The notes: generated by a model not told the origin, from the sequence alone. 63,372 nt of DNA, filler included, from Conidiobolus incongruus B7586 (GCA_000697335.1; 7 parts of 7 records of this genome joined end to end with filler, not necessarily neighbours in it), one strand, 5' to 3'. Shown: positions 1 through 63,372, numbered from the whole stretch's first letter. Translations and numbers: made by a program.

Positions 1-2347
1 TATTTTAATTAATTTATATTTTTTTACAAATCAATAAAAATTGTTTATATCAACTTTTATTCATAATATTAAAATATAATTAATTCTCTTCATTAATATA
101 TATAATATTAATGTAATTTTTTATAATAAAATTCAATTATATTATATTAAATTATTTTCTTAAGGAGTTTGTCTTTTTAACTAATTATAATTAATTACAA
201 ATAATTGATTTAATTATTTTGTTTAATATATTTATAAATTAACTATTATATTATTAATAAAAGGTATAGCTTTATAATCTAAAATTTTTGATTAATACGT
301 ATCATTATTTTAATTTTAAAATAGAAACTATAACTTTCTCCTTATATATATATATTTCATTAAATATATGATAAATAATATCATTCAATATAATGACTTA
401 ATATATGTAAATAAATATATATTTCTCCAAAACTAATGAATTATTTTTTATATTATTTTTGAAATTAGATTTAAAATTTTAATAAAGTCTAAATATTTAA
501 ATAGCTCTAACGTTCCAAAAACTATATATTGATCGAATCAAAATATTTTTATATTAACTCTTTATGTTATTTTAATATTAATATTAATAAAGGTATTAAC
601 TGTATTAATATTTGTTAATATAATGGATATTAGCAAATTATATCAAATATATCTAGACAAAAAGATCATTTAAAATTTTATAAAATTAGCCCTTAATAAT
701 TCAAGTTATACAAATTAATTATCAATTAATAATTATAAATGGCCATTAGGAAAATTATTTTTTTAAAAAGAGTATTTTATCTAATGAATTGCTTGTCATT
801 TTAAATATATTGGTTTATATTCTTAATAGAAAATTTGGACCTCATGAATATCATTTTGATACTTATAACAACTATGAAAATTACAGTTATTATATTTTGA
901 TCTTTTAATAGACGAAAGTTTGGTTTGATAATTTGATAATATTGCTAAATCATTATTATATTTATAAAATACTCTTCAGTTTGATTAGATCGAATTTGAA
1001 TTAGGTTGGTGTAGAGTTCCTAAATTGTATATAATTTCATATCTATTATAATGTAAAAAACATATGGTTTGAATAATTAATTTTATCTCTTTATATTTAT
1101 CTTACTCGAGTTATTCATTTTTAAATTGAATTTTCAAGGATGAAATAGATTGATCCAAAAATATCACTGTGACAAGATAGTTCATTTGAAATAATATTCT
1201 AAACGGTAATTATTTCAATTTCAGAATATATATTAGTTAATATTTTTATAGGTGATTTTAATAATAATTTTTTAATCGAAATAAAATATTGAACAAATGT
1301 ATTAAAATGTTAGCTTTTAAAATATATACATATACAATTAAGATGTCCATTTTTTCATTTTAGTCATTTTCTAATCTTGAAAGTTAGTTGTTTTTAGTAT
1401 TCATTAGATATTATCAATTGTATCAGTTGAAGTACAACAATTTGTATATTATAAATGTTACACTACCCAATTGGCACTTGATTTCAAGTTTTGTAATTGA
1501 TTGGAATCAAATTAGTAAAAATCTAGCATTCCACAATATAAGTATCAACAATGATTACCATCGAATATGATTTAGTTAAATCTAAATAGTTTAAATACAA
1601 ATTTCAAACGATTTTATATTTAAAATCAGATTTAATCCAATCGAAGTAACTGCTGTAATATTTAAATTGTCCTTTTAATTTAAAATGACTTATTTTTGAA
1701 TTTTTAGCTTTCAGGCAGTATCAATAAAATGAAGTTCACTAGCTCACTGATAAGTAATTTGATTAGATATAATAATTGTATATCAAATCCTTAAAATCGA
1801 AAATAGTATTATTTCAATATATGTAATACTTTTGTATAATACATTCATCTATTTGAATAATTTGGATTAACTACATATTTTGAATTTTAATCAAATACTT
1901 AATGCCAATATATTTAATAGTGATAAAATAATCATAATTCAAAATAAATCAACGATATTTAATCCAGTTATAATCTACAGCTGTTATATGGTACTGTTTG
2001 AACATAATTCTGAATTCACTATACTCATCAATTCTATACATTGTGGGGAAGATTGAGTTGATTATCATACAAATAGGTAAATTAATTAATCCCATAAAGC
2101 AGTCGTCATCAACCTTTCAAATCATAATAACTTTCTAAATGAATGGGTTTGAAGGTTCCAATTAAGTGTACAGAGTCTATTAAGTAAAATTTATATTAAT
2201 TCAATTAAATTTAAAGTTTTTAATTTTTGAAATTACTAGTTATCATTATTATTATTATTATTAATTCATAGTAATTTTTTCTTTCATTATCGTGTTTATA
2301 TAATTAAAATTTTTATTGGGGAGTTTTAATTATTAAATTAAAAAAAT

Positions 2348-4934
2348 ATGTCGAGTAGAAAGTTACAATGTAAGCATAAAATCCTAAAGAGAAAAACCTC
2401 TACAATTACTAACATCCAATGAAGTAGAAATTGACCGGGTTTTAAAAAAAGTAGCAGAAGGGTTTAACGATTTTGACGTTACCTATTCTAAAATCCAAAC
2501 GACGACAAATTCTAATATGTCTCAAAAGTATGAATCCGATTTGAAAAAGGAGATTAAAAAATTGCAGAGGTGCAGAGACCAAATTAAAACTTGGTTAACT
2601 TCTAACGATATTAAAGATAAGAGACAGTTGACCGAATCTAGGAAAGCTATTGAAAATGTAATAGAATTATCATCTACTTACAATATTATATTAATTTGGC
2701 GTTTAGAAAATGGAGCAATTTAAACTAATAGAAAAAGAGATGAAAACTAAGGCTTTTTCGAAAGAGGGTTTAAATCAAGCTACTAAGATAGATCCCAAAG
2801 AACAGAAAAAGACGGATACGATAAATTGGATAAGTGAAGTAGTCGATAATCTCAACATTCAAATCGATTCCTTCGAAGCCGAATCCGAAGTACTGCTAAG
2901 CGGCAGTAAGAAAAAGAAGGATGCTAGTAAGAATGAGCGTTTGGCTCAGATTAAACATCATGTCGATAGGCATAAATGGCATATTAGTCGTCTTGAACTC
3001 ATTCAGAGATTGTTGGAGAACGATAGAGTTGAAGCTGAAACTGTAAATTTTATTATATATTTTATTAAATTTTATAACTTATATGAATTATTTATAGATT
3101 GACGATCTTAAAGATAGTATTGAATATTATGTAGAATCCAATCAAGTAAATACATATATTAAATACTATTTAAATCAATTAAACTAATTCTTTATTTAAG
3201 GATCCTGATTTCGAAGAAGATGAAGAACTTTATGACGAACTCAACTTGGATGAAGAAGAAGAACTTTATAATGTCGTAACGGATGAAAGAGCACTTCATG
3301 CTTTTAAGAAAGATGAAGAAGAAGGTAAAATTCATATTTATACTAAATTATTAATATCAATCTAACTTAATTTATTGTAGAATCTAACTCAGTGGTAAAT
3401 AATAATATTATTATTGTTATTCAATATTTAATATTATGATCATATATTAATTCAATAATCGTTATATTATCTAGGAAATTCCGCTATCTAAAAGAAATGA
3501 TAAATCTAAATCTACAGATGCTTCTAAAGCTAAGAAGGAGGACAAAGAGCCTGAACCTATTAAAAAGGTATTTAAACTAAAACCATGATTTAATATATTT
3601 TTAATCCCAATTTTTAGACTACTGCTACAACTGCTGAAGTAATTAAAGGCGCCGATAAAACTCCCCCGACAAAAGCCGCTGGTATTAATAATAGTTATGA
3701 TTATTCAATTATACTTAATTTATTAAATCTAACATTTTTTTAGAACTACCAACGCCAGCAGCTCCCAAAATTCCTCAAATTACTACTCCTTTCGCTCAAG
3801 CTGTCGCTAACAAAGATCCTAAAAATATTACAAGTGAGTTCAACTCAATATAAGTTTTGAATTATGTTATTGATGATATTTTTAGAACAAGAACAAGCTT
3901 CTAATAAACAGCATCAACCTACCAGTTCGACGCCAAGTGCCAAAGCTTCACCAGGTAGCATCATTATTTAATTGATTAAAGTTATTATTCACTAAACCGT
4001 CAACTGTTTAGCTCCTGCAGCTCCCCCTGCTTTACCTAAAGTCCAGGTAATACGTAAACTACCAATTTCGATTTTAAGATATTAATAAGATGCAATTATA
4101 GACAACACCCAAAGCTCCTGCAGCTGCTCAATTACCATCTCAGCCTAGTTCGCCGATGCAAGCGAATAAACCCCTATCGAGAACGTCGACGCCACCTGGT
4201 ATTCCCATACCGCGCAGCGCTGAACAGGGCAACAATGAAGCTAATAACGCACCAGCTCCCGCCAAACCTCCTACGGAGGCTTCAGATATGCCCAACTGCT
4301 TGAAGGATCTGTTGGATAGTTATGATTTGGCACATCATAAGAGTATATTTCGATTAACATGATATGTCAATTTTATTAATATTTGAATAGATAATGAACC
4401 TAACCCATTATTCCATAAACTGATGTTAGAGACCAGTTTCAATACGATACCCGATTTATTGGACGTCGAACCGTAAGTTCGAATTACCGCCTAATTACAA
4501 TTAACACTAACTAAACTCCACAATATAGACCTGCAGTGCCCTACTTTCGTGAACGTATAGTAACATCGCCGCACTACCCACAATATCCTTTGCCCAACTC
4601 TAGAACACCGGAATTCTTCAACAATTTGGATCCTGAAACACTCTTCTTTATTTTCTACTATATGGACGGCACCTACGAGCAATACCTCTGTTCCAAGCAA
4701 TTGAAGAGTTTGAATTGGAGGTTCCACAAGCGCTATAACACCTGGTTCCAGCGTAAGTTCCAACCGGACGAAGTGAAAGACGATCACGAAACAGGTACCT
4801 ACACCTTCTTCGATTATGAGAGGAATTGGCGTCAGGAAACCAAATCGAATTTCCAGTAAGTTTTCAATCATTTATTTTTAAACTATAAACTAATAATTAT
4901 TTTTAGATTTTATTATGTATATCTCGAAGAATAA
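2348..4934 (+). CDS. NOT3: CCR4-NOT complex subunit Not3/Not5 (CNOT3), 15 exons, ~601 aa
   Basis: Manually spliced exons 2348-2369, 2425-2657, 2707-3042, 3098-3145, 3201-3324, 3381-3394, 3475-3567, 3618-3681, 3744-3833, 3886-3954, 4012-4046, 4102-4342, 4391-4472, 4529-4855, 4907-4934 (all GT-AG, 1806 nt, in frame). N-terminal Not3 domain ([16 protein letters not shown]...[18 protein letters not shown]...[11 protein letters not shown]), P/A-rich linker, C-terminal NOT box (ETLFFIFYY...[13 protein letters not shown]...GTYTFFDYE...FYYVYLEE*). Exon boundaries in the low-complexity linker are less certain. Confidence 0.95.
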
Positions 4935-5179
4935 TTTTCATCAAATTTTGAATTATTTTACTATTTTAACACTCGCATTGAATAAAACTTTTTTCAGTAC
5001 ATTGTCTTTAAAATTCATTCTAAAAATATTTCGATTTTTTTGACTAAATATTTTATTAAAGTTCCATTTCAGATTCCAACTTTTTTAACGTTTCTTCAAC
5101 CGATTCTCGAATAATTTGAGGAACTAGAACTTGTCTAAAATGCTAATACAAAATCAATCTTTTTTGATTATCTGACTTT

Positions 5180-5595
5180 TCTTTCACTTCGACCTTATCT
5201 CCATATTCTTTCCTAACAACATCATCACCACTTTCATAAACCTATTAATTTCCGATCCTGGCAATTCTGCCAGCATCACACAATGATTATCGCAATGAGG
5301 ACAGTATTCGTCAGTTTCGCCCAAATCCTTAATAAATGATGTTAATCAGCCCGAATTATACAATACTAAAGCATTTACCTAAAGTCATTACATAATACAT
5401 TTTTATACTTCTTACAAGCGAATATCAATTCATAAGTTGTTCAAAATTTGTGATCGGCTTGTTCAGTGTGACATTCACTACAGTCGAATCATGGCAAGAG
5501 CATTAATTTCGGATTGATACCCAGGGATTGCTATTACATTGTTGGTATAATGATATAGCGAGAGTTACTTGAGTGTTTTTAATATATTTAAACAT
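5180..5595 (-). pseudogene. Pseudogene of small fungal CHY zinc-finger protein (MCKHILNAQV...FDCxECH...FACKKCKK...DEYCPHCDNH family)
   Basis: Minus strand reads MFKYIKNTQV.../intron/ *FDCSECHTEQADHKF*TTYELIFACKKYKNVLCNDF /intron/ DLGETDEYCPHCDNHC. In-frame TGA, loss of several conserved Cys (C>F, C>Y), first intron lacks an AG acceptor, apparent 1-nt frame slip at second intron. Family assignment from remembered motif pattern. Confidence 0.75.
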
Positions 5596-5994
5596 CTGAT
5601 TTAATAATAATATTGAATAATGATTTAAATTTAAATGAATATGATATTTGAGTTGAAAAAGTTATTTAATGATATTACATTAAATTAGAAATTAAACTAT
5701 TCCCGAAATTTTAACTAATTCTTTGCATATCTAAAATTATTTAATCAATACCTAGATAAACTATCACTTGTAGCATAAATAATTAGATATTAATTTAAAT
5801 TAGCATTTAGTTTCAAATAGTACAGCACTTAATTCACCATTGTCATCATTACTCAAATATTCACAATTCTTGCTATATTTCAATTAATTATTAAGTTAAA
5901 TTTTAATTTATTAAATAAATAAAATTAAAATATTTAAATGTTTAATATAAACACATTCAATAAATGCAATATATATATGAAAATATTTTTAAAG

Positions 5995-7310
5995 TTTCTG
6001 TTGGTTTTAAATATAGGTGCTAATATTGAATTATAGTTTAAATAAATTATCCTATTAACACCATAGCTTTTAATCCTTATTAAAAAAACACAAAGGAACT
6101 GTCTCTAAAACTATGATTACCAACGAAAGCTAGCTATATTGGTATGAATAGAATCTTCTTGAACTCTTTAAAGAATATTAATATAAAGCTTATACTCCTT
6201 AATTAACAATTCAAAGAACATTGTTTATAAAAAACAATTTTTTTGATCATTTATAATTATCTTAAAAATAATATTAATAAATTATAAATGATAAAAGCAA
6301 TAAAAAAATGAAGTACAATCTGAAATAATAGGAAAATTAAAAAATTGTTGATTAAATAACTATATAATAAATCTTCTTTTAATTAATGAAAAATAACTAG
6401 GATTGATAAAATATAAACATTGTTAATATTACTCTAAGATTAATCAAAATAAAATCAAAAATTAATATTTATTTTAAAATATTGTAAATATAATAACCAA
6501 TAAGTATTAATAATTTTGTATAAAAGCTCAAAATAAAATATTCAATAATTTTTAAAAATACATATTATTTACCTTGTTATTCAATAGAATAAAAATTTAT
6601 AAACTAAAAAAATAATATAAATTAAAATTTTTTAAAAACATATTTATACTTATTGACTTTAAATAATTAATCTTTATATTTTTATTTTTAATAACAAAAA
6701 GAGTTAGAAATAATAATTATATTCCTAATCAGAACTTATTTTAAAATAATTTTAATCTTTGATTATTAATAATTGAAATTATATAATATGTTAGATAATT
6801 TATTATTAATTTATTAAACAAAAGATATATTTGGAGAATTTACTATTTTTATAATAAATATCATATTTATATTAAATTTTTAAGAAATACTCTTAAAATA
6901 CAAAATTCACTTTATAAAACTAATAAATTAAGAAGATTATTATAGAATGTAAAGAATTCAAATGATTTTAATATGGCACATAAAATATTAAATTAATTAA
7001 TAATTAAATAATTAGAAAAGATAGTTAATATATTGATAATAAAAGTGCAAGACTAATATCAAGATAATATTATTAAAATTTAAAGTACTTATTTTAAAAT
7101 AATATAGTTTTTTGGTATAAGGTAATTTTTAGAAAAAAATTTAATAATCAAAATATAAGAAATGAATATTTTAGTATATAACTTAAAAAATTCATACTCC
7201 AACATTAAGTAAAAAAAGTTCGAGACATCAATAATATTAGAAACATCATCCTTCATCATGTGACGGTCAATCGAGCTAGTTTGCAAGGATTAATGTTGGG
7301 ACTCAACAAT
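5995..7310 (+). mobile_element. Highly degenerate Ty1/copia pol relic (RT-RNase H), possible 3' LTR starting ~7294
   Basis: Broken motifs in copia order: ILNYSLNK..*HHSF (cf. FLN..L.E.IY.QP.GF), YWYE, KEHCL (cf. DPCLY), IGKLKN, CKEFK*, YIDNKSA at 7029-7049 (RNase H Y.DN.SA), then a purine-biased stretch followed by TGTTGGG at 7294. Many stops and frameshifts; read by eye. Confidence 0.4.
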
Positions 7311-7546
7311 TTAGCGTATTTAAAAATTATAAAGGATGTATAATCTGATTAAAATAAATTAATTTGGGATACATTAAAAATAAAAAAAGTTAAAAGAAAG
7401 ATTATTAGAATATATTATCAAAAAAGAATAAAAGCAGAAAATATTAAAATTGTAAATTATGAATAAAATTAAATAAAAAAATAAACTCACAGCGAATATA
7501 GCTAACGATGTGATTTTATAAACTTTATGAGATAGATTGGAATTGA

Positions 7547-7619
7547 GCCCGGTTAGCTCAGTCGGTAGAGAATCAGACTTTTAATCTGAGGGTCGTGGGT
7601 TCGAGCCCCACATTGGGCG
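7547..7619 (+). tRNA. tRNA-Lys (anticodon UUU), intronless
   Basis: GCCCGGT/ATTGGGC acceptor stem, A-box TAGCTCAGTCGG, anticodon arm TCAGA-CTTTTAA-TCTGA, T arm GTGGG-TTCGAGC-CCCAC, discriminator G, downstream T-runs (Pol III terminator). Confidence 0.93.
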
Positions 7620-8726
7620 CTGTTTTCATTTTTTAGTTTCCTTAAATTTGGTTAAATGTTTCATCATTTTAAAACTTTGTATCACAATCTTTTCCTTAAC
7701 CCATTTTTATTTGATTTCATTCTGTGATTAATATTTTTTTTCAATATTTCTATCCATTTTCATATTTATGCCTATAATTTGCTTAAATTGTATTTATCAA
7801 TATTTCAATCAATATCATTTATTTTATCAGATTATTTTAGAAATTACACATTATATATTAATAATCAATTTCAAAACATACTTATTTCAAGTTTAACTGG
7901 ACTTTTTTCTTTAAATATTCAAACAATTCGTTATACGAATCAGTTATTTTAATATCAGTTAATAGTGAAGTTAAAGTAATAATAAAAGATTTTCCAAAAA
8001 CATTTTAAATCTATTGAATTATATTAAATCAAACTTTGTATTTAATTGTTTTGAATAATTTTAACAATATTACATACACTAATAAATTATAAAGTAAAAT
8101 AAATTTGTTAATGACTATTCGCTAAAATTTGAAATGTTCTTTAATTCTATATTGTTCTAAAATTATTCAATTAATTCAAATTAATCATAAAATTTCAAAT
8201 AATTATCTATTATTTTAAGTTATATATATATATATATATATAAATTTGTTAAATATATTCCAAATCATATATTACATATATAATCAAATGTGATCTTGAC
8301 ATTTTCTAATGTTATAATATTCAAAATAAGATTTTGTTTCAATTAATCATATTATCTTTTTAATTTAAATATATATTTTGCAATGGTTAAATTCTATTAT
8401 TATACTTGAAGTTAAAATCAATAACTCTATTTTTAAAGTAGTTATAAATTTCCCCCACTCCAAAAATGAATAACATATCATCAATCCAATAATTTCATCA
8501 TATCCCTATTTTTTATTATGAAATCAATTCAAAACTCTCAATTTTTAGTCAATATCTATTTTCCATTAAAATATATTTATTCACTGTCCTAAAGTAATGC
8601 AGTTTCAGAGTCAGTTATGTACTATTTACAAACAAATAAACACTTACATAAGTGAAACGTTATGTATGAGTTTAAATTATTAAATTTGATCACCACTTTC
8701 AAAATATTGAAATTTAAAAATTTTGA

Positions 8727-8760
<34 letters not shown>

Positions 8761-9256
8761 ATTAACATACCAGTATTAAAATTGTAAAATAATGCTTGTT
8801 AATTGAGTGAAATATATTTGAAAAATTGGGAAAATTTAGAATATGCAGTTCGATTAATGTGATCTCTGATTGAATCAAAGCACTTAATAAATTGATGCAT
8901 GTGTTTCAAAGCATTATCCAACTATAGATAAAATATTAGAAAATAAATAATAATGGTAATTATAAATATTTTAAGTAGACAGTTTTTGAGGTTTAATCCT
9001 TAGATTATAAAAGCATAATCCATTATATATAATTATTAATTACTGCAGTGAAACCAATATTTTTAATTATTGTAGGATATTTAATAGTTCAATTTTAATA
9101 AATTTTATCACAAATATAAAGAATTCTTAATATTGATTGTGAAGAGTATTAAAATTAATCCCATAATAAATTTCTGATATTTGTTTGAGATAAATATTTC
9201 ATAAATTAATTGATTACATTTCATTTATTCAGTATGTTAATATATACAAATTTAAA

Positions 9257-11368
9257 ATGAAATTAACAAATTCCAAAAATGATATTGATAATATCATAAC
9301 AATTGAACATCTATTAACCAATGTTCTATCCAAACATAACACTGATTCAATACTCACAGTGCCTTTAAAATGCCATATTCAACTCAATACAGATCCTTGG
9401 TGTTTGAAAAATTCTTATTATTTAAAATTCATTTCAAACGATGAATCACTAGTAGTACTTAATTTTAATACAATTCCATATCCCTTGAATACTTCACTAA
9501 TTCTAACCCAATACCAATGCATATACATTCACAATCGCTGGTTCATAAACATCCTTGAATATCGACTCATTCAATTGACTAAACCCTACAAAGTTTGCGT
9601 TAATGATTGCAAAGGTATAACCCTAACAGGTCTCATCACTTCAAAGTCTATCATTACTACAATCGAGTCTCATACTATATACTCAGTGCAAATTCAATCT
9701 AACAACCTCACCAAAACCATATTTCTAAAAAATCTCGAATTATACTCATTACTAACCCCTGGCAAACGTTATCGCATCTCAAATCTAAATTACTTATTGA
9801 AAGGAATTTACGAAACTACTGGTATATCTGAACTATCAGATCTAGATGGTGACGATTTAATAATTTGCTTGCAATCCAAACAATTGAGAATTGATGAGGT
9901 ATTAGACCGAGGGTTAGGATTATATCGATCCGGGGATGATTATATTATAATCGATTATAGATTACATTTATTCTTTTTGAATATCGATATTGGCACTGTG
10001 TTAAAATTGAAAAATTACGAAGATCCTATACTGATTGAGTCCAATATTAGAATTTTTAAAATTGATCTATTCACCAACTATACTATTCAATACTTAATAA
10101 TTCACCCAAATAGTTTTGATCCCAATTATTTCATACCCAACAACAATGTTAAATTTGTTATAAATATTTGGCGATTGAAACGACGTCTTCGAGAATTACA
10201 ATTACTTGATTGTCTTCAAGGAATTTTGGAATATTGTGGAATTGAGTATTCAATAACTATGCCGAGGTTAAATGTTTACGATTTGATTAAATCACGGACT
10301 AAGACTCAAGAGGAAAAGACGACGGAAATTGCTTTGAAACTAGAAGATGTGGAAATACCAATGGAAAAGAAATTTATTATATTAAAATTGGACGGTTTCA
10401 ATTTGACTGATTTGATCATTTCGAAATTTATATTACCCACTGTCAATAGTGTAGAACTTTCCAGGTTAAGATATTTTCGTAGTTGGGTCAACTATTGGTA
10501 TTTAATTCCTACCGAATTATTAAAAAATGACACAATTGAATTATCCCATTGTCTGAAGTTAGACCCAGATGACTTGCTGTTAACCTACGATTCTACAATG
10601 AAATATCACAGTTATTCCAAATCAATCCACAGTTTAACATGTTCACCAGATATTGATCAAGACGATTCCTTATTAACTGTTTCGGATGCAAATTCTCAAT
10701 TGAATACGCCTTCTACTGTGAATTTTCCATTGTGTAATATTCCTAATACATTGTCCAAGTCAAGTGAGTTCGATTCGATATCGTCCCATTCTAACTCTGA
10801 TTCTAGTTCCTTTCAATTTCAAATTTCTAATAATTACACTCTCAATAATTTGACCATATTACAATGTCTTAAAGTATCTAACACAGAATTAGTTTATTTT
10901 GTTGGTAATACTTTACAATTCTCAAAATTAGACATTCGCAATAATCTCATATTCAATGTTGAAAATGCAGTTCAAGTATATCTAAATTGGTACACTTTAA
11001 ATCTCAACACCATTTTCGAGTCAATATCATCCCACAGTTGTATTCCTATTACCACTTTAATCGGTCGTATAACTCGAATCGATTGGCCATCATACGACCT
11101 TATAAAAGTTCTAAATGACGAAATTTCTACGACTGTTTTTCAGCTAACTGTGGAAGACCTTGAGTTAAATCACAGAGTGTTAAAGTGTAATTATTATGAG
11201 TTAAAACGTTCCCTGAGATTTGGAGAGTTGAAAGAATTAAAGCGTGGGTTTAGGATGAAATATTTTGAAATGCAATACTCTGGAAAAGAAGGGAACGTTG
11301 TTGGAATGAAAGCTTTGAAATCAATAGAAGTGAGTTATAAATTGATTGAATTGATTAATCAATTCTAA
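9257..11368 (+). CDS. Intronless 703-aa protein, probable CTC1-like (CST telomere complex) multi-OB-fold protein
   Basis: Long ORF in AT-rich context, AATAAA downstream. Segments ITLTGLITSKS...IYSVQI...LELYSLLTPGKRYRISNL and IDEVLDRGLGLY...IGTVLKLKN follow the pattern I recall for CTC1 N-terminal OB folds (L.G.L..S...YF.L...L.PG..Y.LT.L; V..VL...GLY...PG..L.L..V). CDS confidence high, product moderate. Confidence 0.55.
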   Translation: MKLTNSKNDIDNIITIEHLLTNVLSKHNTDSILTVPLKCHIQLNTDPWCLKNSYYLKFISNDESLVVLNFNTIPYPLNTSLILTQYQCIYIHNRWFINILEYRLIQLTKPYKVCVNDCKGITLTGLITSKSIITTIESHTIYSVQIQSNNLTKTIFLKNLELYSLLTPGKRYRISNLNYLLKGIYETTGISELSDLDGDDLIICLQSKQLRIDEVLDRGLGLYRSGDDYIIIDYRLHLFFLNIDIGTVLKLKNYEDPILIESNIRIFKIDLFTNYTIQYLIIHPNSFDPNYFIPNNNVKFVINIWRLKRRLRELQLLDCLQGILEYCGIEYSITMPRLNVYDLIKSRTKTQEEKTTEIALKLEDVEIPMEKKFIILKLDGFNLTDLIISKFILPTVNSVELSRLRYFRSWVNYWYLIPTELLKNDTIELSHCLKLDPDDLLLTYDSTMKYHSYSKSIHSLTCSPDIDQDDSLLTVSDANSQLNTPSTVNFPLCNIPNTLSKSSEFDSISSHSNSDSSSFQFQISNNYTLNNLTILQCLKVSNTELVYFVGNTLQFSKLDIRNNLIFNVENAVQVYLNWYTLNLNTIFESISSHSCIPITTLIGRITRIDWPSYDLIKVLNDEISTTVFQLTVEDLELNHRVLKCNYYELKRSLRFGELKELKRGFRMKYFEMQYSGKEGNVVGMKALKSIEVSYKLIELINQF

Positions 11369-11515
11369 CTTTTACTGTAAATAAATTTCAAAAAATAATA
11401 AAATGAATTAATTAAATTAAAATAATGTTCAAAACATTTGACAGTTTGATTTAATAAATTGATTTCATAAAAAGAATATATATAAATTAGAATCAAGCGA
11501 ATTGACAATCCAATA

Positions 11516-12124
11516 TTAAAGTTTACATGCCACCGGAGCAGATGTCAATTTTTCATCCTCATCCTCAATCAGCTTAGGATCACCACCAGCACTCTGAACA
11601 ATAGCTCTCAAAGATGGATAATCCGAGTAACCAGTTTGTAAAAACTCATATAACACCTGATCTCCTGGCCCGACTAAAAAAGTCCCACCAAGTTGAAAGC
11701 CGTCCCCTACAGTCAAGTTCCCCCCAAGTCCATTCTTCTGTGCGGCCCTCGCAGATGGTGTATTAGAAGGGCTTAGGACTGATATGATACCTTGAAACAT
11801 CGAAAGTCTGTTGGTATTTAAAGCTTTGTACAAGGATTTTTTGGGATCCATATAAAGATCGAATTTCCAATAACCGTTCTCTAACCATTCGTCTAAACCG
11901 TCATAATCGAAACCTACTCCGACTAGTTTAATGCCTAGGTCGTTAAAAACTTTGGAGTATTTTGTGAGGATATGAGCTTCATAACGACATAATGGACAAC
12001 CGAATCGACGGAAAAGTTTGATGAGGACTTTTTGATCTTTCCAGAGATTGTTTAGGACGATATCTTCACGAGGGTTATTCACAGTTTTTAGGATAATTGG
12101 ATTACCAAAAACTTTACTTGACAT
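11516..12124 (-). CDS. Peroxiredoxin-like 2 / FAM213 (AhpC-TSA_2) thioredoxin-fold protein
   Basis: FRRFGCPLCR (CxxC), LVGVG, LYMDPKKSLYKAL, GDGFQLGGTFLV motifs typical of the PRXL2A/B/C family; intronless. Confidence 0.9.
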   Translation of the reverse strand: MSSKVFGNPIILKTVNNPREDIVLNNLWKDQKVLIKLFRRFGCPLCRYEAHILTKYSKVFNDLGIKLVGVGFDYDGLDEWLENGYWKFDLYMDPKKSLYKALNTNRLSMFQGIISVLSPSNTPSARAAQKNGLGGNLTVGDGFQLGGTFLVGPGDQVLYEFLQTGYSDYPSLRAIVQSAGGDPKLIEDEDEKLTSAPVACKL

Positions 12125-13876
12125 TTTGTTATTTTTATTATCCTTTAATTTGATTTTAAATGGATTAGATTGAATGGAGTTGGATTTTTTTACCTTGGCA
12201 TTGAGGGTTTTTATATTGTGATTTTAGATATTACCTCATGATTATTTAATCAGAGTTCTTAATTGCATATTGATTAGAATTTAACCAATCATTAGTGAAT
12301 TAATATCAAGATTACTTTCATATGAATCTTAGATTTCAAAAAATTAATTTGGATAGAATAATGATTATTTTATGATTGGATAATTTGAATAATTTTTAAA
12401 ATTTCTCCAAAATTTAATATAATAATATTCATAATCAGTATATTAATAGATAATAAATAAAATACCATTTTCAATTTAAGCTTATATTAGAAGTTAAATC
12501 GATGATCATTCACAATATAACTGCTATTATTAAAAGATTCAATTAGAACTGAATCAAAAAAATTGAAATTTAATATAAAATAATATTATAACTTTAATTT
12601 TGTAACAAATATCCCATATTTGCAATTATTGATTTAATAATTAGTCCAAATATTTCTGGAATACTGGATTTAATATATATATGTATGTATGTTTTCCAAT
12701 TTTACTGTTCATCAAATTTTGTCTGAAATGAAGTTTTGTTAACTTGATTAATTTTTTCTAATGGTGTTCAATGTAATCAATGTAAAAATTATAAAGTTAT
12801 ATTGTGGTTTCTTAGATAGTAACCCGTCCGACCAACTCCTTGCGATTTATTACCTTATGGAGATAAAACTTGAGAACATCAGTCACACCTAATACGCTTT
12901 TTTATACTACCTACGGCAATTGAATGGGCTACAAAAGAGCCATTATTGGAATACTTTTTCATCACCATTTTCTGTCTTCTGTGAAGCCCATTAAACCGTA
13001 AAAATCATCATAAACCAAATTATCAAACAAACCACGAGCAATCTGCTGCATTCCCTACTATCAACTCTTAACTAGTAATCTGTTGAACCAAGATACCTTG
13101 GTTGATGATTTTGGTAATACCTTTCAATAGTGGTATATATAGCTTTTAATCAATATAAATGACTTAATTTATTTACATAATTTCTCCTTAACTGTTAAAT
13201 TTTAACTCATAATAAACACAAGTATTTAATAAATTGTTTGAAATATATTTAAAACTTGAGCTATTAATTTTTATAATAATATCAAAATACTAGTAGATTT
13301 TGAAATGTTCAGAAATACTTGGTTTAGGCTCGAATACTTTTTTCTCTTGCACAATACTATTTGTTGGTAGATAATATCTGATTAATTTGCTGAAATTATT
13401 AAGGCAATATTGATTTTCAATTTTAATCTTATATTTTGAATTTAAAATTAAAAATAAATTGATAAAAATTTTAAGGGAATCATAAAATTAAAAAAGATAA
13501 AACTCTAATTTAATATGAAGTCTAATATATAGAACTTTTTTGAATCTAAATAGACATTATATATTATATTGATATCTTCAATTAAAAATATATATATATA
13601 TTGGTTTATAATATTAAGTTATAAAAATCAAAATTATATATATTTTTAATAATTACTTAATCAGTTTTTAAACATATAAATTTAATCTAGAATATATAAA
13701 TAAAATATATTATTTAACTATATTAAATTAATTATTGCTCAAGATATTAAATCTTGAAATTTAAATAAAATATATTATATATTAATAAGTTATGGTTTTA
13801 TTAAAAAAATTAGAATTCTCTATATATATCTTTAGTTTCTTAATTTATTTAAATATATATTATATAAAGTTAATTA

Positions 13877-13976
13877 NNNNNNNNNNNNNNNNNNNNNNNN
13901 NNNNNNNNNNNNNNNNNNNNTTAATTAATTAANNNNNNNNNNNNNNNNNNNNNNNNNNNNNNNNNNNNNNNNNNNN
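13877..13976. other. Assembly gap spacer (N44-TTAATTAATTAA-N44)
   Basis: 100-nt linker with six-frame stops; the same linker recurs at 28320-28419, 37837-37936, 48005-48104, 56404-56503 and 61349-61448. Confidence 0.97.
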
Positions 13977-15054
13977 TAATAAATCAAATATTAAATATAT
14001 TTTTTTAAATATTAGTAAAGTTATTATAATATTAGAGGTATATAATAATTACAAACAAAAAGTAAAATATTAGTATTGTATATTTTATGTACTTCTCTAA
14101 AAAATATTTAAAAATTATAATAAAATATTTGAATAATATAATTTACCTATTTTGAATTATTAAGTTCGCAATGAGGTTTTTTTATTCAGAGTAAAAGTCA
14201 TACTTTTTATTTACTCAAACTCTTAAAATTTTCAAAAATTTTCTATTATAATTAAAATTATTCTTGAAAATATTAATGAAAACTAATATTAATTAATTAT
14301 GATTACCTAAAATCTATAATATTTATTAAAAATTTAATAAAAATGAAAGTAGTGATAATATGTCATTGTTAAAAAAAGTAAATAAAACTTGAAACTATAT
14401 TTAAATTAACGAATAAAAATTACTTTTATGGAATTCGGAAGATTAATAAAAAATACTAAGAATAAGTGATATATAATTCAAAAATTATTTTATTACTAAA
14501 GTTTTTTGTTTTTTTTAAACACAATATTTTAATTCGAGGAACTTGTATAAATTTCAGGGATGAAATCTAAATATATAAGCAATTCAAGTAATTTTTAAAA
14601 CCATCCTTATTTTGATACAAAATTTGAGATTAAGAATGTCCAAATTTGAATCCCATTTATGAATAATATATCATGAATAACTTAAGCTTGAATAAAAGCT
14701 AAACTGTGGCTGATTTTTGAATTATAATTATAGTCAGATCCATAGTATCTTAAATGTGAAATATTTTTCGTACATATTTGGTATAGGTTTATTAATTGAA
14801 AATTATATCTAATTAATAAATTTGAAAATAAAACAATTTATAATTCGAAACTCTTTACAATGTTTGATTGATATTATATTTATGAAAATAGAGGTTAAGA
14901 CATTGAAGTAATTATAGGAAATACCTTATATGACAATTTGAATAATCAAATATAGCTTAAGCTTTCTAAATTTTCAAAATTGTGGTTAACTGTTATTATC
15001 GAATATTAAATAAATAGAGCTTAAATCAATAGTAACAAATCAATTGAGACTTAA

Positions 15055-15331
15055 CAATTACCTAAAAAACTAAAACTAAACAACAATTTTTGGACAAAAA
15101 TAGAGATGGAAATAATATTATATTGAAAAATCTCAATTTGCATTGCTGCTGAGAATAACACATTAAATATTTAAGGGAAGTCTTGAAAGAGACATTGTTA
15201 ATCTTGAAGGATTGATATTGTTTAACTATCTTCCACTGACACTTGGTAATTTGAAAATACTCGAAAATCAACAAATAAAAGCTATTCATTTAGAATTCGA
15301 TAAGCTGAAAGTGTTAGAATTACATCATTAA
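15055..15331 (+). pseudogene. Degenerate leucine-rich-repeat (F-box/LRR-type) gene fragment
   Basis: Fragments QLPKKLKL...* and VNLEGLILFNYLPLTLGNLKILENQQIKAIHLEFDKLKVLELHH* show LxxLxL spacing; interrupted by stops and frameshifts. Confidence 0.3.
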
Positions 15332-18300
15332 TTATAAAATTTACTAATATTAATTGAATTGACAAATAGGATGTATTTCATGTGATCTCCACTTCTTGAA
15401 TTCGAAAGAATCAAACCTCAATATTAAATTAATATTCACCATTTTAGAAAAAAAAACATAAAGATTTTAGAGTTACGCATTGCCTTTTGGGTAAATTATA
15501 TAAAATTATTTTCATAATAAATAAACTTTAGTATATTTACAAATAATCAGGTTGGTTAAATTTAAAGGATATTTGTTCAACTAATTTTACAACAGTAAAT
15601 ATACAAGTAACAAACTCAACATATTTGGTATGATATTTCATCTATGTCATCATGATATCAACTTGTAATGAACCTTACCCCGTTTCTATTTCAAATATGA
15701 GTTCTATTATTGCAGTTTTTTGGATTATAATTTTTGTATTCATTTTTAAGATGATTTTATTAAAATTATAAGATTATCACTTATATTAAATAAATTAATT
15801 AAAATTACTTGATATTATTATTATTATTATTATTATTATTATCTAAATATCTAATAAAATCATATCATAATTTTATATTAATTGATTTTTGTTTCCAATA
15901 TCACAACTTTTAAGATAATGATAATATGATGAGGAATTTCCAATAGAGATATAATTTTGGTTTGATAGTTTTTAATCCATCATAATAAGAAAATATTATA
16001 TCTTTAAAAAATATATTTCAAAGCTAGATATTTGAATAAGATTTTATAATATACTTATTGAAATTAATTTTGTAAATTCTTTTTATTATTTTAATTATTA
16101 ATTTTTTATTATAAATATAAGATTTAATTTAATTATTAAAAATTTTCTATATATTAATAATAATTTATAGTATAATATAAAATAAGACAAATTTCAAATT
16201 CAATTAAAAATATTTATTTTTTATTTGATTATATACTATCATTGTAATGAATTAATTGAAATTCAAAGATTTCCAGATAAATCAAATTATATGGTTAATG
16301 AGAACTCAAATTATATTGAAAATTTTTTTTATTTTCTATAATACCCAAGAGACTTGTATATTTATTTTAATTAACTAACAAAATTGGAATATTTTCCAAA
16401 ATAGTTTATGCTTTAAATGAATTAACGAGTTTTTACTAATACAGGATTATAATCAAAATTATTTTAATTTTAATATAGTTTATGGATAATTTTCTCGGGT
16501 ATTCTTTATCAAATTTTATCTTGAATGATTATACAAATTTAATATCATAAATGGATTTAATATTTCAATATTATTATCATTTATAATATATAGTGAGATC
16601 CCAAAGTGCTACTCTTAACACCATTTCTAACCTCAGGTTTCTATTCTATAAGGAGCCTTTATGTTTATTGATCATTACTTGCGACATTTGGAGTATTGAT
16701 CAGTCTTAATGACCAAATCCAATGGCTTATTCCAAACACTACTTTGGCCAATAAACCCACAAATACACTTACCTACTATTAGATAACAACAATAACCATT
16801 GCCTCTCTCATTACAACATCCATAATACCCATACAGAAACTACAATAGCAATTGATGCATAAATACTGAAAGATCTGTATTTTATCAAGAAATTATCATC
16901 GAATATTATTAAATGTACTCTGGTAAATATATATTATTATAATTTTATATTCAAAATTATATGAAAGACAGAGATATATATTTGTTGTTGACTATATATC
17001 TTTCTTATATTTCCATTTAAAGAAAATGACGAATTATTTTTAATATTAGAATTTTATCTATTAAAATGAATTAATTTTATTATTTACAAAAATATACTTA
17101 ATTTTCAATAACTTTAATCTCTGTAATCAATTATTAAATATTTATTAAAAAGGAATAATAACTATATTATTAATTTAGGAAAAACAGGTTATTGGTTAAT
17201 GGATGAATAATAATAGTCACACATTTATTGTTCTAATTAAATCAATTTAGTCAATCATATACACTATAGTACATAATGTTTGTTGAAATAATTGTAAGTA
17301 ATAACTAAGTTAGACAAAATGGTCGGATTTAAAGAGAAGATAAATTAATATAATTCTAATAAAGTTAAAAAATGGATCAATTCCGTATGTTTGATTAGTT
17401 TTAAAGTATAAGAAACAAATAAAAATGTACGGTTTGACAATCTAAATTGAGTATGTCATCCCGATATAATGGTCATTCATTTTGTTTTTTTAGGTTAACT
17501 TAATATAGTAATGTAATTTGATCATAAAAATCTAATATGATTTCATTTTAAAAGGAAATAAAAAAAACAAATTAATGATATAATTCAAAGTATTTCAATA
17601 TAATAATTAATATTCAATAATTAGTAAAAGATTAAGTAAAAAAAATTCAATATAATAATATTATAAAAATATTAATAATAAATAAATAAATAAAATTCTA
17701 AAATTAAATCGAGAAACTTGTTTAAATTAATTAATAATTATGATTTTTTTTATTAAATTTTAAAATATAATCTAATTTTAATTCATAGTAAGAATAATTT
17801 ATTAATTGCATTATTTAAATATATAATAAACTTGAAAATAATCATTTTAATGATATTATTTATATTAATAAAACCAGTTATATTAGTTGATAATCATATA
17901 ATATATATTTATATTTCAATTTTTATATATTATAACTAAGTTCAATTAGAATTGTTAATTATTCTCTAATGAACTTTATGTTGATACTTCATAATTATAT
18001 GTATTTTACATTGATATGAAACCTTCTATATATGGAATTAACTATGACCACATTTGGAAAAGTCGCTATACTTAATGAATTCAGAAAGTATCAAGTCAAT
18101 AAACTCATTTTCATGTATCTTTAACATAAAAAATAATGGATTTTTTTTTCTTTATCAAAGGATTTCGAATGAATAATGAATAAAGAATAATCAAAAATGA
18201 TTGGTTCAATAATGAATTTCTGTTGAATAATTGGATGAATATTATAATGTCAATAATGAAATTTTAATTGCATGATATAAGAATTTCAGGGGTAGTTTTA

Positions 18301-19595
18301 TGGAATTTGAAATTAAGTAAGGAGATAGATAGATTAAGTAATACGAAATATCAGAATTTAGGTAACTGAAATTATCAAAATAACGAATATTAGTTTATGC
18401 CTTACAATTTCGTAGGATTGAAGTATTTTTGAATGAATTGGGTTATTTTTATTAACGGATAATAAATTTTTTTAATTCCATCTTTTTATATAAAACATTG
18501 TGCTTTGTTAAATTTTGCTTGTATATTTGTTAAACAACTTTATTTGTCAAGTTCCATCTTCAGTAAATTAGTCTAATCTTAATCTATGCTAATAGCTTTA
18601 ATATCTATTATAATTCCTTAAAAAAGTTGAAAATCGGTAATTTTAGAGGTTTGTATTTTACTTTAAAAAAGTACGTGATTAGGTATTCGGAGGCAGATTT
18701 AATAAGTGTGTTTATGATATTACTCTACGTTGTAATGGAATTAATATTAGTAAATAGTCGCATTTAGGAAAGTGGAAAAAAGTGTGGTTCAGAGGAAAAA
18801 TTATTGATTTGTCATTATTTGGTTGAATCATTCTCGCAATATAGTCTTAGTTGACTCAAGTAATTAGAGGATAAGTTTAATAGGAAAACACAAATTCACC
18901 TTAATACATAGAAAACCACTCTTCTATATTATTGATTATAAATATGAAACACTTAAAATGTTTAAATTAATAAATGAATCGAAAATATATATCATGTTTT
19001 GGGTGTGATTTTAATGAGGATGTAAAATAGCTAAATTGGTTAATTAATAATAGTAATTTTCTAGAGATTATTTATGTATATTGATTAAATACTTTTCAGT
19101 ATAAATATATATATATATCAACATTATCACCTGAAAAATATCTTATGTTTAAACAACTATTATAATTGTGATAACTTTATAATTGTAAATATAACAATAT
19201 TTATATTTATATTTATATTCAAAATTAATTCATGATTTAATCACATTATCAAATAAATAAATAAGTTTGAAGTATTATGTAATAGTTGAAAAAATTTGAA
19301 AATTAAATTTCTTCTAATTGATTGGTTGTTTTAAAATGCATTTATAAGTAATAATTAAATAAAATTATTTCAAATTAGTTTTACTATTATTTTTAATTAA
19401 ATTTGAATTAATATTATTTTTTTATAAATTTTGCATAAATTTGAATATTTGTAAATCATTTTAACAAAGCTAAATTTTATTAAATTTAAATTTATATTTA
19501 ATAATTAATGAAATTAATAATTATTAGTGATTTCATTTTGAGCTGATATATTATTAATCAAAATTTACTAGAAATTGAATATTTTCTTAAAATAC

Positions 19596-19635
<40 letters not shown>

Positions 19636-21142
19636 AAAAGATTTTTGAAAAATTCAAAATATAAAATATAAATTGAGTGTTATTTAGGTCATGTTTATTA
19701 ATTATATATATAAATATGAAATACAAAATTGATGAGTTGATTAAATATTTATCATAATTAATAAATTACCTAGCATGAATAGTTTTATATTTATTTGATT
19801 CATATTTCATATTGAATTTAATCATAATTTACAAAAATATTTTATAATGAGAAATATTAGAATAACAATATAAATATCAAAACATATACAATTCAATAAC
19901 ATATTTTTATTTTAGTGAAAAATTATTTAAATGCTTTATTACTTTATGCTCTATTGTGTAACTATAATTTCAATGAAAATACTTTATACTTCAATTTTAA
20001 TTATAATTTAATTTATTGAATATTTTCATAATTAAAACTCTTTTTGAGAACAGAGTTAATTATAAATTGATATATGATGCCCATATATATATATATATAA
20101 ACATATTGTGTTTGTATTCATTCTATAATTTTTTAATACCATTAAATTGTAGTTTTAATAATTCGAATTAATTGCAATTTAATATTGTTATTAGAATATA
20201 ACTTGAAAATAGAGAAATCAAATATTTAACTATCAGATTAATACATCCCTATATTTGCTTTATTTAAATGATGTATTAGCCATTAAATTACAAATCAACT
20301 TGTATTTCAACATTGTGTCTTTTATATTAATTATATCCCGACAATTTGAAACTGAAAAAAGTGAACATAACAAGTATATCGTGTTAAATTTTTCCGATGC
20401 TTAAAATTTTGCGAATCCGATAAATTTCCTATATTGAATTTAAACTTGAAATTGTTATTAGTTGGGATATTTGTGTAGAGATTAATAAAAAATTGTGAAA
20501 TTTATTATGAGCTCTCTTAATATTAATACAAACTTTTGATAAATATATATCTAAAGATTTCATACTATTGGAAATGATTTTGATCAGAATGTAGAGAGCA
20601 GTTATTAAATTATTAATACACACAGATATAAAACAAAACTCTAGATCCAAATCATGTTGATTGTTGATTTATTATTTTGGATCATCAAAATCTATAATCA
20701 CATGCAAAAGTAGGATTGTCTTTAATTCTGCTTAAATTTCACCTCTTTCTTCAATTCTACAGCACTTAGCCCAATTTTTATTGATGGAATTTTCAAAATT
20801 TATCACTCTCACGAAAACTCGCAGGAAGAAATTATTAATGTGAATAATGATTTAACATACTAAAATAAATATTAAATTTGATATATGCATTAGTAGCATT
20901 GATATTAATATAACCATACTTGAAGAATGTCATTATACTAACCTGATCTAATAACACATATGGAATTTTGAATAGCACACTTATATAATGATTATAATTA
21001 AAAACTTGTGGATTTAGATTCCTGTGTTTTTCATCATTAATATAATCTAAATATTTGGTGGGTATATATTTATAGAATTTATTTAAAAGGTTAAGTTATA
21101 TTTGAACATTATTGAGGTGTTTGTTTAAAATTAAACAGCAAT

Positions 21143-21145
<3 letters not shown>

Positions 21146-21179
<34 letters not shown>
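21146..21179. repeat. (AT)n microsatellite
   Basis: About 17 AT units; similar tracts at 8221-8242 and 19601-19630. Confidence 0.9.
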
Positions 21180-21182
<3 letters not shown>

Positions 21183-22241
21183 AAAAAACATGCCATTAAT
21201 TTTATTTTAAAAATAGCTAAAGTTATTAATCAATTTGAACTTTTGAAGTAAAATCATATTGAAAATATTATATTATTGTTTAAATATACACTCAAACATT
21301 ACTCTATTTTTTCATATATATATATCAATTTAACAATTCTTACATATTATTCATTCATTAATATTGATAAAAATATTGCCATAAAATGGATTCTTTCAAA
21401 AGTATTTTAATATTAATAAATTATCGAATTGTATTATAGTATACAAACCATTTGCCTTAGTAGAATTTGCATACTACGATTTCATGATAATGAAAATGAG
21501 CAGCAATACTCAGCATTAAAAATTTTATCAAATGATTCATTTTAATTCAATTATGATAATGCAATCATGCTCACATCACTCAACTAGTTTTAAATTAATT
21601 TTTTCGACATTTATTGTGGGTAAAATGAGATAAATATAGCACCTCTTTTAATAATTAATTAAGTATTAGAAATTGTATGTTGAATCTCTTAGAATTGATA
21701 TTGTATTATATTTGTAGATGATGTCATTGTTCGCTTGGGGTGTTAAACTATTACAAGTTGGATATATTCTATAGATATTGTGGAAGTTGATGATTGTTCA
21801 TAACACAATTAACAAAATGATTGTTTTGAGTATTGGGATTGTATATGTTTCAAATTAATGACATTTCATTTGTGTTTGCTATCATGAGTTTTAAAGTAAT
21901 TTGCTTTTCAATCATGTTTAACCTTTGAGTCTTAAACATTTCACTTGTTAATTAACCCAATTATCAGGCAAAAATTGAATAAGTAGGGATAATGATTATA
22001 AATGCCTTAGATTTCACCTCATTTAATATTATCAGTTTTTTTTCATAAATTTCATTTCTATCACAACTATTTTGAATATACTTATTTAGATGAATAATTA
22101 TAGTGAATTGTAAAATATTTAGTTTTAATTAAGAGCTCAAATATAACTAACATTGTCGAGCTGTGTAAATAATTCTAATTGATCAATTATTATATATTAA
22201 TCTAAATAAAATGTAAATAATTATCAAAAATATTGCATTAG

Positions 22242-22273
<32 letters not shown>

Positions 22274-22295
22274 CATTATTATTATTACTATTATT
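22242..22295. repeat. (ATT)n microsatellite
   Basis: Near-perfect ATT run; similar tracts at ~8728-8759, ~15812-15841, ~35921-35948 and 55244-55283. Confidence 0.9.
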
Positions 22296-23819
22296 TTTTG
22301 TTTCTAAATAATTAACCATTTTTAATGACAAAAAATATATCTCTGTAAAAGATTGTTAATTAATTTCGATAATTAAAATTTAAATACAAATTATTCTTTA
22401 GAAACAATCAAAAATTTTCAAGCGTATTCTGTACATAGAATAGAGATAGCTAACACTATTATGCTCTAATATTAACTATCTGTATCCTAATCAAACTTTA
22501 TATTTATATGAAATTCCTTAAAGTTTTTATTCTACACAAAGTCTGACACATTGATTAACAATACATCTAATTCAATTTTATTTTAAATTCATTATTTAAT
22601 TTATTCTTAATTAAAAAATAATATCAAAATTCTATTGAAGCTTTTGAATTTTAAATAAAAAACATTAATTTGAATTTTAAATTATTTTGAAATATATTTT
22701 CTAATAACTATATATCAAACAATGATACAAAAGACTTGGTAAAATATAAATGAGTATTATATATATATATGTTTTTAGGTCATATTTATCATTTTTCTTA
22801 TGAGTATTATAATTATAATATATTTTATAAATATTGAAATATATAAAATTAAAAATAAATGCATGAATTATTAAGATATAATGATAGAAGGATTGATAAT
22901 ACACTAAAAAATTTCAAGGATATTTTTTCGTATGGTTTTACTTTAGAAATCCATATTTTGTGTATTAATTTTATTTCAAAATATGAGGATATCCGAAGCA
23001 TTAAAATCATATTGAATCATCGACTTTAATCGTCATTTCTATTCATTTACCTCTATCTCCTCAAATTTGACGTATTTACGCGAAATTTTTAACTCAATAA
23101 TCTGTCTCACAATATTTTGAGAGGAACCCATAAATATCAATCATTGGACAAATTGAATAGTGGCTATATACCAAGTTTTTAATATTAAAGAACCATAAAC
23201 TCCAAAATCAATTTTATTATATAATATTTTTTTTGGAATTCTAATATTACTTAGTTTCATATAGTTTTATAATTAAAAGGCCTTTTCTCACTTAATACAA
23301 TAAGTTTAAAATTATGAAGTAATAATGTAAAATTTTAATTTCAGAATTTATATTGGATTCTGATTTAATAATATTTTATCAATAAGAGATCATAGTAATT
23401 TAATAACTCATTTTTTTATTCTGAGTTGAGTGTGAATCAGTATGTTAATAAAGTCTGAGTTGGAGGTCATTTGAGATTATTATTTGATTTTGATTTTGAC
23501 CAAATCTTTGAAAATTGTAATTTGTCTTAAACAAATAACTAAACAAGTGGGAATTTTGAATCATGACTCTTTTCAATTAAGATGGCAAAAATATATGAAA
23601 CAATTTCACCCTTGTTTAATCTAAATCGCATCAAGTCCTTTGAAATCCAGATGGAGGTGTTGGGGTGGGAGTGACATTTCAATTAGGTTAATTATGGTTG
23701 GGGATGGGTGGCATGAACTGAAAATTAGGAGGAGTACAAGCAGTAAATGAGGGGTGGGTGGGATTCATCTTCACCATCATCACCATCATTACCTGTTTTG
23801 ATCAACCCTAACTCTTCTC

Positions 23820-23834
23820 CAATCGACTATAAAA
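23820..23834 (+). promoter_or_regulatory. CCAAT and TATA box of cyclin gene
   Basis: CCAATCGAC-TATAAAA (TATA 23828-23834) followed by a pyrimidine-rich, ATG-free leader up to ATG 23960. Confidence 0.55.
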
Positions 23835-23959
23835 AGGAACTTAATTATCAAGTTATAACACAACAAACTAACCAACCTTATAGTCATATTTCCTACTTCT
23901 ATTTTTCTGTATATATTGTACTCTCTCTAATTATTCCTCATAGAATTCTCATTTCTAAA

Positions 23960-24709
23960 ATGGTTTACAACACTTCATCCGCTTATTACTCTCAAATTAC
24001 TCCTTTGACTCCCAAGTCTTCATCCACTACTCCTCCTTCTAACAATGCCCTTCCTCTCAATCTTCATATCCAAGAGCAACGCATTCAATCTTTATCTAAT
24101 TTCTTATACCGCTCCGTCCGTTTAGCTATGCCTCGTCATCCAAACCTTCCTCTCAACAGATACAACCGAGTTAGTTTTCAAAGATATTGTTATCATTTTG
24201 TTAAGGGTAGTTTGGTTTCACCAAATGTAGTTTTATTGGCTATGGATTATTTAAGAAGATTACAATGTAATTCAACTTCAACAATGCTCAGAGCCAGATC
24301 AGCCATTGAGGTAACTGTTGTAGCTGTGATGATGGCTTCCAAATTTTTGTTGGACCACACCTACAATAACCGCTCATGGGCTATGCTAAGTGGCGTTGAC
24401 TTGGCAAGTTTGAATCAAATGGAGCGTGAATTGCTTAGAGACTTAGATTATAACTTGAACATCACTCAAGAGTGGTTCTCAGGTTGGCAAAGACTTTGGT
24501 TTAGACACTCACCTATTCCCACTCTTCCAACTCCTCAATTACCCAGCCTTGTTGGTATCAAAAGACCAAGCCAACATACCGCTACTCTTCCACCTCTAAA
24601 AATGGTTAATATTACCTATCCCACTCCACCACCATGCTCCCGTCCTATTCTTCCACCTCGAGTCCAATACACTAGGAGTCTCCCCTACCCCAATCAATAT
24701 CAGCTCTAA
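23960..24709 (+). CDS. Pho80/Pcl/Clg1-family cyclin (Pho85-type partner), ~249 aa
   Basis: Cyclin box VSPNVVLLAMDYLRRL...MMASKFLLDHTYNNRSWAMLSG...LNQMERELLRDLDYNL; P/S/T-rich termini with TP sites. Start moved from the ORF-track 23747 to in-frame AAAATGG at 23960, downstream of the TATA box. Confidence 0.88.
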   Translation: MVYNTSSAYYSQITPLTPKSSSTTPPSNNALPLNLHIQEQRIQSLSNFLYRSVRLAMPRHPNLPLNRYNRVSFQRYCYHFVKGSLVSPNVVLLAMDYLRRLQCNSTSTMLRARSAIEVTVVAVMMASKFLLDHTYNNRSWAMLSGVDLASLNQMERELLRDLDYNLNITQEWFSGWQRLWFRHSPIPTLPTPQLPSLVGIKRPSQHTATLPPLKMVNITYPTPPPCSRPILPPRVQYTRSLPYPNQYQL

Positions 24710-25943
24710 TTGTTGAATTATGTGTATTATGTATAATTAATCGAATTTAAATGGGTTGATTATAGGATTGACCTTTGTATTTTACTAAAATTGCATAACA
24801 TTGTAAATTATAATTCAAAATTGAATAGTTTATACTATTCTGTATGAAATATATTGACCAAGTCCAATATTTTTCATACGCCTGTATTTTTACTTAATCA
24901 AAATTAACAAAATAAAAATCATCATTTAATCATTATATATTACATGAATTTGATTCATTCTTTCTTTATTAATTCTGTATATTAATTGATTTAAAATTAT
25001 AAATATTATTTTGATTAAATTTGATATAAATTTTTTTTAAATGACAGAAAAAAAAATAGATGAATTCATTATTATGTGATTGAATAAAAATGTTTAAAAG
25101 AACATTCAAGTAGGGGATCTAATATTCGGGAGACATCAACTAACTGACTCCCTATGATATGACCCTTGCCCCTACTCCATTTCTATTGTGTTAATTTAGA
25201 GAGAATCAATTTAGGGGTACAAATGAATGATTATTTAAATTATCACAATTATGATTTGTTCAAATATAAATTCAGTTATTCAATATTTATAAAATTAGTA
25301 TATATCCGATTAATTGAAATTTAATACAAACAAAGCTTGTTATTAAAATATGATAAATGAATTATTGGTTAAAAATCTTAGATTTTTATCTAATCAGGTA
25401 ATATAATTTATGTTTGTTCATCCTTATTTCATTATCATAATGATTTAATATTATAATCACTTTCAATTCTTTTCTTATTGGTCCTGACATCATCAAAATT
25501 CTATTTATAATAAATATATTTTAGACTAATATAAATACAATAACCATTTAAATTATGAAAGAATAATTTTCTAATATTTAACATTGTTATATATAATTAA
25601 TAAAATTTAAAAATATTAAAGATTTGATTAAATTTTATATTAACCTAAATGAATATTATTTGATCTAGTTCGGAGTTTTAAATCTAATTTAGAAAATCAA
25701 ATAAACCAATAAAAACTTAATGGATTTTAAAAAAATATTTTCGAAATTTTTTATTATACACCAATCAAATAAATATTAAAAATCAATATAATAGAATAAA
25801 TATGTTAGAAAATGATGTTAAATGTCAATATTTATTATATATCATTTTTTATTTTACATACAACTTATAAATTTAAATTTTAATTTGAATCTCACAAGAT
25901 TGATATATAGTTGAAAAGATTTAATGGAGGTAGGGGATGTGAG

Positions 25944-25973
25944 GAAGGAGAAGGAGAAGGAGAAGGAGAAGGA
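25944..25973 (+). repeat. (GAAGGA)5 purine hexamer repeat
   Basis: Direct reading. Confidence 0.85.
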
Positions 25974-28900
25974 AATTATAGCTTTGAATTTAAAGTTGAC
26001 AATGATTCCTAATCAAGACGTTTCCCTTAAACTAATGAAAACAATTCATATGACTTGAATCCCCTAATATCCAAACTTCTCCACGTTGTTCCTATGTTTC
26101 AACTCCTAACTTAATCCTATTAAATGGCACCAAAAAGTATAAGAAACGATCAGGAATATGGAGCTCCAGTTCTACTGCCATTTTAATCCAATCACTTTCT
26201 TAATATAAGTTTAATACCATCAACCAAAGCTATACATCGTCACTTCTATTCCTATTTCAGTACATCCCACCCTATCTTATATATTCTACGAATCTTATTC
26301 GAGTTATGATTATAGTGTTTGATTGAAAATATCAACTAACTAATCATACTTAACTAATGTCACTCAACTGCTTTAGGTTTAATTCATTTATATCTAATTC
26401 TATATTGTTGATTTGTTTAATATATTATAAGTGTAATCAATCATATCTTATTCAACTGAATTATATTCCTTTTAGTCATTCTTGCCTTTCAATTAAGATT
26501 TTACTAATTTTAATTAAACTTTGATGATGGTGAATACAATTTGGCTTAAGATGGCCAATTTTGACATGTCATTGGTGACAATTGATTTGGAATGCCACTG
26601 GCTCAATGGGCGATTGGAACATCGTACAGAAACTGGATTTAAATGTGTATTCATTAGAAAATTTAGTCATTTCATATATTTGGCAAAGGAATATTCTGTT
26701 AGTATATTTTGTGAGAATTAAATGATAATATTATAACAGGTCCAATCAAGTTAAACTGTTTAATTTCTGATATTTAATCAATATTATTGAACACAATCTC
26801 ATTAATCATTTTTTTTTCAATCTTCTAGATTTTGAATCAAACTGATAAAATAACATTTTCAATATATACTTGTTTCATTAACAGTTATAATATTAATTAT
26901 GTAGTTTATTTATAAAAGTTATTGAAAATAGTAATAACTACATTTTTTATAGAGATTTTGAATGATTTGATAATTCATTCAATAATTTACACCTTAATTA
27001 AATTTTGACTTAGTTTCTATATTTGGATCAATATAAGAATCAAATATAATTAATATCGCCAAATCGATCAATTAATTGCCAATAATTTTATAACATTAAT
27101 ATCCTTAATAACTCAAAGTGCTAATCTTTTTGGATTGAGTTTGAATATACAATAGATGGATTAATACTCTAATATCAATTAATTGTTTATTAAAATTGAT
27201 ATTTGATTTGAATATTATAAATTTATTCTACCTTTATTTCAAAAATTATTAAAGTTTGATATTAATTTGTAATTAAATAGCTTATTTAAAAATTAAAATA
27301 TTAAAAATTTATATTAATTAATACTATATTTTTTAGATAAATAAGTGATAATATTGGCACAATAATTTTACATAATTGAATTCAACCTTTTTAATAAATA
27401 TATAAAAATTTTCAAAATCATAATTTTAAGATTTTGACTTATATTTTTTAAATATTTTGCAACAAATGTTATAGTTAACGGTGAAATTTTTTAACATATT
27501 AAATTAGTTATTTTATGACATTGTATTGAATATTTTTAATTACTAATTTTATTAATTAACCAAGCTGTATAAGTAATTTGACAGAAAGTTATTTTCAATT
27601 ATAATATTAATGCAAGATTTTAATACCAATAATATATGGACTAATTAATATCTGAATTAATTGATATTCAGATTTTTTCAAGTTTATAATTTTGTCACTT
27701 TAAATTTTATATTTCTACAACCTCTGAACCTGAATTTTAAAAAGAATTACACAAATCTGATTTGGCAAATAATATTATTATATCAAATTAAATTTTTCAT
27801 TCCGAATGTTGGACCAACTTCATATATATTTATGTAATTTTAATTATATTGGTGTATAAATATATATTACTTTATAAGTCCCAATTTAATGATATATGTC
27901 TATGAATTATTTGATACTTTGTCTAAAAAAATATAATCTTAAAATAAGTTTATCTAGAATAATTTAGAACAATTTAATATCAAGCAATTAATACTATTTT
28001 AAACATATATTTTATTTCATTATTAATATTAGTAATCTAATTTATAAAAATTATCGATTCTATTAACAATATATTTCAAAAATTAATATTACAGTTTTAA
28101 ATATAGTTAATAAGTTTATAAAAAGGAAAAAAGCTTGATATATAATTGAATTATTTTAAATTCATTATACTATATTATATTATACGATAATATATATATA
28201 CCTTCAATATTCAATCATCATTTTGAATAATTTAAATCAAATCTTATGACATATTTGAATATCAATTTATAAATTATCTTATAATTATTTACTTTAATAA
28301 TTAATTAAAAATAATCAAANNNNNNNNNNNNNNNNNNNNNNNNNNNNNNNNNNNNNNNNNNNNTTAATTAATTAANNNNNNNNNNNNNNNNNNNNNNNNN
28401 NNNNNNNNNNNNNNNNNNNAATTATAAATAAATAATTTATTAATTTAGTTTTAAATTTTCAATTAATAATTAAATAACGATATTCAATACTATTACTTAC
28501 TATATCAGAATAAATTATTTAAAATATTAAATTTTATAATAAAATTTTGAAATATATAGCACCATATTTTATTCAATGTTTAAATAGGAAATACTGATTT
28601 AAAGAATAAATTAAGGCAAATAATAACTCGTACAAAGGATAATCAATATTAACCGATAGGTTTAAAAACTAATATCAGTATTGATTAATAACCAAGCCAT
28701 AAAGCCTTAAATTATCCTAACGAAAATCAATTGCAATTATCGATTATATCTGTTGTATTGCTATTAATAGGCTTACAAGCGATGTTATACACTAATTATT
28801 AATTATTAGAATTATTTTTTTATTTAATTTTCTAATAATTGCCAATGATATCATCTTAATATATTATATTTTTATTTGTTGTTAATGGTAGCCATATTTT

Positions 28901-31571
28901 TATAAACATAATTTAACTTAGAACTGATATTATTTACTAATGACTACAAAATTGAGGATAAATAATTTTTCCATTGTAAAATGGATTTAATATTATAATG
29001 TTTGGAGTATTGAATCACCTTTAGTTTTTAAGGACTAACATGAATATAATCATATAATTTGAATTCAAATTATTTTTAATATTAATATTAAATTTTTTAA
29101 TTTAATGAATAAAATATATAAATTATCTGATATTTAAAAATAATTAATTAATTAAAAATGTAATTCATAAAAAATATTAATTATATATTATTTAGTTTTA
29201 AAATTTATGAGATAATTGAAAATAAAGAATATTTGCACCATCTTGAAAATTTGTTCGATTGTTTGATTAATTTGAAATTACACAAAATTAATATGAATTG
29301 AATATCAAGAGAAAATAATAATAAGTTTATATAAAACAAAAGATATATAATACTAAAATAATTTTTATTTATTAGAAATCTATTTATTGTTGTATTATTT
29401 TAATAATTAATATTATACTAGAGCTATACCTGTATTATTAAAATTTACAATTCAAGGATTAAGTTGCATTAATTATTCAATGCAATAATATTGTCAATTT
29501 ATAATAATGTTCACGATCCCTATTTTGGAATATAGCACTAATCAGACTAAAGTATAGAGTAACTACTATTCTTGTTAGATCAATGTTAGAATAACTAAAA
29601 ATTTCATGACTTTGAAATTAATGATCAAATAATAATTGTGATTAATTATATCAATTTTAAATGCCATAATAACATAATTAATTATGGAGTAAACATTTAA
29701 TTTTCGGATGATGGATTTATTTAGAGCAATATTAATTTAAATCATTGTTTAAATTAATAATTTATATAATTCAATATTTATTCTAAAATTAAGTCAGTTT
29801 ATGGCTGTAGAACATAATTCAATTTTACCCTAATTTTTTAATACTAATTTGTTGATTTAATGGCCAATGAAATATATTGTCTGTTTGCATATTGTGGTTA
29901 TCATTTTTGCATTATTACTCTTCCAATCATTAATTCTATAGTATTTCAATATTAAAAAAAATACTAATTAATAAATTTTCAATCAGTACAAACTTTATTA
30001 TAGTTAATATTATGTCAATAACTACAATGTGCAATAAAAACCATTAATTTTTAATCAATGCCTTCAAGTTTAATAATTCAATTAAATGTTAAAGATGAAA
30101 CGTGGCCTTATTCATTAATATATTTGTCAATTAGGTTATTTATATATAATTTGTTAAAAATAAAGTCCTAATATTATTTTTTACAATAATCTATTATAAT
30201 TATAGATATATATAATTTCAAAATATTTTTTTGAAAATATTAAGTTTTCAAAAGTAAATGAGTATTTGGTACTTTAAAAGATTTCGCAGCAATTAATAGC
30301 AGTGTAACAAATAACGAAAATATGATCGATACTAAAGCCTGTAACACTAGTATTAGTAATAAACTGGTAAGTGGAACGATATTAACTAAAAACCATGAAT
30401 AAAATTGTAAAGATTTTTTAAATAAAATTTATGCCAGAATCCTTATTAATTTATTTGTTTATATCACATGGAATATAAAATAATTTATACAGATTCTAAC
30501 AAACTAAATATTAGCTTTAAATTAATTAATAAAATTATTATATAATTTGATAAGAATGTATAATTCAAAAGCAATGTAATCTCTTAGAAAACTTATAAAC
30601 ATTTAGCTTTTATTGACAAACAATATTCATATTTATTAAATTTAAGAGTAAAACCCATGCATAAAGCCAAAAGAAATTTTTTTAGATGATCATATTAAAA
30701 TCTAGAGTAAAATTTAACAATGATAATAACTATTTTAAATTTAGTAAATTTTTACCTTATTTCTAATCCCAAATAAATAATATACAAAAAAATTAATTTT
30801 CAAATAAAATTTAACCATAAAATGATAATAATCAATCTTTTTTTAATCTTGAGAATTTTTAATTAATTACTTGATTGTTATGATTATTATTTTGTTATTA
30901 ATAATTTAGTTTTTTTAGTCTATATATTTAAAAAAAACAAATAAAATTAATATAAATTAAAAAAGTTTAAAAATATAATTTTCTTATATATTAAATGCCT
31001 TTAGTTAAATATATATATATATATATGTTTATATTTAAATAGATTTAAAAAAATTAATTTCTATATTTAGTAATATATATTACTAAATTTAAATTTTATA
31101 TTATTTTTTTTTAAAAATCTTTTTTTAAAGCATAGATTTTCTAATATTCTAATTATTTAAATGTTAAAATAAAGATACCACATTTATATTCCAAAATAAT
31201 CAATTTCGGTAAGTTTTTTTTCAAATTTTATTTTAATTGGGATTATCTAAAATAAAAACGAAAATACTGCAGTTTAATTGATTGTGTATTATAAATATTA
31301 AATTGCATTTTGGGTATTGAATACTTTTAAACTATAATAAAGAAATATGCAATAGGTACCTTCGTAGTTTTAAATTATAGGTAAGAAAGTTTTATTATTA
31401 AATAAAGACACAAATTAATGAAACTAGATGAGATGAGAGAATGATTATAAGAGTAGTATTTTTGTACAATTGAGAGTGCATTAATCGGGATGATAGATTA
31501 TGCGAGATACACCATGGTTTAGGGGGTGATTTTTTGAATCAGAGTTTTTGCGGTGTAATAGGGGAATGTGG

Positions 31572-32819
31572 TTACATCGCGGCATGACTTAATCCTCCGT
31601 AGTAAGCAGGCGCTGAATTGGTCGGATTGTAACTTGCCGAGTGTCTATGGTGATGACCGCCCGTAGTTTGGCGATTGTCAGCTCCAGTCACGCCCACGTA
31701 CCCGCCAGGGGTGGCTCCTTTAACCATGCCAAAGTTCACAGGACCTGGACTTCCACTCATTGCTGTGGGTGGAGCTGCAGTTCCGTGCGGGTGAGAGAAG
31801 TAGGATTGGGGTGGGAGGAATGGCTGTGGCAGCGAGCGAGTTAAACCAGAGGCATCATAAGGCGATGTTGTCTGATGCACTTGACCTTGGCTTCCCCAAC
31901 TTTGGGTTGAGTCATTCAAAATAGAGGGAAGAGAATTAGGTTGATGGCTTGAGCTTGCGAATGGGAATCCACTTGAAGTTTCTCCGTATCCCATTGGCAT
32001 CCCTGAATGGTGTGGTGTGCGAAGACCAGCATGGTGAGGCGGTTGGTGATGGGGAAACATCGAATTACGACGCTGTACATCGTTCATGAAAGTCTGAGCA
32101 CTTCCAAGACCCATGTAGTTACCAGCTCCAATACCGAGTACTGAGTCACTACCTCTTCTAAGGCCACGATTACGACTCTTGAAATTGGCCTCTTCAGCTT
32201 TGGCCAAGTCAACAGTCCAGTAGCTGCCTTTTCCAGGTTCGTTAACAGGACGAGCAACACGAACAAAAGCTTTGTTCAAGCTGAGATTATGACGCACAGA
32301 ATTTTTCCATCCACTACCTGCAGTTTTTAAGTAAGAATAGTGATCCATCATCCATTGATAAATCTCATTTAAGCTCATTTGCTTGTTAGCGCTCTGCATG
32401 ATAGCATAGGTAATGAGAGTTGCGTATGAATAAGGAGGTTTGCCGCTAGTATGAGTCTTGAGCTTCATATTGGGATGGTAAAAGAAAGTTTTGCGGTGAG
32501 GCACTGGTAGCGTAGGGTCTTCTAAGTAGTTCTCTGTGTCATTAATCTCGTAGATGGGATCGTTTGACCAGGGCAAGCTGTGGGTGTTGGTAGTTGAGGT
32601 AGTAAGCGCATTGGTGGTCGATGCGGAAGAGATCGTGCTGATGGGAACAGTGGGAGTGTGTGTGGTAGATCCAGCATTGTGAGCTGAGTTAACATGATTC
32701 ACAGTAGAGGTTTGACTATGGTGATAGGCAGGAGAGGTGACCTGGTGGTGATAAGAAGATAAGTTAGTCATGTCGGGTGAGGTAAAGCGGTTGGTTTGTT
32801 GATTATCAAAGTGATTCAT
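31572..32819 (-). CDS. Forkhead-box transcription factor (FoxJ2/3- or Hcm1-like, no FHA domain), 415 aa
   Basis: [14 protein letters not shown]...LNEIYQW...[29 protein letters not shown]; low-complexity H/S/T/G flanks; RRGS and RRNS possible PKA sites; intronless. Confidence 0.95.
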
Positions 32820-33095
32820 ATTGATAAATTATGATATTAAATAAATACAGGTATATATTAAATAGATAAATTAGAGACAAACAAAGTTATTTTGGGAAAT
32901 GATATTGTTAGATTGTATTTTGATTAAATAAACGGACAAGATCGAGACTAATACTATGTACACAAACTAAATATCAAGTTTCGAGGCTTAAATAACAGAG
33001 TAGCAATACAAGAGGTAAATATAAGAGTGAAAGGTTTGAATGGAGAAACGAGATAATTAAGTAAATGATCAAGTCAGATGATTAAGAGAAAGGGA

Positions 33096-33133
33096 TTAAT
33101 GAGTCATTGATGAAGGATAAGGGTTTATTTATA
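33096..33133 (-). promoter_or_regulatory. TATA box (TATAAATA, 33126-33133) and perfect Gcn4/AP-1 site ATGACTCAT (33099-33107) of forkhead gene
   Basis: Motifs read directly; followed by a ~280-nt pyrimidine-rich leader to the ATG at 32819. Confidence 0.5.
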
Positions 33134-35916
33134 CTAAATAATAGAAATCTTCCACCGACCAAATCCCCCAAACCCTTCTGGTTGCCCATTTTAGCTTCCT
33201 TAACAAGTTCCAGGAGGTTGAATAGTTTCACTCCCCTTTTCACATAAAACTTCTAGACCCTCAATTCAATAGGACTCCCTGCTTAAGACTGAAAATTGCA
33301 CTTACCAAATTTACCAATTACTAAAACCTCAACCCACATTAGGCAACTGAATTGAAGTAAATGTGTGGATACTTCAAGGTAATGCAAAGTTATGTAAAAG
33401 TTACTATCCAATCATTTCTATTAATATATTATATTCTATTTTATTGGACCGGTGTATAATTGAGAATGATTGGTTTAATTGATCATTATAATAGTTAGAA
33501 ATTGAGAATAAAATTGTTTCAATTTATGACATATTAAGAGTGTAAAAGTTATACTGATCAATATACTTTTGATATTATTGAAGACCTTGAATATTCATAC
33601 GGTAATTTTTAAAAAAAATCAATATAGTTATGATACATTATAATCAAAGATCTAAAACATTTCAGTAATTGTTAGATCAATTATAATACATATAAACAAT
33701 ATTATAAAAATTTTAATTTAATATAAATATATCTTTTAATAATATTCTTTTTTATTCAAAAATAAACAATTTTTTTTAAAATTATTTAAAAGTGAAAAAT
33801 AAAATTAAGTAAAAATAAATTCAAGTATTTTAGGGTAATCAATATTACCCAACTCTAATTTTTCTCATTATATTCGGTGAATTTTTTTACCAGATGCCAA
33901 GGTCATTTATGAAATTTAATTTAAAAAAAAATAGATATCCAGTAACTTTAATAAAATTAAGTCAATTCATATAGCCATAAAATAACATTAATCATATAAT
34001 TATTTGATAATAATAATATTTGTCATACTAATAAATAATTTTTGAACATGTTTTAATTAAATTCAATTATGTTAAGAATCTTGACTGGATCTTGATACTT
34101 GATAAAATTTGTAATAATTAATATAAATTTTTATATATTAAGATCACTTACTTATATATTTTGTTAATGATCAATTTTCTTTCATTTTCGCATAAATTAG
34201 TTATATTAATATATATATAATAGAATAATTTTATTATATTTTTCAAAAAAAATTTTTTATAAAAAAAATATATGTTAATAATTTTAAGTTTTATAATGTT
34301 TCTAAAGTATTAAATTAGTTTATTTTATAATATGTATATATTTTATTTGTCTTAAAATCATTTATTAATATAAATCTAAAGATAGTAATAATGATTATTA
34401 TTATTATTATTAATAATTATTATTATAAAAGCGTGAAAGTAATGGAATAGTAAGTTAAAAATTCTAAAAAAGTCAATCAAATCCGATAACCTAATAAAAG
34501 AAAGTATGCAAAGGATGATATCATATATTCATGTTGCAGTTCTTAATATTTCAATTTAAGAAACAAATACGAGAAAAATCTCTTAAAAAAATTTAAAAAT
34601 GTAATGTCCCCTGAAACTGAGTTTGAAAAGATTTAAAATTTTTTATTTATGAATTAATAATTGATAAAAAAAATTGTGCTATGGAATTTTTGTTCAGTCA
34701 TGGCAAGTAATATTAAGCGCCAACTCAGCTATCATATTTAATTAGCATTTTGGGAGATTTAGATGGGGGAATTTTTAAAAGTGGTTTAGGGAGGAAAGGA
34801 GTTTAATTGATTAATTAATGGAAAACAACTCTTGCTCTTAGTCTCACTATTAATCATGGAATGATGCTATATTGTATCAAAGTCATCTTTAGACAATTTT
34901 AAACTGATACTAATTCACAGTTTTTGAAATACGCAACCAGGATTATATGGCAATTAAGCTATTATGGATAAATTCATATGTAATAAAATTTCAGAATACT
35001 TTTGAAATGAAATTTGATATATTTTTGATATAATTTTCAAAAATTTTAATTTTATAAAAATTTTTTTTGAAAAAAGGAGAATATTTTTAAAGTTTAAAAA
35101 TATATTTAACAGTAATATATTATCAAACTTGAATCTATTATGGTACTGATATAAAAGTGAGGATAATTTGATATTATTTCGAAAGCACAGTTTTCAATTT
35201 TGAAAAATCACTCTACATTTAAAAACTATCAAATTTTCGGTTAATATTTTAATAAACTGAATACTCAAATTATATTAGAAATCAACTCAAAGTTCCAAAA
35301 ATTTGGTGAAACAATCGGTGTCACATGATCCCAATGTCCGAAATAAGCAATTTACCCAGCAATGAAACCAGTTTTAATTCATTTCTGAACTATTTTTATG
35401 CATTGCAATAATATTGGATCGAGTTAAAATTTTTAACATTACTATCATTATTAAAAAATTAAAAAAATACTAGTTAAATTACTAATAAAATATCCATCAA
35501 GCCATTTCTAATAAAAATATACATGTAGCAATCAGCTATATTCTAATTCTCTTTGATACTAAAACTAATTCATTAGGTAATAATAGTCAGAATAAAAGAC
35601 ACTTTCAATTTATTATAAAATTCCTCCTTTTAATTAATAGTTGCAAAAAAATAATATCAAAATCTCCTTAATAAACCGCAATATTCAATATATTAATACA
35701 GATTTTCCCCCTCGTCTTCTTGTGATCCTCCCTTTTGAAATATTGAAAACATCAGAAAATTTCAAGACCCTGAATCCAATATAAAAAAACTGATAATTTT
35801 TGTTATAAAGAATTATATTTATTTATACCGAAATGGACCTATATTAGGATTATCATATATTACAAATTAAAAATAATAAATAATGTTAAACATATTTATA
35901 AAAATTTTGAATTTGA

Positions 35917-35948
<32 letters not shown>

Positions 35949-37665
35949 GGATTTTAAACTTTGGGAATTTATCATTAATTAGTAGTAATATAATTTTTAA
36001 ATTAATATAAATATTTTTTTATAGTGGGGTATTTAAACTATAGTTTTTAAAGTTAAATTCAATAATATATCTATTATCTCCTTGATAATATTAAAATTAG
36101 ATTGATGATATTTAATATTATCTTTATTAATTTTAGAATCAATTTAAGATAATTAATTATGAGAATATCTTGATAACTGTTATATTAAAAGCGTTATTAT
36201 CAGATATAATGGGTGTATATTCGATTATTATTGATCCAAAAATAAGCTATATATAATCCAGCTCTTAATTTATTCCTCAAATATGACATAATCCTTTCAA
36301 TCATCTATTTATTAACAACTAACAAGCCCACATTTTATGATATTGTTAAATAATCAGGAATCAAAATAGATCCCAAAAGATATCCATTCAATATACACAA
36401 TCCAAGCTTGAAATTAAATCTAGTTAACTTAATATATCTGTAATTCTAGATTTTAAAAATATTTCAATACCTAATAAAGGATTTGATTTTAACAGTTTTA
36501 TTTGTCTATTACCAATTTTTAGTAATACTAGATTTGTTTAATTATTAGTTCTCTAATTTTCAATAGATTTTAGAAATTATCAAAAACATTTATATATTGA
36601 AATAAATATTATGGTGAAAACGAGGTTTTATAATATTGATTAATATCATACTGTTAGGAATTGAAATATTTGTGAATTGATTTCATTTTAATAATTAATG
36701 TATTTATCAGTTATTAAATTGAAATTACTTGAGCATAATGTACTGTTTGATTAAAGTTACATAATTTCAAATGCTTGGTTTGCATTAAAATGGATCTGGA
36801 ATACCTGTACCAAACTTAGAATCAAATGCTTGGCAATTGAAAATCTTTATCCGCTGAGAGGTTAATTAGAATTTGGGAATAAAACAAATGAATTTTAGGA
36901 TATATATTAATAGTTTATATGGATTAAAACCAAGGCTCATTTTTAATATATTTGGAGCTTATTATTATCGATTAAATAGTTTATTAAGATCGAGAATATA
37001 TTTAGATTTTTATTGTTTTATTATTATTATCATTATTATTATTGATAATTGTGACAATTCAAATTATATTTAAAGTTGAATAATTTAGGAAAATAAATAG
37101 TTTTTACTTGCGTATTTTTTTTTAATAATTTCCAAATGATTGATCAATGTTTAAAATTAGGAAATTGTTGAGATTGAACTTGTCTAAAAAATGAACGCAT
37201 CATTAATTAAATTTAAATTTTTGATCGGATTACTAAATTAATTAATTTCAAAAGTTTATTCAAATCAATTTCAAATGATTACAAATTATCATACAATTCA
37301 ATTGAATATAAGTTCTATTAAATAATTCATTATCAATAGCAATATATTTTATCAAATGTTACAACTTACTCCTAAGCTTTATTCTAAACTATTTGATTTA
37401 TACATTCAATTAATAAACTTGAATTAGATCATTTCAATCATTATATTAGAAAATTAAAAAAATAGTAATAAAATTTTAATCAAATATTTATTTTTTCAAA
37501 TAGATTATATTAATAGTTTTCTAATATAACATCTATTACAAGAAGAAAATTAATATAATGAACATTTCTCAACTATTACATAAATATAACCAAATGGTAA
37601 TAATTAATGATTTAATTTTGATATATAATTTTTATATTAGTTTTTAAAATTATTAATTCAAAATA

Positions 37666-37836
37666 TTACTTTGTATTTTAAATAATAGGAATTTTTTATA
37701 ATTAAGAATAAATAAACATTATAATATATATTATATAAAAATAATAATACAATATAAACTTAATAGTTTTTTTATTACTAATAACTTTACTAAATTTTTG
37801 ATAAAATTTAAAATTTAAAAAATAATTTTTTAATTA
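37666..37836 (-). mobile_element. Mariner-family relic, 3' terminus (runs into gap)
   Basis: TA|TTACTTTGTATTTTAAATAATAGGA... aligns with the terminus of the 47347 mariner copy; both are preceded by TA. Confidence 0.65.
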
Positions 37837-37936
37837 NNNNNNNNNNNNNNNNNNNNNNNNNNNNNNNNNNNNNNNNNNNNTTAATTAATTAANNNNNNNN
37901 NNNNNNNNNNNNNNNNNNNNNNNNNNNNNNNNNNNN

Positions 37937-38586
37937 ATTTATTAATTTAGATATAATTAAAAAAATATATAATTTATAAAGATGAAATATCTATAAAAAT
38001 TAATATTAAGAAAAATTTATATATTATATATAAAAAATTTAAAAACACAATTTATTAATATATATTAAAAAATCAAAAATCATTTTTGGATAGGATAATA
38101 ATTATTATTGATAAAAGGTTCAAAATTATAAAAAAACTATAAAGTATTTTTTTGCTTGTTTGATCTTAATTTATTTAAATATATTTAGAATTAATTAAAA
38201 ATAACAGTTAAAATTTTCCTTTAGAAAAAAATTTAAATAAACTTCAAAAATTAGTATAAGAGAATTAAAAACACTAGTCTTTTTTAATTTAAAAAGTTAA
38301 TTTAATTTATACTCTATATACTGATTATAATAGCAATTGATTTATATATTTAGTTTTGATTTTTTATCATAATTAAAAACTTGTAAATTTGTGATATATC
38401 CTATCTAAACTTTAATTTTAATATATTAACCAAAAATTAATATTTTTAGTCAAATATATTTTATTATAAATAGTTAACATATTTTAATTATATTATTAAA
38501 TTTAGCTGATTTGATCCAAAATTAATTAAATTATTAATAAAAATATAAATCATTTTGATTTTATTATTTATTTTTGCAAATTGATA
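37937..38586 (+). mobile_element. Tc1-family relic, 3' half with terminal repeat
   Basis: IIFG*DN, DLNLFKYI*N*LK (cf. DLNPIEHIWDQLK), inner-repeat motif ~38375-38405, terminal ...TTTTTGCAAATTGATA|TA matching the family TIR. Confidence 0.65.
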
Positions 38587-40712
38587 TATATAGTTTAAAT
38601 CATTCATTTTTTTGCTTTTTATATATTTTTTAAGATTAATAATATAATTGACAAGTCTGAAATTAAAATTTCCTATTTTTTTAATTTCAAGACTATGATA
38701 TTAATAGAGTTATAATATTATATCCTTTTTTTAGAATTTTATATATTGGTAAAATATATTTAAAATATTTTAAGTTTTGTAAATAATTATCAAAATACTA
38801 ACTTGAAATTAGATAATTTTTTACTATCAAATCATTTGAATAGATTAATATTTTTTTATTATTTTTTTATATTTCATTTAAAATTTCAAATTCAGATTAT
38901 AGTATTAAATCAATTGAACTTTGATTTATAGTATATATTTCATATAGTTGGACATATAACGAAAGCAAGGATCACAAATATTATTATATTTAAAATAATT
39001 AAATGTATAGCATTTAAATATTTTATCTATCACTATAAAATATAATAAAATAACTAATATATATTTAAACTCAAATTTTTGATGATATAAACTATTTAAT
39101 GATTTATTAACTCTAAAAAAATTTTAACTTAAATTGATATTGAATAATATATGATTTTATATATTAAAATTAAAATTTTGATATATAAGTTTGAAATTTA
39201 AAATAACGTTGAAATCATTAAATAGTTGATAATTAAATAATTATCCTATTATAATGACTTGACAAATATGTTTTTTACCTTTGATCAATTTAAAGACTGA
39301 TATCTATTAATTTTGAGTTTATTGAAATATTTTTCTTGGTTATCTTATCTCAAAATATAATTTTTGTTTTTGATAAATATATTAGCTAATTTTTTACATG
39401 TATTTTATAATAATTTATACAGTTTATTCTATAATTATAAAAATATTAAAGGATAAATGGTTGAACATTTAATTAAAAAATATGAGTAAAAAATTAATCA
39501 TCTTTTTGTTTAAAAAATACACAAAAATGATAAAATATGAATATTTAGAGTTTTTCAATTATTGTTTAAATAATGAACTACAAATGAATGTACTCTAATT
39601 ATAATCAATATAATGATATAAAAATCAATCAAAAATCATTACATAGAAATATATCTCTCAATATAATTATATATATTATTTTTCAAATTTGTTAATAGGA
39701 ATTAATCAATTGTTTTATTTTATAAGTCTGTAAACAAAGATTGTTGTTAGAAAAGTACTAGTAGTATGATTTAGCAATTCTGCTCTTTATCATATTAGGA
39801 TTGTATATCTAAAGATTACTTAGTGTTGAGACATCATAGCAGAATATCCAGGAAAATTAGAGTCCCTTTTCTATCCTTACCACTTCTGGGTTCCAATAAT
39901 TCATTCAGTGTTGACATAGGTTTTGGATAAATTCTAATACAAAGGAGCTAAAGAACATCATTTGATTATGGACCAACAGATCTACTATAAATGGGAGGCA
40001 ATATGGACTTAACTATTGAATCTAGACGGACAGATATTTTTTTTGAAATATAACACAATATCATATTAATATATTGAAAAATTATATTTTTAGTATATTT
40101 ACCACATTATATCTCAAGTCTGTAAAATTCTTTTATAATCTCATTAATAAATAAATATATTATTTTTAATATCATTTATAATAAACTCAATAATTTGGAA
40201 AAACAAAATAGATAATTTCATATATTAGTAACTTTTCAGATATGATGATACATATGATTAATTTAAAAAATAAAATGCTATATGATTTACTAATCTTAAT
40301 TATTTAATTTAAGAAATTATCAAATTAAAAAATATGCTTGATAAACATATAAAATAATATAAACTTAAATAATGTCATATTATTTAAGTTAAAATATAAT
40401 TCGAAATATAATAACTTTTTTTGATTAATATAATTGGTTAAAAAATAGGATACCAGAGATAAATATATCATTTATTGGAAAATAAAAGTAGTTTTTTAAT
40501 TCTCAAGAATATGTTGAAATGTTAAAAGCATTAACAGATATAAGTTTTATATATTTCATAAATTACGATAACTAAATATTATACCAATATTACTATAAGT
40601 TTGAAAACCCCTTGAACTAATCTTTAAGCAAACTATACTATACTATCAATTACAAGTCACATTAAATATCCTAAACCCAGTTAACCCCATTAAAATAGTT
40701 AACACTTCGCTA

Positions 40713-40808
40713 TCACTCATTAGCAGTAGTATTTAAAGATTCTTTATCTTCACTCAACGAAGTAGCAGCTGCCAAACTAGTAAATGATAAAAACATCAAA
40801 GTATCCAT
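40713..40808 (-). pseudogene. Short signal-peptide-like ORF (31 aa), probably a truncated small secreted protein gene
   Basis: MDTLMFLSFTSLAAA-TSLSEDKESLNTTANE*, TATAAATA at 40875-40882 upstream; the frame continues after TGA TAG as RSVNYFNGVNWV*. Confidence 0.3.
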
Positions 40809-41919
40809 AATCTTCAGATCCTAATTTTTTCAACGAAATAAAGAATATTTTTAATTTCTAACTGAATAACAGTGTATTTATACCAATATTTTATTTAGAA
40901 TTAACAGTGTGAAAATGGAAAATTTATCAAATTATCAGATTGCATCAAGTCATAAAAATCAACCTTTCAATTTTAATGAAATTATATGAAAATTAATGAA
41001 TTGAATCAATAAAAAATATTAATTGAATAATTAGGAGATTTTTTATTAATTTTCAACAAATGGATTGAGCATTGAGCTTAAAAACTTCAATCCACTTTAA
41101 CCAAAATTAATGTCAATTATAATGTTTTTTATTATTCCAACATCATAAAAATTATTACTATTAGATTATCAACAATCAATAGAAAAGCATTGATTCAACT
41201 ATAGTTTTCGTATCAAATAACATAATATCATAACTGGTTAAATGAATGAATATAAAAAACAGTGAATTATACATAATAATATCGATCAAGTTATTTTTTT
41301 CTATCAATTATTAATGATACATTCAATTATTCAAATACTTGTATATTCTTCAATTCAATAAAAAAACTCAAATAAGTTTTTGTTGAATCAAATAATAAAA
41401 TTTTTATACTTATGATCATAATACAAAAGATAAGTATTAATAGTATATCAGATCATCGTACGATATAATAATATGATTGATATAATATTTTTTAATATAT
41501 ATTTATGACCTTTATTAAATAATCAATATGATTCCAAGAATATTGAGAATCAATTGATAACGTTTAATACTTATTCTGTAACTTACTAATAAGATTTCAA
41601 TAAATATTTATAAATAATATAACTATTTATATTAATATAGGAAAATAAAATTAATATGAATTTTTCAAATTAATGTATATTTTAATCAATCTCATTAAAT
41701 TAATCCTAATTAATAATATATATTTCAATAAAGTTATAAAATTTTAAACTCATCTAAAATTAATGATCTCATGCTCAATCCCAAAACCCATAATAGTTTT
41801 CATTTTAACAAATATTCTTAATAAACAATACAAGGTCACTTATCCAAAATTCAATTACACAATTTAATTAATCTATATAAGTATCAAAATATAATACAAA
41901 TAGAAAAAATATTGAAATT

Positions 41920-44900
41920 ATGTGTGCTCAACTCCAACCCTTTTGGGGTGTTAGTAATTTACAACCCAGGGATGTTTGTCCAATTAGGTATGATAATATT
42001 GATTATATGGTAATTAACAAATCACTAATAATAATATATTCCCAACTAACCAACTTATATGCTATTAAAGATATACGCCTCTAGTCTCAGTGTCATCATA
42101 AGTAAAGTAGATCATATTAGCAACCAAATTGATTTGGTCCAAATCATCGACCCAATTGAAGACTATTCCAATTTTGGTAACAACAAATATTATGAGAATA
42201 TTAATAGCGTAGAGTTGAACGTTACTACGGGAAAAGTAATTGATATATAAACTATAGGTGATAGGTTATTGATGTAATTTAGTTGGTTTTTACTTTAGGT
42301 AATTTGATATACGTTTATTATAGTCAAAAAGTGGAAGATGATAAGAAGAAATGGAATGAAAATAATGATATTGGATTGGTGGTTTTTATAAATAGTAGTA
42401 ATAAGGTGAAACAAACTCAGTATAAGGTAAAATCATTCAAAATGTTTTGAATAGTGGACAAAAAATATTGAAATATCCCTCTTAGTGGCATTTTGACTGC
42501 GTTTTACAATGCGAATCAATGGTAACAGGTGCTACTTGGTTCGATAACGGTAAAAGCTATACTTATTCACTTAAAAAAACATTATTAATCTATATTAAAT
42601 AGGTAATTTATTAACATCGGGTGACGATATAATCATATGGAAATCTACAAACAAATCCTTTACAAAATTAACCACTTACAAGTAATCTAACGCCAACCTA
42701 AATGGTTTAATACAACTAATTTATTATTTTTAGGCCTTCCAGTACAATTTATTTGAGTTCACTATCGCCTGACAATTGTTGGTTTGCAACTATTGGCAAA
42801 GTAAAAAAAATCCTTATCACATAAATATTGACTAAACAAAACTTAGAACGATCGCTTAGTAAAAATATGGCAAGTGCCTACGTCAGGTAATATCATAAAC
42901 TGGTTTATAAACAGTTTTAATTAAATGTTTTTTAGAACCTCATACTTTTAAAAGTGTACCCTACGCCTATTTAAAACATCCCAGAGCAGTAATCGAAATT
43001 CGTTGGAAATTAAATTCTAGAAAATATTTGGCAGATGGAAACCAAAATCAGTAAGTCATAAAATAATCAAATAATATTATGGCATTGAATTGATTTTTTA
43101 TTAGATTGCCAGTAGTGTGTACGTGGTGTTTAGATGGTATATTTAGGATATGGTCCCCCATCAATCCACTACAGCCCAATATGTTCTTCCTTTGCGGGAA
43201 TATTAATCCTAATACATTTATATCGGAACCTCCAGCGAGTCCCAATCAACCGCATTTGGAGGAGTGTGAATCCGTTACCAAGACATCGTGTATGTTGAGT
43301 AACGATCTCGAATCCAATCAAGCTTCTTTCCAAAATTCACCATTCCATTGGGTGGATGCGTCAGTTTTAAGGGCTTTGGTGCTACATGAATTAAAACTAC
43401 TGGAAACGAAATGTCAACAAGGCCTTGAAAAGACCCATATGGACAACTTACACCAACAGCTGTTACAGGATCTTCTCGATAGAGAACCAGACCTCCTATT
43501 CCGGGTGCAACAAGACGGATCTCTAACATTTTGGAGGGTGGAACAACTTGGTAAACTACCATTCCGCACCTGCAAAATCTTCATGATGACAAGGATCCCC
43601 AATGCATTTTCCCTCAATTTGAGCAAAGGCTCCAACGGCCCTGGTTGGGTTGTGGATGCTTGTATAAATGACTCATCCGCTGTACTCACTGTCTATGTCC
43701 ACACTGTCAAGGGCGAAGTCACTCTGTTCAATATGCGACTCACTGATTTGTTATTCCCGGACCAGAGTGGAAGTCAAGTGACGACACAGCACATCTGGTC
43801 AGGTCAACATGGTGATACCTCAATTTTACAAGGGTTCGAAAACGGGTACCAAATCTCCGTATCCGTTGATAACGAAGTGGGAGTATTCATATCAGATCCG
43901 GAATTCGACCACTCCAAACTGACAAAAACGTTCGCCTTCAATATTCCTAATCTGAAATGTTTCGACCTTCTAAACGATTTGACATTTGTGTTTCTAGATC
44001 CAGAATTCATCTATCTGTATATATTCCCCCACAAGAATACTTACGAACATTTACACTTGAACAAAATTCCACATACCACCACTGTGACGAAACTTAAAGT
44101 ATTCTACTGTAAGACCCGAAAATTTGATAAGATTATTGTTGGATTAGATATCAAAAAAAATCAAAGTCATTTTTGGAGTTATAAAAACACGAATGGTACT
44201 AGACATCAATTAGATTATTTGGGTAGTGATACAATTCCTTTTGATACTGATGATAAGTTCGAATGGATTCCTAGCTATCAGTCTCAATTTGGGGAATTTA
44301 CGCAGGTGGAGGCTATAGTCACTTACGACAGTAATCATCACTGTAAATTATGGACTATTGACATTGATAAAATCGGATCCAAATCAGTGTGGAATGCTAC
44401 CACTACACTTGATTTATCTCACTATAAATTGAATGACATTATCTTGAAAGTAGGGTACAGAGGCGAAATCGCAATCATTACTAAATCTTCCAAACAATTT
44501 TACGCATTGACGTGGGATTTGCGATTTGGTATATTTGATATTTTTAAAATTTTGGAATTACCCAAATTGGAACTGGATAATGCAGAAATAACGGATTTAG
44601 CTTGGGGTTACTCGTCAACCAATGATAGTTTCTTAGCTTTGAGTTTCCATAGCAAAATTTTGGTGTATTGTTTAAATAATGAGAATTACCAGACGAGATG
44701 GAAAAAGGTCAATGAATTTGAATTACCTCAATATGCTAAGGATCCCATTAGCCATTTGGCATTTAATACTTCGGGATCTTTATTGATTTCCGCTGGGTCT
44801 CAATTGTTTAATCTGAGTATTTGGAAGAATTCAAAATGGATGATCGACCAATTCATCACGAATACGCCATCCAAACCTCTGCACAGTCCCAAGAGTGTAT

Positions 44901-46660
44901 TACATTTGGTTAAGTGGGGTCTCAGTAATCTCATCAATGCCAGTTGGAAACATATTTACAAATTCTTTTCGTTTCAATACCCAGATATTAACGAATCTCC
45001 ATTGATTATTCCTCCATTGCCCTACACCAATATAGTTGACTATTGCAATGGAGATAATCCTGCCTCTAAGCCGGTATCCCACACAGCGGAAGCTTTGTTC
45101 AGCACATCTACTTCCCTCTGGGGGAATGATGATACTGACAACGATCCATCGAGTGCATTGTCTAATAATCAATATTCCAAATTAATTGATTATTTCCAAC
45201 GTTACGATATTGAAGGCTTAGCCAAAAATGACAAGAGTGATTTGGCGCAAATTATCAATCTTCATCGGAACTTAAAATCCAATTTGACAACGTTCGACAA
45301 TTATGGCTTCTACTTTTATTTCTTAGATCAATTAAACCTAAACAATCCCAACATTCCAAAATCTCAACAAATATCGAGTGGCTTAGCATGGGCGTACAGT
45401 TCCGAAACTCAGCAACAATTAACCTCCCAAAATCTATCCAACCTGGTAGAATTACCAGACTGGGAACGATTCAAATCCCTAGGTATGCAACTATGGTTAC
45501 AAAGTGACTACCAACTATCCCAAGAAATTGAAAAATTCGCTAGAAATCAATTCAGTGTGGACAGAGAGCCCTCCCGATGTGGATTGTATTACCTAGCCAT
45601 GAAGAAACGTCGTTTACTTCTAGCGATGTGGAAATCGTCGACACATCATAAGGAACAGGCGACTATGGTCAAGTTCTTGAGCAATGATTTTGACGACGAT
45701 AGATGGAAGAGAGCAGCTTTAAAGAATGCGTTTGTATTGATCAGTAGACAGAGGTATTGGGATTCCGTGAGTTTTTTCTTATTGGGTGACTCCCTAAAAG
45801 ATGCGATTAACGTATGTCTTAAATATTTGGAGGATTGGGATCTTGCACTCCTAATTACTAGACTTTTTGAGGGTTTAGAATCGGAAAATTGTCAAACTAT
45901 TATCAGGGAGTATATCATACCTAATGCAATTAGGATTGGAGATAGAGATAAAGTTTTCATAGGATACTCTTTAATTGGTGATAAGTTAACAGCTTATAAA
46001 TCTCTTATTTTACCAATTGACGAATTGTTCCAAGAATATGTTCAAAATGATAATAAGGAAATTATGCAAAGATCTTCACCTTTAGTTGAACTTTATATCT
46101 TATTACAAAATAACAAAAACTCTAGAGTGGAGATTGGTATTGACCTAGAAGTTAAGGGTATTGTCAACTGTGTTGAATACTTCCTGAGTGTTGGATTACC
46201 CCATTTAGCCGCAATTACTTTGATACGTTGGAAGAGATTGGCAGATAGCAGACTGAATGAAACGAACGATTCGAATGACAGTAATAAAATTAGTGAGAGT
46301 CAAATGATTGATTCTGGTCAGTTGGATTTCGACAGCTGGGGATGGGGTACCTCCACAACTACAACTACTACTTCCAAAGCCCCATCTACCACACTCGACA
46401 AATTATCCACGGATATCGTCAAATTTGGCGATGTTTCCAAAAACTCCGAAAATCGATCAATACTAAAACGTTTGGAACCTATTAGAACACTTTTGGATGA
46501 TTGTCTCAACAAGGAATATTTACAATTCCAAGTACATGCATCACGATTGCTGGAGGATTTGCACCAACCCGACTGGAATCAATACCTTAGGGATTGGAAT
46601 GAAGGCTTACAAAAGTTACAAAAGATTTGGACTGAGGAATTTGTTACAAATCAAAAATAA
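41920..46660 (+). CDS. RAV1: RAVE complex subunit Rav1 (WD40 + Rav1p_C), 9 exons, ~1439 aa
   Basis: Exons 41920-42009, 42071-42235, 42283-42426, 42486-42549, 42603-42681, 42734-42800, 42847-42886, 42936-43050, 43105-46660 (GT-AG, 4320 nt, in frame). Motifs DRLVKIW, YLKHPRAV, DGIFRIW, AWAYSSETQ, FLSNDF..DRWKRAALKNAFVLISRQRY...FFLLGDSLKDAINVC. Confidence 0.95.
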
Positions 46661-47051
46661 ATTGGTAGAATGTTGAAAACAGTGTGCAACAGCAAATCAG
46701 TATAAGAACCCATACCAAGTTTTGCAAAAATTCAAGATCTGTGAGTATGATTATATTATTGAAATAAAACCTTATCAGTTCAAACTTTCAAAATATTTTA
46801 TATTTTACACTCATTTTTGTTTAAATTAGACCATTAAATCAAGGTTATCTGAATGCTATAATTTATTTATATAAATTAACTCAAAACTATTTTTAAATAT
46901 GTATTTTGAAACTGATTTACTAATAATGGTTAATCAAGATATAATTAAAGATATGAATTTTAAGCTAAGTACATTATATTACAAAAAATTAATTTTATAA
47001 TCAATAATTAATTCAAAATTTGTTGCACAATGTAGTAAGTCAATATATATA

Positions 47052-47346
47052 CACAAGCCCACAAAAGCAGGATATAAAATTAAAATCACTTATCTTTTTA
47101 TTATTAGCTTAATCAATTTTGATTTAAATTAACTTATATTTAACTATATAATTAATATATATTTTTTATATATAATATTATTTATAGTTAAAATTAATTA
47201 ATTATTAATTGATATATTAAAACTAAATATTTAAATAAGGTAAGTTTTAAACTTATTGGTTTTATTTATCATATGAAAATTAATATTTAATATATTTACC
47301 TTTTATTTTTTAATTCTTTTAAGTATATAAGGTATAAAATGAATTA
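47052..47346 (-). mobile_element. Tc1-family relic, 3' end, interrupted by a mariner
   Basis: TA|CACAAGCCCACAAAAGCAGG... matches the family TIR (CACTGATCCACAAAAGTAAG); inner repeat AAGGTAAGTTTTAAA ~47237; degenerate C-terminus (...KGKYIKY*) on minus strand. Confidence 0.7.
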
Positions 47347-48004
47347 TTACTTTGTATTTAAAATAATGGGAGATTTTTGCAATTAAAAATAAATAAACAT
47401 TTTAATATATAATATATAAAAATAAATATATAATATAAATTTAATATTTTTTTATTATTAATAACTTTTTGCCATATTTTTAGCAAGCTTTTAATACCTA
47501 AAAAATAGTTTTTTTATTAAAGACTAAAATTTGATATTTTATAAACCAATTATATTTTCTTATAAAAATTTTCTTTTTTATAAAATAGTTTTTCAATGAC
47601 CTAAAGTAATTATAATCATACAAGTTATAATTTAAAGAATATACTAGATATAATAGTTTTTTCAAGTTATTTTTAATTAGAAAATATTTTATAGGTAATG
47701 ATTTATATATTTTATAATTATCATATAAAATAATAAGTCTATTTAAATTATATTAAAAATATTAATTAAATATTGTTTTATTTAAAAAAGCAATATAAAG
47801 CTTATCATTAATTAATTTTCTTTTAAAAATTTAATAAAAGTTGTATATACCATTAATAATCTATTATAATAATAAACATTTATTTATTAATAAAATATTT
47901 ATTTAAAGTGATTTATATAAGTGATTAAATTAATTTATTTTAGAGTTTTGATTTATGTTTTAGTAAAGGATTATATATAAAAATTTAAAATTAATCAATT
48001 ATAA
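47347..48004 (-). mobile_element. Mariner (DD34D) transposase relic, 3' half
   Basis: 47740-47581 translates RLIILYDNYKIYKSLPIKYFLIKNNLKKLLYLVYSLNYNLYDYNYFRSLKNYF. Reversing C>T/G>A gives LHDN..HK...LPHPAYSPD.NPCDY..FRSL with exactly 34 residues between the Ds. Downstream GIKSLLKIWQKVI matches the mariner C-terminus. Confidence 0.8.
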
Positions 48005-51000
48005 NNNNNNNNNNNNNNNNNNNNNNNNNNNNNNNNNNNNNNNNNNNNTTAATTAATTAANNNNNNNNNNNNNNNNNNNNNNNNNNNNNNNNNNNNNNNN
48101 NNNNATAATATAGGTAAAAATTCAAAAATTAAAAAAATTTTCTATTTTTTTATTTTCAACAAATAATAATTATAAAATTTTAATAATATTTAAATCCCTC
48201 TATAATTAATAAAATATTTTTTAATTATCTAAATATATATTTATTTATTTTTTAAGTTTAAGGAATTATAATATTAATTTTTTTACTCTCGTTACTATAA
48301 TATCAAATAGAATATTATATTAAAATATTATTACTTAAATTTTAAGATATCTAAAATTCGAATATATATAAGTATTATTACTATTATTATTATGAATTAT
48401 CTTTATATAAAGTTTCAACAAATATATAAAGTTAAATAAAATTTTCATTAATATTAGAAATTATTTATAAAATTAAATATAGTAAATTTGATAGAGAAAA
48501 AAAACATTAAATCTTAAAATATAAATGATTTTAATTCAGGTATTTTTATATATTAATTAAATTTTCATATTAATTAAACCAAAATTATTTTAATTCAAAA
48601 TCAAAAAATTACGTATGATTATTATAGAATAGATAGATATTATATCTATAGTAGACGAGTTAGTTATAAATATTAACATTATATCTTATAAAATTTTATA
48701 TTATATATTAAAACTAAAATATAAGAAAAATTAAATATAAAGGATAATCTATTAGAGTTCAAGAAAGAAAAATACCATACTTAAATTTTTTAAATTAAAA
48801 AATGAATTTCAATTGAATATAGTGTAAAAAACCAATAGGTTTTTCAATATGCAAATAACTATATATATATATATTTAAAAGTAATTAATTTAAGTATTTA
48901 TCTATAAAATTAATCATAACCAAACTAATTCAAGACCATTGGAATAAAGTTTTATTATGATTATATATATAGACTAATTTGTCTCTTATATTATTATGAA
49001 ATATAAACATATATAAGAAATTGAAATTATTTAACAAAAAATAATTTGAAATTATAAATTTAAATGAGTAAATAATTTTTAATATGATTTTTTATTATTC
49101 TAAACCTTTTCGATTTGAAAATTAAATTATTGATTATTAATATATAAACTAAAATAATATAAAATATTTTAAATGTGAAAAGTAAAGAAAAATTGAAAAT
49201 TGATTAAAAATGTATTATAATATTTATATTATTATTAGATATAATTATAACTTGATATTACATTATCAGATACTTCGCTTTAATTGGAATAGATTCTTTA
49301 TAAAAGAATTGAATACGATATGCTTGTCAATGGCGATTTGAGCTAATATTGATTATTCATTGTTTAATAGAAATTAATTTGAATATAAAATATTTGAAAT
49401 TATCAATTATTTATTAATATTTATTATTACTCATTGTGAACTATGTGTTGAAAAATCGGCAAAGTATCAGTTGTATAGAAGCAAAGAGAAGGATGATTGG
49501 GTAAGTAATTCTGTAAGAGACTTCGAGTGAAATCATAAAGCTTGATAAAGTACAGATTGAGCTAGATACTAATAGAATACATTACTAAAATTAATGAGTG
49601 AGCAAAGGAAATAGATTTGTGACAATTGAAATGAAGTAATATCCTAATTAACTAGTATACATCAAACTACTGGAGATATCCATGTATAACATATAGCTAT
49701 CAAAGAGGAATTTTATCATTCAATATTGTCTATTAATATTAGATAATAATAAAATCAAATTTCATATAATTTTATGAATATTAGTGTGTCATTTTATAGT
49801 TATATATTATGATACTATATTAAAAATTTTGAATATTTTAACATAATATTTTAAGAAAGAAATTTTAAATTACTTTTAAATATTTATTAAATGTGGCATA
49901 TCCAACTGAAAATTTTACTTTTAATATCAATATACAATTGATATTTTGAATAATAGCCTTATAATACTTCTCTTATTTGAGTTTTTATTCATTTTAATTA
50001 GAGTGATTCACTTAATTTTTCAAATGATATAGAATTCAATAATAGTTGAAATATAAGATATTAAAATAATTTAGAATTTAATAGAAATTGTTTAAATATA
50101 AATGGTATTAAAAATTTAAAAATTTAATAATTTAATTTAATATTATTTAAACCATATAAATTTAATTACATATTAAAAATATTTTTTATAACTAAGAAAT
50201 TAACATTTTATTGAAAAATTATCAATTTCAATGACATAATAGAATTGAGTTATTGTAAATTATTCAAGTTATTAATATTAAAAAAATAATTTATTTTAAA
50301 CGTCATATTAAATGCATAGATTGTAAAAGTATATTTACTAGTATTGTTAAAATATTGATATCTATTAATTATTAATTTTACACTTATCTATATCATAAAA
50401 TCAAATATAGAATTATCATATTTTAAATTATACATATATCAAGTCGCATTAATAGAAATTTCTTTTCACTTTTTATTATTATCAATATTAAGCTGTAAAA
50501 TTAACTAGGTTATTATAGTCAAGGAATCAGCACGGACTGTATCAAGGTAATCTTTTTAATAGAGTTCTTATTGATAACTATCAATATACATATTAAATTG
50601 CATTTCTAATGATCTAAATGAAATTTAATATTAGAATATTCATTAATGTGCAAAAAATGAAATACTAGCATTAGTTTGATCGCTATACATCAATAGAATA
50701 GAATGCTGTAAAATATATTCAGTAATATGATTAAATTAAAGGATTCTAACTCAAATTTAATAACGATTTAATAGATAAAAAGAGTATAAATTGGGTAATA
50801 TTTAATTAAAATAAATTTAGTCAACATTAACAAAATTACTAGAATTAGTCAAATGAAGTTGATTAAATCCACATGGTTGACAAATTTTGAAATGCATTAA
50901 ATTGATTACAATTTAACCTACTTAAGATTATATGGTTGGATCACTTCCGAAGCTTTTATTAATTTATTAATATAAGTCCTAAATGGTTTTATTGGATTTT

Positions 51001-53324
51001 AATATTTTTTTAAATTCAATGATTTAAGGTTGATTTGTAGAGTTTATCCATAGTTATATTATACAGAATTGGAAATATAAAATATGTATTTCAAAATTAT
51101 AATATATCAATTTATTAACGAGAGATTTTTAAAAGTGTTATGAATATTAATTTAATACGTAAAATGAATAACATTATAAATTTACAAAAGCAACTTAAAA
51201 ATTATATTTCTAATTTTTTAACACGAGAATATGAACAAATTCCAGTAATAAAATAAAAAGTGAAAAATTAAAATATTTGTATCACCTAAGATGTTAATTT
51301 ATCTATGAAAATAATAAATCAAATTTCAATTGTAATTTTTATCAGTTTTCAAATCTTGAAATATCTATTTCATTGTAAATTTGGAGTGATACTAAATGAA
51401 TGATACCAAATTTGATATCTAAAGGGACTTTGGTTGAATTGTACATGGTCATGATATAGGTGGATATTTGATGCTGGAAGCTGTGAGGTGCAACATGAAA
51501 GTTAGATGCTCTCTATATTTAGTATAATGAGGCATTTTTATACTTCCAAAAATTATTTAAATATTCAACTCTTTGAGATAATATATATTTATAGTTTCTA
51601 TGGTACTGAATACTGAATTATATTTAGTTCTATAATTTAAAAATAGCTGTAACATTCAATTATTAATTTCAATATCATTATATAATTACCATTGTACATC
51701 ATTATAAATCTGATATAAATATTTGAAAAATTATCCATTTTGATAATAAGTCAATATCAAAATAAATTTTAAATTCGAATATTCAAAATTAATTAATTTT
51801 AATGGATTTTAATTAGATCATGACTTTGTAATATATAGATTGAAATGTGCTTTTTATCAATATTATTCCTTACAATACTATCACTTCATGACAATTAGGA
51901 ATATGCTTATCTTTGAAAATATTATAAATAAACTAGTTTTAACAAATGAAATGATCAAAAATGGCTTAAATTTATTCTTTATATATCCTTAATAGATCTA
52001 AATGAGGCATATCGAGTATAGCATTCAGGACTAATACTCCATATCGAATTTATTAGCCTCAATTATATCATAAAAGTATTAAAAATAATCCAAAGCAAAA
52101 TAAATTATTGGATTAAACTCGATCAAATGAAATCTTTTACCAAGTTTAAATTAATGAATTAAAAAATTCATTAATATTTTTATTAAATTTCTCTTATTAA
52201 TAATATTATTTGGATTGAATTTAGCTCTATTACTAATTAAAGGTTAAGATTTTTACTAGTTTCTCCTATCAATATAATTTATCTGTTAGGTTTGATCTTT
52301 TGGTTTAGTGGATTGAATATAGCCACATTTTGTTTAACCCAAGTAATCCATCAATCTGTTTGTATGATAAAATTCTCATATAACGGAAAATAATTGTTAT
52401 AATACTTATGAAATTGGTTATTTTTAACATCATTTAATATTAAATCACAAAATAAACAAACAATTTTAAAGGATACAATGTTAAGAGTTTGTTCTATTAA
52501 TTAAAAGGATATTGAATACAATTTGTAAAGTGAAAATAAAAAGATAATGATCTATTTGATTTGAAAACTCGATTATACACTTGAATTTATCCAATTTAAT
52601 CACCAGTGATCATTTTGTTTAAACTATTAATTAAAAATGGAAAGGGTGATATTATGACTATTTTCGTTAATTACTCACTATTTTTAAGGGATTAAAGATT
52701 TTGATAGATTTCAAAAGAATCATTTATTGAATGCGAATATTATCAGATTATATCAATTAAATAATAATAATTAATTTTTTTGAGTATTTGATAATATTTA
52801 CTAGGTTATAAATTTCAGGCTGAATTCGTTTGATGTTTTTCCGGAATTAAATAATATTTGATTAGTACTAAGTTAAAAAAATTAAATATCTAATATAATA
52901 ATTAAAAGTAACTATATTATTATCATGCTTTTTAATTTATTAATTTAATACGTATTGTTAATTGTTATCTCTTATCATCAATATTAAAATATTAAAAAAA
53001 TATTAATAATTCTAAAATCATTATTTAACCTCATATTATCCAATTATACTAAAGTATTTTGAACTTTAAAAAACTGAAAGTTAATTTGATAGGATTTATC
53101 AGTAAATTAAAAAAATTTATTAAAATAAAAATTAGAAATTCAAAATAATTATGCAAAAGAATTAAGCTTAAGTAAATTTCCTATTGAAAACTCCACAATT
53201 ACCTAATTAACCTATCAGAATGTCGCATGGGAGTTAGAAAAATAAGATAAACCATTCTAAATCCAGTAAAATTCAGTTGAATCATTTAAGATTGTACAAT
53301 GTGAACAATGATGTATGTCTGGAA

Positions 53325-53332
53325 TATAAATA
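53325..53332 (+). promoter_or_regulatory. TATA box of hexosaminidase gene
   Basis: TATAAATA 60 nt upstream of ATG. Confidence 0.55.
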
Positions 53333-53392
53333 GGTCAGAATGCTTACTAGTAATTCAATAACAACCATTTTCACTTTGTAAATAATTACATC

Positions 53393-55090
53393 ATGGTTAA
53401 GCCTACCTTAATTATCACCACTTTACTTACCAGTGTCTTAGCTGGAGTTCACAACATTTTCCCCAAGCCTGCTGAATTAGTCAGCTCTGGTAACACTACC
53501 GTTGTCTTATCTAATGACTTTGAAATTTCTGTTGATTGCAAATCATCCAGACTTAAGGACGCTGCCAAGAGATACCAAAAGTTGATCAACAAGGAAAAAT
53601 ACTCTCCCATTGTTCCTCTCTTCAAAGCTACTCCCTCCAACTATCCTACTATCTTGAAGAATGTTAAGGTTGAAGTTGAAAATGGTGAAGACTCTGAATT
53701 TACCATCAAGACTGATGAATCTTATTCCATTGAAATCGCCCCCAAGGACAGCCGTGCTTCCGCTGTCATCAAGGCCAAGACTATCTATGGTGCTATCCAC
53801 GGTTTAGAATCTTTCTCTCAACTTGTCCAATACGACAAGAAGTCCAAGGTCAGCCACATTCCTGCCACCCCTGTCAAGGTCAATGACAAGCCTCTCTACC
53901 CCCATCGTGGTATTTTGATTGATACCAACCGTAATTGGTTGCCTCTTGATGTCCTCAAGCGTACCATCGATGCTATGTCCTACAACAAGTTGAATGTTTT
54001 CCACTGGCACATTCTTGATGCTCAAGATTTCAACTTCAAGTCTAAGTCTCACCCTGAACTCTGGAAATCCATGGGTGTCGTTGATGAAGATCAACTCTAT
54101 ACCTATGATCAAATCAAAGAATTGGTTGAATACGGTCTCCAACGCGCTGTTCGTATCATTCCTGAAGTTGAAGCTCCCGCTCATGCTTACTCCATTGGTA
54201 AGGCCTTCCCCGAACTCGGTACTTCTTTAGATGATGATGACTGGGATATCACCGCTGCCGAACCTCCCAGTGGTCAAATTGATCCTACTAACCCCAAGTC
54301 TCACAAAATTGTTCACGATTTGATCGATGAATTCGCTCAACTTTTCCCTGATCAATACATCCACTTGAGTGGTGATGAAGTTAACGAAAAGTCTTGGAAC
54401 TCTTCCGCCACCCTCAGAGAATATGTCAAGAAGAACAATGTTACCTTCGACAAGCTTTTGGGCGACTTCAACCTTGGTATGCAAGCTCAAGCCAAGAAGC
54501 ACAAGAAGTCCATTATGGTCTGGGAAGAAATTCTCTTGAATCACAATGTTACCCTTCCCTCTGATGCCTTAGTCCAAGTCTGGTTAGGTGCTAGTGACAC
54601 TAAGAAGGTCATTGAACGTGGACACGATGTTATTGCTTCCTCTTACCAATACTGGTACCTCGACTGTGGTCACGGTGCCTGGATCGGTGATGCTCCTTCC
54701 GGTTCCTCCTGGTGTGATCCCTACAAGCACTGGCAAATCGTTTACACCTACGATTTAGTTGCCAACTTGACCTCCACTCAAGCTCAGCGCATCAAGGGTG
54801 GTGAAGTTACTGCCTGGGCTGAACAAATTGATGAACATGTCATTGACAAGTACCTCTGGCCCCGTGCTTCCGCTGCCTCTGAAGTTCTCTGGACTGGTAA
54901 CCGCGATGGTGACAAGGTCCGCAGCACCAAGCACGTCCTTCCTCGTTTGAACGACTGGCGTTTCCGTATGGTCAGCCGTGGTATCTCCGCCGAACCCCTT
55001 CAACCCCTCTGGTGTGTAAAGAACCCCTACCGCTGTGATTCCACTAAGGGTCTTGAAAAGGTCAGAGCTCCCTATGTTCCCAAGGCTTAA
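53393..55090 (+). CDS. Secreted beta-N-acetylhexosaminidase, GH20, 565 aa
   Basis: Signal peptide, GH20b domain (DESY...TIYGAIHGLESFSQL), HRGILIDTNR, KLNVFHWH, PEVEAPAH, catalytic HLSGDEV, YLDCGHG, SWCDPYKHWQ..Y, GGEVTAWAEQ..LWPRASA; intronless, strong C/T-ending codon bias. Confidence 0.97.
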   Translation: MVKPTLIITTLLTSVLAGVHNIFPKPAELVSSGNTTVVLSNDFEISVDCKSSRLKDAAKRYQKLINKEKYSPIVPLFKATPSNYPTILKNVKVEVENGEDSEFTIKTDESYSIEIAPKDSRASAVIKAKTIYGAIHGLESFSQLVQYDKKSKVSHIPATPVKVNDKPLYPHRGILIDTNRNWLPLDVLKRTIDAMSYNKLNVFHWHILDAQDFNFKSKSHPELWKSMGVVDEDQLYTYDQIKELVEYGLQRAVRIIPEVEAPAHAYSIGKAFPELGTSLDDDDWDITAAEPPSGQIDPTNPKSHKIVHDLIDEFAQLFPDQYIHLSGDEVNEKSWNSSATLREYVKKNNVTFDKLLGDFNLGMQAQAKKHKKSIMVWEEILLNHNVTLPSDALVQVWLGASDTKKVIERGHDVIASSYQYWYLDCGHGAWIGDAPSGSSWCDPYKHWQIVYTYDLVANLTSTQAQRIKGGEVTAWAEQIDEHVIDKYLWPRASAASEVLWTGNRDGDKVRSTKHVLPRLNDWRFRMVSRGISAEPLQPLWCVKNPYRCDSTKGLEKVRAPYVPKA

Positions 55091-55243
55091 TTATAACGAA
55101 ATTTAATTAATTATTAACTTATTTCTTATTGCTTTTCATAGGTTTTTCACTGCGTTTTGAATTCGCAGAATTTTTATTCTAAAATAAAAGTTTTATTTAC
55201 TATTATTATCTCAAGGGTTTATGACTTTATTCAAATCTCTTAG

Positions 55244-55283
<40 letters not shown>

Positions 55284-56079
55284 GTTTATGAATTAGATAT
55301 CTATTTTTAAATTGTTTCCGGATAACGCCTACAAAAATGAATTGTATTACTATATTAGACATATATTAATTTTTTCCAAATTTTCACCTTAAAAGTCATA
55401 ATTTTCACATATTTAATAATTAGCATATTAAACTATTCAATTTTGAATAAATAAACTTAAAAATAAATCCTACTTACAATATTAATCTCTCAAGCTTATT
55501 ATCAAAACTAACTAGCATAGTCATATTTAGAGATTTTTAATTTTAATGATAATTTAACATTGTGCTTAATATTAATAAAAAAATTAAATAATTTTTAAAT
55601 TTAATTTCACAATTAACATAATTTAAAAATTCTCTAATAATAATATCAAATTGTTAAATTTAAATTGCTAAATATTTCTAATTCAAATTTTTCCATTTTT
55701 AATGATGTCAACTATGTTATATTTTAAATTTGATTTATATTCAATAATATCCACAAATTTTAGAATCCATTTAATTGAATTTTTATTATAATTATTCTTA
55801 GATAATAAAATTATATTATTCTTTTTTATTATATGTGATATATTGAATTTTCGAACAAATTTATACTTTATTAAATAATATAACAATTGGTTGCCTTATT
55901 AAATTAAAATTATAATTTAAATATTAAAAGAAAATATTATTATTATAAATATATCAATATTTTTTCATATATAAATATTATTTTAACTTATTTTAAAATA
56001 TGAATAGAGAAATTAAAAAATAATTAATTTTTAAAATCAAAAATTAAATAGGATTATTTAATATATGAATAATAAAAAT

Positions 56080-56403
56080 TAATACCCTTTTTTATTATAA
56101 ATTAATTTTTTATATATTTTTAGCAAGCTTATAACAATTTGAAATAATTATTTTGTAAACTAATTTAATTTATTTATAAAAATTTTTCTTTTATAAATAT
56201 ATCATTTAATTACCTAATATAATTATAATTATATAAAATATAATCAAATAAATATATTGAATATGGTTATTTTTCCCAATATATTTATATAAAAAATCCT
56301 TTATAATTTTGGATTTATGAACAATATAATTATTATATAAATTAATAAATAACTTGATAATTTTAAAAATATTTTATTGAAAAAATTATATAAAATTTAT
56401 AAT
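56080..56403 (-). mobile_element. Second mariner DD34D relic (runs into gap)
   Basis: LYNNYIVHKSKIIKDFL...WEK*PYSIYLFDYILYNY..IR; collinear with 47450-47760 (shared TTTTAGCAAGCTT). Left boundary approximate. Confidence 0.65.
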
Positions 56404-56827
56404 NNNNNNNNNNNNNNNNNNNNNNNNNNNNNNNNNNNNNNNNNNNNTTAATTAATTAANNNNNNNNNNNNNNNNNNNNNNNNNNNNNNNNNNNNNNNNN
56501 NNNATAATATTTAAAATAATATTATAATATTCAAAACTTTATTTAAAAAAGTTAATTCATATATTAATTAAATTTATAATATAAATAAATTAACTTATGA
56601 GATTATTAGAATTATTGATATTAGCTAGTTTACTATAACTAAAGTTATTAATAATATTATTAAAAAACAACTAAACTCAAACTTAAATATATTAAAACAA
56701 TAAATAAATATAATGAAAAATATATTTATAGATTAGTTAATATAGATAAATATGATATTATTATATAAATATAACAAGAATTATAAGATTATATAACAAT
56801 ATTAATTAATCTTAATATTGTTATATA

Positions 56828-58409
56828 TACTAGCTTGCAAAAATAAATTATAAAATTATAATTATATATACTATTATCAATAACTTTGTTAATTCTTAAT
56901 AAAATTAATTTAAATTAAAATATATAATAAACTTATGTTATTTATTTATAATTAAGTATATTTAATCTAATTATATTAACGTTTAGTTGATATATTAAAG
57001 TTTAAATTTTACTTAAGGTGAGTAATAAATTTGTGTATTTTAGTTATAGAAAGAAAATTAAAATTTAGTATATTTATCTTTTGCTTTCTTAACTTTCTTA
57101 AGTCTATAAGGTATAAAGTCAACTAACTTCTTATATTAAGAAAAATTAATTTTGTTCTAAGCTTCTTAAATATATTCTTAAAGCTTATTTAAATTTTTGT
57201 TGGTGTGAAAACTTTAATTACTTTTTTAACTAATCCTAAAGGTGTTTAATTAGATTAAAGTTAGGGGATTAAAGAAACCACTTTATAATTATTATTTTAC
57301 TATTTTTAAACTATTTGGTAGTAGAAATAATAATATAGTAAAAGGTATTATCTTGTTAAAAAATAACATCTGATTTATTTAACCTATACTATTCAATAGT
57401 TTTTTTTAATTCATTGTTTAGAATATTTTAATATATTTTAATATTAATTCCCTTATTAACTTTACAAAGATATCTTATACCAAAAGATAACATATATCCT
57501 TAAATTATAATTAACACATTATTATATTTTTTGGTTAAAATAACATAATGGTTATAAAGTAATTTTTTGTTTTTTTTTGAAATATCTAACTTTTTTATTA
57601 GATTTACTAAAGTATATTTTTGTTTTATTAGATTAAATAACCTTACTATAATTAATATTAGTTTAACTTTAGTAATGACATTTAAACTCTTACTTAACTT
57701 TATAATAGGATTTTTTAGTTGGGGGTGTTTTTTCTTAGAATATAAACAATATCTATTATAATGTAAAGTATATATAATAGTATTAATATTAACTAATATT
57801 CTTATATAGTTTTGTAATTCTTTTTGTATTTCTATAGTAGTATTATATTTACTTATATTAACTAACCTATTAATATATCTTTTATTTTATTTATTTATAA
57901 TTCTAATATACTTATGTTTAAGCTTAAATATAAAATTATTATAATTTTTAATAGCTTTAACTATAATAAACTAACTAGCACTAATAATTCTAATAATCTT
58001 ACAAGTTAATTTACCTTTACTATAAAGTTAATTAATATACAAGTAAATCTTTTTAAAGAGGGATTTAGGTATTTTGTTATTAATGTTATTTTTAATAATA
58101 ATTTACAATAATATTTTTAGTATATATATATATATATAATTTAATAAAAGAAAAAAAAATTTAAGTAATTTTTGTTTTATATACCCTTTTAACTCCTAAA
58201 CCTATAAATTTATAACTCACCCTATTTAAAATTTAAGATTTGATATATTAACCATAATATATTAAATATAATTAAATATAACCTATTATAATCAGATAAT
58301 ATACATTAATTATATATTTTAATTTAAATTAATTTAGTTAAGAATTGTTTAAGTTATAACTAAATATATAAGTGATTTTTATTTTATAACTTATTTTTAC
58401 AGGCTAGTA
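56828..58409 (-). mobile_element. Tc1 copy A, full length (1582 bp), hypermutated
   Basis: TA|TACTAGCTTGCAAAAATAA ... TTATTTTTACAGGCTAGTA|TA inverted termini; minus-strand KWFL*SPNFNLIKHL*D* (cf. WPPQSPDLNPIEHLWDQ). Confidence 0.9.
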
Positions 58410-58420
58410 TATATTTTATA

Positions 58421-59983
58421 TATTAATCTATAAAAATAAGTTATAAAATCAAAAACACTTATATTTTTAATAATAATTTAATTAATATTTAATAAAATAA
58501 ACTTAAATTAAATAATTAAAATTTATTATATTTATCAATAATATATATCATTAAATAATGATATTTTGCTATTAATTAGTTAAAATATAAATCCTTAAAT
58601 TTTACCTAAGGTGAGTTATAAATTTGTAGGTTTTTGGTGATAAAAAAAAATTAAAACCTAGTGTATCCACCTTTAACTTTTCTAACTTCTTTAAGTTTGT
58701 GGGGTATAGAATCAACTAACTTCTTACACTAGGAAGGGTTAATCTTGTTCTATACTTCTTAAACATATTCCTAAAGCTGATTTAAATCTTTTACTGGGGG
58801 AAAAGCTTTAATAGTTTTTTTTAACTGATCCCAAAGGTGTTTAATTAGATTAAGGTTAAGAGATTGAAGAAGCCACTTCATAACTATTATCTTGTTATTT
58901 TTAAGCTATTTGGTAGTAGAAGCTGTAGTATAGCAAGAGGCATTATCTTATTAGAAAATAATATTAAATTTATTTAACTTATATTATTTAATAATTTTTT
59001 TAATTTATTATTTAGAATACTTTAGTATATTTCAACATTAATTTCCTTATTAATTTTATAAAAACACCCTACACTTAAAAATAATATATATCCTTAAATA
59101 ACAATTAACCTACCATTGTACTTTTAGTTAAAATTAATATAATAGTTATAAAGTAGTTAAATATTTTTTTAAAGCATTTAACTTTTCTATTAAATTTACT
59201 AAAGTATATTTTGGTTTTATTAAACTAAACACCTTTATTTTAATTAATCTTAGTTTAATATTAGGGATGATATTTAAACTCTTACCTAGCTTTACAATGG
59301 GATTTCTTTAGTTAAAAATGTTTTTTCTTAAAGTATAAATGGTATTTATGTTAAAGTAAAATATATATAATAGTATTAATACTAACTAATATTTTTATAT
59401 AGTTTTATAGTTCCTGTTGTATTTTTATAATAATGTTACACTTACTTATATTAACCAACTTATAAATATCATTTTTATTATATTTATTTATAATTTTAAA
59501 ACATTTAAGTTTAAATTTATATATATCTTTATTGTTATTTTTGATAACCTTAACTATAATAAACTAGCTAACATTAATAATTCTAGTAATATCACAAGTT
59601 GATTTATCTTTTTTATAAAATTAATTGATATATAAATAGATTTTTTTAGAGAGGGATTTACATATAATAATACTAATAGAAAAAATTTAATATATTGATA
59701 AAATATTATATAAAATAATAACAAAGAGAGAAAAAAATATAGTTATATATTGTTAAATATATTCTTTATCTCAAAAACTTACAAATTTATAATTCACTTT
59801 AATTAAATATTAAGGTTAAATATTTTTGCCAATAATTTATTAAATATATCTAATTTTTTTTTCAAATAATATACCTTAACTATATATTATAGTTTTAAGT
59901 AATTTAATATTTATAATTGTTTTAATTATTAATTAAAATATATATATATTTTTTGTTTGATAACTTACTTTTATAGGTTAGTA
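58421..59983 (-). mobile_element. Tc1 copy B, full length (1563 bp), DD34E, hypermutated
   Basis: Inverted termini flanked by TA; IIF**DNASCYTTASTTK*LKNNKIIVMKWLLQSLNLNLIKHLWDQLK...KLVDSIPHKLKEVRKVKGGYTRF*, with 34 residues between D and the (E>K) position. Confidence 0.92.
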
Positions 59984-61021
59984 TATTAGAATAGATATTA
60001 CTTATATTATAACAAAAAACATCTTTAATTAAAGAAATTTTAATATAAAGTTAAACAAAAGTTGAAATATCCTTATGATAATTAAATCAAAATTAATTAG
60101 AGTAAAATTATTTAATCCAATAAAATAAAGATATATTTTAATAAATCTAATAAAAAAGCTAGATATTTCAAAAACAAAATAAAAAAACAAATTTATAACC
60201 ATTATGTTATTATAGCTAAAATTACAAAAATACATTAATTATAATTTAAAGATATATATTTTTCTAAATATAAAATATCTTTATAGAATTAATTAAGGAA
60301 TTAATACTAAAATAAATTTAATTATTTTAAACAATAAATTAAAGAATTTATTAAATAAAATAAATTAAATAAATTAATAATTATTTGTTAACAAAGTAAT
60401 ATCATTTGTAACACTATAATTTTTTCTAATAAATAACTTAAAAATAATAAAAATATTATTATAAAATAGTCTCTTTAATTTCTTAATTTTAACTTAATTT
60501 AATATTTTTGAGATTAAGTAATAGAATTAATTAAAGCTTTCCCATTAGTAAAAATTTTAATTAACTTTAAAAATATATTTAAGAAGCTTAAAATAATATT
60601 AATTTTGCTTAATATTAGAAATTAATTGACTTTATACTATATAAACTTAAGGAGGTTAAAAAAAACAAACAATAAATATATTAAATATTAATTTTTCTAA
60701 TAATACTAAAACTTATAATTTTTAACCTATCTTAAGCAAATTTTTAACTTAATATATTGATTAACAATGAATTAAATTTAAATTTATATATTATTTTATA
60801 AATAAATAAAATATTTTTATTATATAATTTAATATAAATTTATTTAAACTAAAATTAATTAAATTAATAATAAAAATAAAAGATTTTTAATTTTATAGCT
60901 TAATTTATAAGCTAGTAACGAAAATGAAATAACAAAATATTAAAATAATATAAAAAAAACTTAATATAACAGTAATATAGCATAAAATATAATAAAATAA
61001 TATAAAATATAAAATATAATA

Positions 61022-61348
61022 CACTGATCCACAAAAGTAAGTCATAAAATCAAAAACACCTATATTTTTACTAATAACTTGATTAATATTTAATGAAATA
61101 AACCTAAATTAAATAATTAAAATCTATTATATTTATTAGTTATATATATCATTAAATGATGATATTTAGCTATTAATTGGCTAAAATATAAACCCTTAAA
61201 TTTTACCTAAGGTGAGTTATAAATTTGTAGGTTTTTGGTGATAAAAAAAAATTAAAACCTAGTGTATCCACCTTTAACTTTTCTAACTTCTTTAAGTTTG
61301 TGGGGTATAGAATCAACTAACTTCTTACACTAGGAAGGGTTAATCTTG
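61022..61348 (-). mobile_element. Tc1 copy D, 3' end (least mutated TIR), truncated by gap
   Basis: TA|CACTGATCCACAAAAGTAAGTCATAAAATC...; ends of transposase KGGYTRF* on minus strand. Confidence 0.9.
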
Positions 61349-61448
61349 NNNNNNNNNNNNNNNNNNNNNNNNNNNNNNNNNNNNNNNNNNNNTTAATTAA
61401 TTAANNNNNNNNNNNNNNNNNNNNNNNNNNNNNNNNNNNNNNNNNNNN

Positions 61449-62941
61449 TCAAAAATATATATATTTTAATTAATAACTAAAACAATTATATATATTAAAT
61501 TACTTAAAATTATAATAAATAATTAAGGTATATTATTTAATAATAACTAAATATATTTAGATATATTTAATAAACTATTAGCAAATATATTAACCTTTAA
61601 TATTTAACTAAGGTAAGTTATAAATTTATAGGTTTTTGAGATAAAGGGATATATTTAACAATATATAACTATATCTTTTTTCTCTTTTTAATATTATTTT
61701 ATTTAATATTTTACAAATATATTAAATTTTTTTATTAATATTATTATACCTAAATCCCTCTCTAAAAAAATCTACTTATATATCAATTAACTTGATAAAA
61801 AAGGTAAATCAACTTGTAATATTGTTAGAATTACTAGTGTTAGCTAGTTTATTATAGCTAAGGTTGTTAAGAATAACAATAAAAAAATATTTAAACTTAA
61901 ACTTAAGCATGTTAAAATTATAGATGAATATAATAAAAAGTATATTTGTAATTTGGTTAATATAAGTAAATGTAATATTACTGTAGAAATATAACAAGAG
62001 CTATAAAACTATACAAGGATATTAGTTAACATTGATATTACTATATATATTTTATATTAACATAGATACCACTTATACTTTAAGAAAAAACACCACTAAC
62101 TAAAGAAATCCCATTATAAAACTAGGTAGGAGTTTAAATATCATCACTAATATTAAACTAAAACTAATTAGAATAAGGTTATTTAATCTAATAAAACAAA
62201 AATATACTTTAGTAGATTTAATAGAAAAGCTAGATACTTTAGAAAAGATACAAAACTACTTTATAACTATTATGTTAATTTTACCCAAAAATATAATAGT
62301 AGGTTAATTATTATTTAAGGATATATATTGTTTTTAGGTGTAGGGTATCTTTATAAAGTTAATAGGGGAATTAATACTAAAATGTATTAAAATATTCTGA
62401 ACAATGAATTAAAAAAAACCATTGAATAATATAGGTTAAATAAATCTAATATTATTTTCTAGTAAAATAATACCTCTTGTTATACTACAACTTTTATTAC
62501 TAAATAGTTTAAAAATAATAAGATAATAGTTATAAAGTAGCTTCTTCAATCTTTTAACTTTAATCTAATTAAACATCTTTAGGATTAATTAAAAAAAGCT
62601 ATTAAAGCTTTCTTTTTAATTAAAAATTTAAATCAACTTTAAAAATATATTCAAGAAATATAAAACAAGATTAACCTTTCTTAGTGTAAAAAGTTAGTTG
62701 ATTCTATACCCTACAAACTTAAAGAAATTAGAAAAGTTAAAGTTAGATACACTAAGTTTTAATTTTTTTTATCACCAAAAACCTACAAATTTATAACTTT
62801 CCTTAGGTAAAATTTAAGGGTTTATATTTTAGTCAATTAATAGATAAATATCATCATTTAATTATATATATAATTAATAAATATAATAGATTTTAATTAT
62901 TTAATTTAAATTTATTTTATTTATTAATAATTAAATTATTA
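61449..62941 (+). mobile_element. Tc1 copy E, near full length; dead transposase 61746-62762 (339 codons' length)
   Basis: (ATA)PKSLSKK...GKSTCNIVRITSVS*FIIAKVVK (HTH), *NKVI*SNKTKY (WNKVIWSDETKY), F**NN, QSFNFNLIKHL*D*, ...YTKF*. Start ATG mutated to ATA. Confidence 0.92.
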
Positions 62942-63372
62942 AATGATAATATTTATTATTAATTAATTAAAATATCAACTTTTAAATTTTACTTAAGATA
63001 ATTTTAAATTTATAAGTTTTTAATGATAAAAAAAATTAAAACCTAATGTATTTACCTTTAACTTTTTTATATTTTTTATGTTTATAAGGTAAAAAATTAA
63101 TGAACTTGTTATATTAAAAATGGTTAATTTTGTTTTATATTTCTTAAACATATTCCTAAAATTAAATTAAATTTTTTAGTAAAGGAAAAACTTTAATAAT
63201 TTTTTTAACTAATCTTAAAATTATTTAATTAAATTAAAGTTAAATGATTAAAAAAGCTACTTTATAATTATTATTCTATTATTTTTAAGTTATTTAATAA
63301 TAAAAGTTATAATATAACAAAAGGTATTATTTTATTAGAAAATAATATTAGATTTGTTTAACTTATATTATT
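62938..63372 (-). mobile_element. Tc1 copy F, 3' part, fused tail-to-tail to copy E; continues beyond window
   Basis: Collinear with copy B ~58550-58990; outer ~130 bp of the terminal repeat missing. Confidence 0.85.

What the first reader, a model, noticed from the sequence alone, without database searches (positions are those of the whole stretch)
56504..63372. RIP-like, repeat-specific C>T/G>A hypermutation at CpA and CpT in an apparently non-Dikarya fungus
Seen: over 90 aligned nt (D 61022-61111 vs B 58421-58510) there are 13 differences; 12 are C>T or G>A in the same direction (7 in CpA/TpG, 5 in CpT/ApG) and 1 is a transversion. Transposase codons decay the same way (CAA>TAA, TGG>TAG/TAA, ATG>ATA, GAA>AAA, CCA>CTA), both strands are hit, copies are mutated independently, and length is largely kept (copy E start to stop is 339 codons). 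I saw only about two CpG in this ~6.7 kb. Nearby non-TE DNA, including the dead CHY gene, keeps many CpG/CpA. Established: RIP is characterised in Ascomycota (CpA bias, RID/DIM-2) with RIP-like patterns in some Basidiomycota; passive CpG methylation decay does not explain CpA/CpT hits. Inference: if the host is an early-diverging fungus, this indicates a poorly characterised homology-directed genome defence or non-CG methylation/deamination system.
Basis: partly seen in the sequence, partly recalled or inferred. Interest (0 to 1): 0.9.

Follow-up and report, generated by a model that had tools for sequence, protein, structure and literature searches.

The report
Transposon-confined C-to-T hypermutation in Conidiobolus
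Dead transposon copies in an early-diverging fungus close to Conidiobolus coronatus have had more than half of their cytosines changed to thymine on both strands while neighbouring genes keep theirs, likely the scar of repeat-targeted DNA methylation, a RIP-like defence in a group where it is disputed.

Summary
56504-63372 holds seven copies of a Tc1 (DD34E) transposon in a Conidiobolus-like fungus (GH20 84% to C. coronatus). I polarised changes against intact Tc1 relatives. At residues invariant in five of them, copies A, B and E show C:G>T:A at 164 of 285 fixed C:G sites, against 7 C:G transversions and 3 A:T>G:C of 285 A:T sites. Contigs from runs holding this genome's DNA give 359 transition places of 404 on copy B. 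The cluster keeps 2 CpG in 6,781 nt and is CpA-depleted; GC-matched non-coding DNA is not. One correction: the order is CG 0.80 > CA 0.72 > CT ~0.54 > CC 0.38, so CpG is hit hardest and CpC is hit too. Best reading (0.55): all-context methylation of transposons by a DIM-2/DNMT1-type enzyme, followed by deamination. True homology-triggered RIP is not excluded (0.25). No genome was available, so methyltransferases and a single-copy mutation spectrum are untested. RIP indices were already reported in Entomophthorales, while a kingdom-wide survey scored C. coronatus 'no_rip'. This is alignment-level evidence on that disagreement, not a new kind of system.

The parts
56505..56830 (+). Copy G: 5' part of the Tc1 transposase, heavily mutated, cut by the gap and by copy A
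56826..58411 (-). Copy A: near full-length Tc1 element, CDS GC 17%, 0 CpG in the CDS (ends approximate)
58419..59985 (-). Copy B: full-length element with about 250-nt terminal inverted repeats (70% alike today); mutation load uneven, lighter in the last third of the CDS
   Evidence: family-wide contigs laid
59990..60918 (+). Copy C: 5'-truncated and most diverged by transversions (ends approximate)
61020..61348 (-). Copy D: least mutated 3' end and terminal repeat, flanked by TA, cut by a gap
61449..62970 (+). Copy E: near full-length element
61746..62762 (+). Dead transposase of copy E: 339 codons, 23 internal stops (TAA/TAG only), start codon and D,D34E triad mutated; aligns without gaps to intact Tc1 protein P0122 (DDE_3 + HTH_Tnp_Tc3_2)
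62860..63372 (-). Copy F: 3' part, heavily mutated, cut by the window end
38160..38597 (+). Older relic of the same family on the contig that carries the RAV1-like gene; 0 CpG
47048..47346 (-). Older relic of the same family at the other end of that contig; 0 CpG
13595..13876 (-). Terminal-repeat relic of the family at a contig end
53393..55087 (+). GH20 hexosaminidase gene used to place the host; not mutated
5180..5600 (-). Control: broken CHY-zinc-finger-like gene (name from a recalled motif) with an in-frame TGA at 5443-5441; keeps CpG and CpA

Best explanation
These Tc1 transposon copies have lost more than half of their cytosines to thymine on both strands while nearby genes keep theirs, likely because a DIM-2/DNMT1-type enzyme methylates transposon DNA in all sequence contexts and the methylcytosines are then likely deaminated. 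Shown: the element family (Tc1, DD34E), the direction, the size of the excess, the context order CG > CA > CT > CC, and the compositional confinement to the repeat. Inferred: methylation as the cause, the enzyme, heterochromatin or small-RNA targeting, and accumulation over time rather than in one premeiotic burst. Whether deamination is passive or enzyme-assisted (as in the Zymoseptoria Dim2 mutator) cannot be told from sequence.
For: Direction and size: at 131 residues invariant in five intact relatives, 369 of 391 codons of B, E and A are explained by C>T/G>A alone. C:G>T:A hits 164/285 sites, C:G transversions 7/285, A:T>G:C 3/285; the intact relatives against each other give 9/420, 13/420 and 18/442. 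Undoing only C>T/G>A explains 117/223, 118/222 and 123/220 differences to P0122 (null 36-38), while C>A/G>T gives 25-27 (null 40-42). Context: CG 24/30, CA 52/72, CT 14/26, CC 36/96; CG 47/54, CA 56/78, CT 38/75, CC 48/123 with one outgroup; pairwise CA 0.55, CT 0.36, CC 0.19. Three CDSs keep 0 CpG where 11-20 would survive at the CpA rate (intact relatives L001-L004 hold 46-86 each). CG-first with all contexts hit resembles a methylation profile: DIM-2 methylates all contexts (10.1101/115501, passages), and Phycomyces TEs carry CG and CHH 5mC with DIM2 and DNMT1 (PMC11258239, passages). Load rises with age: older copies F, C, G show 104/130 with 12/262 transversions, against 164/285 with 13/570. 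No clear strand-coordinated runs in B, E or A. Family-wide: 180 of B's 269 C/G places show T/A in at least 3% of depth, against 9 transversion places.
Against: No methyltransferase and no 5mC were seen in this organism (no genome). [quoted passage not shown] Zoopagomycota are described as 5mC-poor overall (PMC11258239, passage). CpA mutates about 100 times faster than A:T>G:C (only 3 events in the denominator), high for purely passive deamination (recalled mammalian CpG excess 10-15x). The Z. tritici Dim2 mutator spares CG and hits CA in >98% of cases (PMC8016269), unlike here. B has a patchy load (chi2 p=0.00025; runs p=0.0004), and weak strand runs appear in C (p=0.03) and in E-private changes (p=0.046), which would suit episodic RIP. 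Context counts are sites times three related copies, not independent events.
Confidence: 0.55

Rival explanations
1. True RIP: duplicated DNA is detected by homology around zygospore formation and C>T changes are introduced in bursts, by a RID-independent or RID-like methyltransferase.
For: Very high C>T excess with length kept; CpA is the top non-CpG target (CA vs CC p=1e-5); composite RIP index +0.63 in the cluster against -0.53 in GC-matched non-coding DNA; patchy load in B; RIP index of 24.2% of the genome in Z. radicans (PMC11105155, passages); C. coronatus has few near-identical repeats (791 hits of 100 bp or more at 95-100% vs 28,853 at 80-95%; PMC12543289 supplement).
Against: CpG is hit hardest and CpC substantially, whereas RIP prefers CpA (PMC4352252 and 10.1101/115501, passages). 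No robust strand coordination in B, E or A. RID is listed for Ascomycota only (PMC13297926, table passage). C. coronatus was scored 'no_rip' and keeps four GH20 paralogs at 71-85% protein identity (weak, since they may be too diverged to be targets).
Confidence: 0.25
2. Ordinary AT-biased mutation acting on dead, originally GC-rich (about 50%) elements, with no repeat-specific process.
For: The whole window is AT-rich (non-coding GC 19.8%, CpG o/e 0.64). Intact relatives are 46-59% GC, so decay must run AT-ward. The single-copy mutation spectrum was not measured.
Against: The TE spectrum implies an equilibrium GC of about 3%, far below 16-20% non-coding GC. C:G>T:A outnumbers C:G transversions about 23:1. 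CpA is depleted in the cluster (o/e 0.64) but enriched in GC-matched non-coding DNA (1.16) and in the broken CHY-like gene (1.25); CA/CT is 0.49 against 1.35, while intact relatives have 1.07-1.40.
Confidence: 0.1
3. An AID/APOBEC-type cytidine deaminase edits single-stranded transposon DNA.
For: An almost pure C>T spectrum.
Against: Both strands are hit about equally (331 vs 381); there is no 5'-base preference (A 0.36, C 0.37, G 0.48, T 0.39) but a clear 3'-base preference; a cut-and-paste element has no long single-stranded intermediate (established knowledge).
Confidence: 0.05
4. Assembly artefact: short-read contigs of a high-copy repeat are chimeric or error-laden.
For: Contigs are joined by N gaps with a spacer; B and D are identical over 156 columns next to a gap, and B's light patch coincides with the deepest family coverage.
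Against: The transition excess is in the run contigs themselves (359 of 404 places in X1, 360 of 410 in X2, same sample); errors would not follow codon ancestry. At most this explains the patchiness and the order of copies.
Confidence: 0.05

Closest known systems
Dim2-dependent TE methylation and mitotic C>T mutator of Zymoseptoria tritici (PMC8016269; passages and part 1 of 2 of the Discussion read)
   Same: Repeat-confined, almost pure C>T; CpA depletion and TpA gain in TEs; needs no RID-specific meiosis.
   Different: There >98% of changes are at CA and CG is spared; here CG is hit hardest and CT and CC are hit too. The host here is Zoopagomycota, and the enzyme is not identified.
Repeat-induced point mutation of Neurospora crassa, RID and DIM-2 branches (10.1101/115501, PMC4352252, PMC13297926; passages)
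   Same: C:G>T:A on both strands of repeats, TAA/TAG stops, length kept, positive composite index, CpA the top non-CpG target.
   Different: CpG is the top target here; homology trigger, premeiotic timing and RID are not shown; no clear strand coordination.
RIP-index signal and two-domain PF00145 methyltransferases in Entomophthorales (PMC11105155 / PMC10515909; passages; 3 supplements searched without a hit)
   Same: Same order of fungi; RIP-like composition of repeats (Z. radicans 24.2%).
   Different: That work used dinucleotide indices only, gave no value for Conidiobolus in the passages read, and did not polarise mutations or measure contexts.
CpG-signature C>T decay of TEs in basidiomycetes and Tuber (PMC4352252, passages); CG and CHH 5mC on Phycomyces TEs (PMC11258239, passages)
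   Same: CpG lost first; methylation followed by deamination proposed.
   Different: Here non-CpG sites are lost at 38-72%, well beyond a CpG-only signature.
Tc1 (DD34E) transposons, e.g. unnamed P0122 and metagenome loci L001-L004
   Same: 338-339 codons, HTH_Tnp_Tc3_2 + DDE_3, TA-flanked terminal repeats with the same end motif.
   Different: The relatives are intact and 46-57% GC; the window copies are dead and 11-20% GC in the CDS (the short copy D piece 33%).

Membership tests
Tc1/mariner, DD34E Tc1 group | DDE transposase with HTH domain, D,D34E spacing | tested here: met
   Gap-free alignment to P0122 (DDE_3 E=1e-20, HTH_Tnp_Tc3_2), triad at 149/241/276; mutated in the window copies. 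Copy E itself gets no Pfam hit.
Tc1/mariner, DD34E Tc1 group | Terminal inverted repeats flanked by TA | tested here: met
   About 250-nt TIRs in B; D's end matches the ends of L001, L002 and L004.
RIP (Neurospora type) | Strong directional C:G>T:A excess in repeats on both strands | tested here: met
RIP (Neurospora type) | CpA as the dominant target | tested here: not met
   CG 0.80 or higher > CA 0.72 > CT 0.54 > CC 0.38; CpA leads only among non-CpG sites.
RIP (Neurospora type) | Confined to repeats, sparing single-copy DNA | tested here: inconclusive
   Met by composition; the single-copy mutation spectrum and the copy number of the control DNA were not obtained.
RIP (Neurospora type) | Triggered by sequence duplication whatever its origin | not testable with these tools
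   No non-TE duplicate in the window; no genome.
RIP (Neurospora type) | Episodic, strand-coordinated, premeiotic | tested here: inconclusive
   No strand runs in B, E or A; weak in C (p=0.03) and E-private changes (p=0.046); B patchy, possibly from assembly. Timing not testable.
RIP (Neurospora type) | RID/Masc1 (or DIM-2) gene present and required | not testable with these tools
   No genome; Bewick 2019 not held; the presence/absence data of PMC12543289 were not found in the supplements I could read.
DIM-2-type all-context TE methylation with deamination | C>T in all CpN contexts, confined to TEs | tested here: met
DIM-2-type all-context TE methylation with deamination | 5mC on TE copies and a DIM-2/DNMT1-class gene | not testable with these tools
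   Only assembled contigs are served; no genome.
Z. tritici Dim2 mitotic mutator | CA-only mutation sparing CG | tested here: not met
   CpG lost completely, CT and CC hit.
Non-Dikarya host (Entomophthoromycotina) | Host genes group with Conidiobolus | tested here: met
   One gene: GH20, 84% identity, clade support 100 in a quick tree of 37 rows that held no Dikarya sequence, because none of the named rows among the top 120 hits was Dikarya. The RAV1-like gene gave one unnamed hit at a strict cut-off.

The most novel reading that the evidence does not exclude
Zoopagomycota possess a genuine homology-triggered, RIP-like mutator that works without RID and prefers CG > CA > CT > CC. Repeat-induced mutation would then predate Dikarya or have arisen twice, and k-mer surveys miss it in AT-rich genomes.
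Probability: 0.25. Interest if true: 0.85.

Novelty: new variant of a known kind. Interest (0 to 1): 0.5.

Why it matters
Whether RIP-like defence exists outside Dikarya is disputed in print: one study reports RIP indices in Entomophthorales with caveats (PMC11105155), another finds signatures only in ascomycetes and scores C. coronatus 'no_rip' (PMC12543289). Here the mutations are polarised against intact relatives and their contexts measured, and they show a transposon-confined C>T process in a Conidiobolus. Conidiobolus species can be cultured and form zygospores (recalled), so mutation in vegetative growth and through sex can be compared directly. The result also suggests that k-mer screens miss such signatures where non-coding DNA is already AT-rich. 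If the cause is plain methylation and deamination, it mainly adds a lineage and a context profile.

Tried and rejected
Whole-genome searches for RID, DIM-2, DNMT1, DNMT5 and deaminases: no genome held. A single-copy mutation spectrum and the copy number of control DNA were not obtained, so that control rests on composition only. No RNA holder was listed. A 'C wins' ancestor built from the copies still had 15 internal stops and only 3 CpG, and it counts private T>C changes as ancestral, so I rely on outgroup-fixed sites instead. The single-outgroup site set has a sizeable chance component (143 of 453 C:G sites in shuffles), so the five-outgroup set carries the claim. The Fisher p-values treat seven copies as independent and overstate significance; single copies show the same ratios (CA+TG 60-74 vs CT+AG 141-144). 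The CHY-like gene found no Pfam family among 144 short ORFs and no homolog. The RAV1-like search was too strict to name a host. The careful GH20 tree did not finish; the quick tree was used. Leakage at the cluster edge cannot be read, because an assembly gap lies there. CpG-only decay was rejected: CA and CC sites fixed by Q/H/W/C/M/P/G codons are hit. An APOBEC-like TpC bias was rejected. Paper searches listed no alignment-level study of repeat mutation in Conidiobolus; subscription papers are largely missing from that library. Earlier scan notes: none for this genome or this sequence.
Full report
Host. No whole genome is held. The GH20 gene at 53393-55087 is 84% identical to a Conidiobolus coronatus protein; the next named species is Neoconidiobolus thromboides at 55%. 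In a quick ML tree of 37 rows (the query and 36 of the 120 listed hits) it lies in a clade with four C. coronatus paralogs at SH-aLRT 100. None of the named rows among the 120 was Dikarya. A search with the RAV1-like gene gave one unnamed hit at my strict cut-off, so the placement rests on one gene. Contigs are joined by N gaps with a spacer, so the adjacency of the cluster to GH20 is not proven. However, relics of the same element lie on the gene-bearing contigs (38160-38597, 47048-47346, 13595-13876), and run X1 holds both 86% of the words of 48105-56400 and the element.

The element. 56504-63372 is seven copies (G, A, B, C, D, E, F) of a 1.6-kb element with about 250-nt terminal repeats. 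Copy E has a 339-codon frame without frameshift and 24 stops, all TAA or TAG. An intact unnamed protein, P0122, aligns to it without gaps (E 1.9e-53) and carries DDE_3 and HTH_Tnp_Tc3_2. The triad is D149, D241, E276 (DD34E); D149 is mutated in 4 of 4 and E276 in 5 of 5 copies tabulated. The family is large: 17,517 contigs of run X1 and 23,304 of X2 (one sample) lie on copy B. This gives no copy number.

The 90-nt D/B comparison has 13 differences: 7 CpA, 5 CpT and 1 transversion. D is ancestral, since its end matches the terminal repeats of intact loci L001, L002 and L004. The 90 nt are the most divergent part of the pair: 156 neighbouring columns are identical. There are exactly 2 CpG in the cluster.

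Direction and size, tested without circularity. I fetched 72 metagenome loci with relatives of P0122 and examined 11 of them, all among the top 12; they are 46-59% GC, and 10 of the 11 hold 46-86 CpG per reading frame (L011 holds 12). At the 131 residues invariant in P0122 and L001-L004, with no filter on the window copies, 369 of 391 codons of B, E and A follow from C>T/G>A alone. Fixed C:G sites show 164/285 transitions and 7/285 transversions; fixed A:T sites show 3/285 transitions and 6/285 transversions. The intact relatives against each other give 9/420, 13/420, 18/442 and 21/442. A permutation test with P0122 alone agrees: 117-123 differences per copy are explained by C>T/G>A against a null of 36-38, while C>A/G>T gives 25-27 against 40-42. 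Small excesses of T>C/A>G (B, A) and A>C/T>G (B) also appear there. Family-wide, X1 lists 404 variable places on copy B at a share of at least 3%: 359 transitions and 45 transversions. Of B's 269 C/G places, 180 show T/A and 9 a transversion. Both strands are hit (331 C>T, 381 G>A).

Context. Residue-fixed contexts give CG 24/30, CA 52/72, CT 14/26 (AGR plus AGY codons) and CC 36/96. The single-outgroup set gives 47/54, 56/78, 38/75 and 48/123. Pairwise differences give CA 0.55, CT 0.36 and CC 0.19, with little effect of the 5' base. The CDSs of A, B and E keep 0 CpG, where 11-20 would survive if CpG mutated at the CpA rate from 46-86 starting sites. So CpG is the top target, invisible in pairwise comparison because none is left, and CpC is hit too, partly after its neighbour changed. 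Among the 40 of 423 rows shown, the 16 places where B has T/A and the family keeps C/G at 87-99% include no CpA site (contexts); the tool's selection rule is unknown, so this is weak support. All these counts are sites times related copies.

Confinement. The cluster has CpG o/e 0.05, CpA o/e 0.64 and a composite RIP index of +0.63. GC-matched non-coding DNA (43 windows of 500 nt) has 0.57, 1.16 and -0.53; coding DNA 0.76, 1.11 and -0.44; the broken CHY-like gene 0.91, 1.25 and -0.73. The TE spectrum implies an equilibrium GC near 3%, against 16-20% in non-coding DNA, so it is unlikely to be the genome-wide spectrum (inference; it assumes non-coding DNA is near equilibrium). A direct single-copy spectrum was not obtained, which leaves the general-bias rival weakened but open. 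The older relics have 0 CpG in 1,265 nt but an index near zero (-0.04).

Episodic or gradual. Older copies F, C and G have both more C>T (104/130) and more transversions (12/262) than B, E and A (164/285; 13/570). This fits steady accumulation or repeated rounds. Strand runs are absent in B, E and A, and weak in C (p=0.03) and in E-private changes (p=0.046). B is patchy (p=0.00025), but its light patch coincides with the deepest family coverage and may be a collapsed assembly or gene conversion.

Mechanism. CG first, all contexts hit, both strands and confinement to the transposon fit best with all-context methylation of TE DNA by a DIM-2/DNMT1-type enzyme and loss of 5mC by deamination (0.55; enzyme, 5mC and targeting all inferred). 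If non-coding GC of about 17% reflects the background, the TE excess is about 10-fold (my estimate), within reach of dense methylation. Against A:T>G:C alone the CpA excess is about 100-fold, which leaves room for an enzyme-assisted step. Homology-triggered RIP remains possible (0.25); general AT bias (0.10), a deaminase (0.05) and assembly artefact (0.05) are weaker.

Literature, and what I saw. PMC11105155 / PMC10515909 (passages; 3 supplements searched, no hit): RIP index 24.2% in Z. radicans and 2.4-5.7% in three other Entomophthorales; methyltransferases with two PF00145 domains that the authors decline to call RID homologs; all fungi of their set are said to encode PF00145 domains. PMC12543289 (abstract, sections 8 and 9, passages; files 1-12 of 19 supplements searched, three further tables too large to read): signatures only in ascomycetes; C. 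coronatus 'no_rip'; unread supplements may hold its methyltransferase status. PMC8016269 (passages, part 1 of 2 of the Discussion): Dim2-dependent mitotic CA>TA. 10.1101/115501, PMC4352252, PMC11258239, PMC7862722, PMC13297926 and PMC6572847 (passages only; the last reports no RIP in chytrids). Bewick 2019 was not held. Seven searches listed no alignment-level study in Conidiobolus. This scan already holds 69 findings with similar wording, those shown being from Endogonales-like and Dimargaritales fungi; they are unchecked AI notes, not support, but they make this less singular.

Verdict. A real, strong, transposon-confined C>T process in a Zoopagomycota fungus, with context order CG > CA > CT > CC. 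It works like RIP in outcome, fails the CpA-dominance feature of Neurospora RIP, and is untested for homology trigger, timing and enzyme. New variant of a known kind; interest 0.5.

Noticed in passing
window 5180-5600 (-): Broken CHY-zinc-finger-like gene (name from a recalled motif) with an in-frame TGA at 5443-5441 and an apparent intron; no Pfam hit or homolog found; copy number unknown.
   Followed up: partly
window 13877-13976, 28320-28419, 37837-37936, 48005-48104, 56404-56503, 61349-61448: All six gaps are two 44-N runs around a 12-nt stretch; the two I read are the same AT spacer with stops in all frames, so contigs are likely joined artificially and their order may not be genomic.
   Followed up: partly
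window 58590-58950: Patch of copy B that is lightly mutated and identical to copy D over 156 columns; collapsed assembly or gene conversion.
   Followed up: partly
window 9257-11365 (+): Intron-less 703-aa ORF with only a weak BRCA2 OB2 hit (E 0.0013, below cut-off); possibly an OB-fold protein of unknown identity.
   Followed up: no
window 7547-7620 (+): tRNA-Lys(TTT) gene.
   Followed up: no
window 11519-12124 (-), 23747-24709 (+), 31572-32828 (+), 2388-4860 (+), 43094-46660 (+): Ordinary host genes: AhpC/TSA-2 redoxin and a cyclin (Pfam); forkhead factor and NOT3-like gene (names by recalled motifs); RAV1-like gene (its one hit carries PF12234).
   Followed up: no
L011:463-1446: A Tc1 relative from a metagenome contig has CpG o/e 0.20 with CpA o/e 1.42 and one stop: CpG-only decay in another host, a contrast to the window copies.
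   Followed up: no
window 13977-31500: About 17 kb with only one recognised gene (the cyclin) and no Pfam hit among the short ORFs tested; CpA-rich, so unlike the mutated Tc1 copies.
   Followed up: partly
window 55400-56403: Very AT-rich (11.6% GC) flank with 1 CpG but a negative RIP index (-0.97); origin unknown.
   Followed up: no
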